Positions 1 to 32,000 of a stretch of 32,000 nucleotides of DNA are shown one piece after another. Location of the stretch: NCBI GenBank assembly GCA_026002795.1, contig BPGA01000001.1:60001-92000 (forward strand), given 5' to 3'. Source of the DNA: Candidatus Saccharimonadota bacterium (lineage in GTDB: Archaea; Nanobdellota; Nanobdellia; Pacearchaeales; GW2011-AR1). Numbering within the stretch: the stretch's first letter is position 1; the number at the start of each line of letters is the position of its first letter. A model generated the notes under the pieces. It saw nothing but the letters and a program-made list of their open reading frames with translations, was not told where the DNA came from and ran no database searches. The translations under genes and the position numbers were made by a program.

Positions 1-133
1 ACTACTCAAATGATTCTTTTATTGTAGGAGCTAAATATAGGTTTTTGATAGGCACATATGATTTCAAAAAAGACGAGCTTGGATTAGGAATTTTTTTAAA
101 ATAATAATTCTAAATTAATCTAAATTAAATAAC

Positions 134-204
134 GGGCCTGTAGTTTAACGGTAAAACGCATCCCTGGCTTGGATGAGATCCGCGTTCAATTCGCGGCAGG
201 TCCA
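134..204 (+). tRNA. tRNA-Ala (anticodon GGC)
   Basis: Hand-folded 71-nt cloverleaf. Acceptor GGGCCTG/CAGGTCC with G3:U70 (Ala identity pair). D arm GTTT-AACGGTA-AAAC. Anticodon stem CATCC/GGATG with loop CTGGCTT. T arm CCGCG-TTCAATT-CGCGG, discriminator A, no encoded CCA. Position 37 is a pyrimidine, which is atypical. Confidence 0.8.
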
Positions 205-713
205 ATATTTAATCTAACAAAATTAACAATAATCTCTTTATTTCTTACCTCTGGATGAAAAAGAGTTGCATAAAAATTTTCTTTTTGAAAAGTCTCAGGA
301 AGAGCTCTAAACTGGTTAAGATGGTAAGCATTAATTTCTCCTTTTACGCCTAAAAATTCTTTTTTAATAGTTATTTTTTTAAACCCTATGCTTGGTTTTT
401 TTTGTTTTTTAAGTTTACATCCTAATAGCAAGCCAATAATATGTGCTCCTCCACAAATTCCTAGAACTGGCTTTTTAAACTTAAGAAGAAAATCAAATTT
501 TTTTAAATTATTAAGAAATTCATTATCAGATAAACTCGTTCCGCAAATTATTATTTTTTCTACCTTAAGAGGGTTTTTATTTATAATGTCGTCAATTTCT
601 TTATAGTGCTTGGTTAAAAATTTTACATTCTCTTTTTTTAAAATATCTTCAATTGGTTTTACAAATTCCAAGGCATGAAGAGGCTCTTTGCAGATGTTGA
701 TTAGTAGAATCAT
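186..713 (-). CDS. class I glutamine amidotransferase (GMP synthase subunit A-like)
   Basis: 175-aa ORF with the nucleophile-elbow motif PVLGICGGAHIIG and a C-terminal FHPE His-Glu motif. The last 19 nt overlap tRNA-Ala antisense. Confidence 0.6.
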   Translation of the reverse strand: MILLINICKEPLHALEFVKPIEDILKKENVKFLTKHYKEIDDIINKNPLKVEKIIICGTSLSDNEFLNNLKKFDFLLKFKKPVLGICGGAHIIGLLLGCKLKKQKKPSIGFKKITIKKEFLGVKGEINAYHLNQFRALPETFQKENFYATLFHPEVRNKEIIVNFVRLNIGPAAN

Positions 714-720
714 TTTATAA

Positions 721-1392
721 CTACCGAATATCTAAGTCCATTCTCCAAGAATTTTTTTCACCAGAAAATTTAGCTCCTATAACTTTTAATGGTCTTTTAA
801 AAAGAGGGCATTCTAAAACAAAGGTTTCAAATTCACCTCCTTCACCAGCTGGATTTATTTTGTATTTTTCTTTAAGTTCTTTAACTTCTTCTATAAATTT
901 TTTATCTATTTCTCTGCCAAGCCAAGAAGCATTAAAAGGATAAGAAAAAACACCAGTAATAATAACTTTAAATTTTTCTTTTAAAAGCTCTTCTAAAAGT
1001 TCTATCTGATCTTTCTGCCACAACGGATTAAAACACTCTAAATTAAGTTTATTGCAAATTTTTTGAATTCTAGAGGCTTGATAAACACTTTCTATTGCTC
1101 CTGTAACAATTCCTTCTATTTTATATTTTTTTATTGCTTCTTTTATTGCGTCTTCTAAATCAATTAGTTCTTTTTCTTTAATCCCTTTTGTTTCTTTTAT
1201 AATTAAAGGGATGCCCATCTCTTTTGCTTGTTTTTCTGTTTTTGAGATGCTTGGTGTATGAAACATAAAACTTTCTTCGTTTTTTGAGATTATTGTTATT
1301 AAGCAACTAATTCCATAACCTAATTTTTTTGTAAGCCAGGCTGAATATGTAGAATCTTTTCCTCCTGAAAATAAAACCCCCACTTTCATCAA
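721..1392 (-). CDS. diphthine-ammonia ligase (Dph6 / MJ0570-type PP-loop ATPase)
   Basis: N-terminal PP-loop SGGKDS and the characteristic GEGGEFETFV motif. 223 aa, typical size for the archaeal family. Confidence 0.8.
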   Translation of the reverse strand: MMKVGVLFSGGKDSTYSAWLTKKLGYGISCLITIISKNEESFMFHTPSISKTEKQAKEMGIPLIIKETKGIKEKELIDLEDAIKEAIKKYKIEGIVTGAIESVYQASRIQKICNKLNLECFNPLWQKDQIELLEELLKEKFKVIITGVFSYPFNASWLGREIDKKFIEEVKELKEKYKINPAGEGGEFETFVLECPLFKRPLKVIGAKFSGEKNSWRMDLDIR

Positions 1393-1500
1393 GAAAAGAA
1401 ATTTTTTGACTTTTTAAGCTGTTTTATTTTTTAATGTATACTCTGAGAAAATTATAAATTATTTTTATACTTTTAATAAGTTATTTCTTATATTAATAAA

Positions 1501-2334
1501 CTATTGTGTTTCTTTAAACTTTTCATTAATAGAACCAACTTCAGAACTAAAGTCAAAATTTTCAGTATTTTCTTTAAAATAAGTTTCGCTCAGCCATATA
1601 TAGAAATCTTCAAATGGAATTTCTTGTTCAAGCCAGAGTTTTTTTTGATGATCAAGATGTAAAAGACCTACAAAATTAATTAATCTTTCTTCTTTATCTG
1701 CTTCTTTTCCTACGAATTCATTAAAAGAAATTTTTTTAAGTTGTTCTTTTTTTAAGCTTTCAATAACTTTTTGATAGATTTCAATAATTTTATTTTTTAT
1801 ACTTATAGATTTTTTTGGAAGAACAAATGAAATCTCTATGTTTGCTCTTTTCTTTATAATTTCTCTTTTAATTCTTCTATTTTCTGTTTTTATTGCTTTA
1901 CTTAAAGCTTCTATGAGTTCATTAAGGGTAACTTTTCTTACTCTTGGTAGAGGGCTTTTTGGAATTATCTCTGGAATTTCTTCTTTGTCTTCTAAAGAAA
2001 TTTCTAAGACATTGCTTTTTTCATTAATAATGCTTTTTTCTTTAGGAAAAAGTATTTCATCTATTGATTTAATATGCTTATTCAATAAAAACTCTGCCTT
2101 AATCCTCAAAAGAATTGCTGCTGCAAGCAAAACTTTACTGGAAATAAAGAAATCTGTTTCTTCAAGCTCTTTTATTTTTTCAAGGTATTTATCAGTAAGA
2201 TAAACAATATCAACATCCCAAGGATCTAGTTGTTCTGTATTTATAAGATCATAAATTATTTCTTGCCAACCAATTTCCCTGTTAAAGAGTAAGTTATGAA
2301 TTTGCTCTTGTTTTATGTTATTATCTTTTTGCAT
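1501..2334 (-). CDS. scpA: segregation and condensation protein A (kleisin)
   Basis: N-terminal LDPWDVDIVYLTDKYLEKIKELEE...SSKVLLAAAILLRIKAE matches the conserved ScpA N-terminal domain pattern. 277 aa. Confidence 0.7.
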   Translation of the reverse strand: MQKDNNIKQEQIHNLLFNREIGWQEIIYDLINTEQLDPWDVDIVYLTDKYLEKIKELEETDFFISSKVLLAAAILLRIKAEFLLNKHIKSIDEILFPKEKSIINEKSNVLEISLEDKEEIPEIIPKSPLPRVRKVTLNELIEALSKAIKTENRRIKREIIKKRANIEISFVLPKKSISIKNKIIEIYQKVIESLKKEQLKKISFNEFVGKEADKEERLINFVGLLHLDHQKKLWLEQEIPFEDFYIWLSETYFKENTENFDFSSEVGSINEKFKETQ

Positions 2335-2639
2335 CTTAATTATTTTTATTTATACATAAAATATACATAAAAAATAGTTTTTTTATTTTATAATGTTTAT
2401 GATTTTTTTACTTTTAAAGTTTAATAAAGACAAATTTTCAGCAGTTTATAGCTTTTTCAGATGTTTTTTATATAATTGTAGTTGTTAAAAATTAATTTGT
2501 AGTGTTTAAATTTTTGTGTTAAGTAAGATTAAAATTACTACTTTACATTAATCATTGGATGTCATTTTCAAAGAGTAACATTATAGAAAGATTTATAAAC
2601 TTGTTCTAACTTAATTAAATTATCACCTCTTTTTCCCCA

Positions 2640-2688
2640 GGAGAGGCTTCGGATCAAGCTGGTTTTATTCAGGATCCGAAACTCTCCC
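2640..2688. other. GC-rich imperfect hairpin in a long AT-rich divergent intergenic region (candidate small structured RNA or regulatory element)
   Basis: GGAGAG(2640-2645) and TTCGGATC(2648-2655) pair with GATCCGAA(2673-2680) and CTCTCC(2683-2688) around a 17-nt loop. It is the only GC-rich island in the 557-bp gap between the divergent scpA and 2892 ORF starts. Confidence 0.3.
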
Positions 2689-2891
2689 AGGGTTTTGGAT
2701 TATTAGAATGGATTATTATAATGAAAACTAGTTTAACATAAAACTAATTTAACATAATAAAGGCCATTTACTGCTATTATTATGATTAGTATTTTCTTAT
2801 TGATTATTATATATTTTTATTTATTATTATATTCTTTTTATTATACTTCTTAATAAATAATATTAAAAAATGCTTATTTATTTCTTTTTTT

Positions 2892-3266
2892 ATGGATAGA
2901 AGATTTTTGTCTAAAAAATCGTCTAAAGGTTCTAGAGGGTTAGAAGAAATCTGCTCTTGGGAAATTTTAATTCCTCATGATAAATGGGAGAGAGTTAAGG
3001 CAGATATAAACAGAATTGTTAAAAGACACGGAGAGATTCCTGTAAGTGGTGGTGGTAGATGCATAGGCAAGGGTTTTGAGTTGTATGCTGGTTTTAAACA
3101 AATTGAAAATTGTATTTATTTAAATGTCTCGATAAGGTCAAAAGAAGTAATCCCTATATTGTTAATTGGTGAAATTAATGATTATGTAATGCGTAATTTG
3201 GATTGTATAGTTTCATATGAAAATAAATTTAGAAATTTAAGTTTTAGGTATAATGATAGACAATAA
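2892..3266 (+). CDS. hypothetical protein
   Basis: 124-aa ORF with non-low-complexity composition. No motif I recognise. Confidence 0.45.
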   Translation: MDRRFLSKKSSKGSRGLEEICSWEILIPHDKWERVKADINRIVKRHGEIPVSGGGRCIGKGFELYAGFKQIENCIYLNVSIRSKEVIPILLIGEINDYVMRNLDCIVSYENKFRNLSFRYNDRQ

Positions 3267-3297
3267 TCTAAAATAACAAAAATCTTAAGATACTTTA

Positions 3298-3519
3298 TTA
3301 TTGTGCTTCTTTTTTGTTTTTTTGTTGGCTTATAAATTCACTATAATGACATTTACCACAATAAAGCCTGTCTTTTGCTTTCATTAAAAAAACTCCAGGA
3401 CCACACCTAATACAGAATTTTTCTCTTACAATTTTATCTCCTTCTATAATATATTTTTTATATTTCTTACTTGTTGGTTTGTTTTTATGCGGTTTTTTTC
3501 CTTTTTTTCCTTTTACCAT
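3298..3519 (-). CDS. rps27ae: 30S ribosomal protein S27ae (eS31)
   Basis: Lys-rich N-terminus followed by the zinc ribbon CIRCGPGVFLM...CGKCHYSEF. Confidence 0.9.
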   Translation of the reverse strand: MVKGKKGKKPHKNKPTSKKYKKYIIEGDKIVREKFCIRCGPGVFLMKAKDRLYCGKCHYSEFISQQKNKKEAQ

Positions 3520-3526
3520 TTTTTTA

Positions 3527-3886
3527 CTAAGAAGCTACTGGTGTATTTTCTTCAATAGATTCTTCTTTAACTTGAATAAGATTAGTTTCTTGTGTGCCTT
3601 GCAAACTTTGCTTTTTTTCTAACTCTGCTTCTTTCTTTTTTTTAAACTCTATTAAATTTTTTTGTTCTTTATTCTTGTAAATTCTCGCCTCAAAATTAAA
3701 AATCCTAGACCCAAAACTTCCTTTTATTGAAGCTATTTTTATGTTTTCTTTGTCTGTTTTATAATTTTTTGAAAGAATATCCAAAAGCTCTTCTCTAGAA
3801 GGTATCTTTTCAGATTCGATCTTACCTCTAATTTCTTTTCTTTCAAAAATTTTATTCTCTTTTTCTTCTTCAATATGAATTTTCAT
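3527..3886 (-). CDS. rps24e: 30S ribosomal protein S24e (eS24)
   Basis: NKIFERKEIRGKIE...IPSREELLDILSKNY...IKGSFGSRIFNFEARIY matches the S24e pattern. Lies in the conserved archaeal cluster next to spt4 and rps27ae. Confidence 0.85.
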   Translation of the reverse strand: MKIHIEEEKENKIFERKEIRGKIESEKIPSREELLDILSKNYKTDKENIKIASIKGSFGSRIFNFEARIYKNKEQKNLIEFKKKKEAELEKKQSLQGTQETNLIQVKEESIEENTPVAS

Positions 3887-4071
3887 CTTGTTTTTATAGC
3901 GTAATTTCCTTTTTTCTTTATGTTTATCTTTTGAGCTATTTCTGATTTTTCTGGGTTAAGAATTAAAATTCTTCCTTTAAAAGATTCTGTTGATTCTTTA
4001 GAATTGCAATTAGGGCAGTTTTCTCCTTCATATATAGTATTGCATTCTTTACACGCTTTTTGTTTACTCAT
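3883..4071 (-). CDS. spt4: transcription elongation factor Spt4 (RpoE'')
   Basis: 62 aa with zinc ribbon CKECN...CPNC followed by GRILILNPEKSEIAQKI. 4-nt overlap with rps24e. Confidence 0.85.
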   Translation of the reverse strand: MSKQKACKECNTIYEGENCPNCNSKESTESFKGRILILNPEKSEIAQKINIKKKGNYAIKTR

Positions 4072-4078
4072 TTTTATT

Positions 4079-4309
4079 CTAAGTTTTTTTAAGTTTAAGA
4101 ACTAGTCCGCCATCTTCAAATCTGACAGACCTCTGATTTATTTTTATTTTTTTTCCTGAATTTGTTACAAAGAAATAACCTTGTCTTCCTCTTACTCCGT
4201 TTAATTCATTTCCTGAAATATAGTCCTTAATAACTCTGCCAATATATCTCTCTTCGCCAACCTTTAGATATATTTCTTTACCAAGATACCTTCTCAAACT
4301 TTTTACCAT
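4079..4309 (-). CDS. small hypothetical protein (possibly Sm-like or beta-barrel)
   Basis: 76-aa ORF between rpo7 and spt4. LGKEIYLKVGEERYIGRVIKDY weakly resembles an Sm1-type motif. Function not supported. Confidence 0.5.
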   Translation of the reverse strand: MVKSLRRYLGKEIYLKVGEERYIGRVIKDYISGNELNGVRGRQGYFFVTNSGKKIKINQRSVRFEDGGLVLKLKKT

Positions 4310-4325
4310 TTTTTTCTTTAATTTT

Positions 4326-4910
4326 TTATTTTTTTAATTTTTGCTCTTTTTGTAATTTTTTTATTTCTTTTTCTTTTTTTATTTTTTCTTCTTTAATCCA
4401 GTCAAGTTTTCCAAGACCAGGTTGTCTCATTGTTAAACCTATTTTAACTTCACTTCCTTTATGACTTATAGCAATAATTCTTGCTAAACACAAATCTCCT
4501 TGTTTTAGAACTTTTTTAGTGCTTTTGCCTGTTAAAGTATTTGTTTTACTAAAACTCACGTAATCCTCCATTGTTTGACTTATGTGTATCATACCTTTCA
4601 TTACTCCTAGATTCATGAATGCTCCAAAATTTGTTATTTCTGAAATAATTGAGAAAACAAGCTCATTAATTTCAGGTTTCCAAACTAACAATTTAAATTT
4701 TGTTTGATAATAAGCTGCTCCATCTCCGGGAATTAAAATTCCTTCTTTAACTTCCAAAACAGAAATTACAGAGATTACTTTTCCTATTTCTTTATCATAA
4801 TAATCTCTATAAGTTTCTTTAAGCTGTTTTTCAACGGCTTCTAAAGTTGGAATTCCAAATAATCTTGGTTCAACACGAACATGGTCTTCTAATTCAACAA
4901 TGTAGAACAT
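4326..4910 (-). CDS. rpo7: DNA-directed RNA polymerase subunit E' (Rpo7) with S1 domain
   Basis: MFYIVELEDHVRVEPRLFG N-terminus, an S1-like core (GAFMNLGVMKGMIHISQ), and conserved synteny with spt4. Confidence 0.9.
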   Translation of the reverse strand: MFYIVELEDHVRVEPRLFGIPTLEAVEKQLKETYRDYYDKEIGKVISVISVLEVKEGILIPGDGAAYYQTKFKLLVWKPEINELVFSIISEITNFGAFMNLGVMKGMIHISQTMEDYVSFSKTNTLTGKSTKKVLKQGDLCLARIIAISHKGSEVKIGLTMRQPGLGKLDWIKEEKIKKEKEIKKLQKEQKLKK

Positions 4911-4947
4911 TTTTACAAAAAAAATAGTAAAAAATGGTTTAAAAAGT

Positions 4948-5400
4948 TTATCTATCGAAATTTTTTTGCCTTATTAAAAAATAAGAAGAAATTGCTTCTT
5001 TCATTAATTTTGTTAACTCTAATTGGTTTCTTGAAGAGAAACTATAACTCATCTCTTCTAAATCATCTTCTAAACTTGTTTGTAAAATTAAAGCTTCAAA
5101 ATAATCTCTTCTACCTGGTTGTGGTTGAAATTCAAAGGTTGCAGAATTAAAAGGATTTTCTCTTTGATAAACAACTAAGTTTAACCTTTCTAGGTGTGTT
5201 GTAACTTTTCTAGGACTTTCTTCTGATTTTCCATAGCCATGGCCTTTAAAAGACCATCTTAAGCTAACACCAAGTTTTTCTTCAAGATACGGAAATAGGT
5301 TTTGTTGAATTTCTGACGAGTTTATAGGAAAAGGAAAGTTTATTGTTGTCTTTTCAATAAACTCTAGCTGTTTATCTTCGTTTATAAAAATTTCTCGTAT
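4948..5400 (-). CDS. 150-codon ORF with coding-like composition but no ATG/GTG/TTG start; absent from the ORF track; unknown function
   Basis: My hand translation of the minus strand reads IREIFINEDKQLEFIEKTTINFPFPINSSEIQQNLFPYLEEKLGVSLRWSFKGHGYGKSEESPRKVTTHLERLNLVVYQRENPFNSATFEFQPQPGRRDYFEALILQTSLEDDLEEMSYSFSSRNQLELTKLMKEAISSYFLIRQKNFDR*. A stop (TAG) directly precedes the first codon ATA(5400..5398). The only in-frame Met codons are late in the ORF. Confidence 0.45.
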   Translation of the reverse strand: MREIFINEDKQLEFIEKTTINFPFPINSSEIQQNLFPYLEEKLGVSLRWSFKGHGYGKSEESPRKVTTHLERLNLVVYQRENPFNSATFEFQPQPGRRDYFEALILQTSLEDDLEEMSYSFSSRNQLELTKLMKEAISSYFLIRQKNFDR

Positions 5401-5447
5401 CTAAGATTTAAAAACTTATGTGTTAAGAATTATAAAATGAAATTGAC

Positions 5448-5786
5448 TTAAATAATTTCGATTTTTTTTATTTTTCTTATAATCATTTTTCTATTTTTTA
5501 ACTTCTTTATTAATCCTTGATCCATTGTTGCTATTATTGCGTTTGGATTTTTTTTTGCATATTTAAGAATAGCTTCATCTGCATCTTTTCCTTTAATATT
5601 TAGAATATAAAATTTATTTTTTAGAATTATTTTTAAAGCTAATCTTGCGCCTAAATTTTTAAGCTCTTTAAAAACTTGTAGAGGTATAATGCATTTAAAA
5701 CCTTCATTCTCAATTTTCTCAAAAAAATCTACTTTTTGCTTTACTGCAATTAAAATAAAACTTGTATCTAAAACAACCTCTCTCAT
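5448..5786 (-). CDS. PIN-domain protein (Fcf1/Utp24-like, COG1412-type)
   Basis: VVLDTSFIL (first acidic residue), FKEL, and DADEAIL...IIATMDQGL motifs. This is the usual position upstream of rpo7 in archaeal clusters. Confidence 0.7.
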   Translation of the reverse strand: MREVVLDTSFILIAVKQKVDFFEKIENEGFKCIIPLQVFKELKNLGARLALKIILKNKFYILNIKGKDADEAILKYAKKNPNAIIATMDQGLIKKLKNRKMIIRKIKKIEII

Positions 5787-5837
5787 TTTGTCTAAAATGC
5801 AACAATCATTATAAATTCTGCTGTTTTTTATTTTTTA

Positions 5838-6080
5838 ATGTTAATAATGTCAAAACCCGGTATCATACTAGAATATCATGAAGAGAATAATGAATCAGAT
5901 AAAGAATTGTTTCTTTATAAAGTAGGTGGGGGGTTGCCTCCAAAAAAAGAGGTGGTTTATCATAAAAAAATACCTAAAAAAATAAATTTAAGAAAGCCTA
6001 AGATTTACGAAATTTTTTATAATGAAAATGAAATTGAGGTAATAAAAAAAAGGTTGGAAGAGTTAGTAAATGAAATTTAA
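5838..6080 (+). CDS. hypothetical protein
   Basis: 80-aa ORF with no recognisable motif. Confidence 0.4.
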   Translation: MLIMSKPGIILEYHEENNESDKELFLYKVGGGLPPKKEVVYHKKIPKKINLRKPKIYEIFYNENEIEVIKKRLEELVNEI

Positions 6081-6121
6081 ATCAAACTAAAGTTTATAAG
6101 TATCAAAAAATTTTAAATTAA

Positions 6122-6682
6122 ATGTATGAGAGAGATAATATTTTAAGGATTTTTAAAGAAGTTAAGAATTCTTTAGAAAAAGGAGATGTTGCAAAAATAA
6201 AATCATTAAGTGATCAAACAACAAATAGTGCTGCTTTAACATTAGATCCTGATAATATCGCTGCTGCGGTTATTGTTTATTCTTTAAGTAAAATACTTGA
6301 AAGAGAACAATACAAAAAACTTCCTGGTTGGAATTCTTTTTACAGGATATATTCTACTAGTATAGATAATATAATAAAGGCAATAGAAAAAAAAGATGAT
6401 TTAAGTTATAGAAAAGAAATTGAAAAAATAAGAAACGCAATAGAAAAAATTTCTGGAGGTTTAAAAGAGAATATTAAAGATGTTTTTAGAAAGGCAAGCA
6501 TAAATAAAGCTTCAAAACTTTATGAGCATGGCATTTCAATGGAAAAAACTGCAAGACTTTTAAATGTTAGTTTAGCTGAATTAGCGAGTTATGCTGCTGA
6601 AAAAGAAATCTATGATATTCCAGAATCAAAAACAATCCCTATAAAACAAAGACTAAAAACAGCAATTGATTTTTTTAGTTAG
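6122..6682 (+). CDS. hypothetical protein with possible C-terminal HTH
   Basis: 186-aa helical-looking ORF. ISMEKTARLLNVSLAELASY resembles a helix-turn-helix. Confidence 0.5.
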   Translation: MYERDNILRIFKEVKNSLEKGDVAKIKSLSDQTTNSAALTLDPDNIAAAVIVYSLSKILEREQYKKLPGWNSFYRIYSTSIDNIIKAIEKKDDLSYRKEIEKIRNAIEKISGGLKENIKDVFRKASINKASKLYEHGISMEKTARLLNVSLAELASYAAEKEIYDIPESKTIPIKQRLKTAIDFFS

Positions 6683-6733
6683 TTTAAAAGAAATTTGATA
6701 AAAAGTTAAAAATAAAAAAGAAAACAAAGAAAG

Positions 6734-7471
6734 ATGAAGAGAGAAAATACAATAAAAAATTTTGTAAAAAAAAGAGAAAAAGAAGAAAAGGTTTTAATTT
6801 TTGATTCAGGAGCTTTAATAAGTCTTTCAATGGCTGGCCTTTTAGATATTTTAAAAGATATAAAAAAAATTTTTAATGGTAAATTTTTAGTTACTCGGGA
6901 AGTAAAAAACGAGATTCTGGATGAACCAATAAAAAATAAGAAATTTGAACTAGAAGCATTAAGAATGAAAAATCTTTTTGATTTAAAGGTTCTTGAGTTG
7001 CCTTCTGTTCTTAATTTAAATGAAAAAGAAATTTCTGAGTATGCTATAGAAATTATGGAGCTTGCAAATACTTCATTTAAAGGAGACAATAAAGATATTC
7101 ATCTTCTCGACATAGGAGAGTGCTCTTGTTTAGCTTTAAGTAATATTCTTACAAAAAATGGAATAAAAAACCTTCTTGTCATTGATGAAAGAACAACAAG
7201 AATGCTTGTTGAAAGTCATGAAAATTTAAGATTTTTTTTGGAAAGAAAGTTGCATGTTAAGATAACAATAAATCATGCTAATGTTGGTTTTTTTAAAAAT
7301 TTTAAAGTTATAAGATCTACAGAATTAATTTATGTTGCATATAAAAAAGGACTTATTGATATGAAAGATGGCTCTTTAGTTTTAGATGCTTTACTTTATG
7401 CTTTAAAATTTAAAGGAGCAAGTATTTCTTTTGAGGAAATTGAAGAAATAAAAAGGCTTGAGAAGTTATAA
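6734..7471 (+). CDS. PIN-like nuclease-fold protein (tentative)
   Basis: VLIFDSGALISL near the N-terminus, then LLDIGECSCLALS and LVIDERTTR, give a spacing of acidic residues compatible with a PIN-like fold. 245 aa. Confidence 0.4.
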   Translation: MKRENTIKNFVKKREKEEKVLIFDSGALISLSMAGLLDILKDIKKIFNGKFLVTREVKNEILDEPIKNKKFELEALRMKNLFDLKVLELPSVLNLNEKEISEYAIEIMELANTSFKGDNKDIHLLDIGECSCLALSNILTKNGIKNLLVIDERTTRMLVESHENLRFFLERKLHVKITINHANVGFFKNFKVIRSTELIYVAYKKGLIDMKDGSLVLDALLYALKFKGASISFEEIEEIKRLEKL

Positions 7472-7563
7472 TTAAAAATTATAGCTAAAAATAGTTTAGG
7501 CATATTTATAGGATAAATATAAAAATTAATAAATTAAATTTAAGGAATATTAAAATAGTTAAA

Positions 7564-7634
7564 GGGTGCGTAGTTTAATGGTAAAACAGGCGGCTCCAGA
7601 CCGCCAGACGGGGGTTCGATTCCCTCCGCGCCCA
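7564..7634 (+). tRNA. tRNA-Trp (anticodon CCA)
   Basis: Hand-folded 71-nt cloverleaf. Acceptor GGGTGCG/CGCGCCC (one G:U pair). D arm GTTT-AATGGTA-AAAC. Anticodon stem GGCGG/CCGCC with loop CTCCAGA. T arm GGGGG-TTCGATT-CCCTC, discriminator A, no encoded CCA. Confidence 0.85.
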
Positions 7635-7712
7635 TTTTTCAAGATTTAAAAAGAATAAAATTTAAAGTTTAAAGTAACATTTATAAAAATAAAAGAGAAA
7701 ATAAAAGGTAAA

Positions 7713-8558
7713 ATGTGGAACCAAATTAAAACTGTTTTGTTTTTAGCAATTTTAACTGCAATTCTTTTATTTTTTGGAAGTTTTTTTGGAAGAGTTGGAC
7801 TTACAATAGCAATTATTTTTGCGCTTAGCATTAATTTTATAACTTACTTTTTTTCAGATAGAATTGCTTTGTTTATGTATAGAGCAAAACCGATTAAAAA
7901 AGATAAATATCAATGGTTAATTAATGACATAAAACAGCTTTCAAAAGAAGCAAAAATTCCTGAACCAAAAGGAATTTACATTATACCAACAGAGCAAGCA
8001 AATGCTTTTTGCGCTGGAAGAGGACCAAAGCATTATGTAGTTGCGTGTACAGAAGGAATTTTAAAAATCTTAGATAAAGAAGAATTAAGAGCTGTTTTAG
8101 CTCATGAAATTGCTCATGCAAAAAATAGAGATGTTTTAATTGCGACAATTGCAGCTACAATAGCTGGAGTTATTTCATACCTTGCGCATATGGCCCAATT
8201 CGCAGCTATTTTTGGTGGAAGAGATAATGAAAGATCAGCCTCAAATATTATTGGACTTCTTATACTAGCTATTTTAACTCCTATAATTGCATTAATAATC
8301 CAACTTGCAATTTCTAGAACAAGAGAGTATCATGCTGATGAAACAGGAGCCAAAATTATTAGAAATGGAAAGCCTCTTGCTTCTGCTCTTGAAAAAATAG
8401 AAAAATCAGTAAAAAGCTCTCCTTTAAATTTTGGAAGCGAAGCTGCTTCAAGTCTTTTTATTTCAAATCCTTTTAAAAGAAATGCTCTTCTAAATTTATT
8501 TTCAACGCACCCCCCTGTTGAAGCAAGAATTAAAAGACTTAAAGAGATGAATTTTTAG
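7713..8558 (+). CDS. htpX: M48 family zinc metalloprotease HtpX
   Basis: N-terminal TM helices, HEIAHAKNRD (HExxH), a downstream EYHADE motif, and C-terminal STHPPVEARI. Confidence 0.9.
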   Translation: MWNQIKTVLFLAILTAILLFFGSFFGRVGLTIAIIFALSINFITYFFSDRIALFMYRAKPIKKDKYQWLINDIKQLSKEAKIPEPKGIYIIPTEQANAFCAGRGPKHYVVACTEGILKILDKEELRAVLAHEIAHAKNRDVLIATIAATIAGVISYLAHMAQFAAIFGGRDNERSASNIIGLLILAILTPIIALIIQLAISRTREYHADETGAKIIRNGKPLASALEKIEKSVKSSPLNFGSEAASSLFISNPFKRNALLNLFSTHPPVEARIKRLKEMNF

Positions 8559-8676
8559 TGGAAAAATTTTGAAAGATTTAATTTATAAAAGCAGAAGTTA
8601 AAATTGAGATGGTAAGAGAGTGTGGGTATTAACGAATGAGAAATTAAAGAATAAAGCTTAAAAAATAAATGTAAAA

Positions 8677-9438
8677 TTAAATCAAATCTTTGATTTTACC
8701 AAAAAAATAAGTTTTATCTTCACCTATAACATAAACATAAAAATCAAGTATTTTTTTATGAGGAATTATTGAGAAATTTTCATCATAACCATATTTGTAT
8801 TCATTAACTGAGGTTCCTTCAAAAATCTCTAAAAAACTTGGTAAGATTATGAATGTTTTTTCTTTATAATTTCCAACTAAAAAACATTTATACTCCTCTG
8901 TTTTAACTTTATCTTTTAAAATGATTGATGGATGTAAATGAGCTAAAACAACATACTTTATTTTTTTTGAAAATATTTCATTATAAATTTTGTGTCCGTG
9001 AAGAAAAGCAATTTCCTCTTCAATGTGAATTGCTTTTATTTTCCCTCCTAAATAATCAATAGTGTCGTGATTTCCTCTTATCAAAATTATATTTTCTTCT
9101 TTAAAATATTTTTTTAAAAATTCGTAAACGTCTAAAAAATCATCTCTTTCTTTTCTTTCAAAATAAAAGGCGTGTTTTATATCCCCAAGAAAAACAATTT
9201 TCTTTATGTTTTTTCCTTCTGATTTTATTTTTTTAAAAATTTTTTTTAAGTTAGAAATTGTTTCTTTAGCAAGACTTTTTGGAAAATAAACTCCTAAATC
9301 TTCTAGCATTCTATCATAACCTATATGTAAATCTCCTATAACAAGAATCTCTTTTTTTGGAAAAAATAAAGCTTTATCGACAAACTCAAAATTATTAAAG
9401 ATTTCCTGATTTTTTTCTTTTTTTATTTTTTCATTCAT
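8677..9438 (-). CDS. metallophosphoesterase (ICC-like, COG1407-type Lhr-associated)
   Basis: GDLHIGY, LGDIKH, GNHD and HGH phosphoesterase motifs. 8-nt overlap with the upstream Lhr-like helicase gene, which is a known conserved pairing. Confidence 0.8.
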   Translation of the reverse strand: MNEKIKKEKNQEIFNNFEFVDKALFFPKKEILVIGDLHIGYDRMLEDLGVYFPKSLAKETISNLKKIFKKIKSEGKNIKKIVFLGDIKHAFYFERKERDDFLDVYEFLKKYFKEENIILIRGNHDTIDYLGGKIKAIHIEEEIAFLHGHKIYNEIFSKKIKYVVLAHLHPSIILKDKVKTEEYKCFLVGNYKEKTFIILPSFLEIFEGTSVNEYKYGYDENFSIIPHKKILDFYVYVIGEDKTYFFGKIKDLI

Positions 9439-12031
9439 TTTCTTCTGCTTTTTTTAAAATTTTTTGTAAATGAAGCTCATGCATTCTTTTTAAAAAAGCC
9501 TGTTTATCTTCTATTCTTATCAAATCAGAGTGTCCTTGCAAAATTAGATTTAATGCAAAAGGAGAAGGAATTTCTGTATCTAAAATTTTAACTTTTATTT
9601 TTCCTTTTTCTATCCAGCTTATAACTTTTTTAGCATTTTCAAGATCCATTAAATCTTCCAAGACTTCTCTTCTTGCTTCTCTTAAAATTGGAAACTCTTT
9701 GCTTATTTTCTTTACTGTTGAAAATAAAAAATGAGATTTTAGTTGTTGCCTTCCAACTGATTTTGATTTTCCTTTGTAACTTCTTAAAATCATTAAAGCT
9801 CTTACAGCACAATGTCTAAATCTTCTTACTAAAACATCTGTTCTCTCTATTGCTTCTTTTAAAATTTCCTCTATATTTTTTTCATTAATTTCTTTTAAAG
9901 CTCTATTTATCATCATTTTTTCTCCTGAAATATAAAATCCATTATCTGAAATTCCTATTTCAATATCTCTACCTCCTAAAAGTCCTATAACATAACCAAA
10001 AGCTCTTGAAAGTGCATCATTAACACGTCTTCCATAAAGAGAGTGAAAAATAAGATATTTTTTTCCTTGATCATTAAATTTTTCAATAAGAAAAAGATTT
10101 TCATGTGGAATTTCTAAGAAAGAGTGTTGTTCTAAAAAATAATTGTAAATTGCTTCTGCTGTTTCTTTAGGAACATAAAGATAACTTTTTATAAAATTAA
10201 GTATTTTCTCTTTTGAATGGCCTAATTCAAGTTTTTTTCTCATAAGTTTTCTAAATTTATTAATTTCAAGAGCCGAGTCAAAGCTTAAAGGCAACATTTC
10301 AGAAAACCAAGAAGGAATTGTTGGATTTCTTTTTATTTCAGGTGTAACATAAAGATTCATTCCTCTCGTGTATCTGTAAAGATATTTTTTTCCACCTAAA
10401 ACAAAAACATCTCCTTGTTTCATTCTTGAAAGAAAGGTTTCGTCGATAACTCCTATAAATTCATCTGATCCTGCAATTTTCACGTTAATGTAAGATTCTT
10501 CAGGAATTGTACCAAGATTTGTAAGGTAAATAACTCTTGCGAGCTTTCCTCTTTTTCCAATTTGTTTCGTTTTTGGATCATACCAAATTTTTCCGTAGAC
10601 ATGGTTTTTTTCTAAAGAATACTCTCCAGAAAGATAACTTATAACATCAAGAAAATCTTTCCTTGTTAGTTCATGGTAACAATAACTTTTTTTAATTAAG
10701 TTAAAAAGCTCTTCTTCGTGCCATACTTTATGTATAGCCATACCAAAAATTTGCTGAGATAAAACATCTAAACAGTTCTTAGGAAATTTTATTTTGTTTA
10801 TTTTTCTTTCAGTTATTTCTTTTTGGATTATACAACATTCAACAAGATCATCTCTATCTAAAACAATAAATCTTCCTTTTGGAATTTCGTGAAGTTTGTG
10901 GCCAGATCTTCCAATTCTTTGCAATGCCCTAGAACTACTTTTAGGAGAGCCAAGCATTATAACTAAGTCGATATAACCTATATCAATCCCAAGTTCTAGA
11001 CTAGTTGAACAAACCACAACTTTAAGTTTTCCTTGTCTAAGCTTTTCCTCTATTTCAAATCTGTGTTTTTTACTTAAAGAAGAATGATGTGCTGCAATAT
11101 CCTCTTCTCCTATTTCTGTCGGAAATTTTTCTTTTAAAAAATTAACAACTCTTTCTGTTGCTGATCTTGTGTTTGTAAAGATAAGAGTTGTTTTGTGTTG
11201 TTTTACGAGTTTATAGATAAGCTCATACATTTTATGGTGAATTTCTTCATCTTCAATAATATTTTTTACAGGAGTTAAAACCTCAACATCTATTTTTTTA
11301 TTAAGAACGACTCTTGCAATTTCTATTTTTCTTGAATTGTCAATTCCTACTAAAAACAAAGCAACTTCTTCCATTGGTTCTATTGTCGCGCTTAAACCTA
11401 TTTTAACTGGCCATTGAGAGGAAATTTCATTAAGTCTTTCTAAAGTTAAACTTAAATGAGCTCCTCTTTTATTGTCAAGCGAATGAATTTCATCGACAAT
11501 ACAAAATTCTACAGAATTCATGTGCTTAACAAAATTTTTTGAAGAAAGAATTATTGCTAGAGATTCTGGAGTTGTTATAAGAATATGTGGAGGATTTTTT
11601 AGCATTTTAGTTCTTTCAGAAGGAGTTGTGTCTCCTGTTCTTAGTCCTACTCTAATTTTTTGAAGTTTTACCCCTTTTTTTTCTGCAATTTCCTCTATTT
11701 CTTTTAGTGGTTCTATAAGATTTTTGTGAATGTCATTGCTAAGAGCTTTTAAAGGAGAGGTATAAACTGCATAAACTTTATCTTCAAGTTTTTGTTTTTC
11801 AGCAAGATGAACAAGATAATTTAAAATAGAAAGAAAAGCAGTTAGTGTTTTTGTTCCGCCTGTTTCAGCTGAAATTAAGATGTTCTTTCTTTCCCAGATA
11901 GGTAAAACTCCGTATTTTTGTGTAAGAGAGAATTCTTTAAATTTTGAAAAAAACCACTCTTTAACAATTGGGTGAAGTATTTTTTTTATTTCTTCAGCAT
12001 TTCTCTCTCTTGCTTTTAAGATTTTTGTCAT
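9431..12031 (-). CDS. lhr: Lhr-like ATP-dependent DEAD/DEAH-box helicase
   Basis: 866 aa. Motif I AETGGTKT, motif II VDEIH, SAT, and motif VI QRIGRSGH, plus a long C-terminal Lhr/DEAD-associated region. Confidence 0.85.
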   Translation of the reverse strand: MTKILKARERNAEEIKKILHPIVKEWFFSKFKEFSLTQKYGVLPIWERKNILISAETGGTKTLTAFLSILNYLVHLAEKQKLEDKVYAVYTSPLKALSNDIHKNLIEPLKEIEEIAEKKGVKLQKIRVGLRTGDTTPSERTKMLKNPPHILITTPESLAIILSSKNFVKHMNSVEFCIVDEIHSLDNKRGAHLSLTLERLNEISSQWPVKIGLSATIEPMEEVALFLVGIDNSRKIEIARVVLNKKIDVEVLTPVKNIIEDEEIHHKMYELIYKLVKQHKTTLIFTNTRSATERVVNFLKEKFPTEIGEEDIAAHHSSLSKKHRFEIEEKLRQGKLKVVVCSTSLELGIDIGYIDLVIMLGSPKSSSRALQRIGRSGHKLHEIPKGRFIVLDRDDLVECCIIQKEITERKINKIKFPKNCLDVLSQQIFGMAIHKVWHEEELFNLIKKSYCYHELTRKDFLDVISYLSGEYSLEKNHVYGKIWYDPKTKQIGKRGKLARVIYLTNLGTIPEESYINVKIAGSDEFIGVIDETFLSRMKQGDVFVLGGKKYLYRYTRGMNLYVTPEIKRNPTIPSWFSEMLPLSFDSALEINKFRKLMRKKLELGHSKEKILNFIKSYLYVPKETAEAIYNYFLEQHSFLEIPHENLFLIEKFNDQGKKYLIFHSLYGRRVNDALSRAFGYVIGLLGGRDIEIGISDNGFYISGEKMMINRALKEINEKNIEEILKEAIERTDVLVRRFRHCAVRALMILRSYKGKSKSVGRQQLKSHFLFSTVKKISKEFPILREARREVLEDLMDLENAKKVISWIEKGKIKVKILDTEIPSPFALNLILQGHSDLIRIEDKQAFLKRMHELHLQKILKKAEENE

Positions 12032-12151
12032 AATAAATTTTAGTGTTTTGATTTATAAAGGTTTTAGATTAAAAATTTCCTTAGTTATTTAGTGCCTTAA
12101 ATAACAACGAAGAAAAAAAAGATTTTTAAACTTAAATTTATTTATTAAAAA

Positions 12152-12673
12152 ATGAGAAAAGGCTTTATCATTGGTTTAGTTGTCGTTTTAGTTGTTTTAG
12201 CTGTTTTAATTGTTTTTTTAACAAGGGGTCCTAGTCCTTCTGAAAAAGAGTTAGGAAATCAGATTTCAGGACCTGGAACAATAATGGCTGGAGAAGAAGT
12301 CGAACAAGGAACAAGCACAAAAGGAGAATCTTCTGGAACATCCTCTGGAACAGATACTGCTAAAAATGTTGTTGAAATTACTCCTTCTGGATTCTCTCCT
12401 AGTGTTCTTACAATAAAAAAAGGAGAGAGAGTAACATGGATTAATAAAGCAGGAAGAGAAAGCTGGCCTGCTTCTGCAATTCATCCTACACATAGAGTTT
12501 ATCCTGGGTCTGACATAAATAAATGTGGAACTTCTGAAGAAAGTTTAATTTTTGATGCGTGCAGAGGAATTCCTCCAGGAGAAAGCTGGAGTTTCACTTT
12601 TAATGAAGTTGGAAGCTGGAAATACCATGATCATTTGCAGGCTTCTGTCACAGGAACAATTGTTGTTGAATAA
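12152..12673 (+). CDS. membrane-anchored cupredoxin-like domain protein
   Basis: N-terminal TM helix and Gly/Ser/Thr linker, then VVEITPSGFSPSVLTIKKGERVTWINK...WKYHDHL...GTIVVE, typical of a cupredoxin beta-sandwich. Metal ligands not verified. Confidence 0.45.
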   Translation: MRKGFIIGLVVVLVVLAVLIVFLTRGPSPSEKELGNQISGPGTIMAGEEVEQGTSTKGESSGTSSGTDTAKNVVEITPSGFSPSVLTIKKGERVTWINKAGRESWPASAIHPTHRVYPGSDINKCGTSEESLIFDACRGIPPGESWSFTFNEVGSWKYHDHLQASVTGTIVVE

Positions 12674-12814
12674 TTTTTTTAGAGTTTTTCATTTGTTTAG
12701 TTTATTTATTTAATTTAGTTTATTTAGTTATTTTTGATTTTTAATGAGAAGATTTAAATAATAAAAAACTAGTAAATAATAAGAATAATAAATAAGTAAA
12801 AATAAATAATTAAA

Positions 12815-13249
12815 ATGCCTATCTCAAAAAAAATTTCGAGATCAAAAAATTTTTCATTAAGAAAAAATTATGACAAAAATTTTGAAAGGAAAAAAGAAGC
12901 TGTATCTTTTTTTTTAAGAGCAGGGCTTGCTGTTGTATTTTTTTATGCTGCTTTTTCTTCTTTCTTATTTCCTGAAAATTGGATTGGGTTTATACCTTTA
13001 TTTTTAAAAAAAATGTTTTCTCAAGAGATTTTGCTTTTATTGTTTTCTCTTTATGAAATTTTTTTGGGTTTATGGCTTCTCTCAAACAAAAAAACCTTTT
13101 ATGCTGCATTTTTTTCTGCAATAACAATGTTTTTAATAATTATCTCAAATATAATTTTGTTTGATATTGTTTTTAGGGATATTGCAATAATGTTTATGGC
13201 AATTGCACTTGCTTTTCTCTCAAAAGATGAAAGAGGTGGTAGTGGTTAG
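12815..13249 (+). CDS. DoxX-like integral membrane protein
   Basis: Four predicted TM segments. FLRAGLAVVFFYAAFSSFLFPENW resembles the DoxX N-terminal pattern. Confidence 0.4.
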   Translation: MPISKKISRSKNFSLRKNYDKNFERKKEAVSFFLRAGLAVVFFYAAFSSFLFPENWIGFIPLFLKKMFSQEILLLLFSLYEIFLGLWLLSNKKTFYAAFFSAITMFLIIISNIILFDIVFRDIAIMFMAIALAFLSKDERGGSG

Positions 13250-13401
13250 AATGTTTATCTTTAGAATAAGTTTATGTTTTGGTTGATTTTGTTTTTAATA
13301 TAAAAAATTTAAAAACATTTAAGGAAAGATAATTAAAGATAATCAAGAGGAATGATAATTAAATTGATAATAAAAAACAAGAAGAAAAAATAAAAGTAAA
13401 G

Positions 13402-13818
13402 ATGACAGAGTTTATTGTTACTTTAATTGTACTTGCGTTTTTAGGCATAATTGATAGTATTTTTTTAATTTATAAAAACACAAAAAAAGAAGCTGTTGTT
13501 TGCCCTGTGGGGGAGCCTGAAGGTTGTAGCGCTGTTCTTGAAAGCAAATACAGCAAAATTTTTTTTGTAAAAAATGAAATTCTTGGTTTATTGTATTATG
13601 TTTTTGTTTTTTTATTAGGGATTTTTTTGTACTTTAAATTTTCAAGTATTTTTTCTTTTTCAATTGAAAGGATTTTATTTTTTATATCATTAATTGCTTT
13701 AATTTTTTCTAGTTTTCTTTTTTATATACAAGTCAAAAAAATAAAGAAATATTGTTTTTATTGTATTATTTCTGCATTAATTAGTTTGTTAATTTTTTTG
13801 AATGTGCTAATTCTGTAA
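13402..13818 (+). CDS. vitamin K epoxide reductase (VKOR) family protein
   Basis: Multi-TM protein with a loop cysteine pair (VCPVGEPEGCSAVLESKYS) and a CxxC inside a TM helix (CFYCIISAL), which is the VKOR signature arrangement. Confidence 0.6.
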   Translation: MTEFIVTLIVLAFLGIIDSIFLIYKNTKKEAVVCPVGEPEGCSAVLESKYSKIFFVKNEILGLLYYVFVFLLGIFLYFKFSSIFSFSIERILFFISLIALIFSSFLFYIQVKKIKKYCFYCIISALISLLIFLNVLIL

Positions 13819-13937
13819 AAATTTTGTTTTTTATAAAAATTTTCAATTTTTAAATTTCGCATAATCAAAATCTTGTAATCACCTTTTGATAAGTAGAAAT
13901 GTTTAAATATCATTTAGTTTTGAATAAAAAGTTAAAT

Positions 13938-13982
13938 ACAATTTGTGCTAATGAAAAAATATAAAAAGTACAATATATTGTA
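13938..13982. promoter_or_regulatory. candidate tandem NrdR boxes upstream of nrdR
   Basis: Perfect 14-bp palindrome TACAATATATTGTA at 13969..13982, 7 nt before the nrdR ATG. A weaker ACAA-T-TTGT palindrome lies at 13938..13946. Their centres are about 33 bp apart, close to the ~3-helical-turn tandem spacing I recall for NrdR boxes. Confidence 0.5.
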
Positions 13983-13988
13983 TGTTTT

Positions 13989-14423
13989 ATGAATTGTATT
14001 TATTGTGGTGGAAAAACAAGAGTAACAAATAAAAGAGACTCCCTGAATGGTGTAAGAAGAAGGCGTGAATGTTTAAAGTGTAAAAAGAGGTTTACAACAA
14101 TTGAAAGGGTTGCAGAAGTTAGACTTTATGTTATAAAAAAAGATGGTAGAAGAGAAAAGTTTTCCAGAGAGAAGCTTGAGGTTGGAATTGAAAGGGCTTT
14201 TGAAAAAAGGCCTGTTCCTCAAGAAAAAATTCAAAAAATGATAAATGAAGTTGAAAAACAACTTATAGAAAGAGGAAAAAATGAGGTCAAAAGTTCAGTT
14301 ATAGGAGAGCTTATCATGAAAAAAATGAAAAAAATTGATCATGTTGCTTATATAAGGTTTGCGTCTGTTTATCGTGAGTTTAAGGATGTTAAAGATTTTA
14401 AAAAGCTAATAAAAGAGGTTTAA
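13989..14423 (+). CDS. nrdR: transcriptional repressor NrdR (zinc ribbon + ATP-cone)
   Basis: MNCIYCGGKTRVTNKRD...RRRRECLKCKKRFTTIERV zinc ribbon, followed by an ATP-cone (VIKKDGRREKFSREKL...). Confidence 0.9.
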   Translation: MNCIYCGGKTRVTNKRDSLNGVRRRRECLKCKKRFTTIERVAEVRLYVIKKDGRREKFSREKLEVGIERAFEKRPVPQEKIQKMINEVEKQLIERGKNEVKSSVIGELIMKKMKKIDHVAYIRFASVYREFKDVKDFKKLIKEV

Positions 14424-14429
14424 GAAATT

Positions 14430-14446
14430 ACACGAGATTAATGTGT
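14430..14446. promoter_or_regulatory. NrdR-box-like palindrome upstream of the RNR gene
   Basis: ACAC-N9-GTGT (ACACGAGATTAATGTGT) lies 94 nt upstream of the nrdJ start. It is one nt longer than the 16-bp consensus, so this call is tentative. Confidence 0.35.
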
Positions 14447-14539
14447 TATCATAAAAAATTATTAAAAATTATTAAAAAAATGGGTAAAAAACTTAAAAGA
14501 GAAAAAGAGAGTAAAAATTTTTAATTTTTAAAGAATAAG

Positions 14540-17170
14540 ATGGCAACTGTATTAAAACTTGAAGAAAGAATAAAACAAGAGACAAAATTCCCTGATTATG
14601 TAGGAAAAGGAAAATTTATTGAATCTCTAACTGAAAACCAAATTTATGCTCTTGAAAAAAAATATTTGTTAAGAGATGATTCTGGAGAGATTTGTGAAAC
14701 GCCAGCAGAAGCTGTTTACAGAATAGCAAGAACAATGGCAGAAGTTGAAAGAAAATATGGAGCGAGTAATGAAGAAATTGATTTTTTTACAAAACAATTT
14801 TATGAACTAATTGCAAATGGTTATTTTTCTCCTGCTGGAAGAGTTTGGACTAATGCCGGAACAGAGATTAAAGCTCTTTTTAATTGTTATGTTCTTCCTG
14901 TTGAAGATAGTATGGATTTAGAAGATGATGGAAATATTTTTATGGCTGTTGCAAAAGCAGCAATAGTTCATAAAAATGGTGGTGGAACAGGATATAATTT
15001 TTCTGAATTAAGGCCAAGAGGCTCTTATGTAAGAAAATCAAAAGGAATTGCTTCTGGTCCAGTATCTTTTATAGAGCAATTTGATAAAGAAACAGAAATC
15101 ATTAATTCTGGAAATAGAAGAGGAGCTAACATGGGAATTCTTGATGTTACGCATCCTGATATTTTAGATTTTATTTATGCAAAATCAGTAAAAGGTAAAT
15201 TAACTAACTTCAATGTATCAGTAGGAGCAACTGATGATTTTATGAGGGCTGTTGAAAATAATGGATTTTATAATTTAGAGTTTCCTAAAGGAAATCCTTT
15301 CAAATACACTGATTTAGAAAGAATCATAAAAAATATAGAAGAGAATAAAATTGGAGGAGCTGAAGTAGGAAGCTCTCCTGAACCTTGTTCTTTAAAGATT
15401 GATTTGTCTGAAGGAAAAGTTATTCCTGGAAAAACAAAAGTTATTGACAGCTACTCTGGAAAAATTGCTGGAAAAGTTGATGAAAACGGAAATATTCAGT
15501 TATCTGCTAATTATGTAATGAATCTTATTGCAGAGCTTGCTCATAAAACAGGAGATCCTGGAATGATTTTTTTAGATACAATCAATAAAGACAATCCTTT
15601 ACCAAAAAAAGGACCAATAAGAGCAACTAATCCATGTGGAGAACAGCCATTGCATCCTTATGATGCGTGCAATCTTGGAAGTGTTATTCTTTCAAATATG
15701 ATAAGAGAAGAGAATGGAAAAAAGGATATTGATTGGAAAAGACTTGAAGAAACTGTAAGAATAGCTACTCGTTTCATGGATAATGTTAATGATGCAAACA
15801 GAGGCCCTTTGCCTGAAATAGAAAGAACTGTTTTAAGTCATAGAAGAATTGGGCTTGGTGTTATGGGTTGGGCAGACATGCTAGCAGAACTTGGAATTCC
15901 TTATGATTCTGAAAAAGCAAGAGAGCTTGCAAAGCAGATTATGGGTTTTATAACAGAAACCGCAAAAAAAACTTCTGTTGAACTAGCAAAAGAAAAAGGT
16001 GTTTTTCCTGCTTTTGAAGAAAGTATTTACAATGATGGAAATCCTGAAAATAGAGTAAGAAATGTTGAAAGAACAACAATTGCTCCAACAGGAACAATCT
16101 CAATGGTTTACAATGTAAGCAGTGGAATTGAGCCTCTTTTTGCAGTAACTTACAGAAAGAATATTAGAGGAGGAGATAGTTTGGTTTATGTTGTTCCTTC
16201 TTTTTTAAGAGAGGCAGAGAAAAGAGGGCTTAATGTTGAAAGTCTGATTCCGCTGATTGAAGCTAATCGCGGAAGTATTCAAGTAATTGAAGGAATTCCA
16301 GAAGATTTAAAAGAAATTTTCAAAACATCTCATGATTTGTCTTATGAGGCACATATCCTTATGCAAGCAGCTTTTCAAGAAAAAACAGATAATGCTGTAA
16401 GTAAAACAATAAACATGAAAAAAGAAGCTAGTGTTGAAGATGTTAAAAATGCTTATATGCTTGCATGGAAAACAGGATGTAAGGGTATAACTGTTTATAG
16501 AGATGGAAGTAAAGAAGTTCAGGTTTTAGAGGTAGGATCAAAAAAAACAAAAGAAAATGGCCTTGAGAAAAAAGTAGGAACAATAGAGAATCCTTTAAAA
16601 ATACCTGGAGTTGCTCCTGCAATAAAAATAAAACAAAGAACTCCTTTGGGAAATATGCATGTAAGCATAATAATAGATCCAAAAAGAGATTATGCTCCTA
16701 TAGAGACTTTTGGAAGTTTAGGAAATGCTGGAGGAACAGAAGCAGCAGATATTGAAGCAGTAGGAAGATTAACTTCTATGTGGCTTAGATCAGGCGGGCC
16801 TATAGAAAAAATAATTGAACAGCTAAAGAATATTGGTTCTGGTGTTGCAACTGTATCTAGAGATGGAGAAATTCAATCTTTACCAATGGCTTTTGCAAGA
16901 GCTCTTCAAAAATATCAAATACTTAGAGAAATTGGAAAAATAGAGGATCTCTTGCTTGGAAAAGTTGATCTCGAGGAAATTGACAGAGAGGTTTCTGATT
17001 TTCTAAGAAAAGGTAAGATTAAGTTTAACAATGAAGAAAATAACAATTCAAACACAGCTTTTGTTGAGAAGTTAGATTACATTAAAGAGAAGTGTCCTGA
17101 TTGTGGAAATATGATTGTTTTTGAAGAAGGCTGTAAAAAATGTTATTCATGTGGGTTTTCAAAGTGTTAA
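14540..17170 (+). CDS. nrdJ: class II (adenosylcobalamin-dependent) ribonucleoside reductase
   Basis: 876 aa. Active-site NPCGEQPL and TIAPTGTIS motifs, plus a C-terminal Cys-rich tail [25 protein letters not shown]. No intein-sized insertion. Confidence 0.9.
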
Positions 17171-17313
17171 AAAATAACTGGAAGGAAGGAAAAGAGTAAA
17201 GGAATAAATAGAAAAAATTAACTAGCAAACAATAAGAAAAAGAAAAGAGGAAATGCAATAAATTTTTTCTTAATTTTATAAAGGTTTTTAAATAAGAAAA
17301 AAGTTTAATTTTT

Positions 17314-17643
17314 ATGGTTAAAGAAGAGAATGTTTTTGAAATTGATAATGAAAAAAGTTTTGAAGAGTTTATAAAAAAAGATCTTTCTTTGGTTGATTTT
17401 TTTGCAGATTGGTGCATGCCTTGTATTGTTATGGCTCCAATAATAGAAGAGCTTGCAAAAAAGTTTAAAGGAAAAATAAAATTTGGAAAAATTAATGTTG
17501 ATGAAAATCACAAACTTGCGCAAAAGTTTGGAGTTTATTCCATACCGAATTTTATTCTTTTTAAAGACGGAAAAATTTTAGATAGATTTGTTGGAGCAAC
17601 ATCTTCAGAAGATTTTGAAAAAAGACTAATTAAGTATGTTTAA
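17314..17643 (+). CDS. trxA: thioredoxin
   Basis: 109 aa. Active site WCMPC in the context FFADWCMPC, with a later SIPNFILFKDGK (cis-Pro region). Confidence 0.85.
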   Translation: MVKEENVFEIDNEKSFEEFIKKDLSLVDFFADWCMPCIVMAPIIEELAKKFKGKIKFGKINVDENHKLAQKFGVYSIPNFILFKDGKILDRFVGATSSEDFEKRLIKYV

Positions 17644-17817
17644 AAAAATAAGCGTCTTTAAAAAAATGTTTTTTTGATTTTAAAAATTTCTCTTTATATT
17701 TCTGAAAATTTTAACTAACTATTTCATAAGTTTATTATAGTTTTAAAATGATTATTTATAAATTTAAGAATTTTAGAGGAATTAAAATTTATTTTTATTA
17801 TATATTATGGTATTTTT

Positions 17818-19179
17818 TTATTTTGATTTTTTAGCTGTTATAACTCTAATATCATTTGCATGAGAGTTTGTGAAAATGAAAATTAAGTTATTGCTGTCTT
17901 CTAATAAAACATTAGTAATGTTGACACCAACTTGCGTTATGTATCTTCCGTTTTTAACTTTCATACCAGCTAAAATTTCGTAATCCTGCTCTTCTCCAAA
18001 GTTATAAACAACCTTTTCTTCTAAAGTTGCTGGATTTAACATATATATTTTTGTTGGGCTCACCCAATATAAAATAGGATAGTCCCATAATGGACTACTT
18101 GTATAAAATAGGTTTCCTATTGAATCTACTGCTAAAGAGGTTGGCAAATTAACGCTATCTTTTAAAACCTCAACTTTTTTGTTTGTAACTTTGTAAATTA
18201 CCTCTTTTAACATATCAGAAACATAAAAATCTATTCCTAAAACATTTTTTCCGTTTACAGAGTTTTCAACAATTTTTATTCTTTCATCAGCTAAAAAACC
18301 TCTAGAAAAAAGTCTTAAATCTTCTGTTGTTTTAGGATGTATTTCCTTCTCTGTTGGTAGTTCAAATTCTTGTGTTATTGTTTTTGTTGTAAGATCTATA
18401 GAAATAACTCTTTTTGGTCTTGTTATTGAAAAGTGTGGTATGTAATTAACCATGCTATCTAATTTCGCCCTCGGAGCTTGAGCTGCATAAATTTTTCCAT
18501 CTCTTGCAAAAATCATGTCTGTAATGCCAAATAATTCATTATTCTCCAGAAAAACGCTCGGACCATTCAAATCAATTTTAAAAAGTTTGTTTGAAGTATT
18601 GGCAGAGTAAAAAATACCTTTATTTGTGAATACAATATCTGAGATGTTGCCGATGGGTTGGAGAATACTATCTTGTCTAAGGTTAAAAGTACCGGTGGTA
18701 AAATCTGAGAAATAAGTTGAGAGTGGGAATTCTAGAATTTTATTAAGTGTAGGATTATTTGAGAGAAGGTCAACTGAACCTTGGAAAGAGTGTACTGCTG
18801 GGTTCAAAAATCCTTCTATTCTATTGGTTTCTTTGGAATGTTTAAACAAAGGTCCTGTTGAAAAAAGTGCTGTGTAATTAATTTGAGAAGCGTTTGAAGA
18901 GTTGTTGGTAGTTGAGTAATTATAGTTAGATTGGCCCAAAGTGTTTAGATTGAGATAGCTAGCAAGATTTAAGTTTTCTGTGCCATAAGAAAGACCTCCT
19001 GGATTTTCGAGATTTCGTTGAATTATTCTTTCTTGGACATTTGTTATTGTATATCCTGGGTTAAAATCAGGTTTGTCAGGACCAAAAATAAAATTGCAGC
19101 CAAGAACAAGTGCTGTTAAACCAGTTGTTAATGGTTTTAATGCTCTTGAAAGCGTGTTTTTTGTGTGTGATTTAAGCAT
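17818..19179 (-). CDS. predicted lipoprotein with beta-propeller-like (NHL/SMP-30-like) repeats
   Basis: N-terminal signal with the lipobox-like LVLGC. Recurrent blade-like segments (KGIFYSANTSNKLFKIDL, DGKIYAAQAP, IGNLFYTSSP). The fold assignment is tentative. Confidence 0.5.
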   Translation of the reverse strand: MLKSHTKNTLSRALKPLTTGLTALVLGCNFIFGPDKPDFNPGYTITNVQERIIQRNLENPGGLSYGTENLNLASYLNLNTLGQSNYNYSTTNNSSNASQINYTALFSTGPLFKHSKETNRIEGFLNPAVHSFQGSVDLLSNNPTLNKILEFPLSTYFSDFTTGTFNLRQDSILQPIGNISDIVFTNKGIFYSANTSNKLFKIDLNGPSVFLENNELFGITDMIFARDGKIYAAQAPRAKLDSMVNYIPHFSITRPKRVISIDLTTKTITQEFELPTEKEIHPKTTEDLRLFSRGFLADERIKIVENSVNGKNVLGIDFYVSDMLKEVIYKVTNKKVEVLKDSVNLPTSLAVDSIGNLFYTSSPLWDYPILYWVSPTKIYMLNPATLEEKVVYNFGEEQDYEILAGMKVKNGRYITQVGVNITNVLLEDSNNLIFIFTNSHANDIRVITAKKSK

Positions 19180-19378
19180 TTTAACTATAGATAAATTAGT
19201 TATGTGTAATATTTAAATTTAACTTTTAGGTGAGATGTTAAGTAAACGTTATCTAGTGTAAAGGTTAAGCAAAGGATTCTTCGGTTTAGTAAGCAACCAC
19301 AACATATAATCTAGGTAAATTTGTATATAAGCTTGCTATAAAGTTTTAAAACAAGTTAGCTAACTTTACATCTTATTT

Positions 19379-20749
19379 TTAAGTAATTTGCAGATCCAAG
19401 CAAGCTCTATAGGTCCTGTATTTTTGTGTTGACTCGCAAGATGCTTGATTATTAATTGATCCACAGTTAGCTCCTGTGTCAATTACAAGAGAATCTCCAG
19501 TAAATTCTCCTGGATCACAGTTAGGAACAGAATATCCTGGATCATAACAAATAGAAAGTCCAGTATCCCATAAACAATAATTTTGTAAGTTTTGCTTAAC
19601 TTCTAAGTTAATTGTTGCTCTTTTGTTGTCTGTTCCGAATGTTCCACTTCTTATGTTGTTTCCTGATATGATTGCGTTACCAGCTACCTCAAGTTTTTCT
19701 CCAGGATTCGTCGTGCCGATGCCGACGTAGCCGGTAGTCTTAATTACAAATTCTGGAGAGGTAAAACTGGAGTCTGTTGTTTTTCCTGTTCCAATAGCAA
19801 AGTCGCTGGTGCTATATACTGTACCAATTGACCAAGGGTAGTTTCCTGATCTAATTAGATTTATATATTGGCCGCTAGCTGCTGGTTTGGTTATTACAAG
19901 GTCACCATTATAACCATTGTCTGGACTAGAACTACTTGAAATAGTTACGCGTCCTCGAACATCCAACTTCTGGCTTGGCCCCGTCGTGCCTATGCCGACG
20001 TTGCCCATTATATATGAATTTCCTGTTCCGTCTATTTGCAGAACGCTAGAGGTTTTTACAACGTTAGCAGTGTCAAGCAACCTTGCCCAGCCCCCCCAGG
20101 AACCAGTAGTTTGACTATATCTGTGCCAAATATTTCCACTTGAACCAAATGCTAATTGATGAACTCCCCCACCACTCCAGTCTGTTCCAGAACTCCATTG
20201 TCTATAAGTTAGAAGCCCGCTGTAAGTTCCTTCACCAGAAAGTCCAATCACACTATTATATTTAAACTCAGGTACCACCCCCATATAATACTGCTCCGGA
20301 TTATAGTTATTGTTTCTTGTATCAGAACTTCCAAGCACTCCCATTAATACATTTCCTGTTAAAGGAGGCGAACCTACTCTTAAATTCCCGCCTTGTACAT
20401 CCAACTTTGCTCCCGGCCCCGTCGTCCCGATGCCGACGTTGCCGCTAACAAATAAATTTTGTCCACATGTATCGCAACCTATACGTACTCTACCAGAAGA
20501 TGCTCCGAGTACTAAATCATTACTAGCGCCCCCCGAATTAGTTTCTGCATAAAGACCTACATAGTTCCATGCAGTTCCGATTCTTAATCTACCTCTGCCG
20601 CTACCTACATCCTCATTTCCTTGAACGTGCATATTGTTTTCAACCCAGACATCAGTAGCATATATATTTGCACCAGCACCATTTACAGCAAGTTTTACTT
20701 GTGGATTCGTCGTCCCGATGCCGACGTTGCCGGCTTCTCGAATAACCAT
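19379..20749 (-). CDS. 3'-terminal segment of fibre gene B: GNVGIGTT-repeat protein with a Cys-rich C-terminal domain
   Basis: 456-aa ORF with four anchor motifs (19710, 19983, 20421, 20709) spaced in multiples of 3. The C-terminal ~70 aa carry 8 Cys. The annotated Met is internal: the same frame continues upstream through two TGA stops. Confidence 0.7.
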   Translation of the reverse strand: MVIREAGNVGIGTTNPQVKLAVNGAGANIYATDVWVENNMHVQGNEDVGSGRGRLRIGTAWNYVGLYAETNSGGASNDLVLGASSGRVRIGCDTCGQNLFVSGNVGIGTTGPGAKLDVQGGNLRVGSPPLTGNVLMGVLGSSDTRNNNYNPEQYYMGVVPEFKYNSVIGLSGEGTYSGLLTYRQWSSGTDWSGGGVHQLAFGSSGNIWHRYSQTTGSWGGWARLLDTANVVKTSSVLQIDGTGNSYIMGNVGIGTTGPSQKLDVRGRVTISSSSSPDNGYNGDLVITKPAASGQYINLIRSGNYPWSIGTVYSTSDFAIGTGKTTDSSFTSPEFVIKTTGYVGIGTTNPGEKLEVAGNAIISGNNIRSGTFGTDNKRATINLEVKQNLQNYCLWDTGLSICYDPGYSVPNCDPGEFTGDSLVIDTGANCGSINNQASCESTQKYRTYRACLDLQIT

Positions 20750-21132
20750 TGCCGGAGATGTATAACCTCATGTTGGTCCATTATTTACCCTGAACATGTT
20801 ACCGCCATTATCGCCTAAAGCTGATTTGTGGTTGCGTCATGACACATATCCGAAATTGTCAGTATCTGCAGAAAAACTGAAAGCAGGAGCAGCAGCTGTT
20901 CCATTAGCAGCCTGAATTACTCTTCCAGATGTTATTACTGTAGTACCTCCTATTTGTAAATTACCTGAGACTAAATTTAATGAATCACCACTTGCTAAAT
21001 CTAATGCTATTTGCAGCTCCTCTAAACAACTGGTACATCTGGATTAAAGTAAAGATTAGCTGTTGTATTTATTGAACCAATAACATCTAATGTTTGTTGT
21101 GGTGTTGTCGTCCCAATCCGACGTTGCCAGAG
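20750..21132 (-). pseudogene. disrupted fibre-gene segment linking ORF 21133..23682 to ORF 19379..20749
   Basis: Homologous to intact sequence at 29875..30123, but with +1 insertions near 21006 and 21034. There is a 1-nt deletion inside the anchor at 21107..21128. In-frame TGA stops lie at 20837..20839 and 20768..20770. Confidence 0.7.
20856..21106 (-). repeat. module R1, copy a
   Basis: Near-identical to 29875..30123 apart from point differences and two +1 insertions. Encodes ...TPQQTLDV.GSINTTANLYFNPDVQLFRGAANRLDLASGDSLNLVSGNLQIGGTTVITSGR... Confidence 0.85.
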
Positions 21133-21342
21133 TTATCTAATACCAACACATTGCCCAACCCACTCGACCAGTAACAATAAGTCACCTCCTGTTCCTGCTC
21201 CATGAAGTGTCTCATTAGCAGAAATGATGTCCCAAGCCCTATCACCGCTTCTCTCTATTCTCAGTCTACCGGCATTTCCATTTGAGTCGCCGAAGAGGTG
21301 GAATTGTACTCCTGGATTCGTCGTCCCGATGCCGACGTTGCC
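21129..21342 (-). repeat. module R4, copy a (214 bp)
   Basis: Identical to 31328..31540 except for one extra t at 21172. Similarity stops exactly at the outer ends of the anchors. Confidence 0.9.
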
Positions 21343-23682
21343 GTTTTCGTCGACAGCGACTGCTAAAAGATTTCCTTGTGTATTAGTTAGCGCATTCTTT
21401 AAAGTTCCTGTAGCAACAAAAGATCCATCAATTAAAAATCCTCTAATTTCACAGTGGGGTTGGTTTGCTGTATCATCAAGCAAACATTCAACTGCTTTGT
21501 CTAAAGTTTCTGTGTTGTTTGCTCCTTCAAATATTGCTGCATATGGTCTTCTTGAACCGCTATTAGGTGATAATTGTGCTTTGTATAATCCAAGTCTTCC
21601 AAATGCAGAATCTAAATTAGTAGTAACTGCGCTCTCCCATGCGTCATAAGATGTTAAAATTCCAATTTGGTCTTTTCTTAGGTTGTTTAATGCTGTTGCT
21701 AAATTATCTGACTGTGTGGAGTTTCCATAAGTATCATAAGTGTTGTCGGATACTATAGTGTGGTTTGCTTTCCATATAATCGTTAACCTAAGACCTCTTC
21801 CAGAAGTGTCATAAACTGTTGTATTGCCTATCTTTAAAACTCTGTTTGCATTATTGTTTAATCCAGTACCTCTTATATAAATTGGAACTATTTTCGATAT
21901 AACATTTGTTCCTAGTGAATTAATTTCACATGTTCCATCAGCATTACAAGCTAATGCATTGCTTGCTGTTCCGCTTAATGTTCCATAAATAGTTCCAGTA
22001 GCTCTAATATCTCCAGCAACATCCAATTTATAAGCCGGACTTGCTGTCCCGATGCCGACGTTGCCGCTAGTTATTCTCATTCTTTCAACATTGTTTGTGT
22101 ATATAGCCAAATTACCATCAGATATCCACTGAAGTCCTGTATCGCTATCTCCAACGGCAAGAGATATTACTGGCGAACCACCCAAACCACTTCCACCTCT
22201 TACAAAGAGATTATTGTTGATATTAACATTTCCAGCAACTTGCAATTTTTCAGAAGGTGCTGTCGTCCCGATGCCGACGTTGCCATTCCAATTTTTTATA
22301 TAAATTGTTCCGTATTCGTTGTCATCTGGTGAGACTTCACGTATCTCAGGATAAGCAAACTGTACTTTATCACCTGCAACACCTGAGTAACAATAACCAA
22401 AACGAATGATCGCGTAAGCTGCATTACTTGGCATCCTCCAATCAGTTCCTATGGTTTTACTGGATTGAACATCCGAAATCCCATCCGCATTCGCATCAGT
22501 CACATATGAAGGATCAAGAAATCCATTCACTTTTCTCCAATCGCTTGAAGTAGTGGTAGTAGCCCAGAAATAAGGATTGTCCCAGGCTCCTGTAATGCGA
22601 TTATTGTTACTATCATAAACATAAAATCCAAGATACTTATAGCCAGATGTTCCAACTGTTTGCCTCATCCAAACACTGAATTCATATTTTTTATTTGGGT
22701 CTATTTTTACTCTTTTTTGATAATACGCCCATTGATAACAGCTTCCTGAATTTCCATTAGAGGTGCTTTCAAGAGCTTTAATCTGGGAACCATCAGTAAA
22801 AGTTGTTGTGACAGTAGTGACACTACCCCATGCATCAGAATCTCCCAAGTTAGTAGATGATTCTAGGAGGTTTGCACCGGCAATATTTTTAGCAGCTACA
22901 CCTCCAGCAATTTCAAGTTTGACATTTGGCGCTGTCGTCCCGATGCCGACGTTGCCGAGGCTTGTTATTACCATTCTATCGTTCCAACCATCAGTCCCCC
23001 TTGTCGTAAAGTACAAATCACCATAAGAATTTACGTGGTCTGTAATTTTGCCAGAAACATAACCTATAATTCCATTTGCCCCAGCAAAAGCAAGGGATGC
23101 GAAATTTCCAGCTGTACTATTAGTGTTTCTTAATTCAAGCGAGTTGCCGGTGCCTCCTGTGCCAGTTGATGTTTGCGGATTGATTATTACCAAACCTCTT
23201 GCAGAAGCACCACCGGTAGATATACTTGCTGCATAGCCTCCAGTATTTCCAGCTACTACCGTTAGCTTTTCTCCCGGCGCCGTCGTCCCGATGCCGACGT
23301 TGCCTGTTGTTGTCAAAACTAACCCTGTGCCGGTTTGCGGATTTAATCTGAAATTACCTGTATCGTCGACTCCGGTCCAAAATTGACGCGATGTAGAATC
23401 ATACCACTCAATATAATTCCACTTGCTTGTTGGAGAATCTGTCTGTCGCAATCTCAGTATGTTATCCGCTGTGGAAGATATTTCCAGCGGCGATCCGGGT
23501 CCCGTCGTCCCGATGCCGACGTTGCCGCCAAGATAGATATTTGTAGTCCCACCAGGGATTGCTATGAGATCAACACCATTTCTGTTTGTTATATCAACAT
23601 CGTAAGTCGTACCGTTACCAGCAATCACAAGACCAGAACCAGAATTGTAATACATCACTCCTCCACTAAAAGCCCCGGCCAA
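21133..23682 (-). CDS. fibre gene B central segment: GNVGIGTT-repeat protein with CBM-like and ILEI/GG-lectin-like inserts
   Basis: 849-aa ORF with 6 anchors in frame (21320, 22043, 22262, 22934, 23282, 23504). The apparent TTG start is internal. The C-terminus is cut by a +1 insertion (extra t at 21172 relative to the copy at 31328..31540). Confidence 0.75.
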   Translation of the reverse strand: MAGAFSGGVMYYNSGSGLVIAGNGTTYDVDITNRNGVDLIAIPGGTTNIYLGGNVGIGTTGPGSPLEISSTADNILRLRQTDSPTSKWNYIEWYDSTSRQFWTGVDDTGNFRLNPQTGTGLVLTTTGNVGIGTTAPGEKLTVVAGNTGGYAASISTGGASARGLVIINPQTSTGTGGTGNSLELRNTNSTAGNFASLAFAGANGIIGYVSGKITDHVNSYGDLYFTTRGTDGWNDRMVITSLGNVGIGTTAPNVKLEIAGGVAAKNIAGANLLESSTNLGDSDAWGSVTTVTTTFTDGSQIKALESTSNGNSGSCYQWAYYQKRVKIDPNKKYEFSVWMRQTVGTSGYKYLGFYVYDSNNNRITGAWDNPYFWATTTTSSDWRKVNGFLDPSYVTDANADGISDVQSSKTIGTDWRMPSNAAYAIIRFGYCYSGVAGDKVQFAYPEIREVSPDDNEYGTIYIKNWNGNVGIGTTAPSEKLQVAGNVNINNNLFVRGGSGLGGSPVISLAVGDSDTGLQWISDGNLAIYTNNVERMRITSGNVGIGTASPAYKLDVAGDIRATGTIYGTLSGTASNALACNADGTCEINSLGTNVISKIVPIYIRGTGLNNNANRVLKIGNTTVYDTSGRGLRLTIIWKANHTIVSDNTYDTYGNSTQSDNLATALNNLRKDQIGILTSYDAWESAVTTNLDSAFGRLGLYKAQLSPNSGSRRPYAAIFEGANNTETLDKAVECLLDDTANQPHCEIRGFLIDGSFVATGTLKNALTNTQGNLLAVAVDENGNVGIGTTNPGVQFHLFGDSNGNAGRLRIERSGDRAWDIISANETLHGAGTGGDLLLLVEWVGQCVGIR

Positions 23683-24197
23683 CCTTGAGACGATGAAATT
23701 TTTAATCTTCCCGCAACTTCAAGTTTTTCATTCGGACTCGTCGTTCCAATGCCGACGTTGCCTGAAGTATCTATAATCATTCGCGTATTTCCCGTTTGTC
23801 TAAATTCTATCGGTTCATTTGCATTATCTAAAGTTTCAATAATTAATTTAGATAAACCAGTTCCATCTCCTGTTGATTCAAAACGTATACTTCCAGCATC
23901 AGTATTTGCATCCCATCTTAATCCATAATTATTGTCTATATGTATGTTGCCCCCAGAAACATGTAATTTTCCCGCGGGTCCCGTCGTCCCGATGCCGACG
24001 TTGCCAGCGTTAGTAATTTGAAATGCGTTCCATCCTGCGCCACTTGTCCAGAAACCGACATTTGCGCCATTCTGCCCGACAAACATAGTCTTACCATTAT
24101 CTAACCATACACCACCGTCTCCACCAGCGTCACCTGTATGAATACGACCGGAAACTCGTAAATCAACAGTAGTGCCACCCCCGCCAACTACATTCAA
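23655..24197 (-). CDS. fibre gene B fragment (GNVGIGTT repeats)
   Basis: 180-aa ORF with anchors at 23740 and 23983. It overlaps both neighbouring fragments out of frame, which implies frameshifts near 23.68-23.74 kb and inside the anchor at 24214. Confidence 0.65.
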   Translation of the reverse strand: MNVVGGGGTTVDLRVSGRIHTGDAGGDGGVWLDNGKTMFVGQNGANVGFWTSGAGWNAFQITNAGNVGIGTTGPAGKLHVSGGNIHIDNNYGLRWDANTDAGSIRFESTGDGTGLSKLIIETLDNANEPIEFRQTGNTRMIIDTSGNVGIGTTSPNEKLEVAGRLKISSSQGWPGLLVEE

Positions 24198-24774
24198 CTT
24201 TGCTCCAGGTGTCGTCGTGCCGATGCCGACGTCTGCCTGTATTGCTATTCACAAAAAGAGTATTTGTGTCAACTGTGAAATTCTGTCCAACAACAACATT
24301 ATTATTAAATGTCTTATCTCCTGCAAAAATCTGCGTTCCTGTAGAAACAACTCCTGATTGTGTTGAAGAAGCATCTCTTATTGTAACATTACTTGCGCTT
24401 GTAATTCTTCCTTGAGCATCAACTGTGAATCTTCCCACTACAATATCTCCGCCATAAGTTCCTGCTGTTACTCCTGTGTTTGAAAGAGAGAAGGTTACAT
24501 TTCCGCTGCCAACAAGTCTATCTGTCAGTGTTCCTGAAATTGACATGCCTGTTCCTTGGACAATAGATCCTTTAACAAAACCAGCGCTTGTGTTAACTTC
24601 CTGAAGCTGACTTAATGTTACAGCATCTTGTGCAGATGTTCCATTTGCAAGATTAATGATTTTGTTGTTGTCCATGTTTATTGTTCCGTTGAAAACAGCA
24701 GAACCATTTACATGGAGTTTTTGTTGTGGTGTTGTTGTTCCAATGCCGACATAGTTTGTGTTGGTAATTGTCAA
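24163..24774 (-). CDS. fibre gene B fragment carrying tail-fibre-like module R2a
   Basis: 203-aa ORF. VTAGTYGGDIVVGRFTVDAQGRITSASNVTI resembles motifs I recall from phage tail-fibre proteins. It terminates because the anchor at 24214..24237 has a 1-nt insertion (GTCTGCC instead of GTTGCC). Confidence 0.65.
   Translation of the reverse strand: MTITNTNYVGIGTTTPQQKLHVNGSAVFNGTINMDNNKIINLANGTSAQDAVTLSQLQEVNTSAGFVKGSIVQGTGMSISGTLTDRLVGSGNVTFSLSNTGVTAGTYGGDIVVGRFTVDAQGRITSASNVTIRDASSTQSGVVSTGTQIFAGDKTFNNNVVVGQNFTVDTNTLFVNSNTGRRRHRHDDTWSKVECSWRGWHYC
24238..24756 (-). repeat. module R2, copy a (519 bp)
   Basis: Anchor-to-anchor segment. Aligns without indels to 25142..25660, with scattered substitutions and one ~30-nt divergent patch. 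Its last 140 nt (24617..24756) recur at 29659..29798. Confidence 0.9.
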
Positions 24775-25118
24775 GAATCGTTACTCTTGACTTGTTCCTC
24801 CTCGCTGGAGCAATACGACCAATATCAAAGAGATCGTTGATAGAATCAAGCGTCAAAACCCAGGATGGACCATTTATGTCTCGCCTGCGTCGGTACTTGA
24901 TGAGATGCACTAAAACTAGTTTCAAGTTTGCCCCTAAGGCCACATTCTCGTCTTTCCCCAGCTGCAAGCAATATGTCAGTACCGATTCGTCGTTGAAAGC
25001 CGATTAGTAGCCGAGGAGTATTGGAATCTAATTCGTCCGCCATCGTAGCTCCGTTGCACCTGAAGCGGTGGCTCCCCCAATGCACCCGCTTGAATATCGA
25101 GTTTTGCCTGCCGGTGTT
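24757..25118 (-). pseudogene. GC-rich degraded module between the two R2 copies
   Basis: No single long frame. Three overlapping ORFs in different frames (24653..24967, 24768..25007, 24846..25085). Removing one A from the AAAA run just downstream of anchor 25119 gives PAGKLDIQAGALGEPPLQVQRSYDGGRIRFQYSSATNRLSTTNRY*. Confidence 0.55.
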
Positions 25119-25579
25119 GTCGTCCCGATGCCGACTCTATCTGTATTGCTGTTCACAAAAAGCGTATTTGTGTCAACTGTGAAATTCTGTCCAACAACAA
25201 CACTATTATTAAATGTCTTAGCTCCTGCAAAAGTCTGCGTTCCTGTAGAAACAACTCCTGATTGTGTTGCAGAAGCATCTCTTATTGTAACATTACTTGC
25301 GCTTGTAATTCTTCCTTGATTATCAACTGTGAATCTTCCCACTACAATATCTCCGCCATAAGTTCCTGCTGTTACTCCTGTGTTTGAAAGAGAGAAAGTT
25401 ACATTTCCGCTGCCAACAAGTCTATCTGTCAGTGTTCCTGAAATTGACATGCCTGTTCCTTGGACAATAGATCCTTTAACAAAACCAGCGCTTGTGTTAA
25501 CTTCCTGAAGCTGACTTAATGTTACAGCATCCTGAGGGTTTGTTGCATTAGCAAGGTTGATGATTTTGTTATTGTCCAT
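25028..25579 (-). CDS. fibre gene B fragment carrying module R2b
   Basis: 183-aa ORF nearly identical to 24163..24774 over R2. The frame stays open upstream of the annotated Met through the anchor at 25638. Confidence 0.65.
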   Translation of the reverse strand: MDNNKIINLANATNPQDAVTLSQLQEVNTSAGFVKGSIVQGTGMSISGTLTDRLVGSGNVTFSLSNTGVTAGTYGGDIVVGRFTVDNQGRITSASNVTIRDASATQSGVVSTGTQTFAGAKTFNNSVVVGQNFTVDTNTLFVNSNTDRVGIGTTTPAGKTRYSSGCIGGATASGATELRWRTN

Positions 25580-25660
25580 GTTTATTGTTCCGTTGAAAAC
25601 AGCAGAACCATTTACATGGAGTTTTTGTTGTGGTGTTGTTGTTCCAATGCCGACGTTGCC
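25142..25660 (-). repeat. module R2, copy b (519 bp)
   Basis: See R2a. The two copies are separated by the GC-rich segment 24757..25118 plus the anchor at 25119. Confidence 0.9.
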
Positions 25661-25738
25661 GCCTGCATCTATTCTAAACCTTTCACATACCTGCTGTTGA
25701 ACAATGCAAGCTGGTTTGTTGTTGGCAAAAACATTCCG

Positions 25739-25989
25739 TTGTCAGTATCTGCAGAAAAACTGAAAGCAGGAGCAGTCGCTGTCTCCATTAGCAGCCTGAA
25801 TTCATTCTTCCAGATGTTATTACTGTAGTACCTCCTATTTGTAAATTACCTGAAACTAAATTTAATGAATCACCAGTTGCTAAATCTAATCTATTTGCAG
25901 CTCCTCTAAACAACTGTACATCTGGATTAAAGTAAAGATTAGCTGTTGTATTTATTGAACCTACAACATCTAATGTTTGTTGTGGTGTT
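25739..25989 (-). repeat. module R1, copy b
   Basis: Near-identical to 29875..30123 with two +1 insertions. The homology extends over 25521..26012 versus 29659..30146. Confidence 0.85.
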
Positions 25990-26144
25990 GCTGTTCCAAT
26001 GCCGACTCTGCCTGAAGTATCATTAACAAACAAATCATTAGTAACATTAAGACTTAGTCCTCCTGTTCCGCTACCTTGTATTTCAAGTTTTGCACTCGGA
26101 CTCGTCGTCCCGATGCCGACGTTGCCGGAAGTTGTTAATCGCAT
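25788..26144 (-). CDS. fibre gene B fragment (modules R3a + R1b)
   Basis: 118-aa ORF with anchors at 26104 and 25990. It is truncated by +1 insertions in R1b relative to R1c. Confidence 0.6.
   Translation of the reverse strand: MRLTTSGNVGIGTTSPSAKLEIQGSGTGGLSLNVTNDLFVNDTSGRVGIGTATPQQTLDVVGSINTTANLYFNPDVQLFRGAANRLDLATGDSLNLVSGNLQIGGTTVITSGRMNSGC
26013..26126 (-). repeat. module R3, copy a (114 bp)
   Basis: Roughly 90% identical by eye to 31214..31327. Encodes .P.AKLEIQGSGTGGLSLNVTNDLFVNDTSG. Confidence 0.85.
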
Positions 26145-26619
26145 AACCTCTGTTCCAATACTAGTGCTTGAGCCTATAGCAAACCTTAGATCGTAAGGAG
26201 AACCAGTGAAGCCCGCCCTCCAAACACCACTGGCTTCAGATCCTTGCGACCAAGTAAGCCATGCTTGGTCAGCATCTAAAGTTTTGTAATTTTGCTAGCA
26301 ATAGATCTCGAACTACCTGCAGCTTCGCCCCCGGATTCGTCGTCCCGATGCCGACGTTGCCTGATGTTGTCATTCTTATTATCTTCAACTACCGTTTCCA
26401 AATGCTACACTGATTGTTTGACCACATACCTATTAATAACCTGTTCGCAACGTCATTCCCGTCCCTCCTGAGATCCTTGAATATTAGCTATCGATTATAA
26501 GCATATCTGGCTCTCCCATCCGAGTGAAGTTATTATACCAGCCATTAGCAACCACTAAGCATGTCTTGTCTGCTCCAGATCTATAGCAGTGATTCGTTCA
26601 CTTATAATATTCTCAGAGT
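26145..26619 (-). pseudogene. decayed fibre-gene remnant between the LamG gene and fibre gene B
   Basis: Contains a perfect anchor (26339..26361) and coding-like patches (e.g. MTTSGNVGIGTTNPGAKLQVV), but stops in all frames. Confidence 0.55.
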
Positions 26620-28260
26620 CTACCGATTCTCCTGAGGCAAGAGGTCGAATTGTACTCCTGGCCCCGTCGTCCCGATGCCGACGTTGCCGCCTGTAGTTAT
26701 GTGAACTAAGTTGTTAATATGTGTATTAACTTGATTATCATTGTTGATATAGAGATCATTTCCTATAGCTTGGATTTCGTTAGCATCAAGATGAATACCA
26801 GCTGTGCCCCCAGAGTTTAAAATTTGCAATACTCCAGATCCTACACCTGTATTTACATCACTATCAGACCTAAGCCTCACATCTCCGACTACTTCTAATT
26901 TTTCTGTTGGATTCGTCGTTCCAATGCCAACGTTGCCGTTAAATATAACATCCCTATTTGTTTTTAAGTTCATTGCTTGGAACCATTGAGATCCATTATA
27001 ATAACTAAAAATTAGTTGATCAGGTTCGCCACTATATTGACTCCCTCTCTTTGTTATAACCCAAAAAGCATTTGAACCGGATTCTCTAAATTCCATTTGA
27101 GGAGAGCTTGGACCTGTTGGAGAAGTGCCTTCTATTTTAATAATAGAGCTAACAACATGTAACTTCGCCCCCGGCGTCGTCGTCCCGATGCCGACGTTGC
27201 CGCTTGTTCCGTTGGCAAAGAAAAATACAGAATTGGTTGTATTCACAAGTCTAAATATATCTGAAGTAATTGTGTTTTGTTGAATGCCTCTTAAATACTG
27301 GAGTTTTATTTCTTCTTCACTTAAAGCTCTATCATAAACTCTTACCTCATCAATTACTCCTGAAAATGGTCTAGGATCTGTTGTTATCCAAATTCCGATA
27401 TTTAAATTTCCTGTTCCAAAATTTAAGTTGCCGCCAGAAAGTGTTCTAATTCCATCAAGAATTCCATTAAGATAAATCCTCATTTCAAATGTTGAATTGT
27501 CATAAGTTGCGGCAATATGATACCATCTGTTATTTGATAGTGTTGTGTTTGCAGAAAGTGTTTGTTGTGTTCCGTTGTTTATACTTAAAAATAATTTGTT
27601 GTTAAAAATTCTGAAGTAATTTGATGAAGGAGACTCTCTTCCAAAGATCATCTGATCATTTGAGACTGCTGTTGGGTATATCCAAGCTTCCCAGGTTAAT
27701 GATTTTGCGTTGTTTAGTGCTTGAGATGTCGTTACACTGACATAGCTTCCGTTATTTGATGCTAGTCTTGTAAAGTTTAAAGCAATTCCCATTTTTCCTG
27801 ATGTAAATGTTGGATTAATGCAAGAAGTTCCTACACAAGTAAGAGTACCGTCTGTGCCAAATGGACCTCTGTCATAAGTTAAGCTACCAGAACCTTCTGA
27901 AAAAGGTAGATAAAGCATTAAACCATCTGGAGTTGCATATCCTGGCTGGAATATTGTACTATTTGTTATAATGGTGCCACTTACATTAAGTAAACCCTCA
28001 ATATTTGTATTCCCAGAGGCATTAATATCCTTAACAAAAAGCGCTGTAATTCTATTGGTTAAACTTCCAAGAAAACCAAAAAAGCCGTAATTTGATGTTG
28101 AAACATTGCCTAGTACAGTAAGATTTCCTGTGTCTCCATGAATTCTTACAAGATCTGTTCCAGTTTGATTCTGGAACCTATAATCTCCTGCTGAAACAAA
28201 GTTTATGCTAGTTGCAATTAATAAAATTATTAAAATTTCCGCTAAATAACCTCTTTTCAT
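26620..28260 (-). CDS. secreted LamG/concanavalin-A-like lectin domain protein with C-terminal GNVGIGTT repeats
   Basis: Signal peptide MKRGYLAEILIILLIATSINFVSA. LamG-like core (LYLPFSEGSG...ALNF...SLTWEAWIYPT...WYHIAATYD...IYLNGILDG...GVIDEVRVYDRALSEEEI). Three anchors (27179, 26915, 26666). It ends 12 codons into a module that is much longer in the other copies. Confidence 0.8.
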   Translation of the reverse strand: MKRGYLAEILIILLIATSINFVSAGDYRFQNQTGTDLVRIHGDTGNLTVLGNVSTSNYGFFGFLGSLTNRITALFVKDINASGNTNIEGLLNVSGTIITNSTIFQPGYATPDGLMLYLPFSEGSGSLTYDRGPFGTDGTLTCVGTSCINPTFTSGKMGIALNFTRLASNNGSYVSVTTSQALNNAKSLTWEAWIYPTAVSNDQMIFGRESPSSNYFRIFNNKLFLSINNGTQQTLSANTTLSNNRWYHIAATYDNSTFEMRIYLNGILDGIRTLSGGNLNFGTGNLNIGIWITTDPRPFSGVIDEVRVYDRALSEEEIKLQYLRGIQQNTITSDIFRLVNTTNSVFFFANGTSGNVGIGTTTPGAKLHVVSSIIKIEGTSPTGPSSPQMEFRESGSNAFWVITKRGSQYSGEPDQLIFSYYNGSQWFQAMNLKTNRDVIFNGNVGIGTTNPTEKLEVVGDVRLRSDSDVNTGVGSGVLQILNSGGTAGIHLDANEIQAIGNDLYINNDNQVNTHINNLVHITTGGNVGIGTTGPGVQFDLLPQENR

Positions 28261-28655
28261 TTTAATTTTTTCTCGACAAATTTAATTAACATGTCTATGA
28301 TTTTCTTAATGTCATTTTCGTTGTTTACCAAAAAATCCTCGGTAATTTTTTTGCCATAGTAGACAATATCATTCCTAAACTTCCTTAGATTATCAATAAG
28401 TTTTGCATAAGAATCATCAATTTCATAATTCTCAACAAAATAATCTAATAATTTCACATGACTAAGTGTTTTATATCCATCAGAATACATAACTGCTGTC
28501 AATAATTCTTTAATTATTTCATAGTATTCTTCAATAAACTTGTAAGGCTTATCTCTTGGAAGAATTTTTATGATTTCTAATCTATCCTTTGCCATTTTAA
28601 ATAAGTCTTTAGCTCTTTCTTTATCTTTTGAAATTTTGAATATCTCTTTCATCAC
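28257..28655 (-). CDS. HEPN-domain protein (putative toxin partner of the MNT)
   Basis: 132-aa all-helical ORF. LRKFRNDIVYYG sits where the HEPN R-x4-6-H motif belongs, but with Tyr in place of His. Its stop overlaps the LamG gene start (ATGA), and its start overlaps the MNT stop. Confidence 0.6.
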   Translation of the reverse strand: MMKEIFKISKDKERAKDLFKMAKDRLEIIKILPRDKPYKFIEEYYEIIKELLTAVMYSDGYKTLSHVKLLDYFVENYEIDDSYAKLIDNLRKFRNDIVYYGKKITEDFLVNNENDIKKIIDMLIKFVEKKLK

Positions 28656-29230
28656 AAACCTCCGTAAAGCACTAAACCATTCTTTATTTTTTTTTGAATA
28701 TTCTTATCTAGCTTAGAAAAATCATCTAGGATAATCACTCTAATTCTTCTTTTTAAAACACTTTCAAATTTGGAAAAATCAATCTCTTTCTTTATTTTAG
28801 AAACAACAAAAAAATCAATATCGCTTGATTCTACATCCTCTCCTCTTAAATAAGATCCAAATAAGATTATTGCTTTTGGATGAAGCTCATTAATAATTTT
28901 GTCTCTTAATTCCTTCAAAGAAAGAATGTTATAAGACATTTTTAACCATATAAAAGAGTCATTTTCTCTATTAGCGACATATCCGTCAAACGGCTTAGAT
29001 TTCCTCTTAATTATAAGCCCTTTCTTAGTTAGTTCTCTTATATAGTTTCTAACAGAAGGGTGTGCTAATTTTATCTTTTTACTTATCTCTTTTATGAAAT
29101 GTATTGTAGTTGGCTCTCTAAAGAACACCTCTAAAACCCGGATATAGCTACATTTAACCATATGGTATAATAATGTACCCTTTGGTATATAAATATTCCC
29201 TTTGGCTATTTTAACTTTATTGAATTCCAT
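28652..29230 (-). CDS. winged-HTH + minimal nucleotidyltransferase (MNT, NTP_transf_2-like)
   Basis: LFGSYLRGEDVESSDIDFFVV is the GS-x-n-DxD Pol-beta-type NTase signature. The N-terminal SVRNYIRELTKKGLIIKR looks like a wHTH. The start lies 1 nt after the stop of fibre gene A. Confidence 0.75.
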   Translation of the reverse strand: MEFNKVKIAKGNIYIPKGTLLYHMVKCSYIRVLEVFFREPTTIHFIKEISKKIKLAHPSVRNYIRELTKKGLIIKRKSKPFDGYVANRENDSFIWLKMSYNILSLKELRDKIINELHPKAIILFGSYLRGEDVESSDIDFFVVSKIKKEIDFSKFESVLKRRIRVIILDDFSKLDKNIQKKIKNGLVLYGGL

Positions 29231-29231
29231 T

Positions 29232-30632
29232 TTATATTCTAAATATCATATCACCTCCTTGAGTAAAAACACGGGCTGAACCTATGAACATTGTTTGAGT
29301 AACATTCGCATCACCAACAACATTTAGAGTGTTTTGTGGAGTGCTTGTGTTTATGCCAAGTCTTTCTGTTGTATTGTTCCAGAATAGTTTAGCATTATTT
29401 TGGCTTAAAACACCGTTAGCTCCTGCAAAAATTAAAGAGCCTTGATTAAAGCTTGAAAGTGTTAATCCTGCAAATGTTGGACTTGATGTTGTGTTTATGT
29501 CTTGTGGAAGGCTAAATGTCCATTGCCTATTTTGAGTTAAATCTTGAGGCCCTGTTGGTGTTACTGAAATTTGATTTGCTGTTCCAATCATCTCAAGTGT
29601 TCTTGATTGTGGAACTGCGTTTGTTGCAGTTGAGTTTACTGATTGCAATTGTGAAAGTGTTACAGCATCTTGTGCAGATGTTCCATTTGCAAGATTAATG
29701 ATTTTGTTGTTGTCCATGTTTATTGTTCCGTTGAAAACAGCAGAACCATTTACATGGAGTTTTTGTTGTGGTGTTGTTGTAGCAATGCCGACGTTGCCGC
29801 TACTGTCTATTCTTACTCTTTCTAAACCTGCTGTTGAAAATGCAAGCTGATTTGTTGTTGGTATGAACATTCCGTTGTCAGTATCTGCAGAAAAACTGAA
29901 AGCAGGAGCAGCAGCTGTTCCATTAGCAGCCTGAATTACTCTTCCAGATGTTATTACTGTAGTACCTCCTATTTGTAAATTACCTGAGACTAAATTTAAT
30001 GAATCACCGCTTGCTAAATCTAATCTATTTGCAGCTCCTCTAAACAACTGTACATCTGGATTAAAGTAAAGATTAGCTGTTGTATTTATTGAACCAACAA
30101 CATCTAATGTTTGTTGTGGTGTTGTTGTTCCAATGCCGACTCTGCCTGTGTTTCCTACAAAAGTTACAAACTCTGAATTAGAATCATTTAAAAAGGCTAA
30201 CCTATAATCTCCTGCACCAGAATTCCAGTTAACAATGTTCCTTAATTTTATATCTCTTGTTGCCTGAACAACTCCTCCAGCACTTACGTTGCTGTCATAT
30301 TTTCCTCTGAAAATCACATCAGGAGAGTCTGAACTTGAATTATCTGCTACATCGTTTGCAAGTGCTATAGCACTTCTTGAAAATAAGATATCACGCCACC
30401 TATAACTAGAATTTCCTAAATCAAAACTATTATCTAAATCAGGAATTAAGCTTCCATTAATTTCTAAGTTATTAACTTGAAGTGCAGAAATATTAACAAA
30501 ATAACCTGTTCTGAGCATAAATATCCCCACCAATAATTGAAAGCCCACCATTCTGCCAACCACCATTAAAATCAAAATTGCCATATACAGATGTGTTAAG
30601 TGGCATGAAAAAGCTAGAGTCATAACCATCAA
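29232..30632 (-). CDS. fibre gene A, 3' segment (modules R1c, R2-like N-part, unique tail-fibre-like C-terminus)
   Basis: 466-aa ORF. The first ~45 aa are out-of-frame read-through: the true frame joins ORF 30493..31089 via a 1-nt indel near 30509 (...GGDIYAQ|TGYFVNISALQVNNLEINGS). Anchors at 30124 and 29776. Confidence 0.7.
   Translation of the reverse strand: MMVMTLAFSCHLTHLYMAILILMVVGRMVGFQLLVGIFMLRTGYFVNISALQVNNLEINGSLIPDLDNSFDLGNSSYRWRDILFSRSAIALANDVADNSSSDSPDVIFRGKYDSNVSAGGVVQATRDIKLRNIVNWNSGAGDYRLAFLNDSNSEFVTFVGNTGRVGIGTTTPQQTLDVVGSINTTANLYFNPDVQLFRGAANRLDLASGDSLNLVSGNLQIGGTTVITSGRVIQAANGTAAAPAFSFSADTDNGMFIPTTNQLAFSTAGLERVRIDSSGNVGIATTTPQQKLHVNGSAVFNGTINMDNNKIINLANGTSAQDAVTLSQLQSVNSTATNAVPQSRTLEMIGTANQISVTPTGPQDLTQNRQWTFSLPQDINTTSSPTFAGLTLSSFNQGSLIFAGANGVLSQNNAKLFWNNTTERLGINTSTPQNTLNVVGDANVTQTMFIGSARVFTQGGDMIFRI
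29875..30123 (-). repeat. module R1, copy c (intact frame)
   Basis: Reference copy, in frame within ORF 29232..30632. Confidence 0.85.
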
Positions 30633-31089
30633 GTTTGTCTGCGTTTACATTAGTTAAGCCAGAACCATTTCCTGAAAAAGTTCCATAAATTGTTCCTGTT
30701 GCATTAATGTCACCTATAACATTCAACTTATTTGCAGGTGTTGTCGTTCCGATGCCGACGTTGCCTGTGTTTGAATTTACAAACAAAACATTAGAGCCTA
30801 CTGTGAGGTTGTTGTTAATAACTGCATTGTTTCTTATTGTTGTTGTTCCTGAAGAAGCTCCAAGTCTTAAGGTTGTTGCAGCTCCACCAATGTCAAGAGT
30901 TGTTGCAGTTGTATTTATTAAAGCGAAAGTTGTTGATGGTGTTGTTATATTTGAAATTATTGATGGACTTGTTAATGTTGGTGTGTTATTAAAAACAAGA
31001 GCTCCAGAACCTGTTTCATCTGTTACAGACAGAAGCAACATTAGCAGAAGAAATTGTAGAAACAAGATTTGAAGAAGAATCTGTTGCAA
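30493..31089 (-). CDS. fibre gene A, middle segment
   Basis: 198-aa ORF. Contains NVNADKLDGYDSSFF (a tail-fibre-like motif) and the anchor at 30743. It overlaps both neighbours out of frame. Confidence 0.65.
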   Translation of the reverse strand: MQQILLQILFLQFLLLMLLLSVTDETGSGALVFNNTPTLTSPSIISNITTPSTTFALINTTATTLDIGGAATTLRLGASSGTTTIRNNAVINNNLTVGSNVLFVNSNTGNVGIGTTTPANKLNVIGDINATGTIYGTFSGNGSGLTNVNADKLDGYDSSFFMPLNTSVYGNFDFNGGWQNGGLSIIGGDIYAQNRLFC

Positions 31090-32000
31090 CCAACCTATTT
31101 GCTGTTAATCCTGAAATTCTTGCGTTTGTTCCATAAATTGTTCCTGTTGCATTAATGTCACCAACAACATTCAACTTATTTGAAGGTGTTGTTGTTCCAA
31201 TACCAACATTACCTGAAGTGTCATTAACAAACAAATCATTAGTAACATTAAGACTTAGTCCTCCTGTTCCGCTACCTTGTATTTCAAGTTTTGCCCCCGG
31301 CGCCGTCGTTCCAATGCCGACGTTGCCAGAGTTATCTAATACCAACACATTGCCCAACCCACTCGACCAGAACAATAAGTCACCTCCTGTTCCTGCTCCA
31401 TGAAGTGTCTCATTAGCAGAAATGATGTCCCAAGCCCTATCACCGCTTCTCTCTATTCTCAGTCTACCGGCATTTCCATTTGAGTCGCCGAAGAGGTGGA
31501 ATTGTACTCCTGGATTCGTCGTCCCGATGCCGACGTTGCCAGTGCTGGTTATTGCCATCATGTCCCCTGGTCCCGGCGTCCATAACCTTGCTACATTCCC
31601 TATGCTATACCAGACATATTTTTGACCCGCTCCTGCACTAACATTTGGAGTAAATCCTCGGTCGTAGAACGATAGAGATGCGCCGGTTCCTGCGGATGAA
31701 ATTTCACCACCCTGATTGATATTTCCAGATATAATAGCTCCAGTGGCATCAGCAACGATAGCACCTACAACGTGAAGTTTAGTTTCAGGATTCGTCGTCC
31801 CGATGCCGACGTTGCCTGGTATTATCATTCCATCGCTTGGCGGCACAGTTCCTGCATATGAACCAACTGAGAGACCTCCTGTTGCTCCTGATACCGCATA
31901 AATACCTAACTTTCTGTTGCCGTTTATCCACACTGCGAGCGGATCGCCTGTATTTGCATTCTCAAAAACTAAATGGGCATTGTCTGTAGTGTCTTGGTCA
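31016..32000 (-). CDS. fibre gene A, 5'-ward segment (partial, runs off the window)
   Basis: The ORF-track entry 31016..31933 starts at an internal GTG. I translated 31934..31999 in the same frame (DQDTTDNAHLVFENANTGDPLA) and found no stop. Anchors at 31794, 31518, 31305, 31191. Confidence 0.7.
   Translation of the reverse strand, partial: DQDTTDNAHLVFENANTGDPLAVWINGNRKLGIYAVSGATGGLSVGSYAGTVPPSDGMIIPGNVGIGTTNPETKLHVVGAIVADATGAIISGNINQGGEISSAGTGASLSFYDRGFTPNVSAGAGQKYVWYSIGNVARLWTPGPGDMMAITSTGNVGIGTTNPGVQFHLFGDSNGNAGRLRIERSGDRAWDIISANETLHGAGTGGDLLFWSSGLGNVLVLDNSGNVGIGTTAPGAKLEIQGSGTGGLSLNVTNDLFVNDTSGNVGIGTTTPSNKLNVVGDINATGTIYGTNARISGLTANRLVATDSSSNLVSTISSANVASVCNR
31214..31327 (-). repeat. module R3, copy b (114 bp)
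   Basis: See R3a. The flanking modules differ between the two copies. Confidence 0.85.
31328..31540 (-). repeat. module R4, copy b (213 bp, intact frame)
   Basis: See R4a. Encodes NPGVQFHLFGDSNGNAGRLRIERSGDRAWDIISANETLHGAGTGGDLLFWSSGLGNVLVLDNS. Confidence 0.9.

Follow-up and report, generated by a model that had tools for sequence, protein, structure and literature searches.

What keeps a short run of DNA identical, synonymous positions included, in gene modules whose flanking sequences are unrelated? The question is posed by a fibre-gene locus in the window analysed here, a stretch of 32,000 nucleotides (32 kb) from a Pacearchaeota genome assembly. An exact-match scan of the window finds 14 copies of GTCGTCCCGATGCCGACGTTGCC, all on the plus strand and spanning positions 20421 to 31816, where shuffled sequences contain none; in the coding sense, on the minus strand, the word reads GGC AAC GTC GGC ATC GGG ACG AC. 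A six-frame scan finds 27 peptide blocks of the form G/D-N/R/Y-V-G-I-G/A-T-T/A, all on the minus strand, and three degenerate blocks (21107-21128, 24214-24237 and 24733-24756) bring the total to about 30, the whole set being confined to 19.7-31.8 kb. The original prediction of some 30 copies in one orientation, 14 of them identical, is borne out by these scans, as is the existence of near-copies at one to three mismatches, although these number eight and not about ten; the resulting 22 copies within three mismatches all lie on one strand, in direct orientation and within coding sequence.

The locus, whose features are all on the minus strand, begins at its low-coordinate end with a 456-aa fibre ORF (19379-20749) of four modules and a Cys-rich C-terminal tip to which the domain search assigns no family; mismatch and peptide scans place variants with two mismatches at 19710-19732 (GYVGIGTT) and 19983-20005, and 23-mer and peptide scans place exact cores at 20421-20443 (GNVGIGTT) and 20709-20731. 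Next to it lies a frameshifted fragment (20750-21132), 94% paralogous to 29844-30152, in which the degenerate core at 21107-21128, with a 1-nt deletion, forms the junction of segments like those at 313xx and 301xx. An 849-aa fibre ORF (21133-23682), with CBM_4_9 and ILEI-like matches in the domain search and 100% identity to KatS3mg001_094 in the protein search, carries exact cores at 21320-21342, 22262-22284, 22934-22956, 23282-23304 and 23504-23526 and a two-mismatch variant, GNVGIGTA, at 22043-22065. Fibre-gene fragments with changing frames and single-base indels occupy 23655-26619; their paralogues, at 92-99%, are the stretch at 29.2-31.5 kb and the gene of a circular element described below. 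Here the scans find exact cores at 23983-24005, 26104-26126 and, in a short broken reading frame, 26339-26361, together with variants at 23740-23762 (ATT GGA, type II), 25119-25141 (DRVGIGTT), 25638-25660 (three mismatches) and 25990-26012 (GRVGIGTA), while paralogue comparison adds the copies at 24214-24237, with a frameshifting 1-nt insertion, and 24733-24756 (NYVGIGTT). The fibre modules of a 546-aa ORF (26620-28260) come after a signal peptide and a Laminin_G_3 domain, with exact cores at 26666-26688, in the last module, and at 27179-27201, from which a GC-rich tract runs on downstream (ACG CCG GGG GCG AAG), and a three-mismatch variant at 26915-26937; among the fibre ORFs of the window it alone has a clear N-terminus. 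One or more upstream fibre genes, in three overlapping frames with YadA_stalk-like segments (29232-31999), run off the window end and hold exact cores at 31518-31540 and 31794-31816 and variants at 29776-29798 (GNVGIATT), 30124-30146 (GRVGIGTT), 30743-30765 (one mismatch) and 31305-31327 (two mismatches). The peptide scan and codon table also give a wholly AT-ending spelling at 31191-31213 (GGT AAT GTT GGT ATT GGA ACA AC), each third base of which is the transition partner of the base in the core. About 12 frame breaks are counted in the locus, and the frame-broken fragments at 20750-21132 and 23655-26619, which may be plain pseudogenes, sit downstream of the sole signal-peptide ORF.

At the protein level the repeat has a ready structural counterpart. 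The 849-aa ORF matches solved Bdellovibrio MAT fibres (8OND_A, Bd2133, E 2.5e-8; 8OML_A, E 1.8e-5; 8ON4_A, E 0.016), and the 27 copies extend into V-G-I-G-T-T-x-P-x-x-K-L, with Pro+9 in 27/27 and Leu+13 in 23/27, close to the consensus V-G-G/N-pi-x-x-P-x-x-x-L of the capping loop on beta-helix edges (Caulton et al., 2024, PMC10769870). Judged from such matches, the repeated peptide is the predicted capping loop of MAT/S74-type trimeric beta-helix fibres, present once per module. The Peptidase_S74 domain itself gave no match in a domain search of the window's ORFs; P0006, the intact gene of the circular element, scores 22.0 bits for S74, which equals the cut-off, and PF13884 is present in many homologues.

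Protein-level selection is, as originally argued, insufficient for identity at synonymous sites. Motif codons have a GC3 of 0.79; for the 3306 remaining codons of the fibre ORFs the value is 0.24, and for 5327 codons from other genes it is 0.17. The genome at large does not use these GC-ending codons, and non-motif codon usage predicts the exact spelling at a rate of about 1.7e-7 per site. The description of the fibre genes as AT-rich overall does not hold, since their GC content is 0.36-0.45 as against 0.22-0.33 elsewhere, a consequence of amino-acid composition (fibre GC12 0.46); they are AT-rich at third positions only. From codon -2 to codon +8 GC3 runs 0.26, 0.52, 0.93, 0.85, 0.93, 0.96, 0.67, 0.67, 0.78, 0.63 and 0.26, and in the window it is raised solely in an island with sharp edges, from the third base of codon -1, a variable residue whose GC3 of 0.52 places it in the island too, through codon +7. 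The start of the core is conserved most, the first 14 nt being GGCAACGTCGGCAT, with GGC in 25/26 copies at Gly0, GTC in 25/27 at Val2 and GGC in 26/27 at Gly3. The same modules supply an internal control: invariant Pro+9 is spelled by four codons and Leu+13 by six, Val+15 is GTA or GTT only, and Gly+17 is mostly GGT or GGA. DNA identity in the flanks of the 14 exact copies is 0.28, the random level.

The cores are also where related sequences part company. Paralogous segments of 90-100% identity within the locus end on cores: 21173-21342 and 31371-31540 are 100% identical over 170 nt and end exactly at a core, the copy at 21320-21342 forming the upstream end in the coding sense and that at 31518-31540 being its partner; a 98.7% block (31305-31540 with 21107-21342) ends at the variant at 31305-31327 and a 95% block (24199-24750 with 25103-25654) at that at 24733-24756; and the variants at 25990-26012 and 30124-30146 lie at ends of paralogous blocks. 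The same sample yielded a 19-kb circular element (L104/L356) with a fibre gene that shares segments of 98.9-99.6% identity with the window, and 6/6 segment ends lie in cores. The mosaic structure of that gene combines segments 25660-25119 (98.9%, ending at the variant at 25638-25660) and 23756-23507 (99.6%, ending at the exact core at 23504-23526) of the window, joined inside a core, and its crossover in L104, whose parents are the variants at 23740-23762 and 25119-25141, maps to the shared ATGCCGAC. The alternative anchor-to-anchor joins that had been anticipated were thus found in a related replicon, and not from reads. Across other lineages, 112/287 ends of intra-locus blocks at least 85% identical fall within 10 nt of a motif block where 29.5 would be expected, in a count whose ends are not independent and which is heterogeneous (0/27 in L107 and 0/20 in L198). 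As read from these alignments, the junctions at cores are historical.

It is clear that the word is not a peculiarity of DPANN archaea, as had been supposed. Over 120 genome stretches contain the exact core, as do over 120 from viruses, and the 225 loci with the 23-mer, their flanks unrelated, belong to CPR bacteria, DPANN archaea, other bacteria, phages and giant viruses. In an unbiased scan of metagenome contigs the 23-mer is the top DNA spelling of the motif, at 31/198 sites against 0.07 expected and in 13/120 loci of the sample; in an unbiased viral sample 39 sites lie within two mismatches where 1.75 are expected. Among 32 all-GC decoys it comes first for the viral sample and either first or second for the metagenome one, and choices at GC-rich sites run about 80:20 at Val, Gly6 and Thr7, with AT-rich sites near 50:50 for Y/R. 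AT-rich loci of other lineages have the same island shape at exact cores, with a slight shoulder at -2 and others across +9 to +12. In very AT-rich lineages the GC spelling is not kept (motif GC3 0.23), so any force must be weak or lineage-dependent. The protein motif is independent of the DNA spelling: phage loci that are very AT-rich retain the peptide but write it in AT form, and some of them are homogenised to a variant of their own (6/12 identical in L312, for example).

The most plausible explanation, to which we would give a probability of roughly 0.6, is that the 23-mer is an in-frame recombination anchor, itself homogenised by recombination. The motif is the only contiguous nucleotide identity among unrelated modules and stands in constant codon phase, which is what would make it an anchor of homology that preserves the frame. 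If strands were exchanged, or a template switched, at a pair of cores, the left-hand portion of one module array would become joined to the right-hand portion of a second, and modules and tips would be duplicated, deleted or swapped with the reading frame intact. These events, along with aborted ones leaving just a short conversion patch, would hold the cores within a genome identical even as flanks diverge. The outcome would be concerted evolution limited to an island of 24-26 nt, on the assumption that conversion can act on tracts of only about 25 nt. The identity of the cores would then be owed to conversion and not to direct selection; direct selection on the nucleotide word for some other function is conceivable as well. 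The GC-rich spelling may prevail through GC-biased repair of heteroduplexes, or because the more stable 23-bp duplex recombines better, but independent GC-biased conversion alone cannot pick the same one of 32 all-GC spellings, a point that weighs against this reading, as do the AT spelling of very AT-rich lineages and the uneven junction count among lineages. Exchange between replicons, such as the archaeal chromosome and the 19-kb element, might couple the cores of many lineages into one pool, and a shared pool would make the same spelling commonest in bacteria, archaea and viruses.

A more far-reaching proposal, which we hold only tentatively and think rather doubtful, is that the word acts across domains as a 'universal adapter', preserved by second-order selection or by a self-reinforcing recombination drive, with the frame-broken fragments forming a cassette archive that trades modules with the fibre gene of the 19-kb element, which would probably be a plasmid or virus of this archaeon. 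Recent import from GC-richer donors, whereby horizontally acquired copies would simply be awaiting decay and no homogenising or selective force would act on the core, is unlikely. The overdispersed count of GC third positions per site resembles a decay series and fits the entry of whole cores followed by AT-biased decay; some copies have a longer GC-rich tract (CCG GGG GCG AAG), and 99% identical modules are common to another replicon. Yet the flanks of the 14 exact copies are host-like, with AT-ending codons, and of random-level identity, so whole modules were not recently imported, and to import an identical patch of 23 nt 14 separate times would in itself take recombination at the core. Most exact cores moreover have flanks with a GC3 of 0.3-0.5, GC-rich surroundings being rare for them, and to our knowledge GGG and ACG are not the usual picks of high-GC genomes.

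Slightly less likely again is a dedicated enzyme, whether site-specific recombinase, homing-type nuclease or retroelement, that recognises the word and, by cutting or pairing the cores, drives the exchange of cassettes. Such an enzyme would suit the block-like island, a conservation specific to sequence and not merely to GC (the word ranks first or second among the 32 all-GC decoys) and the serine recombinase encoded by the module-sharing 19-kb element. Against it, recombinase, nuclease and reverse transcriptase are all absent from the 32-kb window, where only a sub-threshold HTH_7 match (6122-6682) was found; the copies are all direct and inside coding sequence; conservation falls gradually, with shoulders, from 93-96% in the first four codons to 63-78% in the last four, unlike a fixed site; and homogenised cores occur in AT-spelled lineages too. 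The unknown enzyme of the original prediction accordingly loses ground, the more so as we know of no such enzyme, nor of any neighbouring gene, common to the bacteria, archaea, phages and giant viruses that carry the word. A shufflon-like system fares similarly, with no recombinase gene next to the array in the 32-kb window and no inverted sites, all 22 near-copies being on one strand.

Selection on translation or mRNA, through rare or accurate codons pacing a critical loop or through a CGUCG/CGACG hairpin in mRNA or ssDNA, is improbable and largely refuted. In its favour, G34 anticodons are a perfect match for GGC, AAC, GTC and ATC, which all end in C, the core could fold into a hairpin of 5 bp at -6 kcal/mol, and the AT spelling retains both third-position pairs as U-A. 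At 10-50 nt downstream, the equally conserved codons for Pro, Leu, Val and Gly are nevertheless ordinary and AT-ending, the invariant Val+15 (GTA/GTT only) and Gly+17 (GGT/GGA) making opposite choices in the same modules, which largely rules out translational selection; one word serves contigs of 34 to 66% GC with differing codon rarity, the hairpin z-score is -1.05, complementarity (9/21 and 6/24) is not above unpaired controls (9/24 and 9/18, one site per locus), and no Rfam family matches at the core. The least probable explanation is that assembly or consensus collapsed or homogenised a repetitive locus with about 12 frame breaks, because the contig was assembled by metaFlye from PacBio HiFi reads (N50 10.5 kb, >Q20) long enough to cover many modules, unique flanks let reads place each core, and the multi-copy word recurs in hundreds of independent assemblies, short-read, long-read and one complete chromosome.

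The recombination anchor that we favour has instructive parallels. In T-even tail-fibre adhesins, recombination occurs between conserved motifs, which are the His boxes in gp37 and the glycine-rich motifs in gp38 (Tetart et al., 1996, 1998, as summarised in PMC3157838). There, by that summary, short conserved motifs part variable segments of a host-recognition fibre and allow in-frame shuffling, and recombination at the cores can be likened to it by analogy: identical cores likewise separate segments with 0.28 identity in their flanks, and junctions lie within or next to the motifs. The T-even case is limited to one phage group with genes similar overall, whereas the present anchor is repeated some 30 times along a series of tandem modules, and is carried by a cellular chromosome as well as by a small circular element. 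We know of no report for T-even phages of synonymous-site identity against codon bias, or of one nucleotide word across bacteria, archaea and viruses. The fibres of Bdellovibrio MAT and S74 phages are the same kind of protein, by the 8OND match and the fit to the capping-loop consensus, and tip swapping has been inferred in MAT fibre evolution (PMC10769870); that paper deals with proteins and structures, 'nucleotide' being absent from its text and 'recombin' confined to the methods, and in the present case the fibre genes belong to a DPANN archaeon and to a 19-kb element that is uncharacterised.

Surface-protein variation from silent cassettes offers a second comparison, as in the Neisseria pilE/pilS minicassettes, Borrelia vlsE with its 17-bp repeats and the Mycoplasma MgPa repeats. 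Recombination at short identity blocks is reported for var genes of AT-rich Plasmodium (PMC4270465). Such systems likewise place surface-protein genes beside arrays of partial, frame-broken copies, with short conserved DNA as the homology for segmental exchange; they are further marked by asymmetry of expression site and donor, by switching and by unidirectional conversion, while the broken copies here may be no more than pseudogenes. Botstein's modular theory of phage evolution reportedly invoked short homologous linkers between modules, and here too short DNA shared at module boundaries would permit exchange of unrelated sequences; his linkers lie between genes, however, and those here lie inside coding sequence, in phase, and encode a structural loop. 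Later work on such linkers mostly favoured illegitimate recombination plus selection. Lassalle et al. are said to have described GC-biased gene conversion in prokaryotes in 2015, a process that raises GC3 locally at recombination sites against AT-biased mutation pressure. GC3 at this locus is raised only in the recombining tract, with the same shape elsewhere, but the process is described for genes and genomes, not for a 25-nt island, and predicts no single spelling among 32 equally GC-rich ones.

What sets the word apart from the T-even case, so far as we know, is its identity at synonymous sites and the spread of one spelling across bacteria, archaea and viruses. Were the word indeed a universal adapter, it would let unrelated bacteria, archaea and viruses swap fibre modules in frame, and the locus would represent programmed variation of surface or attachment in a DPANN archaeon.

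The GC-rich word GTCGTCCCGATGCCGACGTTGCC is the antisense of GGC AAC GTC GGC ATC GGG ACG AC, which encodes the peptide GNVGIGTT on the minus strand, and it occurs in the window in 14 exact copies, all on the + strand from 20421 to 31816, where chance predicts none. A six-frame scan of the window recovers 27 GNVGIGTT-type peptide blocks and 3 further degenerate ones (two with a single-base indel, one reading NYVGIGTT), which bears out the original count of about 30 peptide copies with 14 identical 23-mers. Near-copies differing at 1-3 nt had also been noted; these are present but fewer than the ten or so proposed, the 22 copies within 3 mismatches including the 14 exact ones. Tandem Repeats Finder detects no array within the fibre locus, the modules being too diverged, and an Rfam search of the window returns two tRNAs and nothing else. 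A single copy, at 31191-31213, is wholly AT-ending (GGT AAT GTT GGT ATT GGA ACA ACA); all its third bases are transition partners of those in the core, from which it departs at eight sites, five of them changes of CpG to TpG/CpA. Long antisense ORFs run through cores on the + strand (for example 21224-21649, 30707-31072 and 23383-23688), all of them containing VVPMPTLP, and look like by-products of stop-poor antisense frames in Gly/Thr-rich repeats, not genes.

The third-position GC content (GC3) of the motif codons is 0.79, as against 0.24 for the remainder of the fibre ORFs and 0.17 for other genes in the window, and GC-ending codons are thus not general there. The contrast drawn earlier between these codons and AT-rich fibre genes is accurate at third positions, but the fibre genes are GC-higher overall, a rise that stems from codon positions 1 and 2. 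Among the window modules Gly0, the first motif codon, is GGC in 25 of 26 cases, Val2 is GTC in 25 of 27 and Gly3 is GGC in 26 of 27. In the same modules the invariant Pro nine codons downstream of the motif is written with four different codons and Leu+13 with six, while Val+15 uses GTA or GTT only and Gly+17 is GGT or GGA in most copies. Because these conserved residues are spelled ordinarily, selection on the translation of such residues is not the cause, and the argument that protein-level selection is insufficient to account for synonymous identity stands. Pure codon usage is ruled out by nulls from in-frame flanks. Flanks of the 14 exact copies share an identity of 0.28, the random level, so that synonymous sites have had time to diverge and the modules are old. 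The GC-rich island begins at the third base of codon -1, a variable codon (GC3 0.52), and extends through codon +7; it is strongest across GGCAACGTCGGCAT.

By sequence, the fibre proteins of the window are of the type represented by the mosaic adhesive trimer (MAT) fibres of Bdellovibrio and the Peptidase_S74-type (S74) fibres of phages. An 849-aa ORF matches the solved Bdellovibrio MAT fibres 8OND, 8OML and 8ON4, and the window repeat V-G-I-G-T-T-x-P-x-x-K-L fits the capping-loop consensus V-G-G/N-pi-x-x-P-x-x-x-L described on trimeric beta-helix edges and common to S74 phage fibres (Caulton et al., PMC10769870). The same 849-aa ORF is 100% identical to KatS3mg001_094 from a Candidatus Pacearchaeota MAG (535-kb contig); exact-protein look-ups for two window proteins gave no match. 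Laminin_G_3, CBM_4_9 and YadA_stalk-like segments are further domains of the fibre ORFs, and the module also occurs in proteins annotated as tail fibres in cultured Synechococcus, Pelagibacter and Thermus phages. The amino-acid conservation of the motif is structural. It is also independent of the DNA spelling, since phage loci of very high AT content encode the conserved peptide in AT-ending codons.

Junctions between paralogous segments fall at the cores. The stretches 21173-21342 and 31371-31540 are 100% identical across 170 nt, with the match ending exactly on a core; longer blocks run from core to core (21107-21342/31305-31540 at 98.7%, 24199-24750/25103-25654 at 95%), several further intra-locus blocks have one end on a core, and at 21107-21128 segments like those at 313xx and 301xx meet within the core. 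In other lineages, 112 of 287 high-identity intra-locus block ends fall no more than 10 nt from a motif block, versus 29.5 expected, although the loci are heterogeneous and the ends non-independent. A second type of junction was also observed, in which three paralogous blocks start at one shared point (24616, 25520 and 29658) directly after a YadA_stalk/T7-tail-fibre-like segment, NNKIINLANG..DAVTLSQLQ; given this common start, another conserved motif may also serve as a joining point.

A second replicon from the same sample carries related junctions. Contig_18595 (BPJI01000003.1; recovered as loci L104 and L356) is 38.5 kb long and was assigned to the bin 'Candidatus Parcubacteria KatS3mg096'. 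It consists of two head-to-tail copies of a 19,261-bp unit, 99.97% identical to each other, and so represents a small circular element. It is 30% GC, encodes a serine recombinase and for the most part orphan ORFs, and its proteins received no functional call against PHROGs. Its fibre gene is intact (1005 aa, six GC-rich cores, a Peptidase_S74 score at threshold) and forms a mosaic that combines window 25660-25119 (98.9%) with 23756-23507 (99.6%, twice). All six ends of the segments shared between element and window lie in cores, and in the nucleotide alignment the crossover is a switch within a shared ATGCCGAC inside the core. With junctions in cores both within the locus and against a second replicon, the proposal that the cores act as recombination anchors is supported. 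Element and window have nothing in common beyond the fibre modules, and integration of the 19-kb element into the chromosome is rejected on that ground. The circular unit and its 99% identical fibre modules make a virus or plasmid associated with the Pacearchaeota archaeon a likelier identity for the element than a piece of a bacterial genome.

The chromosomal locus lies among archaeal housekeeping genes (diphthamide synthase, Lhr helicase, class II ribonucleotide reductase, ScpA, ribosomal protein S24e, Rpo7). Only three long fibre ORFs appear intact, at 26620-28260 (with a signal peptide), 21133-23682 and 19379-20749; the coding sequence hops between frames at 20750-21132 and 23655-26619 and in parts of 29232-31999. 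Some dozen frame breaks occur, all within the fibre locus, and nearby housekeeping genes of 866 and 876 aa are unbroken. Relative to paralogues and the intact gene of the element, single-base indels are seen, two of them inside cores. The source assembly was built with metaFlye from PacBio HiFi reads (N50 10.5 kb) of 52 C hot-spring sediment (PMC9671151). One break lies in a C run (C3 to C2) and most fall outside homopolymers, so that HiFi homopolymer error was rejected as their origin and most of the indels are probably real. Recent pseudogene fragments are the likelier reading of the broken stretches, a cassette archive the more speculative one. Between the two fibre clusters, at 28257-29230, a 192-aa nucleotidyltransferase (Polbeta/NTP_transf_2, winged-helix N-terminus) overlaps a 132-aa partner without a family match, and the two resemble a toxin-antitoxin pair of MNT/HEPN type. 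A Cys-rich tip domain without a family match closes the last fibre ORF (19379-19700), and a 453-aa protein with a lipoprotein-like N-terminus adjoining the locus (17818-19179) likewise has no family match. Within 13989-17170 a class II-type ribonucleotide reductase that contains a TSCPD domain has immediately upstream of it an NrdR-like repressor combining a Zn ribbon with an ATP-cone, here in a DPANN archaeon.

The word is no peculiarity of DPANN-type archaea; its scope proves much wider, spanning bacteria, archaea, phages and giant viruses. The exact 23-mer is found in at least 120 stretches of the genome collection and at least 120 of the viral collection. Genome matches listed include many classes of Patescibacteria, Woese-, Pace- and Aenigmatarchaeota, methanogens, Bdellovibrionales, Elusimicrobia, Acidobacteria, Planctomycetes and others, and viral matches listed include giant-virus bins. 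Flank GC3 at exact-word loci among these matches is mostly 0.2-0.5, not high GC. Homogenised arrays occur elsewhere, with exact copies making up 16 of 24 at locus L023, 15 of 17 at L146 and 7 of 10 at L118. As these collection-wide counts are lower bounds, occurrence was also expressed as proportions in unbiased samples, drawn against ascertainment bias with the fully degenerate pattern GGNAAYGTNGGNATHGGNACNAC and with expectations derived from flank codon usage. Among the matches listed, 244 sites in viral contigs included 5 exact words (0.01 expected) and 39 within 2 mismatches (1.75 expected), the word ranking first among 32 all-GC spellings; 198 sites at 120 loci in metagenome contigs included 31 exact words (0.07 expected) and 70 within 2 mismatches (5.5 expected). 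The exact word was the commonest spelling in the metagenome sample (13 loci versus 5 for the next variant), on 13 contigs ranging from 34 to 66% GC. Where exact cores of other lineages sit in AT-rich loci, codon -1 has a GC3 of 0.62-0.69 and codon +7 one of 0.83-0.85, both positions lying outside the selection for exact cores; GC3 reaches background by codon +8 with small shoulders, a pattern as in the window. Three viral contigs with very AT-rich phage loci (L312, L262 and L268) are homogenised to AT spellings of their own, for example GGTAATGTTGGTATAGGTACAAC in 6 of 12 copies at L312; the GC-rich word is thus not required for homogenisation.

The fibre genes therefore hold an in-phase island of nucleotide identity with junctions inside it, both within one genome and between two replicons, and other lineages show the pattern too. 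The likeliest mechanism is that cores exchange by homologous pairing or template switching over about 8-25 nt, which would shuffle modules in frame, and that the same exchange, abortive events with short patches included, would homogenise the cores. GC third positions per site are overdispersed, with both extremes in excess, a distribution consistent with cores that enter whole and are then eroded by AT-biased mutation. GC-biased heteroduplex repair fits in part, accounting for the island and its shoulders but not for why a single one of 32 spellings prevails. Nor is it likely that GC-biased conversion, acting independently in each lineage, could alone account for the shared spelling, since the choice of C versus G at GC-rich sites is far more uniform than that of T versus A at AT-rich sites. 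It is plausible that the GC spelling prevails through greater duplex stability of the anchor, or through positive frequency dependence in a shared pool.

Recent import with no force maintaining the core is improbable, the flanks being unrelated and host-like. That the word is the site of a dedicated enzyme is slightly less probable again: the window offers no candidate gene, the copies are all in direct orientation, conservation falls off gradually along the core, and the word occurs across domains and in viruses. Selection through translation or RNA structure is very unlikely, given that Val+15 and Gly+17, the internal controls, are spelled unlike Val2 and Gly0/3; a hairpin in RNA or DNA fares no better, with the core at -6 kcal/mol (z -1.05) and flanks inconsistent, and apparent U-A/C-G covariation (9/21 and 6/24) is equalled by non-pairing controls when one site per locus is sampled. 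An assembly artefact is scarcely credible, as the identity survives in an assembly with HiFi reads behind it and the word recurs in hundreds of independent assemblies. Exchange at the cores remains the preferred reading.

Host-recognition fibres are the fastest-shuffling genes in phages, predators and episymbionts, and the in-frame joining of unrelated modules has been debated since the modular theory of phage evolution. In the literature searched, no description was found of a nucleotide-level island held against codon bias, of such an island repeated about 30 times per locus, or of one such island being identical in bacteria, archaea, phages and giant viruses; the peptide string was not found there, and the MAT paper (PMC10769870) does not discuss the DNA. 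The finding is a concrete, countable DNA element, 23 nt long, that overrides codon bias, marks real junctions and is common to different domains and viruses, and the linker idea is now testable as a result. In practical terms it is a marker for fibre genes and module boundaries in CPR, DPANN and viral dark matter, and a natural design rule for chimeric-fibre engineering. It also ties a DPANN chromosome to a small circular element that had been binned with a bacterium.

Follow-up and report, generated by a model that had tools for sequence, protein, structure and literature searches.

Modular fibre genes with a conserved DNA anchor in a Pacearchaeales genome, and a probable consensus origin of their frameshifts

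Two very large genes for secreted fibres or adhesins of modular build lie in the window, the 32,000-nt stretch of contig BPGA01000001.1 (positions 60,001 to 92,000 of the forward strand) that was analysed here. Their modules are bounded by a GC-rich DNA anchor, and both genes are interrupted by single-base frameshifts. It is fairly probable that these frameshifts represent corruption of the assembly consensus at a locus that varies within the population.

The window belongs to KatS3mg001, a single-contig MAG (Pacearchaeales, DPANN; 535,452 bp) derived from PacBio HiFi reads at 39.7x; the assembly behind the window was made from HiFi reads with metaFlye 2.8.3, without other polishing (PMC9671151). 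The source archaeon is tiny and inhabits a hot spring. The ~19 kb of adjoining housekeeping genes (1-19200) contain no broken gene, as judged from ORF continuity and full-length Pfam matches, in agreement with the original prediction that these genes are intact.

Architecture of the fibre genes

Both genes are encoded on the minus strand. Gene B runs from 28260 to 19379 and would comprise about 2,960 aa if whole; gene A runs from beyond 31999 to 29235, with its 5' end outside the window, and comprises at least 920 aa. A nucleotidyltransferase/HEPN pair stands between them. Every minus frame contains the fibre motif GNVGIGTTxPxxKL, with about 30 copies from 19.7 to 31.8 kb. The parts of the two genes are as follows.

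29232..31999, minus strand: gene A, read in three frames, with breaks at 31030 and ~30513
26620..28260, minus strand: N-terminal part of gene B, with a signal-peptide-like start (MKRGYLAEILIILLIATSINFVSAG), a Laminin_G_3 domain (PF13385, 1e-31) and three anchors
26272..26650, minus strand: garbled cluster in which no frame is free of stops and ~350 nt contain at least four frame changes
25672..26294, minus strand: module copy B2, paralogous to gene A 29828-30148, with four private +1 insertions
25031..25741, minus strand: module copy B4, which includes a YadA_stalk-like segment
24780..25100, minus strand: second garbled stretch, between B4 and B3, with at least two frame changes and no reference copy
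24166..24780, minus strand: module copy B3, a tandem duplicate of B4 with a period of 904 nt
23739..23762, minus strand: an example of the DNA anchor, reading GGCAACGTCGGCAT(C/T)GG(G/A)ACGACG and encoding GNVGIGTT
23655..24248, minus strand: open segment of 197 codons with three anchors, ending at a 1-nt deletion relative to the L001 element (see below)
21136..23718, minus strand: uninterrupted run of 861 codons that carries six anchors, has no lesions and is unique within the window
20767..21342, minus strand: recombinant copy B5, an anchor-joined fusion of gene A segments 31317-31540 and 29886-30128
19379..20767, minus strand: C-terminal part of gene B, open over 462 codons and without lesions, Cys-rich at its end and carrying four anchors

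The broken ORFs had been predicted to be co-linear pieces of a single gene. Their coordinates proved correct and all are on the minus strand, and the fibre protein of L001 (P0006) continues in frame across the 23682/23655 junction. Uninterrupted homologues of 2,000-4,500 aa with the same architecture are also common (e.g. P0122, P0141 and P0195), and many database homologues carry Peptidase_S74 (PF13884) and are named tail fiber or adhesin. The 546-aa ORF at 26620-28260, previously taken for an intact gene upstream of a silent reservoir, stops 16 codons past an anchor, and P0122 runs 1,000 residues further; by comparison with this homologue, the ORF is the truncated N-terminus of gene B and not a separate gene.

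YadA_stalk scores above its curated cut-off in three pieces of the window, and the matches of 21136-23718 to CBM_4_9 and ILEI are weak and sub-threshold. Copies B3 and B4 are 94.9% identical over 553 nt by blastn, and 96% identical in an ungapped 300-nt core. Altogether, partial and rearranged gene copies occupy 25672-26294, 24166-25741 and 20767-21342, and about 5.6 kb is unique domain-coding sequence. The two anchors that bound the garbled cluster at 26272-26650 are 327 nt apart, a multiple of 3, and an alignment of 26250-26700 with its paralogous module resolved no lesions, the sequences being too divergent.

The window genes resemble giant surface proteins with GNVGIGTT repeats in CPR and DPANN organisms, which have a signal peptide, a LamG domain and dozens of repeats in 2,000-4,500 aa, except that those proteins are encoded by uninterrupted ORFs. 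Such homologues are annotated as 'tail fiber domain-containing' or 'LamG domain-containing'. A paralogue of the window fibre protein, KatS3mg001_106, is present on the same contig. A search of genome contigs for siblings of the window returned distant relatives only, and neither viral contigs searched with P0006 nor metagenome contigs searched with the 849-aa ORF and the adjoining 453-aa gene gave a match. When a concatenated multi-frame translation was used as a protein query, only distant homologues (1,500-4,500 aa) were retrieved, with no intact near-identical reference among them.

A conserved DNA anchor and the exchange of modules

The anchor is 18-24 nt long, and about 30 copies between 19.7 and 31.8 kb bound the modules. 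Its 18-nt form, GGCAACGTCGGCATCGGG, is present in 15 of the 25 strict copies of the motif. Third-position GC is ~0.9 in the anchor, compared with 0.2-0.33 for the fibre ORFs overall; the anchor is conserved at the DNA level, against the codon bias of the genome.

Several modules have near-identical counterparts elsewhere, and the blocks of identity are delimited by anchors. Window positions 25128-25642 in copy B4 (515 nt) are 100% identical, from anchor to anchor, to the fibre gene of L001, a co-assembled 19-kb virus-like circular element, and 23507-23758 is identical to L001 over 250 nt except for the frame-breaking base. A third block, at 26660-26938, is 97.8% identical without gaps to positions 8496-8774 of a contig from a CPR bacterium (L006). 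The host of this contig belongs to the Levybacterales. These blocks indicate that modules have recently been exchanged at the anchors, with paralogous loci, L001 and the CPR bacterium as the partners. The viral status of L001 rests on VirSorter2 and CheckV calls in the source paper of the assembly, and a comparison of the other large L001 proteins with PHROGs and Pfam found no hallmark virus genes. A provirus remnant was rejected as an explanation of the window, in which no L001 protein besides the fibre protein has a match.

Mosaic phage tail fibres offer a close parallel for this organisation. Tail-fibre genes of P2, Mu and P1 are mosaics, and in 1998 Tetart, Desplats and Krisch reportedly described, in J Mol Biol, the swapping of segments at 'His boxes' and glycine-rich motifs in gp37/gp38 of T-even phages. 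There, as in the window, fibre-type proteins have variable segments bounded by a short conserved motif, and blocks of identity between relatives begin and end exactly at that motif. Unlike in the phage mosaics, the motif in the window is conserved as DNA against codon bias and is repeated ~30 times in 13 kb. The exchange, deduced from identity blocks, also differs in that it involves an archaeal chromosome together with a virus-like element and a CPR bacterium.

Positions and number of the lesions

Between 28260 and 19382 on the minus strand, at least 19 frame changes are needed to avoid stop codons, a count that is a stop-based lower bound. A codon-usage Viterbi frame tracker was discarded because it called spurious shifts inside intact ORFs. 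Gene A adds two frame changes, so that the two genes together contain more than 20 single-base indels. The original prediction of at least 10 breaks over ~7 kb was therefore right that the region is shattered, but too low in number, and it had left out the breakage of the upstream gene A.

In the following, lesion coordinates are those of the plus strand and bases are given as on the coding minus strand. Copy B5 contains +A at 21172 (t on the plus strand), -C at ~21117 within the anchor at 21107-21128, +C at 21033 and +C at 21006, as well as a dense cluster at 20767-20866. In copy B2, insertions are found at 25803, 25783, 25702 and ~25691, being +G on the coding strand where resolved. The anchor at 24213-24236, which is the 3' anchor of B3, carries +C at ~24231 and reads GGCAGACGTC. 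A 1-nt deletion relative to L001 (CCC to CC) is located at 23678, and there is probably an +A (AAA to AAAA) at ~25100, just beyond the B4 anchor; these two are the worst cases with respect to homopolymers, and no lesion is in a long one. Gene A is broken by +G at 31030, where P0122 is continuous (SSANVAA|SVTDETG), and its second break would be an +A at ~30513.

All of the individual lesions that had been predicted at 21172, 21006 and 21034 (here 21033) and in the anchors at 21107 and 24214 were seen against paralogous copies, whereas the repeat copy R1b (25690-25994), for which two insertions had been claimed, has four. Anchor spacings of 236, 520, 385 and 352 nt were likewise reproduced; the fifth, predicted as 398 nt, comes out at 397 or 398 according to the end of the damaged anchor from which it is measured. 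Of 28 anchor-to-anchor intervals, 8 are not multiples of 3, the indels being inside the modules.

Between lesions, every segment is open in the homology frame, for up to 861 codons, with no clear case of a nonsense substitution. The fibre segments that are unique (2.6, 1.6 and 1.4 kb) carry no lesions. A third fibre locus on the same contig ends in 'TLEI*' where gene A has 'TLEMIGTANQ', an ending that would fit a single deleted base.

Lesion spectrum, gene decay and recoding

In known prokaryotic pseudogenes, substitutions far outnumber indels, and deletions outnumber insertions. The spectrum in the window is different. Insertions make up 9 of the 11 lesions that could be resolved at the DNA level against near-identical copies, with deletions accounting for the other 2, and nearly all are outside homopolymers. 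Copies at least 98% identical differ by 3 substitutions and 5 indels, and by 15 substitutions and 9 indels when copy B2 is included; if indels are 15% of changes, the binomial probability of this excess is ~0.003-0.006. The lesions are also clustered, with at least four frame changes in 350 nt in one case and ~7 indel events in 50 nt in another, and they tend to be near anchors and homology boundaries. Judged by these alignments, the pattern does not look like natural decay.

It is accordingly unlikely that in the dominant genotype these fibre genes have recently become genuine pseudogenes, with the indels present in the DNA. Such decay could follow from losing a surface structure that served a virus as its receptor, or from damage when recombination with the virus-like element was imprecise. 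HiFi coverage is high, stretches unique in the window are also hit (31030 and ~30513), and lesions near anchors and homology boundaries are what recombination-associated mutagenesis predicts. Intact repeat-rich fibre genes elsewhere in the same assembly point in the same direction: the L001 fibre gene is intact despite a 599-nt tandem repeat at 99.7% identity, as is a 2,946-aa homologue from a genome covered at 10x, which has 1,071-nt repeats at 99.4%. Against genuine decay are the near parity of indels and substitutions, the excess of clustered, non-repeat insertions, and the open segments between lesions, when one lesion would be enough to inactivate a gene. The third fibre locus looks broken too, and the death of all large fibre genes in an episymbiont is implausible. 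Complete identity of modules with the element, over 515 nt in one block and 250 nt in another, also implies an exchange too recent for more than 20 independent lesions to have built up.

That the breaks are decoded by an alternative genetic code, programmed ribosomal frameshifting or RNA editing, leaving the gene functional as written, is extremely improbable. Reading TGA as a sense codon does extend one ORF, from 20767 to 21043, but the stop-to-stop ORFs remain fragmented under genetic code 4 or 25. TGA moreover ends housekeeping genes of the window, where read-through adds short extensions only. The extra bases are private to one copy in paralogous DNA, and comparison of the contexts of 13 lesions revealed no slippery or other shared motif.

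Silent cassettes as an unlikely alternative

The original prediction had offered, as one possibility, a promoterless reservoir of silent cassettes, and there is little likelihood that the broken pieces are promoterless donors from which gene conversion, guided by the anchors, would copy modules into an expressed chromosomal or viral fibre gene and so vary the adhesin. Such an arrangement would resemble pilE/pilS of Neisseria, vlsE/vls of Borrelia, mgpB/MgPar of Mycoplasma genitalium and vlhA of M. synoviae, in which partial, rearranged copies with conserved flanking repeats adjoin a related gene. The window does have variable modules with a conserved DNA anchor on either side, and several of its pieces repeat parts of gene A in another order; the anchor-to-anchor blocks shared with the intact L001 fibre gene also reach 100% identity. 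Unlike those systems, however, the window has no intact expression copy, gene A being broken twice, and its pieces are internally out of register with the reading frame of their flanks. The array also has a signal peptide first and a unique C-terminal domain last, as a single gene would, and its ~5.6 kb of unique sequence, in large segments, is not cassette-like. The ORFs scanned in the window include no recombinase or reverse transcriptase, and the window contains no inverted repeat. Since 8 of the 28 anchor intervals are out of frame, with the indels inside the modules, such modules would inactivate a recipient gene.

A diversity-generating retroelement or shufflon was also rejected, there being no minus-strand self-matches in the window and no reverse transcriptase, recombinase or invertase domain among the scanned ORFs. 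It is similarly improbable that the indels are real and that the broken DPANN fibre segments form a donor pool recombining at the 18-24-nt anchor. If they did, the partners would be the intact fibre genes of L001, other fibre loci and even, across domains, the CPR bacterium, and the system would link exchange between virus and host to an archaeal equivalent of antigenic variation by silent cassettes.

Probable consensus corruption at a variable locus

The favoured explanation is thus that the consensus was corrupted. Because of module exchange, the locus would differ between cells of the sampled population, and metaFlye 2.8.3 would have merged HiFi reads from several haplotypes into one consensus. 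At variable sites the polisher may have kept the bases of both alleles or mis-registered them. Frame-breaking errors would result, in the form of single-base insertions and a smaller number of deletions, clustered in places. The shattering would then be absent from any real DNA molecule, and the real genes would probably be intact and variable.

Several features of the window are shared with haplotype-mixture artefacts of long-read assemblies, including single-base indels with few substitutions, clean unique flanks around a variable locus, and a long-read-only assembly. In addition, two anchor alleles that both occur in the locus, GGCAGAGTC and GGCAACGTC, have the sequence at ~24231 as their shortest common supersequence, although this is the sole independent case and any single +1 is formally describable as a merger of SNP alleles. 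Flye 2.9 release notes are said to mention that polishing was corrected for 'clusters of errors'. Haplotype mixtures that damage coding sequence are a documented product of locally working polishers (PMC8092372), and long-read metagenome assemblies retain frameshift errors (PMC13087279). Surface proteins of Nanoarchaeota are hotspots of within-population diversity (PMC6142677), which is consistent with heterogeneity at this locus.

The window also differs from the usual haplotype-mixture artefacts. HiFi reads at ~40x normally yield a near-perfect consensus, and such errors are uncommon at this coverage. Comparable repeat-rich genes are clean in the same assembly, so the artefact requires an extra assumption, namely haplotype heterogeneity at the locus, which we infer here. 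The original prediction had proposed that repeats corrupted the consensus; this was the better of its two readings, but repeats alone are insufficient, and since the repeat-rich fibre genes elsewhere in the assembly are intact, heterogeneity and not repetitiveness is the probable cause.

Implications

Should the frameshifts be artefacts, the case is a matter of curation with practical importance: hypervariable surface-protein genes of long-read MAGs end up split by annotation pipelines into many small 'hypothetical proteins', and these would wrongly pass for pseudogenes or cassette arrays. A cluster of private +1 insertions in such an assembly could also point to a locus that is variable within a population. 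The modular fibre genes and their conserved GC-rich DNA anchor are themselves real. Modules that are 98-100% identical across a Pacearchaeales chromosome, a virus-like element and a Levybacterales (CPR) bacterium provide a candidate virus-host link for a DPANN archaeon, and also a concrete case of adhesin-module exchange between archaea and bacteria.

Source genome and fibre region

The source genome, KatS3mg001, is classified as Archaea; Nanoarchaeota; Pacearchaeales; genus ASMP01, and consists of one linear contig of 535,452 bp with 39.7x coverage and 28.6% G+C (PMC9671151, Table S3). It was assembled from PacBio HiFi reads (above Q20) with metaFlye 2.8.3; further polishing is not described (PMC9671151). 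Archaeal markers in the first 19 kb of the window include ribosomal proteins S27ae and S24e, Spt4 and RpoE' at 3298-4910 (identified by eye), and a diphthamide synthase, the Lhr helicase and a class II ribonucleotide reductase are also present (identified via Pfam). A fibre paralogue found on the same contig, KatS3mg001_106, is listed under Candidatus Pacearchaeota.

A protein-like open frame of 150 codons (4948-5400, minus strand), flanked by the RpoE'-like gene and a PIN-domain gene, has no ATG, GTG or TTG start that would give a long ORF; possible reasons are an unusual start codon or damage to the gene. Four small ORFs in tandem (12152-14423, plus strand; 173, 144, 138 and 144 aa), the first with weak cupredoxin-like matches, may be paralogous secreted proteins.

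The G+C content is about 24-30% over 1 to 19 kb and 36-45% from 19.4 kb to the window end, with a dip to about 28% at 28-29 kb, around a nucleotidyltransferase/HEPN pair. From 19.4 kb on, all sizeable ORFs are on the minus strand and overlap each other out of frame, and about 30 copies of the motif GNVGIGTTxPxxKL are distributed over the three minus frames, with none elsewhere in the window. The region contains two fibre genes, gene A (>31999->29235; at least 920 aa if unbroken) and gene B (28260->19379; about 2,960 aa if unbroken), separated by the following feature:

28257-29230, minus strand, intact nucleotidyltransferase/HEPN pair, exactly between fibre genes A and B

One partner is a Polbeta/NTP_transf_2 nucleotidyltransferase whose N-terminus carries an HTH, the other a small HEPN-like protein; together they probably form an ordinary MNT/HEPN toxin-antitoxin module.

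The six ORFs originally proposed as pieces of one shattered fibre gene are all present at the proposed coordinates, but the damage exceeds that proposal in both number and extent, since at least 19 frame changes are needed to avoid stop codons between the ATG at 28260 and the stop at 19379, and gene A requires two more. The "intact gene" thought to adjoin the array is not a separate gene: the 546-aa ORF at 26620-28260, which begins like a signal peptide and contains a Laminin_G_3 domain, is the N-terminus of gene B. It stops 16 codons past an anchor (the short motif coding GNVGIGTT), and its closest long homologue, P0122, is 93% identical up to that stop and then continues for 1,000 more residues.

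Lesions and their spectrum

Individual lesions were read off against near-identical copies, some within the window itself and others at loci of the same metagenome (including L001, a virus-like element).

Lesions in the fibre genes (positions in plus-strand coordinates, changes as read on the coding minus strand)
21172, +A (coding strand); reference gene A, 31317-31540
~21117, -C (coding strand), inside an anchor; reference gene A
21033, +C (coding strand); reference gene A, 29886-30128
21006, +C (coding strand); reference gene A, 29886-30128
20767-20866, dense run of small insertions; reference gene A
25803, 25783, 25702 and ~25691, four private +1 insertions; references gene A and the copy at 20867-21110
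~24231, +C (coding strand), inside an anchor; reference the copy at 25145-25642
23678, -C (CCC to CC); reference L001, which shows no other difference over 250 nt
31030, +G between SSANVAS and SVTDETG; the protein P0122 reads straight through
~30513, +A, inferred from frames; no reference
~25100, +A, inferred from frames; no reference

The break at 23678 is spanned in one frame by P0006, the L001 fibre protein ("...SSSQGWPGAFSGGVMYYNSG..."). All frames are garbled over 26272-26650 and 24780-25100, for which there is no usable reference.

The lesions are not random noise along the contig: none lies in about 19 kb of housekeeping genes or in the unique fibre stretches (2.6, 1.6 and 1.4 kb). Copies at least 98% identical differ by three substitutions and five indels; adding a 96% copy brings these counts to 15 and nine (binomial P about 0.003-0.006, assuming that indels make up 15% of changes). 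Of the 11 lesions that could be compared with reference DNA, nine are insertions, and runs of three or more identical bases occur at only two of 13 lesion sites examined. Between lesions, the frame expected from homology remains open over as many as 861 codons, with no clear nonsense substitution found. In prokaryotic pseudogenes, indels are far rarer than substitutions, and insertions rarer than deletions. The lesions thus do not look like natural decay, judging from these ratios, which argue against a true and recent pseudogenisation of the fibre genes.

Origin of the frame breaks

Pseudogenisation has points in its favour that count against an assembly error. HiFi reads at about 40x should yield a clean consensus, and other repeat-rich fibre genes in the same assembly are uninterrupted: a 2,946-aa homologue at only 10x, despite 1,071-nt repeats at 99.4% identity, and the L001 fibre gene, despite a 599-nt tandem repeat at 99.7% identity. 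Counting the other way, the damage may extend to the fibre genes of this genome generally. In the third, KatS3mg001_106 (P0243, 546 aa), the last 75 residues before its ending are identical to gene A, but it ends in TLEI and a stop where gene A reads TLEMIGTANQ; from this we infer a one-base deletion, of the G of ATG. An episymbiont in which all large fibre genes are dead is implausible, and we regard pseudogenisation as unlikely.

The shuffled partial copies between conserved anchors resemble a silent-cassette system, as was originally suggested for a reservoir downstream of an intact gene, but the defining features of such a reservoir fail. No intact expression copy is present within the window, and the array starts and finishes as one gene would, with its own N-terminus and C-terminus, and includes 5.6 kb of unique sequence. 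The main objection is that indels lie inside modules (the stretches between two anchors), with eight of 28 anchor-to-anchor intervals out of frame, so that a gene receiving such modules would be inactivated. This makes silent cassettes a decidedly improbable explanation. Self-comparison of the window and a scan of its ORFs revealed no inverted repeats and neither a reverse transcriptase nor an invertase.

Recoding, in which the frames would be read through, has almost no likelihood. Reading TGA as sense under genetic code 4 leaves the breaks unhealed, and TGA serves as a stop codon of housekeeping genes. In the minus frame 21043->19382, two TGA codons are the only stops, and code 4 gives a 554-aa ORF; this was treated as a coincidence, since DNA homology to gene A places the frame partly off-register over 20767-21043.

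The best explanation, and in our judgement a fairly probable one, is that the frame breaks are a consensus artefact. The original prediction had offered repeats as a source of consensus corruption; the intact repeat-rich genes in the same assembly indicate that repetitiveness alone does not explain the damage, and the artefact reading needs haplotype heterogeneity at the fibre locus, which is assumed here. A surface-protein locus that swaps modules with paralogues and mobile elements would be expected to vary between cells of one population, and higher non-synonymous diversity has been reported for Nanoarchaeota surface proteins (PMC6142677). Given a multi-haplotype pile-up, a local polisher could output mixtures harmful to coding sequence, as described for locally working polishers (PMC8092372), and metagenome assemblies from long reads still contain frameshift errors (PMC13087279). 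If indels are cheap in the error model, the likeliest consensus at a SNP could hold both alleles, which would leave private +1 insertions outside homopolymers, often beside substitutions, the pattern seen here. The damaged anchor at ~24231, GGCAGACGTC, is the shortest common supersequence of GGCAGAGTC (GRV) and GGCAACGTC (GNV), both in use at equivalent junctions of the fibre locus. Such an apparent merger, at one lesion, is an independent check on the artefact reading.

Anchor DNA and probable module exchange

Across some 30 sites from 19709 to 31816, such as 23739-23762, GNVGIG is encoded by almost the same DNA (GGCAACGTCGGCATCGGG), whose third-position G+C is about 0.9 although the genome has only 29% G+C. 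GGC AAC GTC GGC ATC GGG occurs in 15 of 25 strict anchor copies, and the third position of anchor codons 1-4 is G or C in 88-96%, compared to a GC3 of 0.21-0.33 for whole fibre ORFs and 0.15 for Lhr and the ribonucleotide reductase. The protein does not require GC-rich codons, because the copy at 31213 uses AT-rich synonyms. The same 18-mer is present in 16 of 25 copies in the 2,946-aa gene of KatS3mg089 (Patescibacteria, Levybacterales, CPR; same spring) and in four of 17 copies in a Woesearchaeota gene from another site, whereas a third homologue examined (L007) lacks it and has varied AT-rich synonyms. This distribution points to constraint or homogenisation acting on the anchor DNA and not on the protein alone.

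Blocks of identity with other replicons have both ends at anchors:

25128-25642, L001 10785-11299, 100% identity
23507-23758, L001 (two copies), 100% identity except the one-base gap at 23678
26660-26938, L006 (locus of the 2,946-aa gene of the CPR bacterium KatS3mg089) 8496-8774, 279 nt, 97.8% identity, no gaps, anchor to anchor

The third block suggests a recent archaeal-bacterial exchange of an adhesin module. Within the window, modules are rearranged too: the anchor at 21111-21128 joins two segments that are separated by 1.18 kb in gene A. The simplest reading of these identities is recent homologous exchange of modules at anchors.

L001 is contig_18595 (GCA_026004535.1, BPJI01000003.1), a circular 38,547-bp head-to-tail dimer of a 19.26-kb unit that encodes a resolvase. 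Its other genes have no matches in the window, and it has no DNA in common with L006. In the source paper it was binned with a Parcubacteria MAG and called a complete dsDNA virus by VirSorter2 ("full", score 0.967) and CheckV (high quality, 100% complete) (PMC9671151). The shared modules mark a DPANN archaeon as the candidate host of L001, whether virus or plasmid; the binning of L001 with Parcubacteria is probably wrong.

Phage tail-fibre mosaics formed by motif-based homologous exchange have reportedly long been described, by Tetart, Desplats and Krisch in 1998; anchor-site exchange here would follow the same mode. In reality these genes are probably not shattered. What is real is the anchor at the DNA level and the recent sharing of anchor-bounded modules among the Pacearchaeales chromosome, the virus-like L001 and a CPR bacterium, and the fibre genes belong with the already known mosaic fibre or adhesin genes.

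What the first reader, a model, noticed from the sequence alone, without database searches (positions are those of the whole stretch)
20856..21342. Mosaic junctions fall exactly on the anchors: the same modules occur with different neighbours
At the anchor 21107..21128, module R1 (20856..21106, also at 29875..30123 and 25739..25989) abuts module R4 (21129..21342, also at 31328..31540). Elsewhere R1 is preceded on the coding strand by R3 (26013..26126) or by unique sequence (30147 onward). R4 is followed by R3 (31214..31327) instead of R1. R3 is followed by R1 in one place and by a TPSNKLNVVGDINATG module in another. In each case near-identity starts and stops at an anchor edge. For example, 21343 onward and 31541 onward diverge immediately after ...GACGTTGCC. 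This is the pattern of combinatorial module shuffling by recombination at a short conserved sequence, conceptually like cassette or segmental gene-conversion antigenic variation.
Basis: seen in the sequence. Interest (0 to 1): 0.85.

Follow-up and report, generated by a model that had tools for sequence, protein, structure and literature searches.

The report
Fibre-gene modules swapped at a DNA anchor
A tiny symbiotic archaeon carries broken-up genes for tail-fibre-like surface adhesins whose building blocks have been swapped, within the chromosome and with a small circular mobile element from the same hot spring, at one short DNA sequence that stays almost letter-perfect.

Summary
The window comes from a PacBio HiFi assembly of a Pacearchaeota genome. 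Positions 19.4-32 kb (minus strand) encode tail-fibre-like surface fibres of the MAT/S74 type, with 30 same-strand anchors encoding GNVGIGTT. Five module families recur at 90-100% identity with different neighbours. 19 of 31 alignment breakpoints lie within 6 nt of an anchor, against 9% expected.

Two results go beyond the finding:
- A 19.3-kb circular element from the same metagenome (L003) carries an intact fibre gene. Two of its modules match chromosomal modules with no substitutions (489/489 and 206/206 nt). The junctions lie inside anchors, one mapped to the 8 nt GTCGGCAT.
- The anchor is fixed as DNA (GGCAACGTCGGCAT...) using codons that are rare elsewhere in these genes. Equally conserved residues just downstream use ordinary AT-rich codons. 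The same 24-mer occurs in many CPR, DPANN and viral fibre genes, independent of their ORFs' codon GC content.

Best reading: recent short-homology recombination or gene conversion at the anchors shuffles adhesin modules between paralogues and replicons. This resembles T-even tail-fibre shuffling at conserved motifs. The crossover point varies, so a site-specific recombinase is unlikely. A programmed, antigenic-variation-like cassette system is not shown. The chromosomal genes are heavily frameshifted. The public HiFi reads would decide.

The parts
19382..32000 (-). Whole array of tail-fibre-like (MAT-type) fibre gene pieces. It is interrupted only by a nucleotidyltransferase/HEPN-like pair at 28257-29230.
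29235..31999 (-). Fibre gene 1. Its N-terminus lies outside the window. At least 2 frameshifts are needed to read it through.
26623..28260 (-). Fibre gene 2, first block: signal peptide, Laminin_G_3 domain and four anchors, then a stop.
19382..26622 (-). Rest of gene 2: intact blocks (168-861 aa open stretches) separated by heavily disrupted ~400-nt segments. At least 16 disruptions are needed for 28260->19385.
31793..31816 (-). anchor (canonical 24-mer)
31517..31540 (-). anchor (canonical); start of R4 copy 2
31304..31327 (-). anchor; R4|R3 junction
31190..31213 (-). anchor, the only copy written in genome-typical AT-rich codons (GGT AAT GTT GGT ATT GGA ACA ACA)
30742..30765 (-). anchor
30123..30146 (-). 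anchor (GRVGIGTT); start of R1 copy 2
29775..29798 (-). anchor (GNVGIATT); start of the partial A module
27178..27201 (-). anchor (canonical)
26914..26937 (-). anchor
26665..26688 (-). anchor (canonical)
26338..26361 (-). anchor (canonical)
26103..26126 (-). anchor (canonical); start of R3 copy 1
25989..26012 (-). anchor (GRVGIGTA); R3|R1 junction
25637..25660 (-). anchor; start of module A copy 1
25118..25141 (-). anchor (DRVGIGTT); end of module A copy 1. Its 5' half is shared with L003.
24733..24756 (-). anchor (NYVGIGTT); start of module A copy 2
24213..24236 (-). anchor (ADVGIGTT); end of module A copy 2
23982..24005 (-). anchor (canonical)
23739..23762 (-). anchor; start of module B
23503..23526 (-). 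anchor (canonical); end of module B
23281..23304 (-). anchor (canonical)
22933..22956 (-). anchor
22261..22284 (-). anchor
22042..22065 (-). anchor (GNVGIGTA)
21319..21342 (-). anchor (canonical); start of R4 copy 1
21106..21128 (-). anchor carrying a 1-nt deletion; the R4|R1 junction named in the finding
20708..20731 (-). anchor (canonical); start of the 5'-truncated last block
20420..20443 (-). anchor (canonical)
19982..20005 (-). anchor
19709..19732 (-). anchor (GYVGIGTT)
21129..21318 (-). module R4 copy 1 (one inserted A causes a frameshift)
31328..31516 (-). module R4 copy 2 (intact)
20856..21105 (-). module R1 copy 1 (two inserted C cause frameshifts; truncated at a non-anchor point)
25739..25988 (-). 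module R1 copy 3 (two inserted G)
29875..30122 (-). module R1 copy 2 (intact, inside the 466-aa ORF)
26013..26102 (-). module R3 copy 1
31214..31303 (-). module R3 copy 2
25142..25636 (-). module A copy 1. Its interior is 489/489 nt identical to L003 10787-11275.
24237..24732 (-). module A copy 2, about 96% identical to copy 1. It is itself mosaic: its first ~140 nt are closest to 29658-29792.
29658..29774 (-). partial module A (head only), ending at the DAVTLSQLQ motif
23527..23738 (-). module B. It is identical to two L003 copies except for one CCC->CC deletion, which causes the frameshift at ~23700.

Best explanation
The region is a set of paralogous, partly pseudogenised genes for trimeric tail-fibre-like surface adhesins (MAT / S74-related fibres) in a Pacearchaeota (DPANN) genome.

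Each structural unit of the fibre begins with the motif GNVGIGTT. In this lineage the motif is written as one nearly invariant DNA string (core GGCAACGTCGGCAT). The units between anchors are otherwise very diverged. The anchors are therefore the only stretches of near-identity, and recombination between units happens there. The events could be crossover, unequal crossover or short-tract gene conversion by the cell's general homologous-recombination machinery. They occur within a gene, between the chromosomal paralogues, and between the chromosome and a co-occurring 19.3-kb circular element (L003).

The result is in-frame swapping, duplication and loss of whole modules, that is, a mosaic adhesin repertoire.

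Shown:
- the modules, their different neighbours, and junctions lying inside anchors;
- exchange with a second replicon;
- DNA-level fixation of the anchor;
- purifying selection on the modules.

Inferred:
- the recombination pathway;
- that repeated conversion among anchors (perhaps GC-biased), together with gene flow, keeps them identical;
- that the biological pay-off is diversification of host or surface recognition;
- that the frameshifted pieces are by-products which can still donate sequence.
For: Family assignment:
- Homologues are 'tail fiber domain-containing' proteins of DPANN and CPR organisms, many with Peptidase_S74.
- The repeat unit aligns with Bdellovibrio MAT fibre structures 8OND, 8OL4 and 8OML (PMC10769870).

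Mosaic structure:
- Module map with differing neighbours.
- 19 of 31 breakpoints at anchors, against 9.3% expected.

Second replicon:
- L003 shares module A (489/489 nt) and module B (206/206 nt plus one indel). The rest of L003 shows no DNA match to the window.
- The L003 A|B junction is left parent up to ...GTCGGCAT and right parent from GTCGGCAT....
- The L003 pre|A junction switches in ACAACACC.
- L003 also carries a 582-nt tandem duplication of two modules, bounded by anchors.

DNA-level anchor:
- Anchor codons are GGC .96, AAC .96, GTC .93, GGC .97. In the rest of the same ORFs these codons run at 13%, 39%, 10% and 13%.
- The conserved downstream P/K/L/V/G positions use variable AT-rich codons.
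- The closest homologue, L001, and most AT-rich viral homologues do not have this. It is therefore not required by the protein.

Other points:
- dN/dS between module copies is 0.3-0.4.
- Similar anchor-bounded sharing is seen among viral contigs L073, L081 and L118.
- The assembly is from long reads.
Against: - 12 of 31 breakpoints are not at anchors.
- Every fibre gene seen in the window is disrupted: at least 16 and at least 2 frame disruptions. A current function for the chromosomal copies is therefore unproven.
- An 8-24-nt identity is short for classical RecA/RadA-type recombination.
- Unbiased concerted evolution within one genome does not explain why the same 24-mer is kept in genomes with ORF GC3 from 0.2 to 0.7. 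That part needs an extra assumption: sequence selection, biased conversion or continuing gene flow.
- The host of L003 is not established. It was binned with a Parcubacteria MAG. Its codon usage fits the archaeon (RSCU r = 0.91), but would also fit any AT-rich host.
Confidence: 0.7

Rival explanations
1. A programmed variation system. The chromosomal frameshifted, promoter-less pieces would be a silent cassette archive. They would donate modules by frequent segmental gene conversion at the anchors to an expressed full-length fibre gene. That gene could be the intact one on L003, or one elsewhere in the genome. This would parallel pilE/pilS, vlsE or msp2.
For: - There are many 5'-truncated or frame-broken pieces next to each other in a very small genome.
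- The only intact full-length gene seen, with a signal peptide and a C-terminal SDxxxK-like region, is on L003.
- It shares substitution-free modules with broken chromosomal copies.
- A cis element repeated at every cassette border is kept identical at the DNA level.
Against: - No evidence of within-population switching.
- No expression data.
- No dedicated recombination factor or special cis structure was found.
- Related DPANN loci L001 and L002 have intact giant fibre genes rather than archives.
- The two copies of the L003 gene in the concatemer contig differ by only one residue, with no structural variation.
- Only 32 kb of the 535-kb genome was seen.
Confidence: 0.15
2. A selection filter rather than a hotspot. 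Recombination or duplication breakpoints would arise anywhere. Only exchanges at unit borders give a foldable beta-helix fibre, so only those survive. The anchor would have no mechanistic role as DNA.
For: - The anchor is the structural unit border of the fibre.
- Modules evolved under purifying selection.
- The second class of breakpoints sits at another conserved protein motif.
Against: - It does not explain the fixation of rare GC-ending codons in the anchor, while neighbouring conserved residues use ordinary codons.
- Recombination needs some identity, and between diverged modules the anchors are the only identity available.
- Junction intervals as small as 8 nt fit homology-guided joining.
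Confidence: 0.08
3. Assembly or consensus artefact. The mosaic order and the frameshifts would come from collapsing a heterogeneous population during metaFlye assembly and polishing.
For: - Frameshifts are confined to the repeat region, and housekeeping ORFs have none.
- Some indels are in short homopolymers, such as CCC->CC and an extra A.
- The anchor at 21106-21128 looks like a hybrid carrying a 1-nt deletion.
Against: - Reads had N50 10.5 kb, while the repeats are only 0.1-0.55 kb.
- The same module borders are seen on an independent contig.
- Many disruptions are not typical HiFi errors: a 4-nt tandem duplication, non-homopolymer insertions and in-frame stops.
- Disruptions cluster, up to 5 in about 400 nt.
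Confidence: 0.04
4. Site-specific recombination. A dedicated recombinase, such as the invertase-type serine recombinase on L003, would cut and rejoin at the anchors. This would be shufflon-like, or like Gin/Min tail-fibre switching.
For: - L003 encodes a 183-aa serine recombinase matching the PHROG 'DNA invertase' family (E = 1e-53).
- The anchor is a fixed DNA sequence repeated at every border.
Against: - All 30 anchors are in one orientation and none is on the other strand. Site-specific action would delete segments rather than invert them.
- The crossover interval differs between junctions: GTCGGCAT, ACAACACC and ACGAC.
- Neither the window nor L001 or L002 has a linked recombinase.
- The anchor has no convincing dyad. 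The apparent hairpin covariation is matched by control position pairs.
Confidence: 0.03

Closest known systems
T-even phage long-tail-fibre and adhesin genes (gp37/gp38): recombinational shuffling at conserved motifs (Tetart et al. 1996, 1998, as cited in Trojet et al. 2011, PMC3157838)
   Same: - Variable specificity segments are separated by short, highly conserved motifs.
- Genetic exchanges that create chimeric adhesins occur within or near those motifs.
- The outcome is a modular, interchangeable receptor-binding protein.
   Different: - The protein family and motif differ (glycine-rich motifs and His boxes there, GNVGIGTT here).
- Here the host is a DPANN archaeon, with a chromosome-plus-episome pair rather than co-infecting phages.
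- Here the motif is fixed at synonymous sites against the local codon usage. I found no report of that for gp38.
- No experimental crosses exist here.
MAT (mosaic adhesive trimer) fibres of Bdellovibrio bacteriovorus (Caulton et al. 2024, PMC10769870; PDB 8OND, 8OL4, 8OML)
   Same: - Same repeat unit and motif (ERMRI.TSGNVGIGTxxPxxKLxV aligns with Bd2133).
- Signal-peptide-bearing, roughly 1000-aa surface fibres.
- They come in multigene families, with or without an S74 C-terminus.
- They are described there as mosaic and chimeric, and are used to recognise other cells.
   Different: - That work describes mosaicism at the level of protein domains, mainly the tips. It does not mention archaea, Patescibacteria or natural recombination between the genes.
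- Here the shuffled units are stalk repeats, the genes are largely broken, and a second replicon takes part.
Cassette gene-conversion antigenic variation (Neisseria pilE/pilS, Borrelia vlsE, Anaplasma msp2). This comparison rests on my own knowledge.
   Same: - Arrays of incomplete gene pieces sit next to each other.
- Short conserved sequences border the variable cassettes.
- Segmental transfer produces mosaics.
   Different: - No expression site, no unidirectionality and no within-population switching has been shown here.
- The organism is not a pathogen facing adaptive immunity.
Shufflons and invertase-driven tail-fibre switching (R64 Rci/sfx, Mu Gin, P1 Cin, p15B Min). This comparison rests on my own knowledge.
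   Same: Short repeated DNA sites inside fibre or pilus-tip genes allow alternative C-terminal segments. L003 carries an invertase-type recombinase.
   Different: Those sites are inverted repeats with a fixed crossover. Here all the sites are direct repeats, and the crossover position varies.

Membership tests
MAT / phage S74-type trimeric tail-fibre-like adhesins | Repeated beta-helix unit carrying the V-G-x-G/N...P...L loop motif | tested here: met
   The window ORF 21136-23718 and P0004 align over several repeat units with Bd2133 (8OND) and with 8OL4/8OML. E-values are 2.7e-8 to 4.8e-5.
MAT / phage S74-type trimeric tail-fibre-like adhesins | [quoted passage not shown] | tested here: inconclusive
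   Signal-peptide-like N-termini are seen by eye in ORF 26620-28260 and in P0004. In the window a Laminin_G_3 domain follows the signal peptide. The conserved MAT N-domain was not compared.
MAT / phage S74-type trimeric tail-fibre-like adhesins | C-terminal Peptidase_S74 chaperone domain (SDxxxK) or an alternative tip domain | tested here: not met
   No PF13884 hit in any window ORF, so the window copies are non-S74 or truncated. Many homologues do have PF13884. P0004 has an SDITTK string by eye, but no Pfam S74 hit is on record.
MAT / phage S74-type trimeric tail-fibre-like adhesins | Forms a surface-exposed trimeric fibre | not testable with these tools
   Needs protein work or at least multimer modelling. 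Not attempted.
Tail-fibre/adhesin shuffling at conserved motifs (T-even type) | Variable segments delimited by short conserved motifs | tested here: met
   30 anchors separate modules of 114-723 nt, most of them unrelated at the DNA level.
Tail-fibre/adhesin shuffling at conserved motifs (T-even type) | Recombination junctions lie within or next to the motifs | tested here: met
   19 of 31 breakpoints lie within 6 nt of an anchor, against 9.3% expected.
Tail-fibre/adhesin shuffling at conserved motifs (T-even type) | Chimeras change receptor or host specificity | not testable with these tools
   The organism is uncultivated and no binding data exist.
Cassette gene-conversion antigenic variation | One expressed locus plus promoter-less silent cassettes | tested here: inconclusive
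   Frame-broken and 5'-truncated pieces are present. No intact recipient gene is in the window. The only intact gene seen is on L003. Archaeal promoters were not assessed.
Cassette gene-conversion antigenic variation | Frequent, unidirectional segmental conversion within a clonal population | not testable with these tools
   Needs the raw reads (DRA011957) or a time series.
Shufflon / invertase-driven fibre switching | Recombination sites in inverted orientation flanking invertible segments | tested here: not met
   All anchors are on the minus strand and none is in the opposite orientation.
Shufflon / invertase-driven fibre switching | Fixed crossover position within the site | tested here: not met
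   Junction intervals differ: GTCGGCAT, ACAACACC, ACGAC.
Shufflon / invertase-driven fibre switching | Dedicated recombinase linked to the variable gene | tested here: inconclusive
   None among the window ORFs scanned. L003 has an invertase-type serine recombinase about 9 kb from its fibre gene.

The most novel reading that the evidence does not exclude
The 24-nt anchor may be a DNA-level 'universal linker' for a gene pool that crosses domains. Fibre modules flanked by the same nucleotide string could then be exchanged among chromosomes, plasmids and viruses of DPANN archaea, CPR bacteria and predatory bacteria. The string would be kept identical at synonymous sites because it is the recombination substrate.

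In this archaeon the chromosome would hold a silent archive of modules. That archive would feed an expressed fibre gene on a small circular element. This would be a cassette-type surface-variation system in an episymbiotic archaeon.
Probability: 0.2. Interest if true: 0.85.

Novelty: new variant of a known kind. Interest (0 to 1): 0.62.

Why it matters
DPANN archaea and CPR bacteria live attached to other cells, and how they recognise and switch hosts is largely unknown.

This locus shows that their tail-fibre-like adhesins are built from interchangeable units. It also shows that whole units moved very recently, with no substitutions over about 700 nt, between a 535-kb archaeal chromosome and a small mobile element. 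The crossover is resolved to within 8 nt.

The anchor is a rare case where a coding motif is conserved as DNA and not only as protein. In loci that carry it, its GC-rich spelling does not follow the host ORF's codon usage (GC3 0.2-0.7). That points to recombination itself, or to an unknown sequence-level constraint, shaping the gene family.

The public HiFi reads make the question 'ongoing switching or fossil record?' directly testable.

Tried and rejected
1. Short-read assembly chimera. Rejected: the source MAG (KatS3mg001) comes from HiFi reads assembled with metaFlye.
2. The anchor is simply protein conservation. Rejected by codon analysis with an internal control and by homologues that write the motif in other codons.
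3. The GC-rich anchor spelling is universal to the family. Rejected. In an unbiased viral sample, anchor GC3 tracks ORF GC3. None of 222 anchors is exactly canonical, and 17 are within 2 mismatches. It is a sub-class feature, but a coherent one.
4. Rare-codon translational pause. Unlikely: anchors are never AT-enriched in GC-rich ORFs.
5. Conserved hairpin (CGTCG...CGACG; the AT-type anchor keeps TGTTG...CAACA). Rejected. The excess of complementary third positions is matched by control pairs of non-pairing positions.
6. Integrated copy of L003 in the window. Rejected: only the fibre-gene modules match.
7. Structural variation between the two L003 unit copies. None: 1004 of 1005 residues are identical.
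8. Strain comparison. Exact-protein look-ups for window ORFs and P0001 found nothing. Two metagenome scans found no close relatives.
9. Classifying L003 as virus or plasmid. Unresolved. Found: tail-fibre PHROG hits for the fibre gene only, an invertase-type recombinase, and a DUF3631-like protein with more than 1000 homologues on small contigs. One IMG/VR relative carries a ParB-like gene.
10. Rfam. Only two tRNAs in the window.
11. Literature search for the motif string. No hits.
Full report
**Source and setting.**
- ORF 21133-23682 is 100% identical to protein KatS3mg001_094 of a 'Candidatus Pacearchaeota archaeon' MAG, on a 535,452-bp contig.
- The matching study describes MAG mg001 (Nanoarchaeota in GTDB terms) from Katase hot-spring sediment. 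It was sequenced as PacBio HiFi reads (N50 10.5 kb, longest 43 kb) and assembled with metaFlye 2.8.3 (PMC9671151).
- The first 19 kb of the window holds ordinary archaeal housekeeping genes at 24-30% G+C. These include an RNA polymerase subunit, ribosomal protein S24e, an Lhr-type helicase and a ribonucleotide reductase. There are also two tRNAs.
- From 19.4 kb to the window end everything is on the minus strand, and G+C rises to 36-45%.

**What the region encodes.**
- The open stretches carry the motif GNVGIGTT every 114-723 nt.
- Homologues are large proteins of DPANN archaea, CPR bacteria, other bacteria and metagenomic contigs. Many are named 'tail fiber domain-containing protein' and carry Peptidase_S74.
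- The repeat unit (…ERMRITSSGNVGIGTxxPxxKLxV…) aligns with solved fibre structures from Bdellovibrio bacteriovorus: Bd2133 (8OND), 8OL4 and 8OML.
[quoted passage not shown] MAT proteins are surface fibres related to phage tail fibres that recognise prey (PMC10769870).
- Pfam adds a Laminin_G_3 domain after a signal peptide in ORF 26620-28260. It also finds YadA_stalk-like necks and two sub-threshold hits, CBM_4_9 and ILEI.
- A nucleotidyltransferase/HEPN-like pair (28257-29230) splits the array into two genes.

**Check of the observation.**
- Alignments show R4 identity beginning at the first base of the anchor, with unrelated sequence upstream, and ending inside the next anchor.
- R1 follows R4, R3 or another module in its three copies.
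- I cut the array at the anchors and compared module interiors with the first 30 nt removed. This gives five families:
  - R1: three copies.
  - R3: two copies.
  - R4: two copies.
  - A: two full copies and one partial copy.
  - B: one copy in the window.
- Each family has different neighbours in each place.
- 19 of 31 distinct alignment endpoints lie within 6 nt of an anchor, against 9.3% expected. With a 20-nt tolerance the figures are 19 of 31 against 16.5%.
- The exceptions are real:
  - a second breakpoint cluster at the conserved DAVTLSQLQ motif;
  - the distal end of R1.
- The 14-mer core occurs 21 times exactly and twice with one mismatch, all on one strand, with none expected by chance.

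**A second replicon.**
- Locus L003 was fetched because its 1005-aa protein P0004 is a homologue. It is part of a 38.5-kb contig from the same metagenome, binned with a Parcubacteria MAG.
- The contig is two copies of a 19,261-bp unit, so it represents a circular element.
- It shares near-identical DNA with the window only inside its fibre gene.
  - L003 10760-11298 matches window 25657-25119 at 99.1%. The 489-nt interior is identical, and the mismatches lie in the anchors.
  - L003 11282-11532 and 11856-12114 match window 23756-23507 at 99.6%. The 206-nt interior is identical apart from one deleted C in a CCC run in the window.
- In L003, modules A and B are adjacent. In the window they lie 1.4 kb apart with other neighbours.
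- A three-way alignment shows the L003 A|B junction as a clean recombinant. It follows the window's A-end through …GATAGAGTCGGCAT and the window's B-start from GTCGGCATTGGAACG…. The only stretch common to all three is GTCGGCAT.
- At the pre|A junction L003 follows window gene 1 (30815-30766) on the left and module A on the right. The switch is inside ACAACACC, at the 3' edge of the anchor.
- The R4|R1 junction in the window switches between ACGAC and ACACC. The crossover point therefore varies within the anchor.
- L003 also has a 582-nt tandem duplication of two modules, bounded by anchors.
- A few viral contigs (L073, L081, L118) share 300-390-nt segments at 90-99% identity with ends at anchors.

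**The anchor as DNA.**
- In 13 of 29 in-frame copies the eight codons are exactly GGC AAC GTC GGC ATC GGG ACG ACG. Most other copies differ at one to four positions.
- In the non-anchor parts of the same ORFs these codons are rare: GGC 13%, AAC 39%, GTC 10%, ATC 12%, GGG 9%, ACG 4%. GC3 there is 0.27, and 0.16 in housekeeping genes.
- An internal control is decisive. The proline, lysine, leucine, valine and glycine that follow the anchor are conserved in 72-100% of copies, yet they use varied, mostly AT-ending codons (GC3 0.10-0.52). The first four anchor codons are 93-97% fixed.
- One copy (31190-31213) uses genome-typical codons throughout, so the protein does not need the GC-rich spelling.
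- The closest homologue (L001) varies its codons. L002 (another Nanoarchaeota MAG, 27% protein identity) and L003 use the canonical string.
- In an unbiased sample of 222 viral anchors, anchor GC3 tracks ORF GC3. None is exactly canonical, and 17 are within two mismatches.
The genome hits are mostly Patescibacteria and DPANN, with some Bdellovibrionales, Elusimicrobia, Omnitrophica and others.
- In those genome loci the other anchors keep GC3 at 0.72-0.82 whether the surrounding ORF has GC3 of 0.2 or 0.7.
- There is thus a coherent class of fibre genes in which the anchor's nucleotide sequence is decoupled from host codon usage. I cannot fully explain this. Conversion among anchors (possibly GC-biased), continuing gene flow through mobile elements, or direct selection on the sequence are all open.

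**State of the genes.**
- Reading 28260→19385 as one frame needs at least 16 disruptions, and gene 1 needs at least two. The two longest housekeeping ORFs need none.
- Disruptions cluster at 26715-26296, 25138-24783 and 21135-20770.
- Some are short-homopolymer indels: CCC→CC and an extra A.
- Others are not typical HiFi errors: a 4-nt TCTG tandem duplication, non-homopolymer single-base insertions in R1 and R4 copies, and in-frame stops.
- I read most of them as real decay, but this needs the reads.
- Differences between module copies give dN/dS of 0.3-0.4. The modules therefore evolved mainly as functional coding sequence.
- Fibre genes on both replicons have GC3 of 0.27, against a background of 0.16-0.17. 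L003's other genes match the archaeon's codon usage (RSCU r = 0.91).

**Mechanism.**
- The evidence fits homology-guided recombination or gene conversion that starts or resolves in the anchors. They are the only near-identical stretches between otherwise diverged units.
- Support comes from the variable crossover position, the uniform orientation of all anchors and the lack of a linked recombinase in the window, L001 or L002. All three argue against a site-specific system, even though L003 carries an invertase-type serine recombinase.
- A hairpin in the anchor looked possible, with weak covariation. Control position pairs show the same excess, so I dropped it.
- A programmed cassette system remains possible but is not shown.

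**Comparison with known systems.**
- The protein family is known (MAT / S74 tail-fibre-like).
- Three things appear new:
  - the setting, a DPANN chromosome exchanging with a small circular element;
  - the resolution, with substitution-free modules and an 8-nt junction;
  - the nucleotide-level fixation of the linker across very different genomes.
- I found no paper containing the motif string.
- The Bdellovibrio MAT paper contains no mention of archaea or Patescibacteria, and mentions recombination only as a lab method.

**Limits.**
- Only 32 kb of the genome was available.
- No close strain relatives were found.
- The host and nature of L003 (virus or plasmid) are unresolved.
- Breakpoint statistics treat related endpoints as independent.
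- No read-level data could be examined.

Noticed in passing
L003 (NCBI BPJI01000003.1, GCA_026004535.1) 1-23018: A 38.5-kb contig binned as Parcubacteria is two copies of a 19,261-bp unit, so it represents a circular element. It carries an invertase-type serine recombinase, a DUF3631-like 418-aa protein with more than 1000 homologues on small contigs, and an intact 1005-aa fibre gene with a signal peptide. Its codon usage matches the Pacearchaeota window, so the binning may be wrong.
   Followed up: partly
window 28257-29230 (-); L001 14124-15597; L002 4614-6369: A nucleotidyltransferase plus a HEPN-like small ORF sits between the two fibre genes. Nucleotidyltransferase, AbiEi and AbiEii genes also flank the fibre genes in the two other DPANN loci. 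This looks like a recurrent neighbourhood.
   Followed up: no
window ~31025-31035 (-): The frameshift in fibre gene 1 is a 4-nt tandem duplication (TCTGTCTG). Removing one TCTG restores ...SSANVASVTDETGSGALVF...
   Followed up: yes
window ~23690-23700 (-): The frameshift that separates ORF 23655-24197 from the 849-aa ORF is a single C missing from a CCC run, relative to the otherwise identical L003 module. It is either a real mutation or a homopolymer consensus error.
   Followed up: partly
window 24616-24637, 25531-25541, 29658-29679: A second class of recombination breakpoints lies at the conserved DAVTLSQLQ (YadA-stalk-like) motif. Module A copy 2 is itself a mosaic: its head is 98.5% identical to 29658-29792 and its body is closest to copy 1 and L003.
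   Followed up: partly
window 31190-31213 (-): The single anchor written in AT-rich codons keeps the same potential 5-bp stem (TGTTG...CAACA against CGTCG...CGACG). Family-wide statistics do not support a conserved hairpin.
   Followed up: yes
genome loci L239-L358; viral loci L004-L123: The exact 24-nt anchor occurs in fibre genes of many Patescibacteria, DPANN, Bdellovibrionales, Elusimicrobia, Omnitrophica and viral contigs. Anchor GC3 there stays near 0.75 whatever the ORF GC3. This cross-domain synonymous-site conservation is unexplained.
   Followed up: partly
window 17818-19179 (-): A 453-aa ORF lies directly downstream of the array. It has a lipoprotein-like N-terminus (LVLGC), no Pfam hit and no relatives found in the metagenome scan.
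   Followed up: partly
window 21133-23682 (-), residues ~303-409 and ~641-717: The 849-aa ORF carries weak, sub-threshold matches to a carbohydrate-binding module (CBM_4_9) and to an ILEI-like domain. Both are inserted between fibre repeats and could be ligand-binding inserts.
   Followed up: no
window 134-204 and 7564-7634 (+): tRNA-Ala(GGC) and tRNA-Trp(CCA). Each prediction is 71 nt long.
   Followed up: no

Follow-up and report, generated by a model that had tools for sequence, protein, structure and literature searches.

A probably self-regulated MNT/HEPN gene pair of the PDC-M05 type lies between surface-fibre genes of a Pacearchaeota genome but outside the fibre machinery

In a 32-kb stretch of a Candidatus Pacearchaeota (DPANN) genome, hereafter the window, we found that a winged-helix nucleotidyltransferase (MNT) gene and a HEPN gene located between two surface-fibre genes are an ordinary module and not part of the fibre machinery, as the pair has its own promoter and its family is only occasionally adjacent to fibre genes. 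The reading we favour, and regard as probable, is that the two genes form an MNT/HEPN module of the PDC-M05 type that stands on its own and regulates itself, belonging to a toxin-antitoxin-like candidate anti-virus system spread in DPANN. A first-pass annotation made from the sequence alone had described the pair as wired into the fibre operon; the folds and gene overlaps it proposed held up, whereas the coupling to the fibre genes as a whole and a role in fibre variation did not. The four co-directional minus-strand genes it named were all recovered from the ORF list: fibre gene A (29232..30632), the MNT gene (28652..29161, as redefined below), the HEPN gene (28257..28652), and a secreted LamG_3/GNVGIGTT-repeat gene (26620..28260).

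The MNT start had been placed at 29230, 1 nt from the fibre stop, where the longest MNT ORF begins (192 aa, NCBI annotation KatS3mg001_102), but this start is probably an artefact of ORF extension. It is contradicted by in-frame stops in relatives (of 78 distinct homologous upstream regions, 61 have one no more than 69 nt from the conserved MNT Met, and 40 have it between the TATA box and the MNT ATG) and by the low confidence of residues 1-23 in the AlphaFold2 model (pLDDT 40-72). Translation most likely begins at ATG 29161, the Met shared across the 78 distinct relatives, from which a 169-aa protein is encoded. From the fibre stop to this start there are 70 nt (29162..29231, minus strand), which the annotation treats as codons 1-23 of the 192-aa ORF; this spacer holds the pair's promoter and an operator-like palindrome, and the seemingly conserved peptide NIYIPKGT is conserved TATA box and operator DNA read as protein. 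The archaeal TATA box, TTTATATA (29186..29193, minus strand), begins at -32 from ATG 29161. It was perfect in 39 of the 78 upstream regions, matched in at least 7 of 8 positions in 58, and began at -32 in 35; TATA-like boxes also occur at about -28 to -33 on other genes of the window. A TATA box at this distance from the ATG predicts a leaderless or near-leaderless transcript, and the MNT-HEPN mRNA is probably leaderless; a Shine-Dalgarno-like motif preceded the MNT Met in none of the 78 regions. Since this conserved TATA box and the palindrome stand ahead of ATG 29161, we consider the pair an autonomous unit. Translational coupling of the pair to the upstream fibre gene was rejected on account of the conserved promoter and the 70-nt spacer.

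The palindrome, TACC-N4-GGTA (29176..29187, minus strand), overlaps the 3' end of the TATA box, and a third half-site, TACC (29164..29167, minus strand), lies directly ahead of the MNT start codon and covaries with the palindrome arms. The variable half-site base was complementary between the two arms in 22 of 35 cases and between the third half-site and arm 2 in 25 of 35, values reached by 0 of 5000 shuffles in each comparison, the shuffles taking no account of phylogenetic relatedness. Half-sites covary by lineage, and the variants SVRN, SVIN and STKK of the MNT recognition helix (approximately residues 57-69) go with half-sites TACC, TAGC and TAAC, respectively. DNA-binding antitoxins repress their own promoters, and the MNT-HEPN pair is probably autorepressed, the MNT winged helix binding the palindrome and so repressing its own promoter; the conserved operator at this promoter supports the proposal that the MNT, through its winged helix, acts as a regulator that binds DNA. 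We found no second TACC-N4-GGTA palindrome in the 32-kb window, and because the sole copy lies at the pair's own promoter we saw no sign of control over the other fibre genes; the suggestion that the pair regulates fibre expression was thus not borne out.

Both fold assignments were sustained. The MNT model (pLDDT 89.6) comprises a winged-helix domain (28961..29158, minus strand; residues about 25-90 in 192-aa numbering, from AlphaFold2 secondary structure) and an MNT domain. The winged helix matched HTH_24 (E=2.3e-4) and, by Foldseek, MarR, ArsR/SmtB and IclR regulators, while the protein matched Pfam PF18765 and PF01909, both above cut-off, and its Foldseek matches included the MNT/MntA structures 8xeo, 7bxo_E and 2rff. 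The catalytic GS...DxD motif, G125-S126-x10-D137-x-D139 (28814..28858, minus strand), is intact; among 120 close relatives G125 and D139 were invariant and S126 and D137 were each present in 119. The HEPN gene (KatS3mg001_101) encodes 131 aa if read from ATG 28652 and 132 aa if read from GTG 28655. Its Pfam HEPN (PF05168) score of 16 bits did not reach the cut-off of 22, and just 7 of 89 relatives reached E<=0.01; however, the AlphaFold2 model had a pLDDT of 93.7 and the top Foldseek matches were all HEPN proteins, AF0298 (2hsb), which was the best, TT1696, HepT and sacsin. The helix spanning residues 80-99 (helix 3) ends at the motif R93-N94-D-I-V-Y98-Y99-G100 (28353..28376, minus strand), the site of the canonical R-x4-6-H, and this fits the end-of-helix position described for Rx4-6H in HEPN proteins (PMC3710099). 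As first noticed, Tyr stands where the catalytic His is expected: every HEPN relative examined reads R-N-x3-Y-x-G, all 120 close relatives have Y98, which is also the one column that never varies in the 89 distant relatives, and R93, Y98 and G100 were invariant or nearly so in both sets. A second His, H65 (codon 28458..28460, minus strand), was conserved in 118 of 120 close relatives and in 104 of 109 aligned distant sequences, and is a candidate alternative His. In AF0298-like HEPN-T proteins, which are MNT-associated, the canonical His is likewise replaced, and an alternative conserved His comes from a helix-2/helix-3 insert (PMC3710099). That alternative His corresponds to H65 here; the canonical position holds Asp in those proteins but Tyr in the window HEPN.

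A comparison with defence-system profiles showed that the MNT matched PADLOC PDC-M05A (E=5.6e-12) over both winged helix and NTase and the HEPN matched PDC-M05B (E=3.8e-5), the PDC-M05 assignment being one of profile matches and not of PADLOC system-calling thresholds. PDC-M05B was matched by 60 of 89 diverse family members, with essentially no other library match. The two-gene architecture and gene order of PDC-M05 (M05A, an HTH plus KNTase-like nucleotidyltransferase; M05B, a HEPN) are as here, although the window proteins score weakly on the M05 models, which suggests that the pair is a divergent DPANN branch. A published account gives PDC-M05 as an NTase plus HEPN module with an enrichment in Archaea, and reports enrichment of multiple PDCs in DPANN (PMC12988326); anti-phage activity has been reported only for one cold-seep PDC-M05, which is not a DPANN member and which made E. 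coli resistant to at least one phage (bioRxiv 10.1101/2024.09.26.614923). The pair also resembles the type VII HepT-MntA (HEPN-MNT) systems of Shewanella (SO_3165/3166) and Aphanizomenon, in which an MNT with GSx10DxD lies upstream of and overlaps the HEPN, and HepT-MntA structures were among the fold matches of the window pair (7bxo, 6m6u, 5yep, 8xeh). In both, a conserved Tyr stands beside the active-site arginine; in HepT-MntA, a Tyr adjoining the active site is AMPylated. There are differences, however: HepT belongs to DUF86 (PF01934) with RX4HXY, whereas in the window HEPN, which resembles PF05168/AF0298-like HEPN, Tyr replaces the His itself; the MntA structural matches cover only the NTase half of the window MNT, and no winged helix was detected in them; and the window MNT scored 30 bits on the NCBIfam MntA model against a cut-off of 60. 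Toxicity, RNase activity, AMPylation and DNA binding are all predictions for the pair. The HEPN would be an RNase or RNA-binding effector of the AF0298-like class that uses R93/N94 together with His65, the latter substituting for the canonical His; its partner MNT would hold it inactive through complex formation and might, by analogy with HepT-MntA, AMPylate the invariant Tyr98.

The HEPN profile matched at least 1073 clusters (90% identity) and defines a DPANN-wide family, the named sources being almost all DPANN (Pace-, Woese-, Nano-, Aenigm- and Micrarchaeota). In 126 of the 138 non-redundant loci an MNT gene immediately preceded the HEPN gene, and no MNT-HEPN fusion was found among the 150 best representative clusters. 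Several features count against a module reading: sequence identity was 55-76% across many Pacearchaeota, which is unusually high for a toxin-antitoxin module, most MAGs scanned held one copy, many neighbours were housekeeping genes, and a search of 2.9 million viral contigs returned no relatives, leaving mobility without support there. The high conservation and the single copies fit better with a lineage-specific DPANN housekeeping or regulatory unit, a two-subunit nucleotidyltransferase with a non-catalytic, substrate-binding HEPN subunit and a DNA-binding domain. Its promoter would stand at the head of operons and govern the gene that follows, often one for a secreted or membrane protein (the LamG adhesin here). 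Loss of the canonical His across the family means that the HEPN could indeed be non-catalytic, and in many loci the gene downstream overlaps the HEPN stop irrespective of what it encodes (e.g., Pelota-like, methylase-like, phosphatase). Co-directional downstream genes carried an N-terminal hydrophobic segment in 34 of 82 cases (18 of 35 when coupled) vs a background of 236/1035 (23%; p about 2e-4), an excess that a purely incidental location does not predict, while upstream neighbours were at background level (18/90); the counts behind this enrichment are small and the hydrophobicity rule is crude. LamG_3 was the downstream gene in 4 of 128 loci vs 3/981 in the background (p=0.0045). A DPANN-specific MNT-HEPN cluster, cls.004259 (NEQ050), is unusually conserved for a toxin-antitoxin module and often lies in a house-keeping context, which its authors took to hint at a more basic role (Makarova, Wolf and Koonin 2019, PMC6393860). 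We liken it to our family by description, both being MNT plus HEPN units restricted or almost restricted to DPANN, but it is a fusion protein and the window genes are separate. We nevertheless judge the housekeeping unit unlikely. Neither synteny nor a third gene is conserved (63 of 82 downstream genes were singletons), and the neighbours are diverse, including other toxin-antitoxin genes and tandem paralogous pairs; arrays of three complete pairs (locus L020) and two (L066) were seen, and near such paralogues lay RelE/ParE-like, PIN, PemK, MazE and canonical MNT/HepT genes. Moreover, the window palindrome is confined to the pair's promoter, the sole library match is a candidate defence system, and the conserved R93, N94, H65 and E45 resemble an active site, not a decayed one.

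Adjacency of the pair to fibre or LamG genes is a modest enrichment with no obligate association. Such genes were immediate neighbours in 7 of 138 non-redundant lineages (about 5%), so the arrangement is not a sporadic insertion in a single genome, and they filled 8 of 234 neighbour slots vs 12 of 981 in the background (OR 2.9, p=0.025). Toxin-antitoxin cassettes stabilise superintegrons and genomic islands, and the pair, with its toxin-antitoxin-like architecture, could be an addiction module that keeps the recombining fibre/LamG locus from being deleted: the MNT-HEPN-LamG unit lies between near-identical repeat blocks (e.g., 25806-26014 vs 29940-30148, 98%), and recombination between them could delete it. 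We find this rather improbable, as the enrichment is weak, about 95% of the family lies away from fibre/LamG genes, the window fibre genes around the pair look decayed (frameshifts, fragments) rather than protected, and stabilisation would be a by-product of any toxin-antitoxin module rather than a distinct mechanism. Far less credible still is a functional part in fibre variation, for instance through modification of nucleic acid or protein while cassettes are exchanged. Its sole support is the location within a repeat-rich fibre locus, and it does not agree with a DPANN-wide family found in very diverse contexts, mostly away from fibre genes, with the pair's own, probably autoregulated promoter, or with the lack of the palindrome at the other fibre genes of the window; nor is the pair linked to a recombinase, a reverse transcriptase or any other enzyme of variation. 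The position between fibre genes does not point to a part for the pair in how fibres work or vary; for the autonomous module that we prefer, a recombining, fast-evolving surface-protein locus may simply be where such modules settle.

The first-pass annotation's coupling of the pair to both surface-fibre genes stood on the LamG side but failed on the upstream side, where the TATA promoter intervenes. The MNT stop (TGA, 28654-28652) overlaps the HEPN start (TGATG; GTG at 28655, ATG at 28652), with a Shine-Dalgarno motif, GGAGG (28659..28663, minus strand), 6 nt before the HEPN ATG and inside the C-terminal Y-G-G codons of the MNT. The HEPN stop in turn overlaps the LamG start (ATGA, 28260-28257), confirming tight coupling from MNT through HEPN to LamG; given this overlap the LamG gene is probably co-transcribed with the pair, and it may be translated off the same transcript by termination-reinitiation. 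The LamG protein (Laminin_G_3, E=8e-31) shares its signal-peptide N-terminus with the fibre of another locus, L027. Fibre gene A (YadA_stalk PF05662, E=2.5e-8) is the 3' portion of a larger fibre gene that extends past the window end. In the assembly two frameshifts interrupt that gene; the frame switches near 30493-30632 and 31016-31089, and the intact 950-aa L027 homologue aligns across the junction. Tight or overlapping co-directional genes also occur elsewhere in this compact genome (e.g., 8677..9438 and 9431..12031).

The four minus-strand open reading frames and the junctions between them reported in the first-pass annotation were seen as described in the ORF list and the sequence: a surface-fibre gene (fibre gene A, 29232..30632), a gene for a winged-helix minimal nucleotidyltransferase (MNT; 28652..29230 in its longest version), a gene for a HEPN-fold protein (28257..28652) and a secreted LamG_3/GNVGIGTT-repeat gene (LamG gene, 26620..28260). 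The last base of the MNT stop codon (TGA, 28654-28652) is also the first base of the HEPN start ATG at 28652, which has a minus-strand GGAGG motif 6 nt on its 5' side and an alternative start GTG at 28655; the HEPN stop is the TGA within the ATGA (28260-28257) that opens the LamG gene; and the fibre stop (29234-29232) lies 1 nt from the first ATG (29230) of the longest MNT ORF. Tight gene spacing is frequent in this genome (e.g., 8677..9438 and 9431..12031). KatS3mg001_102 and KatS3mg001_101 of a Candidatus Pacearchaeota archaeon MAG (535-kb contig) have the same sequences as the MNT and HEPN proteins, respectively, and elsewhere the window codes for cellular housekeeping functions (Lhr helicase, ribonucleotide reductase, ScpA, M48 peptidase and two tRNAs). 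The G+C content is 36-45% over the fibre region (19000-32000) and 24-30% over positions 1-19000; that of the MNT-HEPN pair (~28%) is like the genome background and unlike the fibres.

Profile searches and structure prediction both agreed with the earlier call of a winged helix joined to a nucleotidyltransferase (NTase). In a Pfam scan the MNT scored 37.4 bits against PF18765 (cut-off 26.9) and 36.3 bits against PF01909 (cut-off 21), its winged-helix matches being below threshold. In its AlphaFold2 model (pLDDT 89.6) an N-terminal winged helix, which by Foldseek resembles MarR, ArsR and IclR regulators, is followed by a C-terminal MNT domain, which matches the MNT/MntA structures 8xeo_B, 7bxo_E, 2rff and 1no5. 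Among 120 close relatives (55-76% identity), G125 and D139 of the NTase motif G125-S126...D137-x-D139 (numbering of the 192-residue ORF) were invariant, and S126 and D137 were each present in 119.

Most MNT homologs are 170 residues long and start at a Met aligned to residue 24 of the 192-residue ORF, whose residues 1-23 were modeled by AlphaFold2 with low pLDDT. When we aligned the DNA 5' of this conserved Met for 78 distinct loci, a TATA box (29193-29186, minus strand) was seen ahead of the MNT ATG at 29161: TTTATATA was perfect in 39 of the 78 upstream regions, matched at seven or more of its eight bases in 58, and began at -32 in 35 loci, mostly as AACATTTATATA. A TATA box centered ~28 nt ahead of the start codon is the arrangement known from archaeal leaderless genes, and several other genes in the window have TATA-like boxes at -28 to -33; no Shine-Dalgarno-like motif was found in any of the 78 upstream regions, and the transcript of the pair is predicted from the TATA-ATG spacing to be leaderless. 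In-frame stops separated the TATA box from the ATG in 40/78 loci, and lay within 69 nt in 61/78. We considered the conserved peptide NIYIPKGT/NIYIPKDT as a sign of a coding N-terminal extension and rejected it, as the TATA box is conserved at the DNA level and in-frame stops occur; in the long ORF versions NIYIPKGT is AAT-ATT-TAT-ATA-CC..., i.e., the TATA box and operator translated in frame. The deposited start of KatS3mg001_102 is thus probably 23 codons too long, running into the promoter (29162-29230), and the same over-extension appears to affect about one-fifth of the database homologs (versions of 185-218 residues, P0002-P0034 and others). With its own promoter, a probable start downstream at 29161 and in-frame stops in relatives, the pair is not translationally coupled to the upstream fibre gene as had been proposed, which corrects the plausible but wrong reading that it is wired into the fibre operon from upstream; transcriptional read-through from the fibre gene into the pair is possible.

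In the stretch from the TATA box to the ATG, and overlapping the TATA box, we saw the palindrome TACC-N4-GGTA (29187-29176, minus strand), with a third half-site TACC (29167-29164, minus strand) 5' of the ATG. A per-locus test for perfect palindromes against shuffles was weak on its own (16/78 loci at ≤0.05; 0.76 for the window site), making column covariation across loci the informative test. Using 35 loci of identical spacing and 5000 column shuffles, we found the variable base of half-site 1 to be complementary to half-site 2 in 22/35 loci and half-site 2 to half-site 3 in 25/35, neither value being reached in any of the 5000 shuffles, a result that is inflated by kinship among the sequences. 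The half-site types TACC/GGTA, TAGC/GCTA, TAAC/GTTA and TATC/GATA pair with different recognition helices (SVRN, SVIN, STKK), and in more distant clades this position is taken by other palindromes, e.g., GTACA-N2-TGTAC and GTCCTAA...TTAGGAC. The palindrome, a putative operator, thus overlaps the promoter of an operon encoding a DNA-binding component, as expected of an autoregulated toxin-antitoxin operon, and we take this pattern to mark autoregulation through the winged helix of the module itself, by which the MNT would repress the pair's own promoter. The earlier suggestion that the MNT is a DNA-binding regulator therefore gained a putative site at its own promoter, whose half-site type goes with the recognition helix; there was no sign of control over the other fibre genes, TACCN4GGTA occurring only once in the 32-kb window.

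The HEPN protein was harder to place by sequence. In the Pfam scan it scored 16 bits against PF05168, under the gathering score of 22; PF05168 was matched at E≤0.01 by 7 of 89 diverse relatives, and one relative had a precomputed PF05168 match. A sequence search of its family profile against PDB chains returned only coiled-coil noise, so that a fold search was needed. With the AlphaFold2 model (pLDDT 93.7) as the query, eight of the nine top distinct PDB entries found by Foldseek were HEPN proteins or the HEPN-related YutE (TM 0.59-0.69), the best matches being AF0298 (2hsb, at the top), TT1696, HepT, sacsin HEPN and ST0689. Both the HEPN fold and the Tyr in place of the catalytic His, noted at first from the sequence, were borne out: the canonical R-x4-6-H motif is absent, R93-x4-Y98 stands instead, and no member has His at that position. 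Y44, E45, E49, R90, R93, Y98, Y99, G100 and N110 were invariant in the 120 close relatives and H65 was present in 118. A full-library search with the HEPN profile gave 524 representative clusters at E≤1e-3, and down to ~30% identity the motif shrinks to R93-N94-x3-Y98-x-G100 plus Y44, G59 and H65. Since all 120 close relatives have Y98, and among the 89 distant ones its column alone is invariant, the Tyr is a fixed trait of the family and not a local mutation.

[quoted passage not shown] In our model the R93...G100 motif closes helix 80-99 and H65 lies within the helix-2/helix-3 insert; with AF0298 as its top fold match, the modeled protein fits this class. Alignment by hhalign of the HEPN family profile with a single canonical HepT (locus L012) was uninformative (probability 0.7%); Tyr98 is placed in register with the canonical His by the R-N-x3-[H/Y] pattern and by where it falls, at the end of helix 3. 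The invariant R-N-x3-Y-x-G with His65 points to one of two things, a HEPN active site of non-canonical type or a Tyr targeted by the cognate NTase.

Among known systems the closest was PDC-M05, a candidate defence system of an NTase and a HEPN protein that is commoner in Archaea than in Bacteria (PMC12988326). The PADLOC profile PDC-M05A matched the MNT over both winged helix and NTase (E=5.6e-12) and PDC-M05B matched the HEPN protein (E=3.8e-5); of 89 diverse relatives, 60 matched PDC-M05B and practically no other profile. The pair is thus placed in this class by the profile E-values and the adjacency of two overlapping genes. One PDC-M05 from a cold seep, outside the DPANN, has an M05A subunit with ArsR-like HTH and KNTase-like NT domains and shielded E. 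coli from at least one phage (bioRxiv 10.1101/2024.09.26.614923). The type VII toxin-antitoxin HepT-MntA differs in that its toxin is a DUF86/HepT protein (PF01934) with RX4HXY, whereas our HEPN protein has no PF01934 match and Tyr for His, and the MNT scored only 30.3 bits against the MntA equivalog NF047752 (cut-off 60); in HepT-MntA the toxin is an RNase with a Tyr that the MNT AMPylates, and all that the sequence of our pair shows is Tyr98, which is invariant, and the intact NTase motif. Makarova et al. (PMC6393860) described, as a fusion, an MNT-HEPN cluster specific to DPANN (cls.004259, NEQ050) that is unusually conserved and lies in housekeeping context, compared here by description only; in contrast, the genes of our pair are separate, as they are in 126/138 loci, and no fusion was found among the top 150 representatives. 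We consider it fairly probable that the pair is an autonomous, autorepressed MNT/HEPN module of the PDC-M05 type, with the LamG gene coupled at its 3' end. This adds testable detail on the DPANN branch of this archaea-enriched candidate system, i.e., the promoter and operator, predicted leaderless transcription, and R-N-x3-Y-x-G with His65.

By scanning GTDB species genomes and JGI metagenomes we collected 160 loci of relatives, which with the window and 12 further loci formed 138 clusters at 90% HEPN identity. Named sources were nearly all DPANN, the exceptions being a few MAGs labeled Methanosarcinales, Thermoplasmata or Euryarchaeota and one Bacteroidota contig; the latter, carrying the homologous pair P0017/P0179, is only 2790 bp long and, the other names being DPANN, was probably mis-binned. 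No relatives were found in a scan of viral contigs. The MNT gene was immediately 5' of the HEPN gene on the same strand in 126/138 clusters, and the neighbor survey found no conserved third gene. The commonest downstream neighbors were further NTase genes (7/128) and Laminin_G_3 (4/128), the remainder being many single housekeeping families (e.g., Met-tRNA synthetase, ScpB, methyltransferases, M48 peptidase). Three complete paralogous pairs lie together at L020:8310-11478 and two at L066:5140-7465, and L027:9472-12153 has a second HTH-NTase/HEPN pair with a RelE-like pair downstream; these loci and L088:8578-13061 form tandem or divergent arrays of two to three pairs, some adjoining RelE/ParE-like or PIN genes. 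PIN, PemK, ParE, MazE and canonical MNT/HepT genes were close by in other loci. Together the arrays and toxin-antitoxin neighbors are island-like, toxin-antitoxin-like behavior.

Relatives next to fibre or LamG genes, for which a survey had been suggested, did recur, in 7 of the 138 clusters (the window, L006, L012, L022, L027, L055 and L084), with the other clusters lying elsewhere. The LamG_3 neighbors were missed by tblastn with the window LamG domain and were found by iterated HMM and Pfam scans. Fibre/LamG genes filled 8/234 neighbor slots vs 12/981 background ORFs (OR 2.9, p=0.025), and LamG_3 was downstream in 4/128 loci, one of them convergent, vs 3/981 (p=0.0045). Compared with the window, the LamG protein of L006 has only ~24% identity and the pair 59-66%, so the MNT-HEPN-LamG trio was not inherited as a unit. 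That the pair stabilizes the fibre locus as a side effect we regard as improbable. The groundwater relative L006:911-10399 (and L007-L011, L107) has a NYN-domain gene 5' of a giant fibre of 1864 residues, an AAA_14/DUF4143 ATPase, a 52-residue ORF and the pair, followed by an overlapping LamG_3 gene (464 residues) and then another LamG + GNVGIGT fibre.

More generally, an N-terminal hydrophobic segment was predicted in the product of 34/82 co-directional downstream genes, rising to 18/35 for those overlapping or within 25 nt, vs 236/1035 (23%) in the background and 18/90 among upstream neighbors (138 loci, L001-L172). This modest yet significant bias to secreted-protein genes merits a larger survey. 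Together with the high conservation of the pair, it suggests a housekeeping or regulatory role, a real alternative to which we give a minority share of our belief. A more specific version, which we think rather unlikely, is a DPANN-wide regulatory cassette instead of a plain toxin-antitoxin, in which a strong self-repressed leaderless promoter would gate the coupled downstream gene, whose product is disproportionately secreted or membrane-bound and is here the LamG/fibre adhesin; if so, the output of surface proteins in these episymbiotic archaea would be governed by the state of an NTase/HEPN(Tyr) sensor pair.

Fibre gene A itself is the 3' part of a gene that runs off the window edge and is interrupted by two frame switches, giving three overlapping minus-strand ORFs (31016..31933, 30493..31089 and 29232..30632). 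An intact 950-residue homolog in L027 (L027:6323-9175) aligns over the junction '...GGDIYAQ / NISALQVNNL...', and the split gene (29232-32000) has two readings, a pseudogene or an indel introduced by assembly of repeat-rich DNA. Near-identical blocks (96-100%, 150-300 nt) are common to the fibre genes flanking MNT-HEPN-LamG on both sides (20856-21005/29875-30024, 25806-26014/29940-30148, 21173-21342/31371-31540 and 24232-24531/25136-25435), which suggests recent gene conversion or recombination among fibre cassettes. A part for the pair in fibre variation is unsupported, and we hold it to be very improbable. The GNVGIGTT-encoding unit of 61-64 nt occurs more than 20 times, and at 23655-26620 (minus strand) the fibre-like ORFs are short fragments that lie in different frames. 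The LamG ORF terminates '...GVQFDLLPQENR*' where a paralog runs on '...GVQFHLFGDSNG...', so the LamG gene may be 3'-truncated. The LamG gene (28100-28260) and the L027 fibre (6323-6480) have a common N-terminus, a signal peptide followed by 'SAGDY(R/K)FQN.(T/S)GTDL...GNTGNLTVLGN', which resembles a shared secretion/anchor head carried by different fibre bodies.

What the first reader, a model, noticed from the sequence alone, without database searches (positions are those of the whole stretch)
30681..31213. Internal control: one module occurs once with the GC-rich anchor and once with a fully AT-recoded anchor
Segments 30681..30765 and 31129..31213 (85 nt each) are the same module. The 62 nt before the anchor differ at only 3 positions. 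The anchors differ at 6 of 23 positions: GTCGTTCCGATGCCGACGTTGCC versus GTTGTTCCAATACCAACATTACC. All six differences are synonymous third-position changes, and both anchors encode GNVGIGTT. This shows the peptide does not need the GC-rich DNA form, and that the anchor can evolve or be converted independently of its flanks. The AT form matches what genome-typical codon usage would produce, which makes the GC form in the other copies the anomaly.
Basis: seen in the sequence. Interest (0 to 1): 0.7.

Follow-up and report, generated by a model that had tools for sequence, protein, structure and literature searches.

The report
GC-locked recombination anchor in fibre genes
In the tail-fibre-like surface-protein genes of a tiny symbiotic archaeon, a 23-base GC-rich DNA word that encodes a structural loop is kept almost letter for letter against the genome's AT-rich codon habits and sits where gene modules get swapped. 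One copy that has lost every G/C third letter shows the protein does not need that spelling, and the same DNA word occurs unchanged in many bacteria, archaea and viruses.

Summary
Segments 30681-30765 and 31129-31213 differ at 3 of 62 flank bases and 6 of 23 anchor bases. All six anchor changes are synonymous, and both anchors encode GNVGIGTT.

The window comes from a Pacearchaeota genome. Positions 19379-32000 (minus strand) hold a cluster of MAT/S74-type tail-fibre-like genes with 29 such anchors. GC3 is 0.79 in anchors, 0.24 in the surrounding fibre codons and 0.17 in housekeeping genes, so the GC form is the anomaly.

The AT copy is a chimera. Its upstream flank is 98% identical to the 25990 unit and its downstream flank 95% identical to the 30743 unit, yet its anchor differs from each by six bases. 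It is exactly the transition derivative of the GC form.

Homology blocks in the window end at anchors, and so do the blocks shared with an intact gene on contig L104 and about 29% of block ends in 475 other loci (null 7%). The exact GC 23-mer recurs in CPR bacteria, DPANN archaea, other bacteria and viral contigs, far above codon-usage expectation.

Best reading: in-frame recombination anchors homogenised by conversion. The force that keeps them GC-rich is unresolved. GC-form and AT-form anchors are equally enriched at breakpoints.

The parts
30681..30765 (-). Module copy A: 62-nt downstream flank (TTTPANKLNVIGDINATGTIYG) plus GC-form anchor
31129..31213 (-). Module copy B: 62-nt downstream flank (95% identical to copy A) plus the AT-recoded anchor; a chimeric junction unit
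31191..31213 (-). AT-form anchor GGTAATGTTGGTATTGGAACAAC (coding sense). All 7 third positions are A/T. It is the exact transition derivative of the GC form.
30743..30765 (-). GC-form anchor GGCAACGTCGGCATCGGAACGAC (one difference from the consensus)
31214..31327 (-). Block upstream (coding sense) of the AT anchor, homologous to 26013-26126. The first 60 nt are 98% identical. The block runs anchor to anchor.
25984..26126 (-). Paralogous anchor-to-anchor block (90% identical to 31185-31327), bounded by anchors 25990-26012 and 26104-26126
19710..19732 (-). anchor (GYVGIGTT)
19983..20005 (-). anchor
20421..20443 (-). anchor, exact consensus GGCAACGTCGGCATCGGGACGAC
20709..20731 (-). anchor, exact consensus
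21107..21128 (-). Degenerate anchor with a 1-nt deletion, at the junction of two homology blocks (20818-21122 ~ 29844-30140; 21107-21342 ~ 31305-31540), in the promoterless fragment 20750-21132
21320..21342 (-). anchor, exact consensus; end of the 98.7% block shared with 31305-31540
22043..22065 (-). anchor (GNVGIGTA)
22262..22284 (-). anchor, exact consensus
22934..22956 (-). anchor, exact consensus
23282..23304 (-). anchor, exact consensus
23504..23526 (-). anchor, exact consensus; end of the block shared at 99.6% with L104
23740..23762 (-). anchor; junction point in the L104 mosaic
23983..24005 (-). anchor, exact consensus
24214..24236 (-). anchor variant (ADVGIGTT) carrying an indel relative to its paralogue at 25119; a frameshift lies here
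24734..24756 (-). anchor variant (NYVGIGTT); core GTCGGCAT retained
25119..25141 (-). anchor variant (DRVGIGTT); junction point in the L104 mosaic
25638..25660 (-). anchor (ATT GGA ACA variant); junction point in the L104 mosaic
25990..26012 (-). anchor variant (GRVGIGTA)
26104..26126 (-). anchor, exact consensus
26339..26361 (-). anchor, exact consensus, in a 40-codon open-frame fragment
26666..26688 (-). anchor, exact consensus
26915..26937 (-). anchor (GTT, ATT, GGA variant)
27179..27201 (-). anchor, exact consensus
29776..29798 (-). anchor variant (GNVGIATT)
30124..30146 (-). anchor variant (GRVGIGTT)
31305..31327 (-). anchor (ATT GGA variant)
31518..31540 (-). anchor, exact consensus
31794..31816 (-). 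anchor, exact consensus
19379..20749 (-). Fibre ORF, 456 aa, 4 anchors; starts directly at an anchor, no signal peptide
21133..24774 (-). Fibre reading frames 21133-23682, 23655-24197 and 24163-24774. They are one gene split by frameshifts, as shown by the intact L104 homologue.
25028..26388 (-). Fragmentary fibre frames (25028-25579, 25788-26144, 26269-26388) built from duplicated blocks
26620..28260 (-). Fibre ORF, 546 aa, with N-terminal hydrophobic segment, LamG domain and 3 anchors
29232..32000 (-). Second fibre gene tract (frames 29232-30632, 30493-31089, 31016-31933 and beyond), cut by the window end. It contains the two segments of the finding.

Best explanation
The two segments are copies of one module of tail-fibre-like (MAT/S74-type) surface-protein genes in a Pacearchaeota chromosome. 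The 23-nt anchor encodes the start of the fibre's capping-loop motif (VGIGTTxPxxKL).

Shown:
- In this locus the anchor is a DNA-level repeat held in one GC-rich spelling in 28 of 29 copies, against local codon usage.
- Stretches of near-identity between paralogous modules start and stop at anchors. This holds within the window, between the window and an intact gene on another contig (L104), and in hundreds of loci elsewhere.

Inferred: anchors are the crossover points for homologous recombination, unequal crossing-over and gene conversion that shuffle, duplicate and replace fibre modules in frame. The same exchanges keep the anchors homogenised.

Inferred, less securely: the GC spelling persists because conversion among many copies removes the frequent G/C->A/T transitions. 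This could work through GC-biased repair or through selection for a shared, stable pairing segment of about the minimal length for efficient homologous pairing. The spelling is shared across taxa by descent and horizontal transfer.

The AT copy at 31191-31213 is a derived anchor sitting exactly on a chimeric junction, in which every G/C third position has undergone a transition. It now shares only 2-nt runs with GC anchors, so it has dropped out of the exchanging pool. It therefore serves as a natural control showing that the peptide does not require the GC spelling.
For: Identity and protein family:
- RpoE' is 100% identical to a Candidatus Pacearchaeota MAG protein on a 535-kb contig. Archaeal housekeeping genes occupy 1-19000.
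- The proteins match PHROG tail-fibre families.
- A profile of the units hits solved Bdellovibrio MAT fibres (8OND E=2e-15; also 8OL4, 8OML, 8OJN, 8ON4).
- PMC10769870 defines the capping-loop motif V-G-G/N-pi-x-x-P-x-x-x-L.

Codon anomaly:
- GC3 is 0.789 in anchors, 0.244 in fibre flanks and 0.167 in housekeeping genes.
- The GC3 step covers only codons 0-7, and the invariant Pro two codons later has GC3 0.38.

Junction role:
- In all 8 unit pairs with one flank at least 92% identical, the other flank is much less similar: 25-40% identical in seven pairs and 60% in one.
- Block ends in the window's self-comparison fall on anchors.
- The intact 1007-aa L104 gene is W30806-30737 | W25657-25119 | W23756-23507 (the last block twice). 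Every junction overlaps an anchor.
- Across 475 loci, 29% of homology-block ends lie within 6 nt of an anchor against a 7% local null (n=629, excluding the window and L104).
- 11 of 158 blocks are anchor-to-anchor, against 0.9 expected.

Concerted evolution:
- Loci are internally coherent: all-GC, all-AT, or a private variant (for example L439, 7 of 12 anchors identical).

Spread:
- The genome hits are 68 CPR, 15 archaeal and 37 other bacterial (my hand tally of the record titles).
- In unbiased scans the exact 23-mer makes up 2-25% of GNVGIGTT sites at flank GC3 0.2-0.5, against 1e-6 to 1e-4 expected.
- In 359 GC-form units the 98%-conserved Pro has free codon choice.

AT copy:
- 6 of 6 G/C third positions changed in the anchor against 0 of 7 outside anchors in its flanks.
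Against: - GC-form and AT-form anchors are about equally enriched at block ends (3.5x against 2.8x). In unbiased loci the fraction of anchors carrying a block end does not differ. The GC spelling is therefore not needed for the breakpoint role, and its maintenance is not explained by that role alone.
- Block ends at anchors could also arise if recombination happens anywhere and only exchanges at domain boundaries survive selection.
- Unbiased conversion does not slow evolution of a family consensus. A bias or direct selection has to be assumed, and neither was measured.
- Identity of the word across domains of life needs extensive horizontal transfer, which is only inferred.
- No population data show ongoing exchange.
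- Several window frames are frameshifted, so part of the locus may simply be decaying. Alternatively, some of the sequence may carry assembly or sequencing errors.
Confidence: 0.55

Rival explanations
1. Nucleic-acid element: the anchor is conserved because the mRNA, or single-stranded DNA, forms a small hairpin (positions 6-10 pair with 20-24) or is otherwise read as nucleic acid, for example to pause translation at each capping loop or to be recognised by some factor.
For: - predicts a 5-bp stem with a 9-nt loop in the consensus (-6.0 kcal/mol).
- The AT copy keeps the same stem through two double changes (C6.G24->U.A and C9.G21->U.A).
- In GC-form units the base just beyond the searched 23-mer is G in 80%, which pairs with C6.
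- In AT-spelled anchors from 104 independent loci, the Val and Thr7 third bases are complementary (GTT/ACA or GTA/ACT) in 61% against 50% expected. One-sided p is about 0.02, and flank codon usage does not explain it.
Against: - Fold z-scores are unremarkable (-1.05 for the 24-mer, -0.1 to -2.9 in context).
- Third positions in the loop and the 5' tail (GGC, GGC, ATC, GGG) are as conserved as the stem positions.
- Several window anchors break the pairs (ACA with GTC).
- The second variable pair (6/24) shows no signal beyond the GC confound.
- The covariation p-value does not survive correction for the 10 pairs examined.
- No Rfam family matches.
- A factor common to bacteria, archaea and viruses is hard to imagine.
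Confidence: 0.15
2. Relic of transfer: the fibre family was imported from a GC-richer donor and is ameliorating. GC anchors are undecayed remnants and the AT anchor is simply the oldest or most decayed copy.
For: - Fibre flanks are slightly GC3-richer than housekeeping genes (0.24 against 0.17).
- There is a weak trend for AT-shifted anchors to lie in AT-richer flanks (rho -0.32, p=0.09).
- The family is widely shared between genomes and viruses.
Against: - GC3 drops from 0.6-0.97 to 0.24 within one codon on each side of the anchor, with no gradient. Synonymous sites of anchors and flanks should ameliorate together.
- The AT copy has the youngest flanks (95-98% identical to paralogues), not the oldest.
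- The same GC word persists in flanks with GC3 0.17-0.27 in unrelated CPR and DPANN genomes.
Confidence: 0.08
3. Short-tract gene conversion of the anchor alone: the AT anchor was pasted in from an AT-spelled family member elsewhere in the genome, leaving the flanks untouched.
For: - The anchor's history is decoupled from both flanks.
- AT-spelled and GC-spelled fibre genes can coexist in one genome (L119 Woesearchaeota).
- Single outlier anchors occur in other GC-form loci (L465, L146, L013).
Against: - The AT form is exactly what transitions alone would make from the GC form, including GGT twice where this genome prefers GGA. That is about 2% likely for an independent AT spelling (my arithmetic).
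- Outliers in other loci are not transition derivatives.
- A conversion tract would need homology inside flanks that are unrelated in other units.
- No donor is present in the window.
Confidence: 0.15
4. Codon-level translational selection: particular codons are chosen for accuracy, or as a rare-codon pause, at a structurally critical loop.
For: The first five codons are all C-ending (GGC AAC GTC GGC ATC), a pattern sometimes linked to accurate decoding. They are rare codons in this genome.
Against: - Equally conserved Pro, Leu and Val of the same motif show no codon preference.
- The same codons are kept in loci from 28% to 58% GC, where they are rare in some and common in others.
- Spelling is all-or-none per locus rather than graded with expression or tRNA pools.
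- The AT copy and many AT-form loci encode the same peptide.
Confidence: 0.05
5. Artefact: assembly chimeras or sequencing and polishing errors created the mosaic and the AT anchor.
For: - Several frames are frameshifted relative to L104.
- Repeated modules are hard to assemble.
- The source contig could not be retrieved for an independent check.
Against: - Six substitutions that are all synonymous in 23 nt are not an error pattern.
- The GC word and anchor-bounded blocks recur in hundreds of independent assemblies.
- Housekeeping genes in the same window are intact.
Confidence: 0.02

Closest known systems
Conserved-motif recombination in T-even phage tail-fibre adhesin genes (His boxes of gp37, glycine-rich motifs of gp38; Tetart et al. 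1996/1998, as summarised in PMC3157838)
   Same: - Short conserved motifs inside fibre or adhesin genes separate variable segments.
[quoted passage not shown]
- The result is in-frame swapping of host-recognition modules drawn from a wide pool.
   Different: - Here the motif is a different peptide (the GNVGIGTT capping loop).
- The conserved unit is a specific 23-24-nt spelling held against an AT-rich codon background.
- It is repeated up to about 30 times per locus.
- It is shared across CPR bacteria, DPANN archaea, other bacteria and viral contigs rather than within one phage group.
- No crosses have been done.
Bdellovibrio MAT (mosaic adhesive trimer) / S74-type trimeric fibre proteins and their capping loops (Caulton et al. 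2024, PMC10769870; PDB 8OND, 8OL4, 8OML, 8OJN, 8ON4)
   Same: - The peptide motif is the same: V-G-G/N-pi-x-x-P-x-x-x-L corresponds to VGIGTTxPxxKL.
- The unit profile hits these solved fibres.
- The proteins have a mosaic, tip-swapping architecture.
- The L104 homologue ends in an S74 chaperone-like domain.
   Different: - That work is structural and functional. It reports no nucleotide-level conservation and no recombination sites (one search finds no use of 'nucleotide' or 'shuffl').
- The host here is an archaeon.
- No S74 domain is detected in the window frames.
Cassette-based antigenic variation (Neisseria pilE/pilS, Borrelia vlsE, Mycoplasma MgPa repeats; from general knowledge)
   Same: A cluster of promoterless, partly out-of-frame gene fragments shares short conserved segments with an intact gene elsewhere (L104). 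Mosaic genes are built from them.
   Different: No expression site or one-way conversion has been shown. The fragments could be plain pseudogenes. The conserved segment is shared far beyond one species.
Concerted evolution with GC-biased gene conversion (from general knowledge, e.g. Lassalle et al. 2015 for bacteria)
   Same: Repeats that recombine most are GC-enriched at synonymous sites relative to their surroundings. Spelling is coherent within each locus.
   Different: Bias alone predicts any G/C at third positions, not one fixed word across phyla. It has not been measured in these lineages.

Membership tests
MAT / S74-type trimeric tail-fibre-like proteins | Capping-loop motif V-G-G/N-pi-x-x-P-x-x-x-L repeated along the fibre | tested here: met
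   29 copies of (G)(N)VGIGTTxPxxKLxV. The motif is defined in PMC10769870.
MAT / S74-type trimeric tail-fibre-like proteins | Sequence similarity to solved MAT fibres and phage tail-fibre families | tested here: met
   The unit profile hits 8OND (E=2e-15), 8OL4, 8OML, 8OJN and 8ON4. PHROG tail-fibre families 9942 and 18345 match at E down to 3e-23.
MAT / S74-type trimeric tail-fibre-like proteins | C-terminal S74 intramolecular chaperone (S74 subgroup) or an alternative tip domain | tested here: inconclusive
   No Peptidase_S74 hit in any window frame; LamG and CBM-like domains are present. The intact L104 homologue has a borderline S74 hit (22 bits, at the cut-off).
MAT / S74-type trimeric tail-fibre-like proteins | Intertwined trimeric beta-helix/beta-prism fold | not tested
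   No structure prediction was run. A monomer model of a trimeric fibre was judged uninformative.
Conserved-motif-mediated module exchange in fibre/adhesin genes (T-even type) | Conserved motif, also conserved as DNA, flanking variable segments | tested here: met
Conserved-motif-mediated module exchange in fibre/adhesin genes (T-even type) | Chimeric genes whose exchange points lie in or next to the motif | tested here: met
   Window paralogues, the L104 mosaic, and the global enrichment of 29% against 7%.
Conserved-motif-mediated module exchange in fibre/adhesin genes (T-even type) | Recombination at the motif observed directly (crosses or population variants) | not testable with these tools
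   No reads or population data are available. The source contig is not retrievable.
Silent-cassette antigenic variation system | One expressed gene plus promoterless silent cassettes | tested here: inconclusive
   There are many fragmentary or frameshifted frames and an intact mosaic gene on L104. It is unknown whether L104 belongs to the same genome.
Shufflon / invertase site-specific recombination | Inverted repeats of the crossover site plus a dedicated recombinase | tested here: not met
   All anchors are in one orientation. No inverted copies were found. No recombinase domain was found in the window ORFs scanned, apart from a weak HTH_7 hit 13 kb away.
Diversity-generating retroelement target | Reverse transcriptase with a template/variable repeat pair and adenine-specific changes | tested here: not met
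   No RT domain in the scanned window ORFs. The repeats are multi-copy mosaic blocks. The anchor changes are C->T/G->A transitions.
Known structured RNA family | Match to an Rfam covariance model | tested here: not met
   No hit at gathering threshold in 19000-32000.

The most novel reading that the evidence does not exclude
The 23-24-nt word GGCAACGTCGGCATCGGGACGAC(G) may be a cross-domain 'public' in-frame adaptor. On this reading it is a shared DNA standard kept at synonymous sites in the fibre genes of episymbiotic or predatory cells (CPR, DPANN, Bdellovibrio-like) and of environmental viruses. It would let host-recognition modules be exchanged by ordinary homologous recombination within and between genomes. 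Alternatively it may be read as nucleic acid, as a small conserved hairpin. Recoding it to AT, as at 31191, would lock a junction out of the exchange network.
Probability: 0.3. Interest if true: 0.85.

Novelty: new variant of a known kind. Interest (0 to 1): 0.65.

Why it matters
CPR bacteria and DPANN archaea live attached to other cells, and how they recognise and switch hosts is largely unknown. These fibre genes are plausible recognition devices.

A short DNA word held constant at synonymous sites marks where modules are exchanged and is shared with viruses and distant phyla. That would give a concrete, testable mechanism for rapid re-assortment of host-recognition modules. It would also give a simple sequence tag for finding such loci in metagenomes.

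It is also an unusually clean natural case of synonymous-site conservation inside coding sequence. The window supplies its own control, an AT-recoded copy with the same peptide. This can be used to separate selection on DNA from selection on protein, and to ask whether biased gene conversion operates in these lineages.

For engineering, the anchor suggests natural seams for swapping fibre modules.

Tried and rejected
- **Retrieving the source contig beyond 32000, or an independent assembly of the fibre region.** Five exact-protein look-ups found nothing. Only RpoE' was on record, on a 6.5-kb Logan contig from run DRR290133.
- **Literature searches for the peptide motif.** GNVGIGT, VGIGT and NVGIG, plus searches for nucleotide-level anchors in fibre genes, found nothing relevant. 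The motif was found only through PDB hits to the MAT paper.
- **Rfam.** No hit.
- **Are GC anchors better breakpoints than AT anchors?** No difference was found.
- **Does anchor AT content track flank GC3 in the window?** Weak and not significant (rho -0.32, p=0.09). Frameshifts add noise to this test.
- **Does L104 belong to the same genome?** The tetranucleotide correlation is 0.92, no better than for other low-GC CPR/DPANN loci, against 0.98 between the two halves of the window. Inconclusive.
- **Protein search with the 25028-25579 fragment.** It did not recover the L104 protein.
- **Cultured phages.** No exact GC word was found. There were only partial matches, in Synechococcus phages S-CRES1/2 ('chaperone of endosialidase') and S-CBP1 (tail fibre) and in one Mycobacterium phage minor tail protein.
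- **Whole-protein PDB search.** No hit; only the unit profile worked.
- **Considered and rejected.** Shufflon (single orientation), DGR (no RT), antisense ORFs on the plus strand (by-products of a stop-poor complement), and Chi-like or uptake-sequence roles (these depend on lineage-specific machinery, whereas this word crosses domains).
- **Structure prediction.** Not run.
Full report
**1. The observation**

One search aligns 30681-30765 with 31129-31213 without gaps. There are three mismatches in the first 62 nt and six in the last 23 nt.

On the minus strand both segments read GNVGIGTTTP(A/S)NKLNV(I/V)GDINATGTIYG. The six anchor changes are all third-position and synonymous (GGC AAC GTC GGC ATC GGA ACG against GGT AAT GTT GGT ATT GGA ACA).

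The similarity extends one base to the left. It continues more weakly for 29 nt beyond the anchor.

**2. What the region is**

Positions 1-19000 carry archaeal housekeeping genes: RpoE'/Rpb7, diphthamide synthase, ScpA, Lhr, ribonucleotide reductase with an NrdR-like protein, and thioredoxin. The RpoE' protein is 100% identical to one from a Candidatus Pacearchaeota MAG on a 535-kb contig.

From 19379 to the window end, the minus strand is a cluster of fibre genes and gene fragments, interrupted only by a nucleotidyltransferase/HEPN-like pair at 28257-29230. The evidence for the protein family is:
- The proteins match phage tail-fibre PHROG families.
- They contain YadA-stalk-like necks and LamG/CBM domains.
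- A profile of their repeated unit hits the solved Bdellovibrio MAT fibres 8OND, 8OL4, 8OML, 8OJN and 8ON4.
- The paper describing those fibres defines a 'capping loop' consensus V-G-G/N-pi-x-x-P-x-x-x-L on the edges of the trimeric beta-helix. This is the VGIGTTxPxxKL that follows each anchor here.

At the protein level, then, this is a member of a known kind.

**3. The anchor as DNA**

There are 29 anchors, all in one orientation. A thirtieth, at 21107-21128, carries a 1-nt deletion. Fourteen anchors are the identical word GGCAACGTCGGCATCGGGACGAC, and they sit between unrelated flanks.

GC3 values:

| Codon set | GC3 |
|---|---|
| Housekeeping genes | 0.167 |
| Fibre codons outside anchors | 0.244 |
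| Anchor codons | 0.789 |

Codon shares inside anchors against outside:

| Codon | In anchors | Outside anchors |
|---|---|---|
| GGC | 67% | 13% |
| AAC | 96% | 34% |
| GTC | 93% | 8% |
| ATC | 66% | 10% |
| ACG | 71% | 4% |

The higher overall G+C of this region therefore comes from amino-acid composition, not codon choice. Only the anchors are spelled GC-rich.

The step is sharp. GC3 is 0.14-0.34 (0.52 at the codon immediately before the anchor) up to the anchor and 0.62-0.97 in codons 0-7. It falls back to 0.24 at codon 8, and the invariant Pro has 0.38.

**4. History of the AT copy**

One search compares the flanks of all units. In each of the eight pairs with one flank at least 92% identical, the other flank is far less similar: 25-40% identical in seven pairs and 60% in one. 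Homology stops at the anchor.

The 31191 unit is a chimera:
- Its upstream 60 nt are 98% identical to the 25990 unit.
- Its downstream 63 nt are 95% identical to the 30743 unit.
- Its anchor differs from each of those two anchors at six positions.

In those near-identical flanks, none of the seven G/C third positions outside anchors has become A/T. All six in the anchor have (Fisher about 6e-4 by my calculation).

The AT spelling is exactly what transitions would make of the GC spelling. It uses GGT twice although this genome prefers GGA. Using the A/T-ending codon frequencies, an independent AT spelling would coincide with this only about 2% of the time (my arithmetic).

That favours an in-situ cluster of C->T/G->A changes at a recombination junction. 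Pasting from an independently evolved AT-type gene is less likely, but a donor outside the window cannot be excluded.

After recoding, the anchor shares only 2-nt runs with GC anchors. It can no longer pair with them.

**5. Anchors as junctions**

*Within the window.* Block ends fall on anchors repeatedly:
- 24208-24750 ~ 25113-25654, both ends at anchors.
- 21107-21342 ~ 31305-31540, both ends.
- 25984-26126 ~ 31185-31327, both ends.
- Four further blocks with one end at an anchor.

*Against contig L104.* L104 is BPJI01000003.1, labelled Candidatus Parcubacteria KatS3mg096. It carries an intact 1007-aa fibre gene with a signal-like N-terminus and an S74-like C-terminus. The gene is assembled from window blocks at 95-99.6% identity in a different order: W30806-30737, W25657-25119 and W23756-23507, the last block occurring twice in tandem. 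Each junction overlaps an anchor.

*Across the other loci.* In the 475 loci fetched from genomes, viruses and metagenomes:
- 29% of 629 unique homology-block ends lie within 6 nt of an anchor, against 7% for nearby random positions.
- 11 of 158 blocks run exactly from anchor to anchor, against 0.9 expected.

There is one caveat. Exchanges might occur anywhere and survive only at domain boundaries.

**6. The GC word beyond this genome**

By my hand tally of the record titles, the 120 genome hits break down as follows:
- 68 CPR/Patescibacteria.
- 15 archaea, mostly Woese-, Pace-, Aenigm- and Nanoarchaeota.
- 37 other bacteria, including Bdellovibrio relatives.

Several hits lie on contigs of 0.4-0.6 Mb, so they are chromosomal.

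Because that search is biased towards the GC spelling, I also scanned for GNVGIGTT in any spelling.
- Where flank GC3 is below 0.2, anchors are AT-spelled.
- Between 0.2 and 0.5, the exact GC word makes up 2-25% of sites, against 1e-6 to 1e-4 expected from flank codon usage.
- Loci are internally coherent: all-GC, all-AT, or a private variant such as L439.

In 359 distinct GC-form units the conservation ends with the anchor. The next Thr is ACG in 80%, but the 98%-conserved Pro uses all four codons.

GC anchors in AT-rich flanks recur in Saccharibacteria (L048, GC3 0.17), Nomurabacteria (L118) and Woesearchaeota. In the Woesearchaeota locus L119, an AT-spelled and a GC-spelled gene coexist.

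Cultured phages hardly carry the word. I found no description of this nucleotide-level conservation.

**7. Why GC?**

This is the weak point. GC- and AT-spelled anchors are equally enriched at block ends, so the junction role does not require GC.

The alternatives fare as follows:
- *Import followed by amelioration* is contradicted by the one-codon boundary.
- *Codon-level translational selection* is contradicted by the free codon choice at Pro, Leu and Val, and by conservation of the same codons in loci from 28% to 58% GC.
- *A small hairpin* (positions 6-10 with 20-24) is predicted. It is kept in the AT copy by two double changes. In AT-form anchors from 104 independent loci the Val/Thr7 third bases are complementary in 61% against 50% (p about 0.02). 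But the loop positions are equally conserved, several window anchors break the pairs, and the signal does not survive multiple-test correction.

The remaining account is conversion among many copies that removes the frequent G/C->A/T transitions. This could be through bias or through selection for a common pairing segment, with the word inherited and transferred horizontally. It fits the within-locus coherence and the transition-dominated variants, but it is inferred, not measured.

**8. Verdict**

The finding is real and its logic as an internal control is sound. Anchor and flanks are decoupled and the GC form is the anomaly, but anchor-only conversion is not shown, and the pair is a mosaic junction rather than one module with two anchors.

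The larger result is a conserved, in-frame, GC-spelled DNA word at the seams of modular fibre genes, shared across domains. I rate this a new variant of a known kind (motif-mediated module exchange in fibre genes). One question remains open: what holds the spelling.

Noticed in passing
L104:4127-7150 (minus strand): An intact 1007-aa fibre gene on a contig labelled Candidatus Parcubacteria KatS3mg096 is built from window blocks at 95-99.6% identity in a different order. It contains a 582-nt tandem duplication (5031-5289 and 5613-5863 both equal W23507-23764). Whether this is cross-domain transfer, a shared virus or plasmid, or mis-binning is open.
   Followed up: partly
window 23655-23690, 24214-24240, 21107-21172: Single-base indels break the fibre frames relative to paralogues or to L104: GGG->GG near 23680, one indel inside anchor 24214-24236, one inside anchor 21107-21128, and an extra T at about 21172. 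Two of the four lie inside anchors. They could be real pseudogenisation, imprecise joins, or sequence errors.
   Followed up: partly
L465, L023, L122 (anchor lists): A second DNA spelling, GGGAATGTGGGGATTGGGAC(G/A)AC, recurs as a lone outlier among GC-form anchors in unrelated loci. This suggests a second conserved word rather than random decay.
   Followed up: no
L119 (Woesearchaeota, 28% GC): One fibre gene has fully AT-spelled anchors (flank GC3 0.14) and a neighbouring gene has GC-spelled anchors (flank GC3 0.23). Both states can therefore coexist in one genome.
   Followed up: no
anchor positions 9 and 21 (Val and Thr7 third bases), loci L241-L535: In AT-spelled anchors the two third bases tend to be complementary (GTT with ACA, GTA with ACT): 61% against 50% expected in 104 independent loci. 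Flank codon usage does not explain this. It fits a predicted 5-bp hairpin, which the window's AT copy also keeps.
   Followed up: partly
window 28257-29230 (minus strand): A nucleotidyltransferase (with an N-terminal wHTH) plus a small HEPN-like partner sit in the middle of the fibre cluster with overlapping stop and start codons. They have typical low GC (28%) and look like a toxin-antitoxin-type pair.
   Followed up: no
window 20750-21132: The stretch between two fibre ORFs is a promoterless fragment. It is made of copies of 29844-30140 (95%) and the start of 31305-31540, joined at a damaged anchor.
   Followed up: partly
window 13989-17643: An NrdR-like regulator (Zn ribbon plus ATP-cone), a class II-like ribonucleotide reductase with a TSCPD domain, and a thioredoxin lie together. 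NrdR is usually thought of as bacterial.
   Followed up: no
Genome-contig hits L001-L120: The exact GC word is concentrated in organisms that live attached to or inside other cells. By my hand tally of the record titles, the hits are 68 CPR, about 12 DPANN, and two Bdellovibrio-like genomes. This fits a host-recognition role for these fibres.
   Followed up: partly
window 19379-20749: The 456-aa fibre ORF begins (MVIREAGNVGIGTT) practically at an anchor and has no signal peptide. It looks as if the gene start was created by truncation at a module seam.
   Followed up: no
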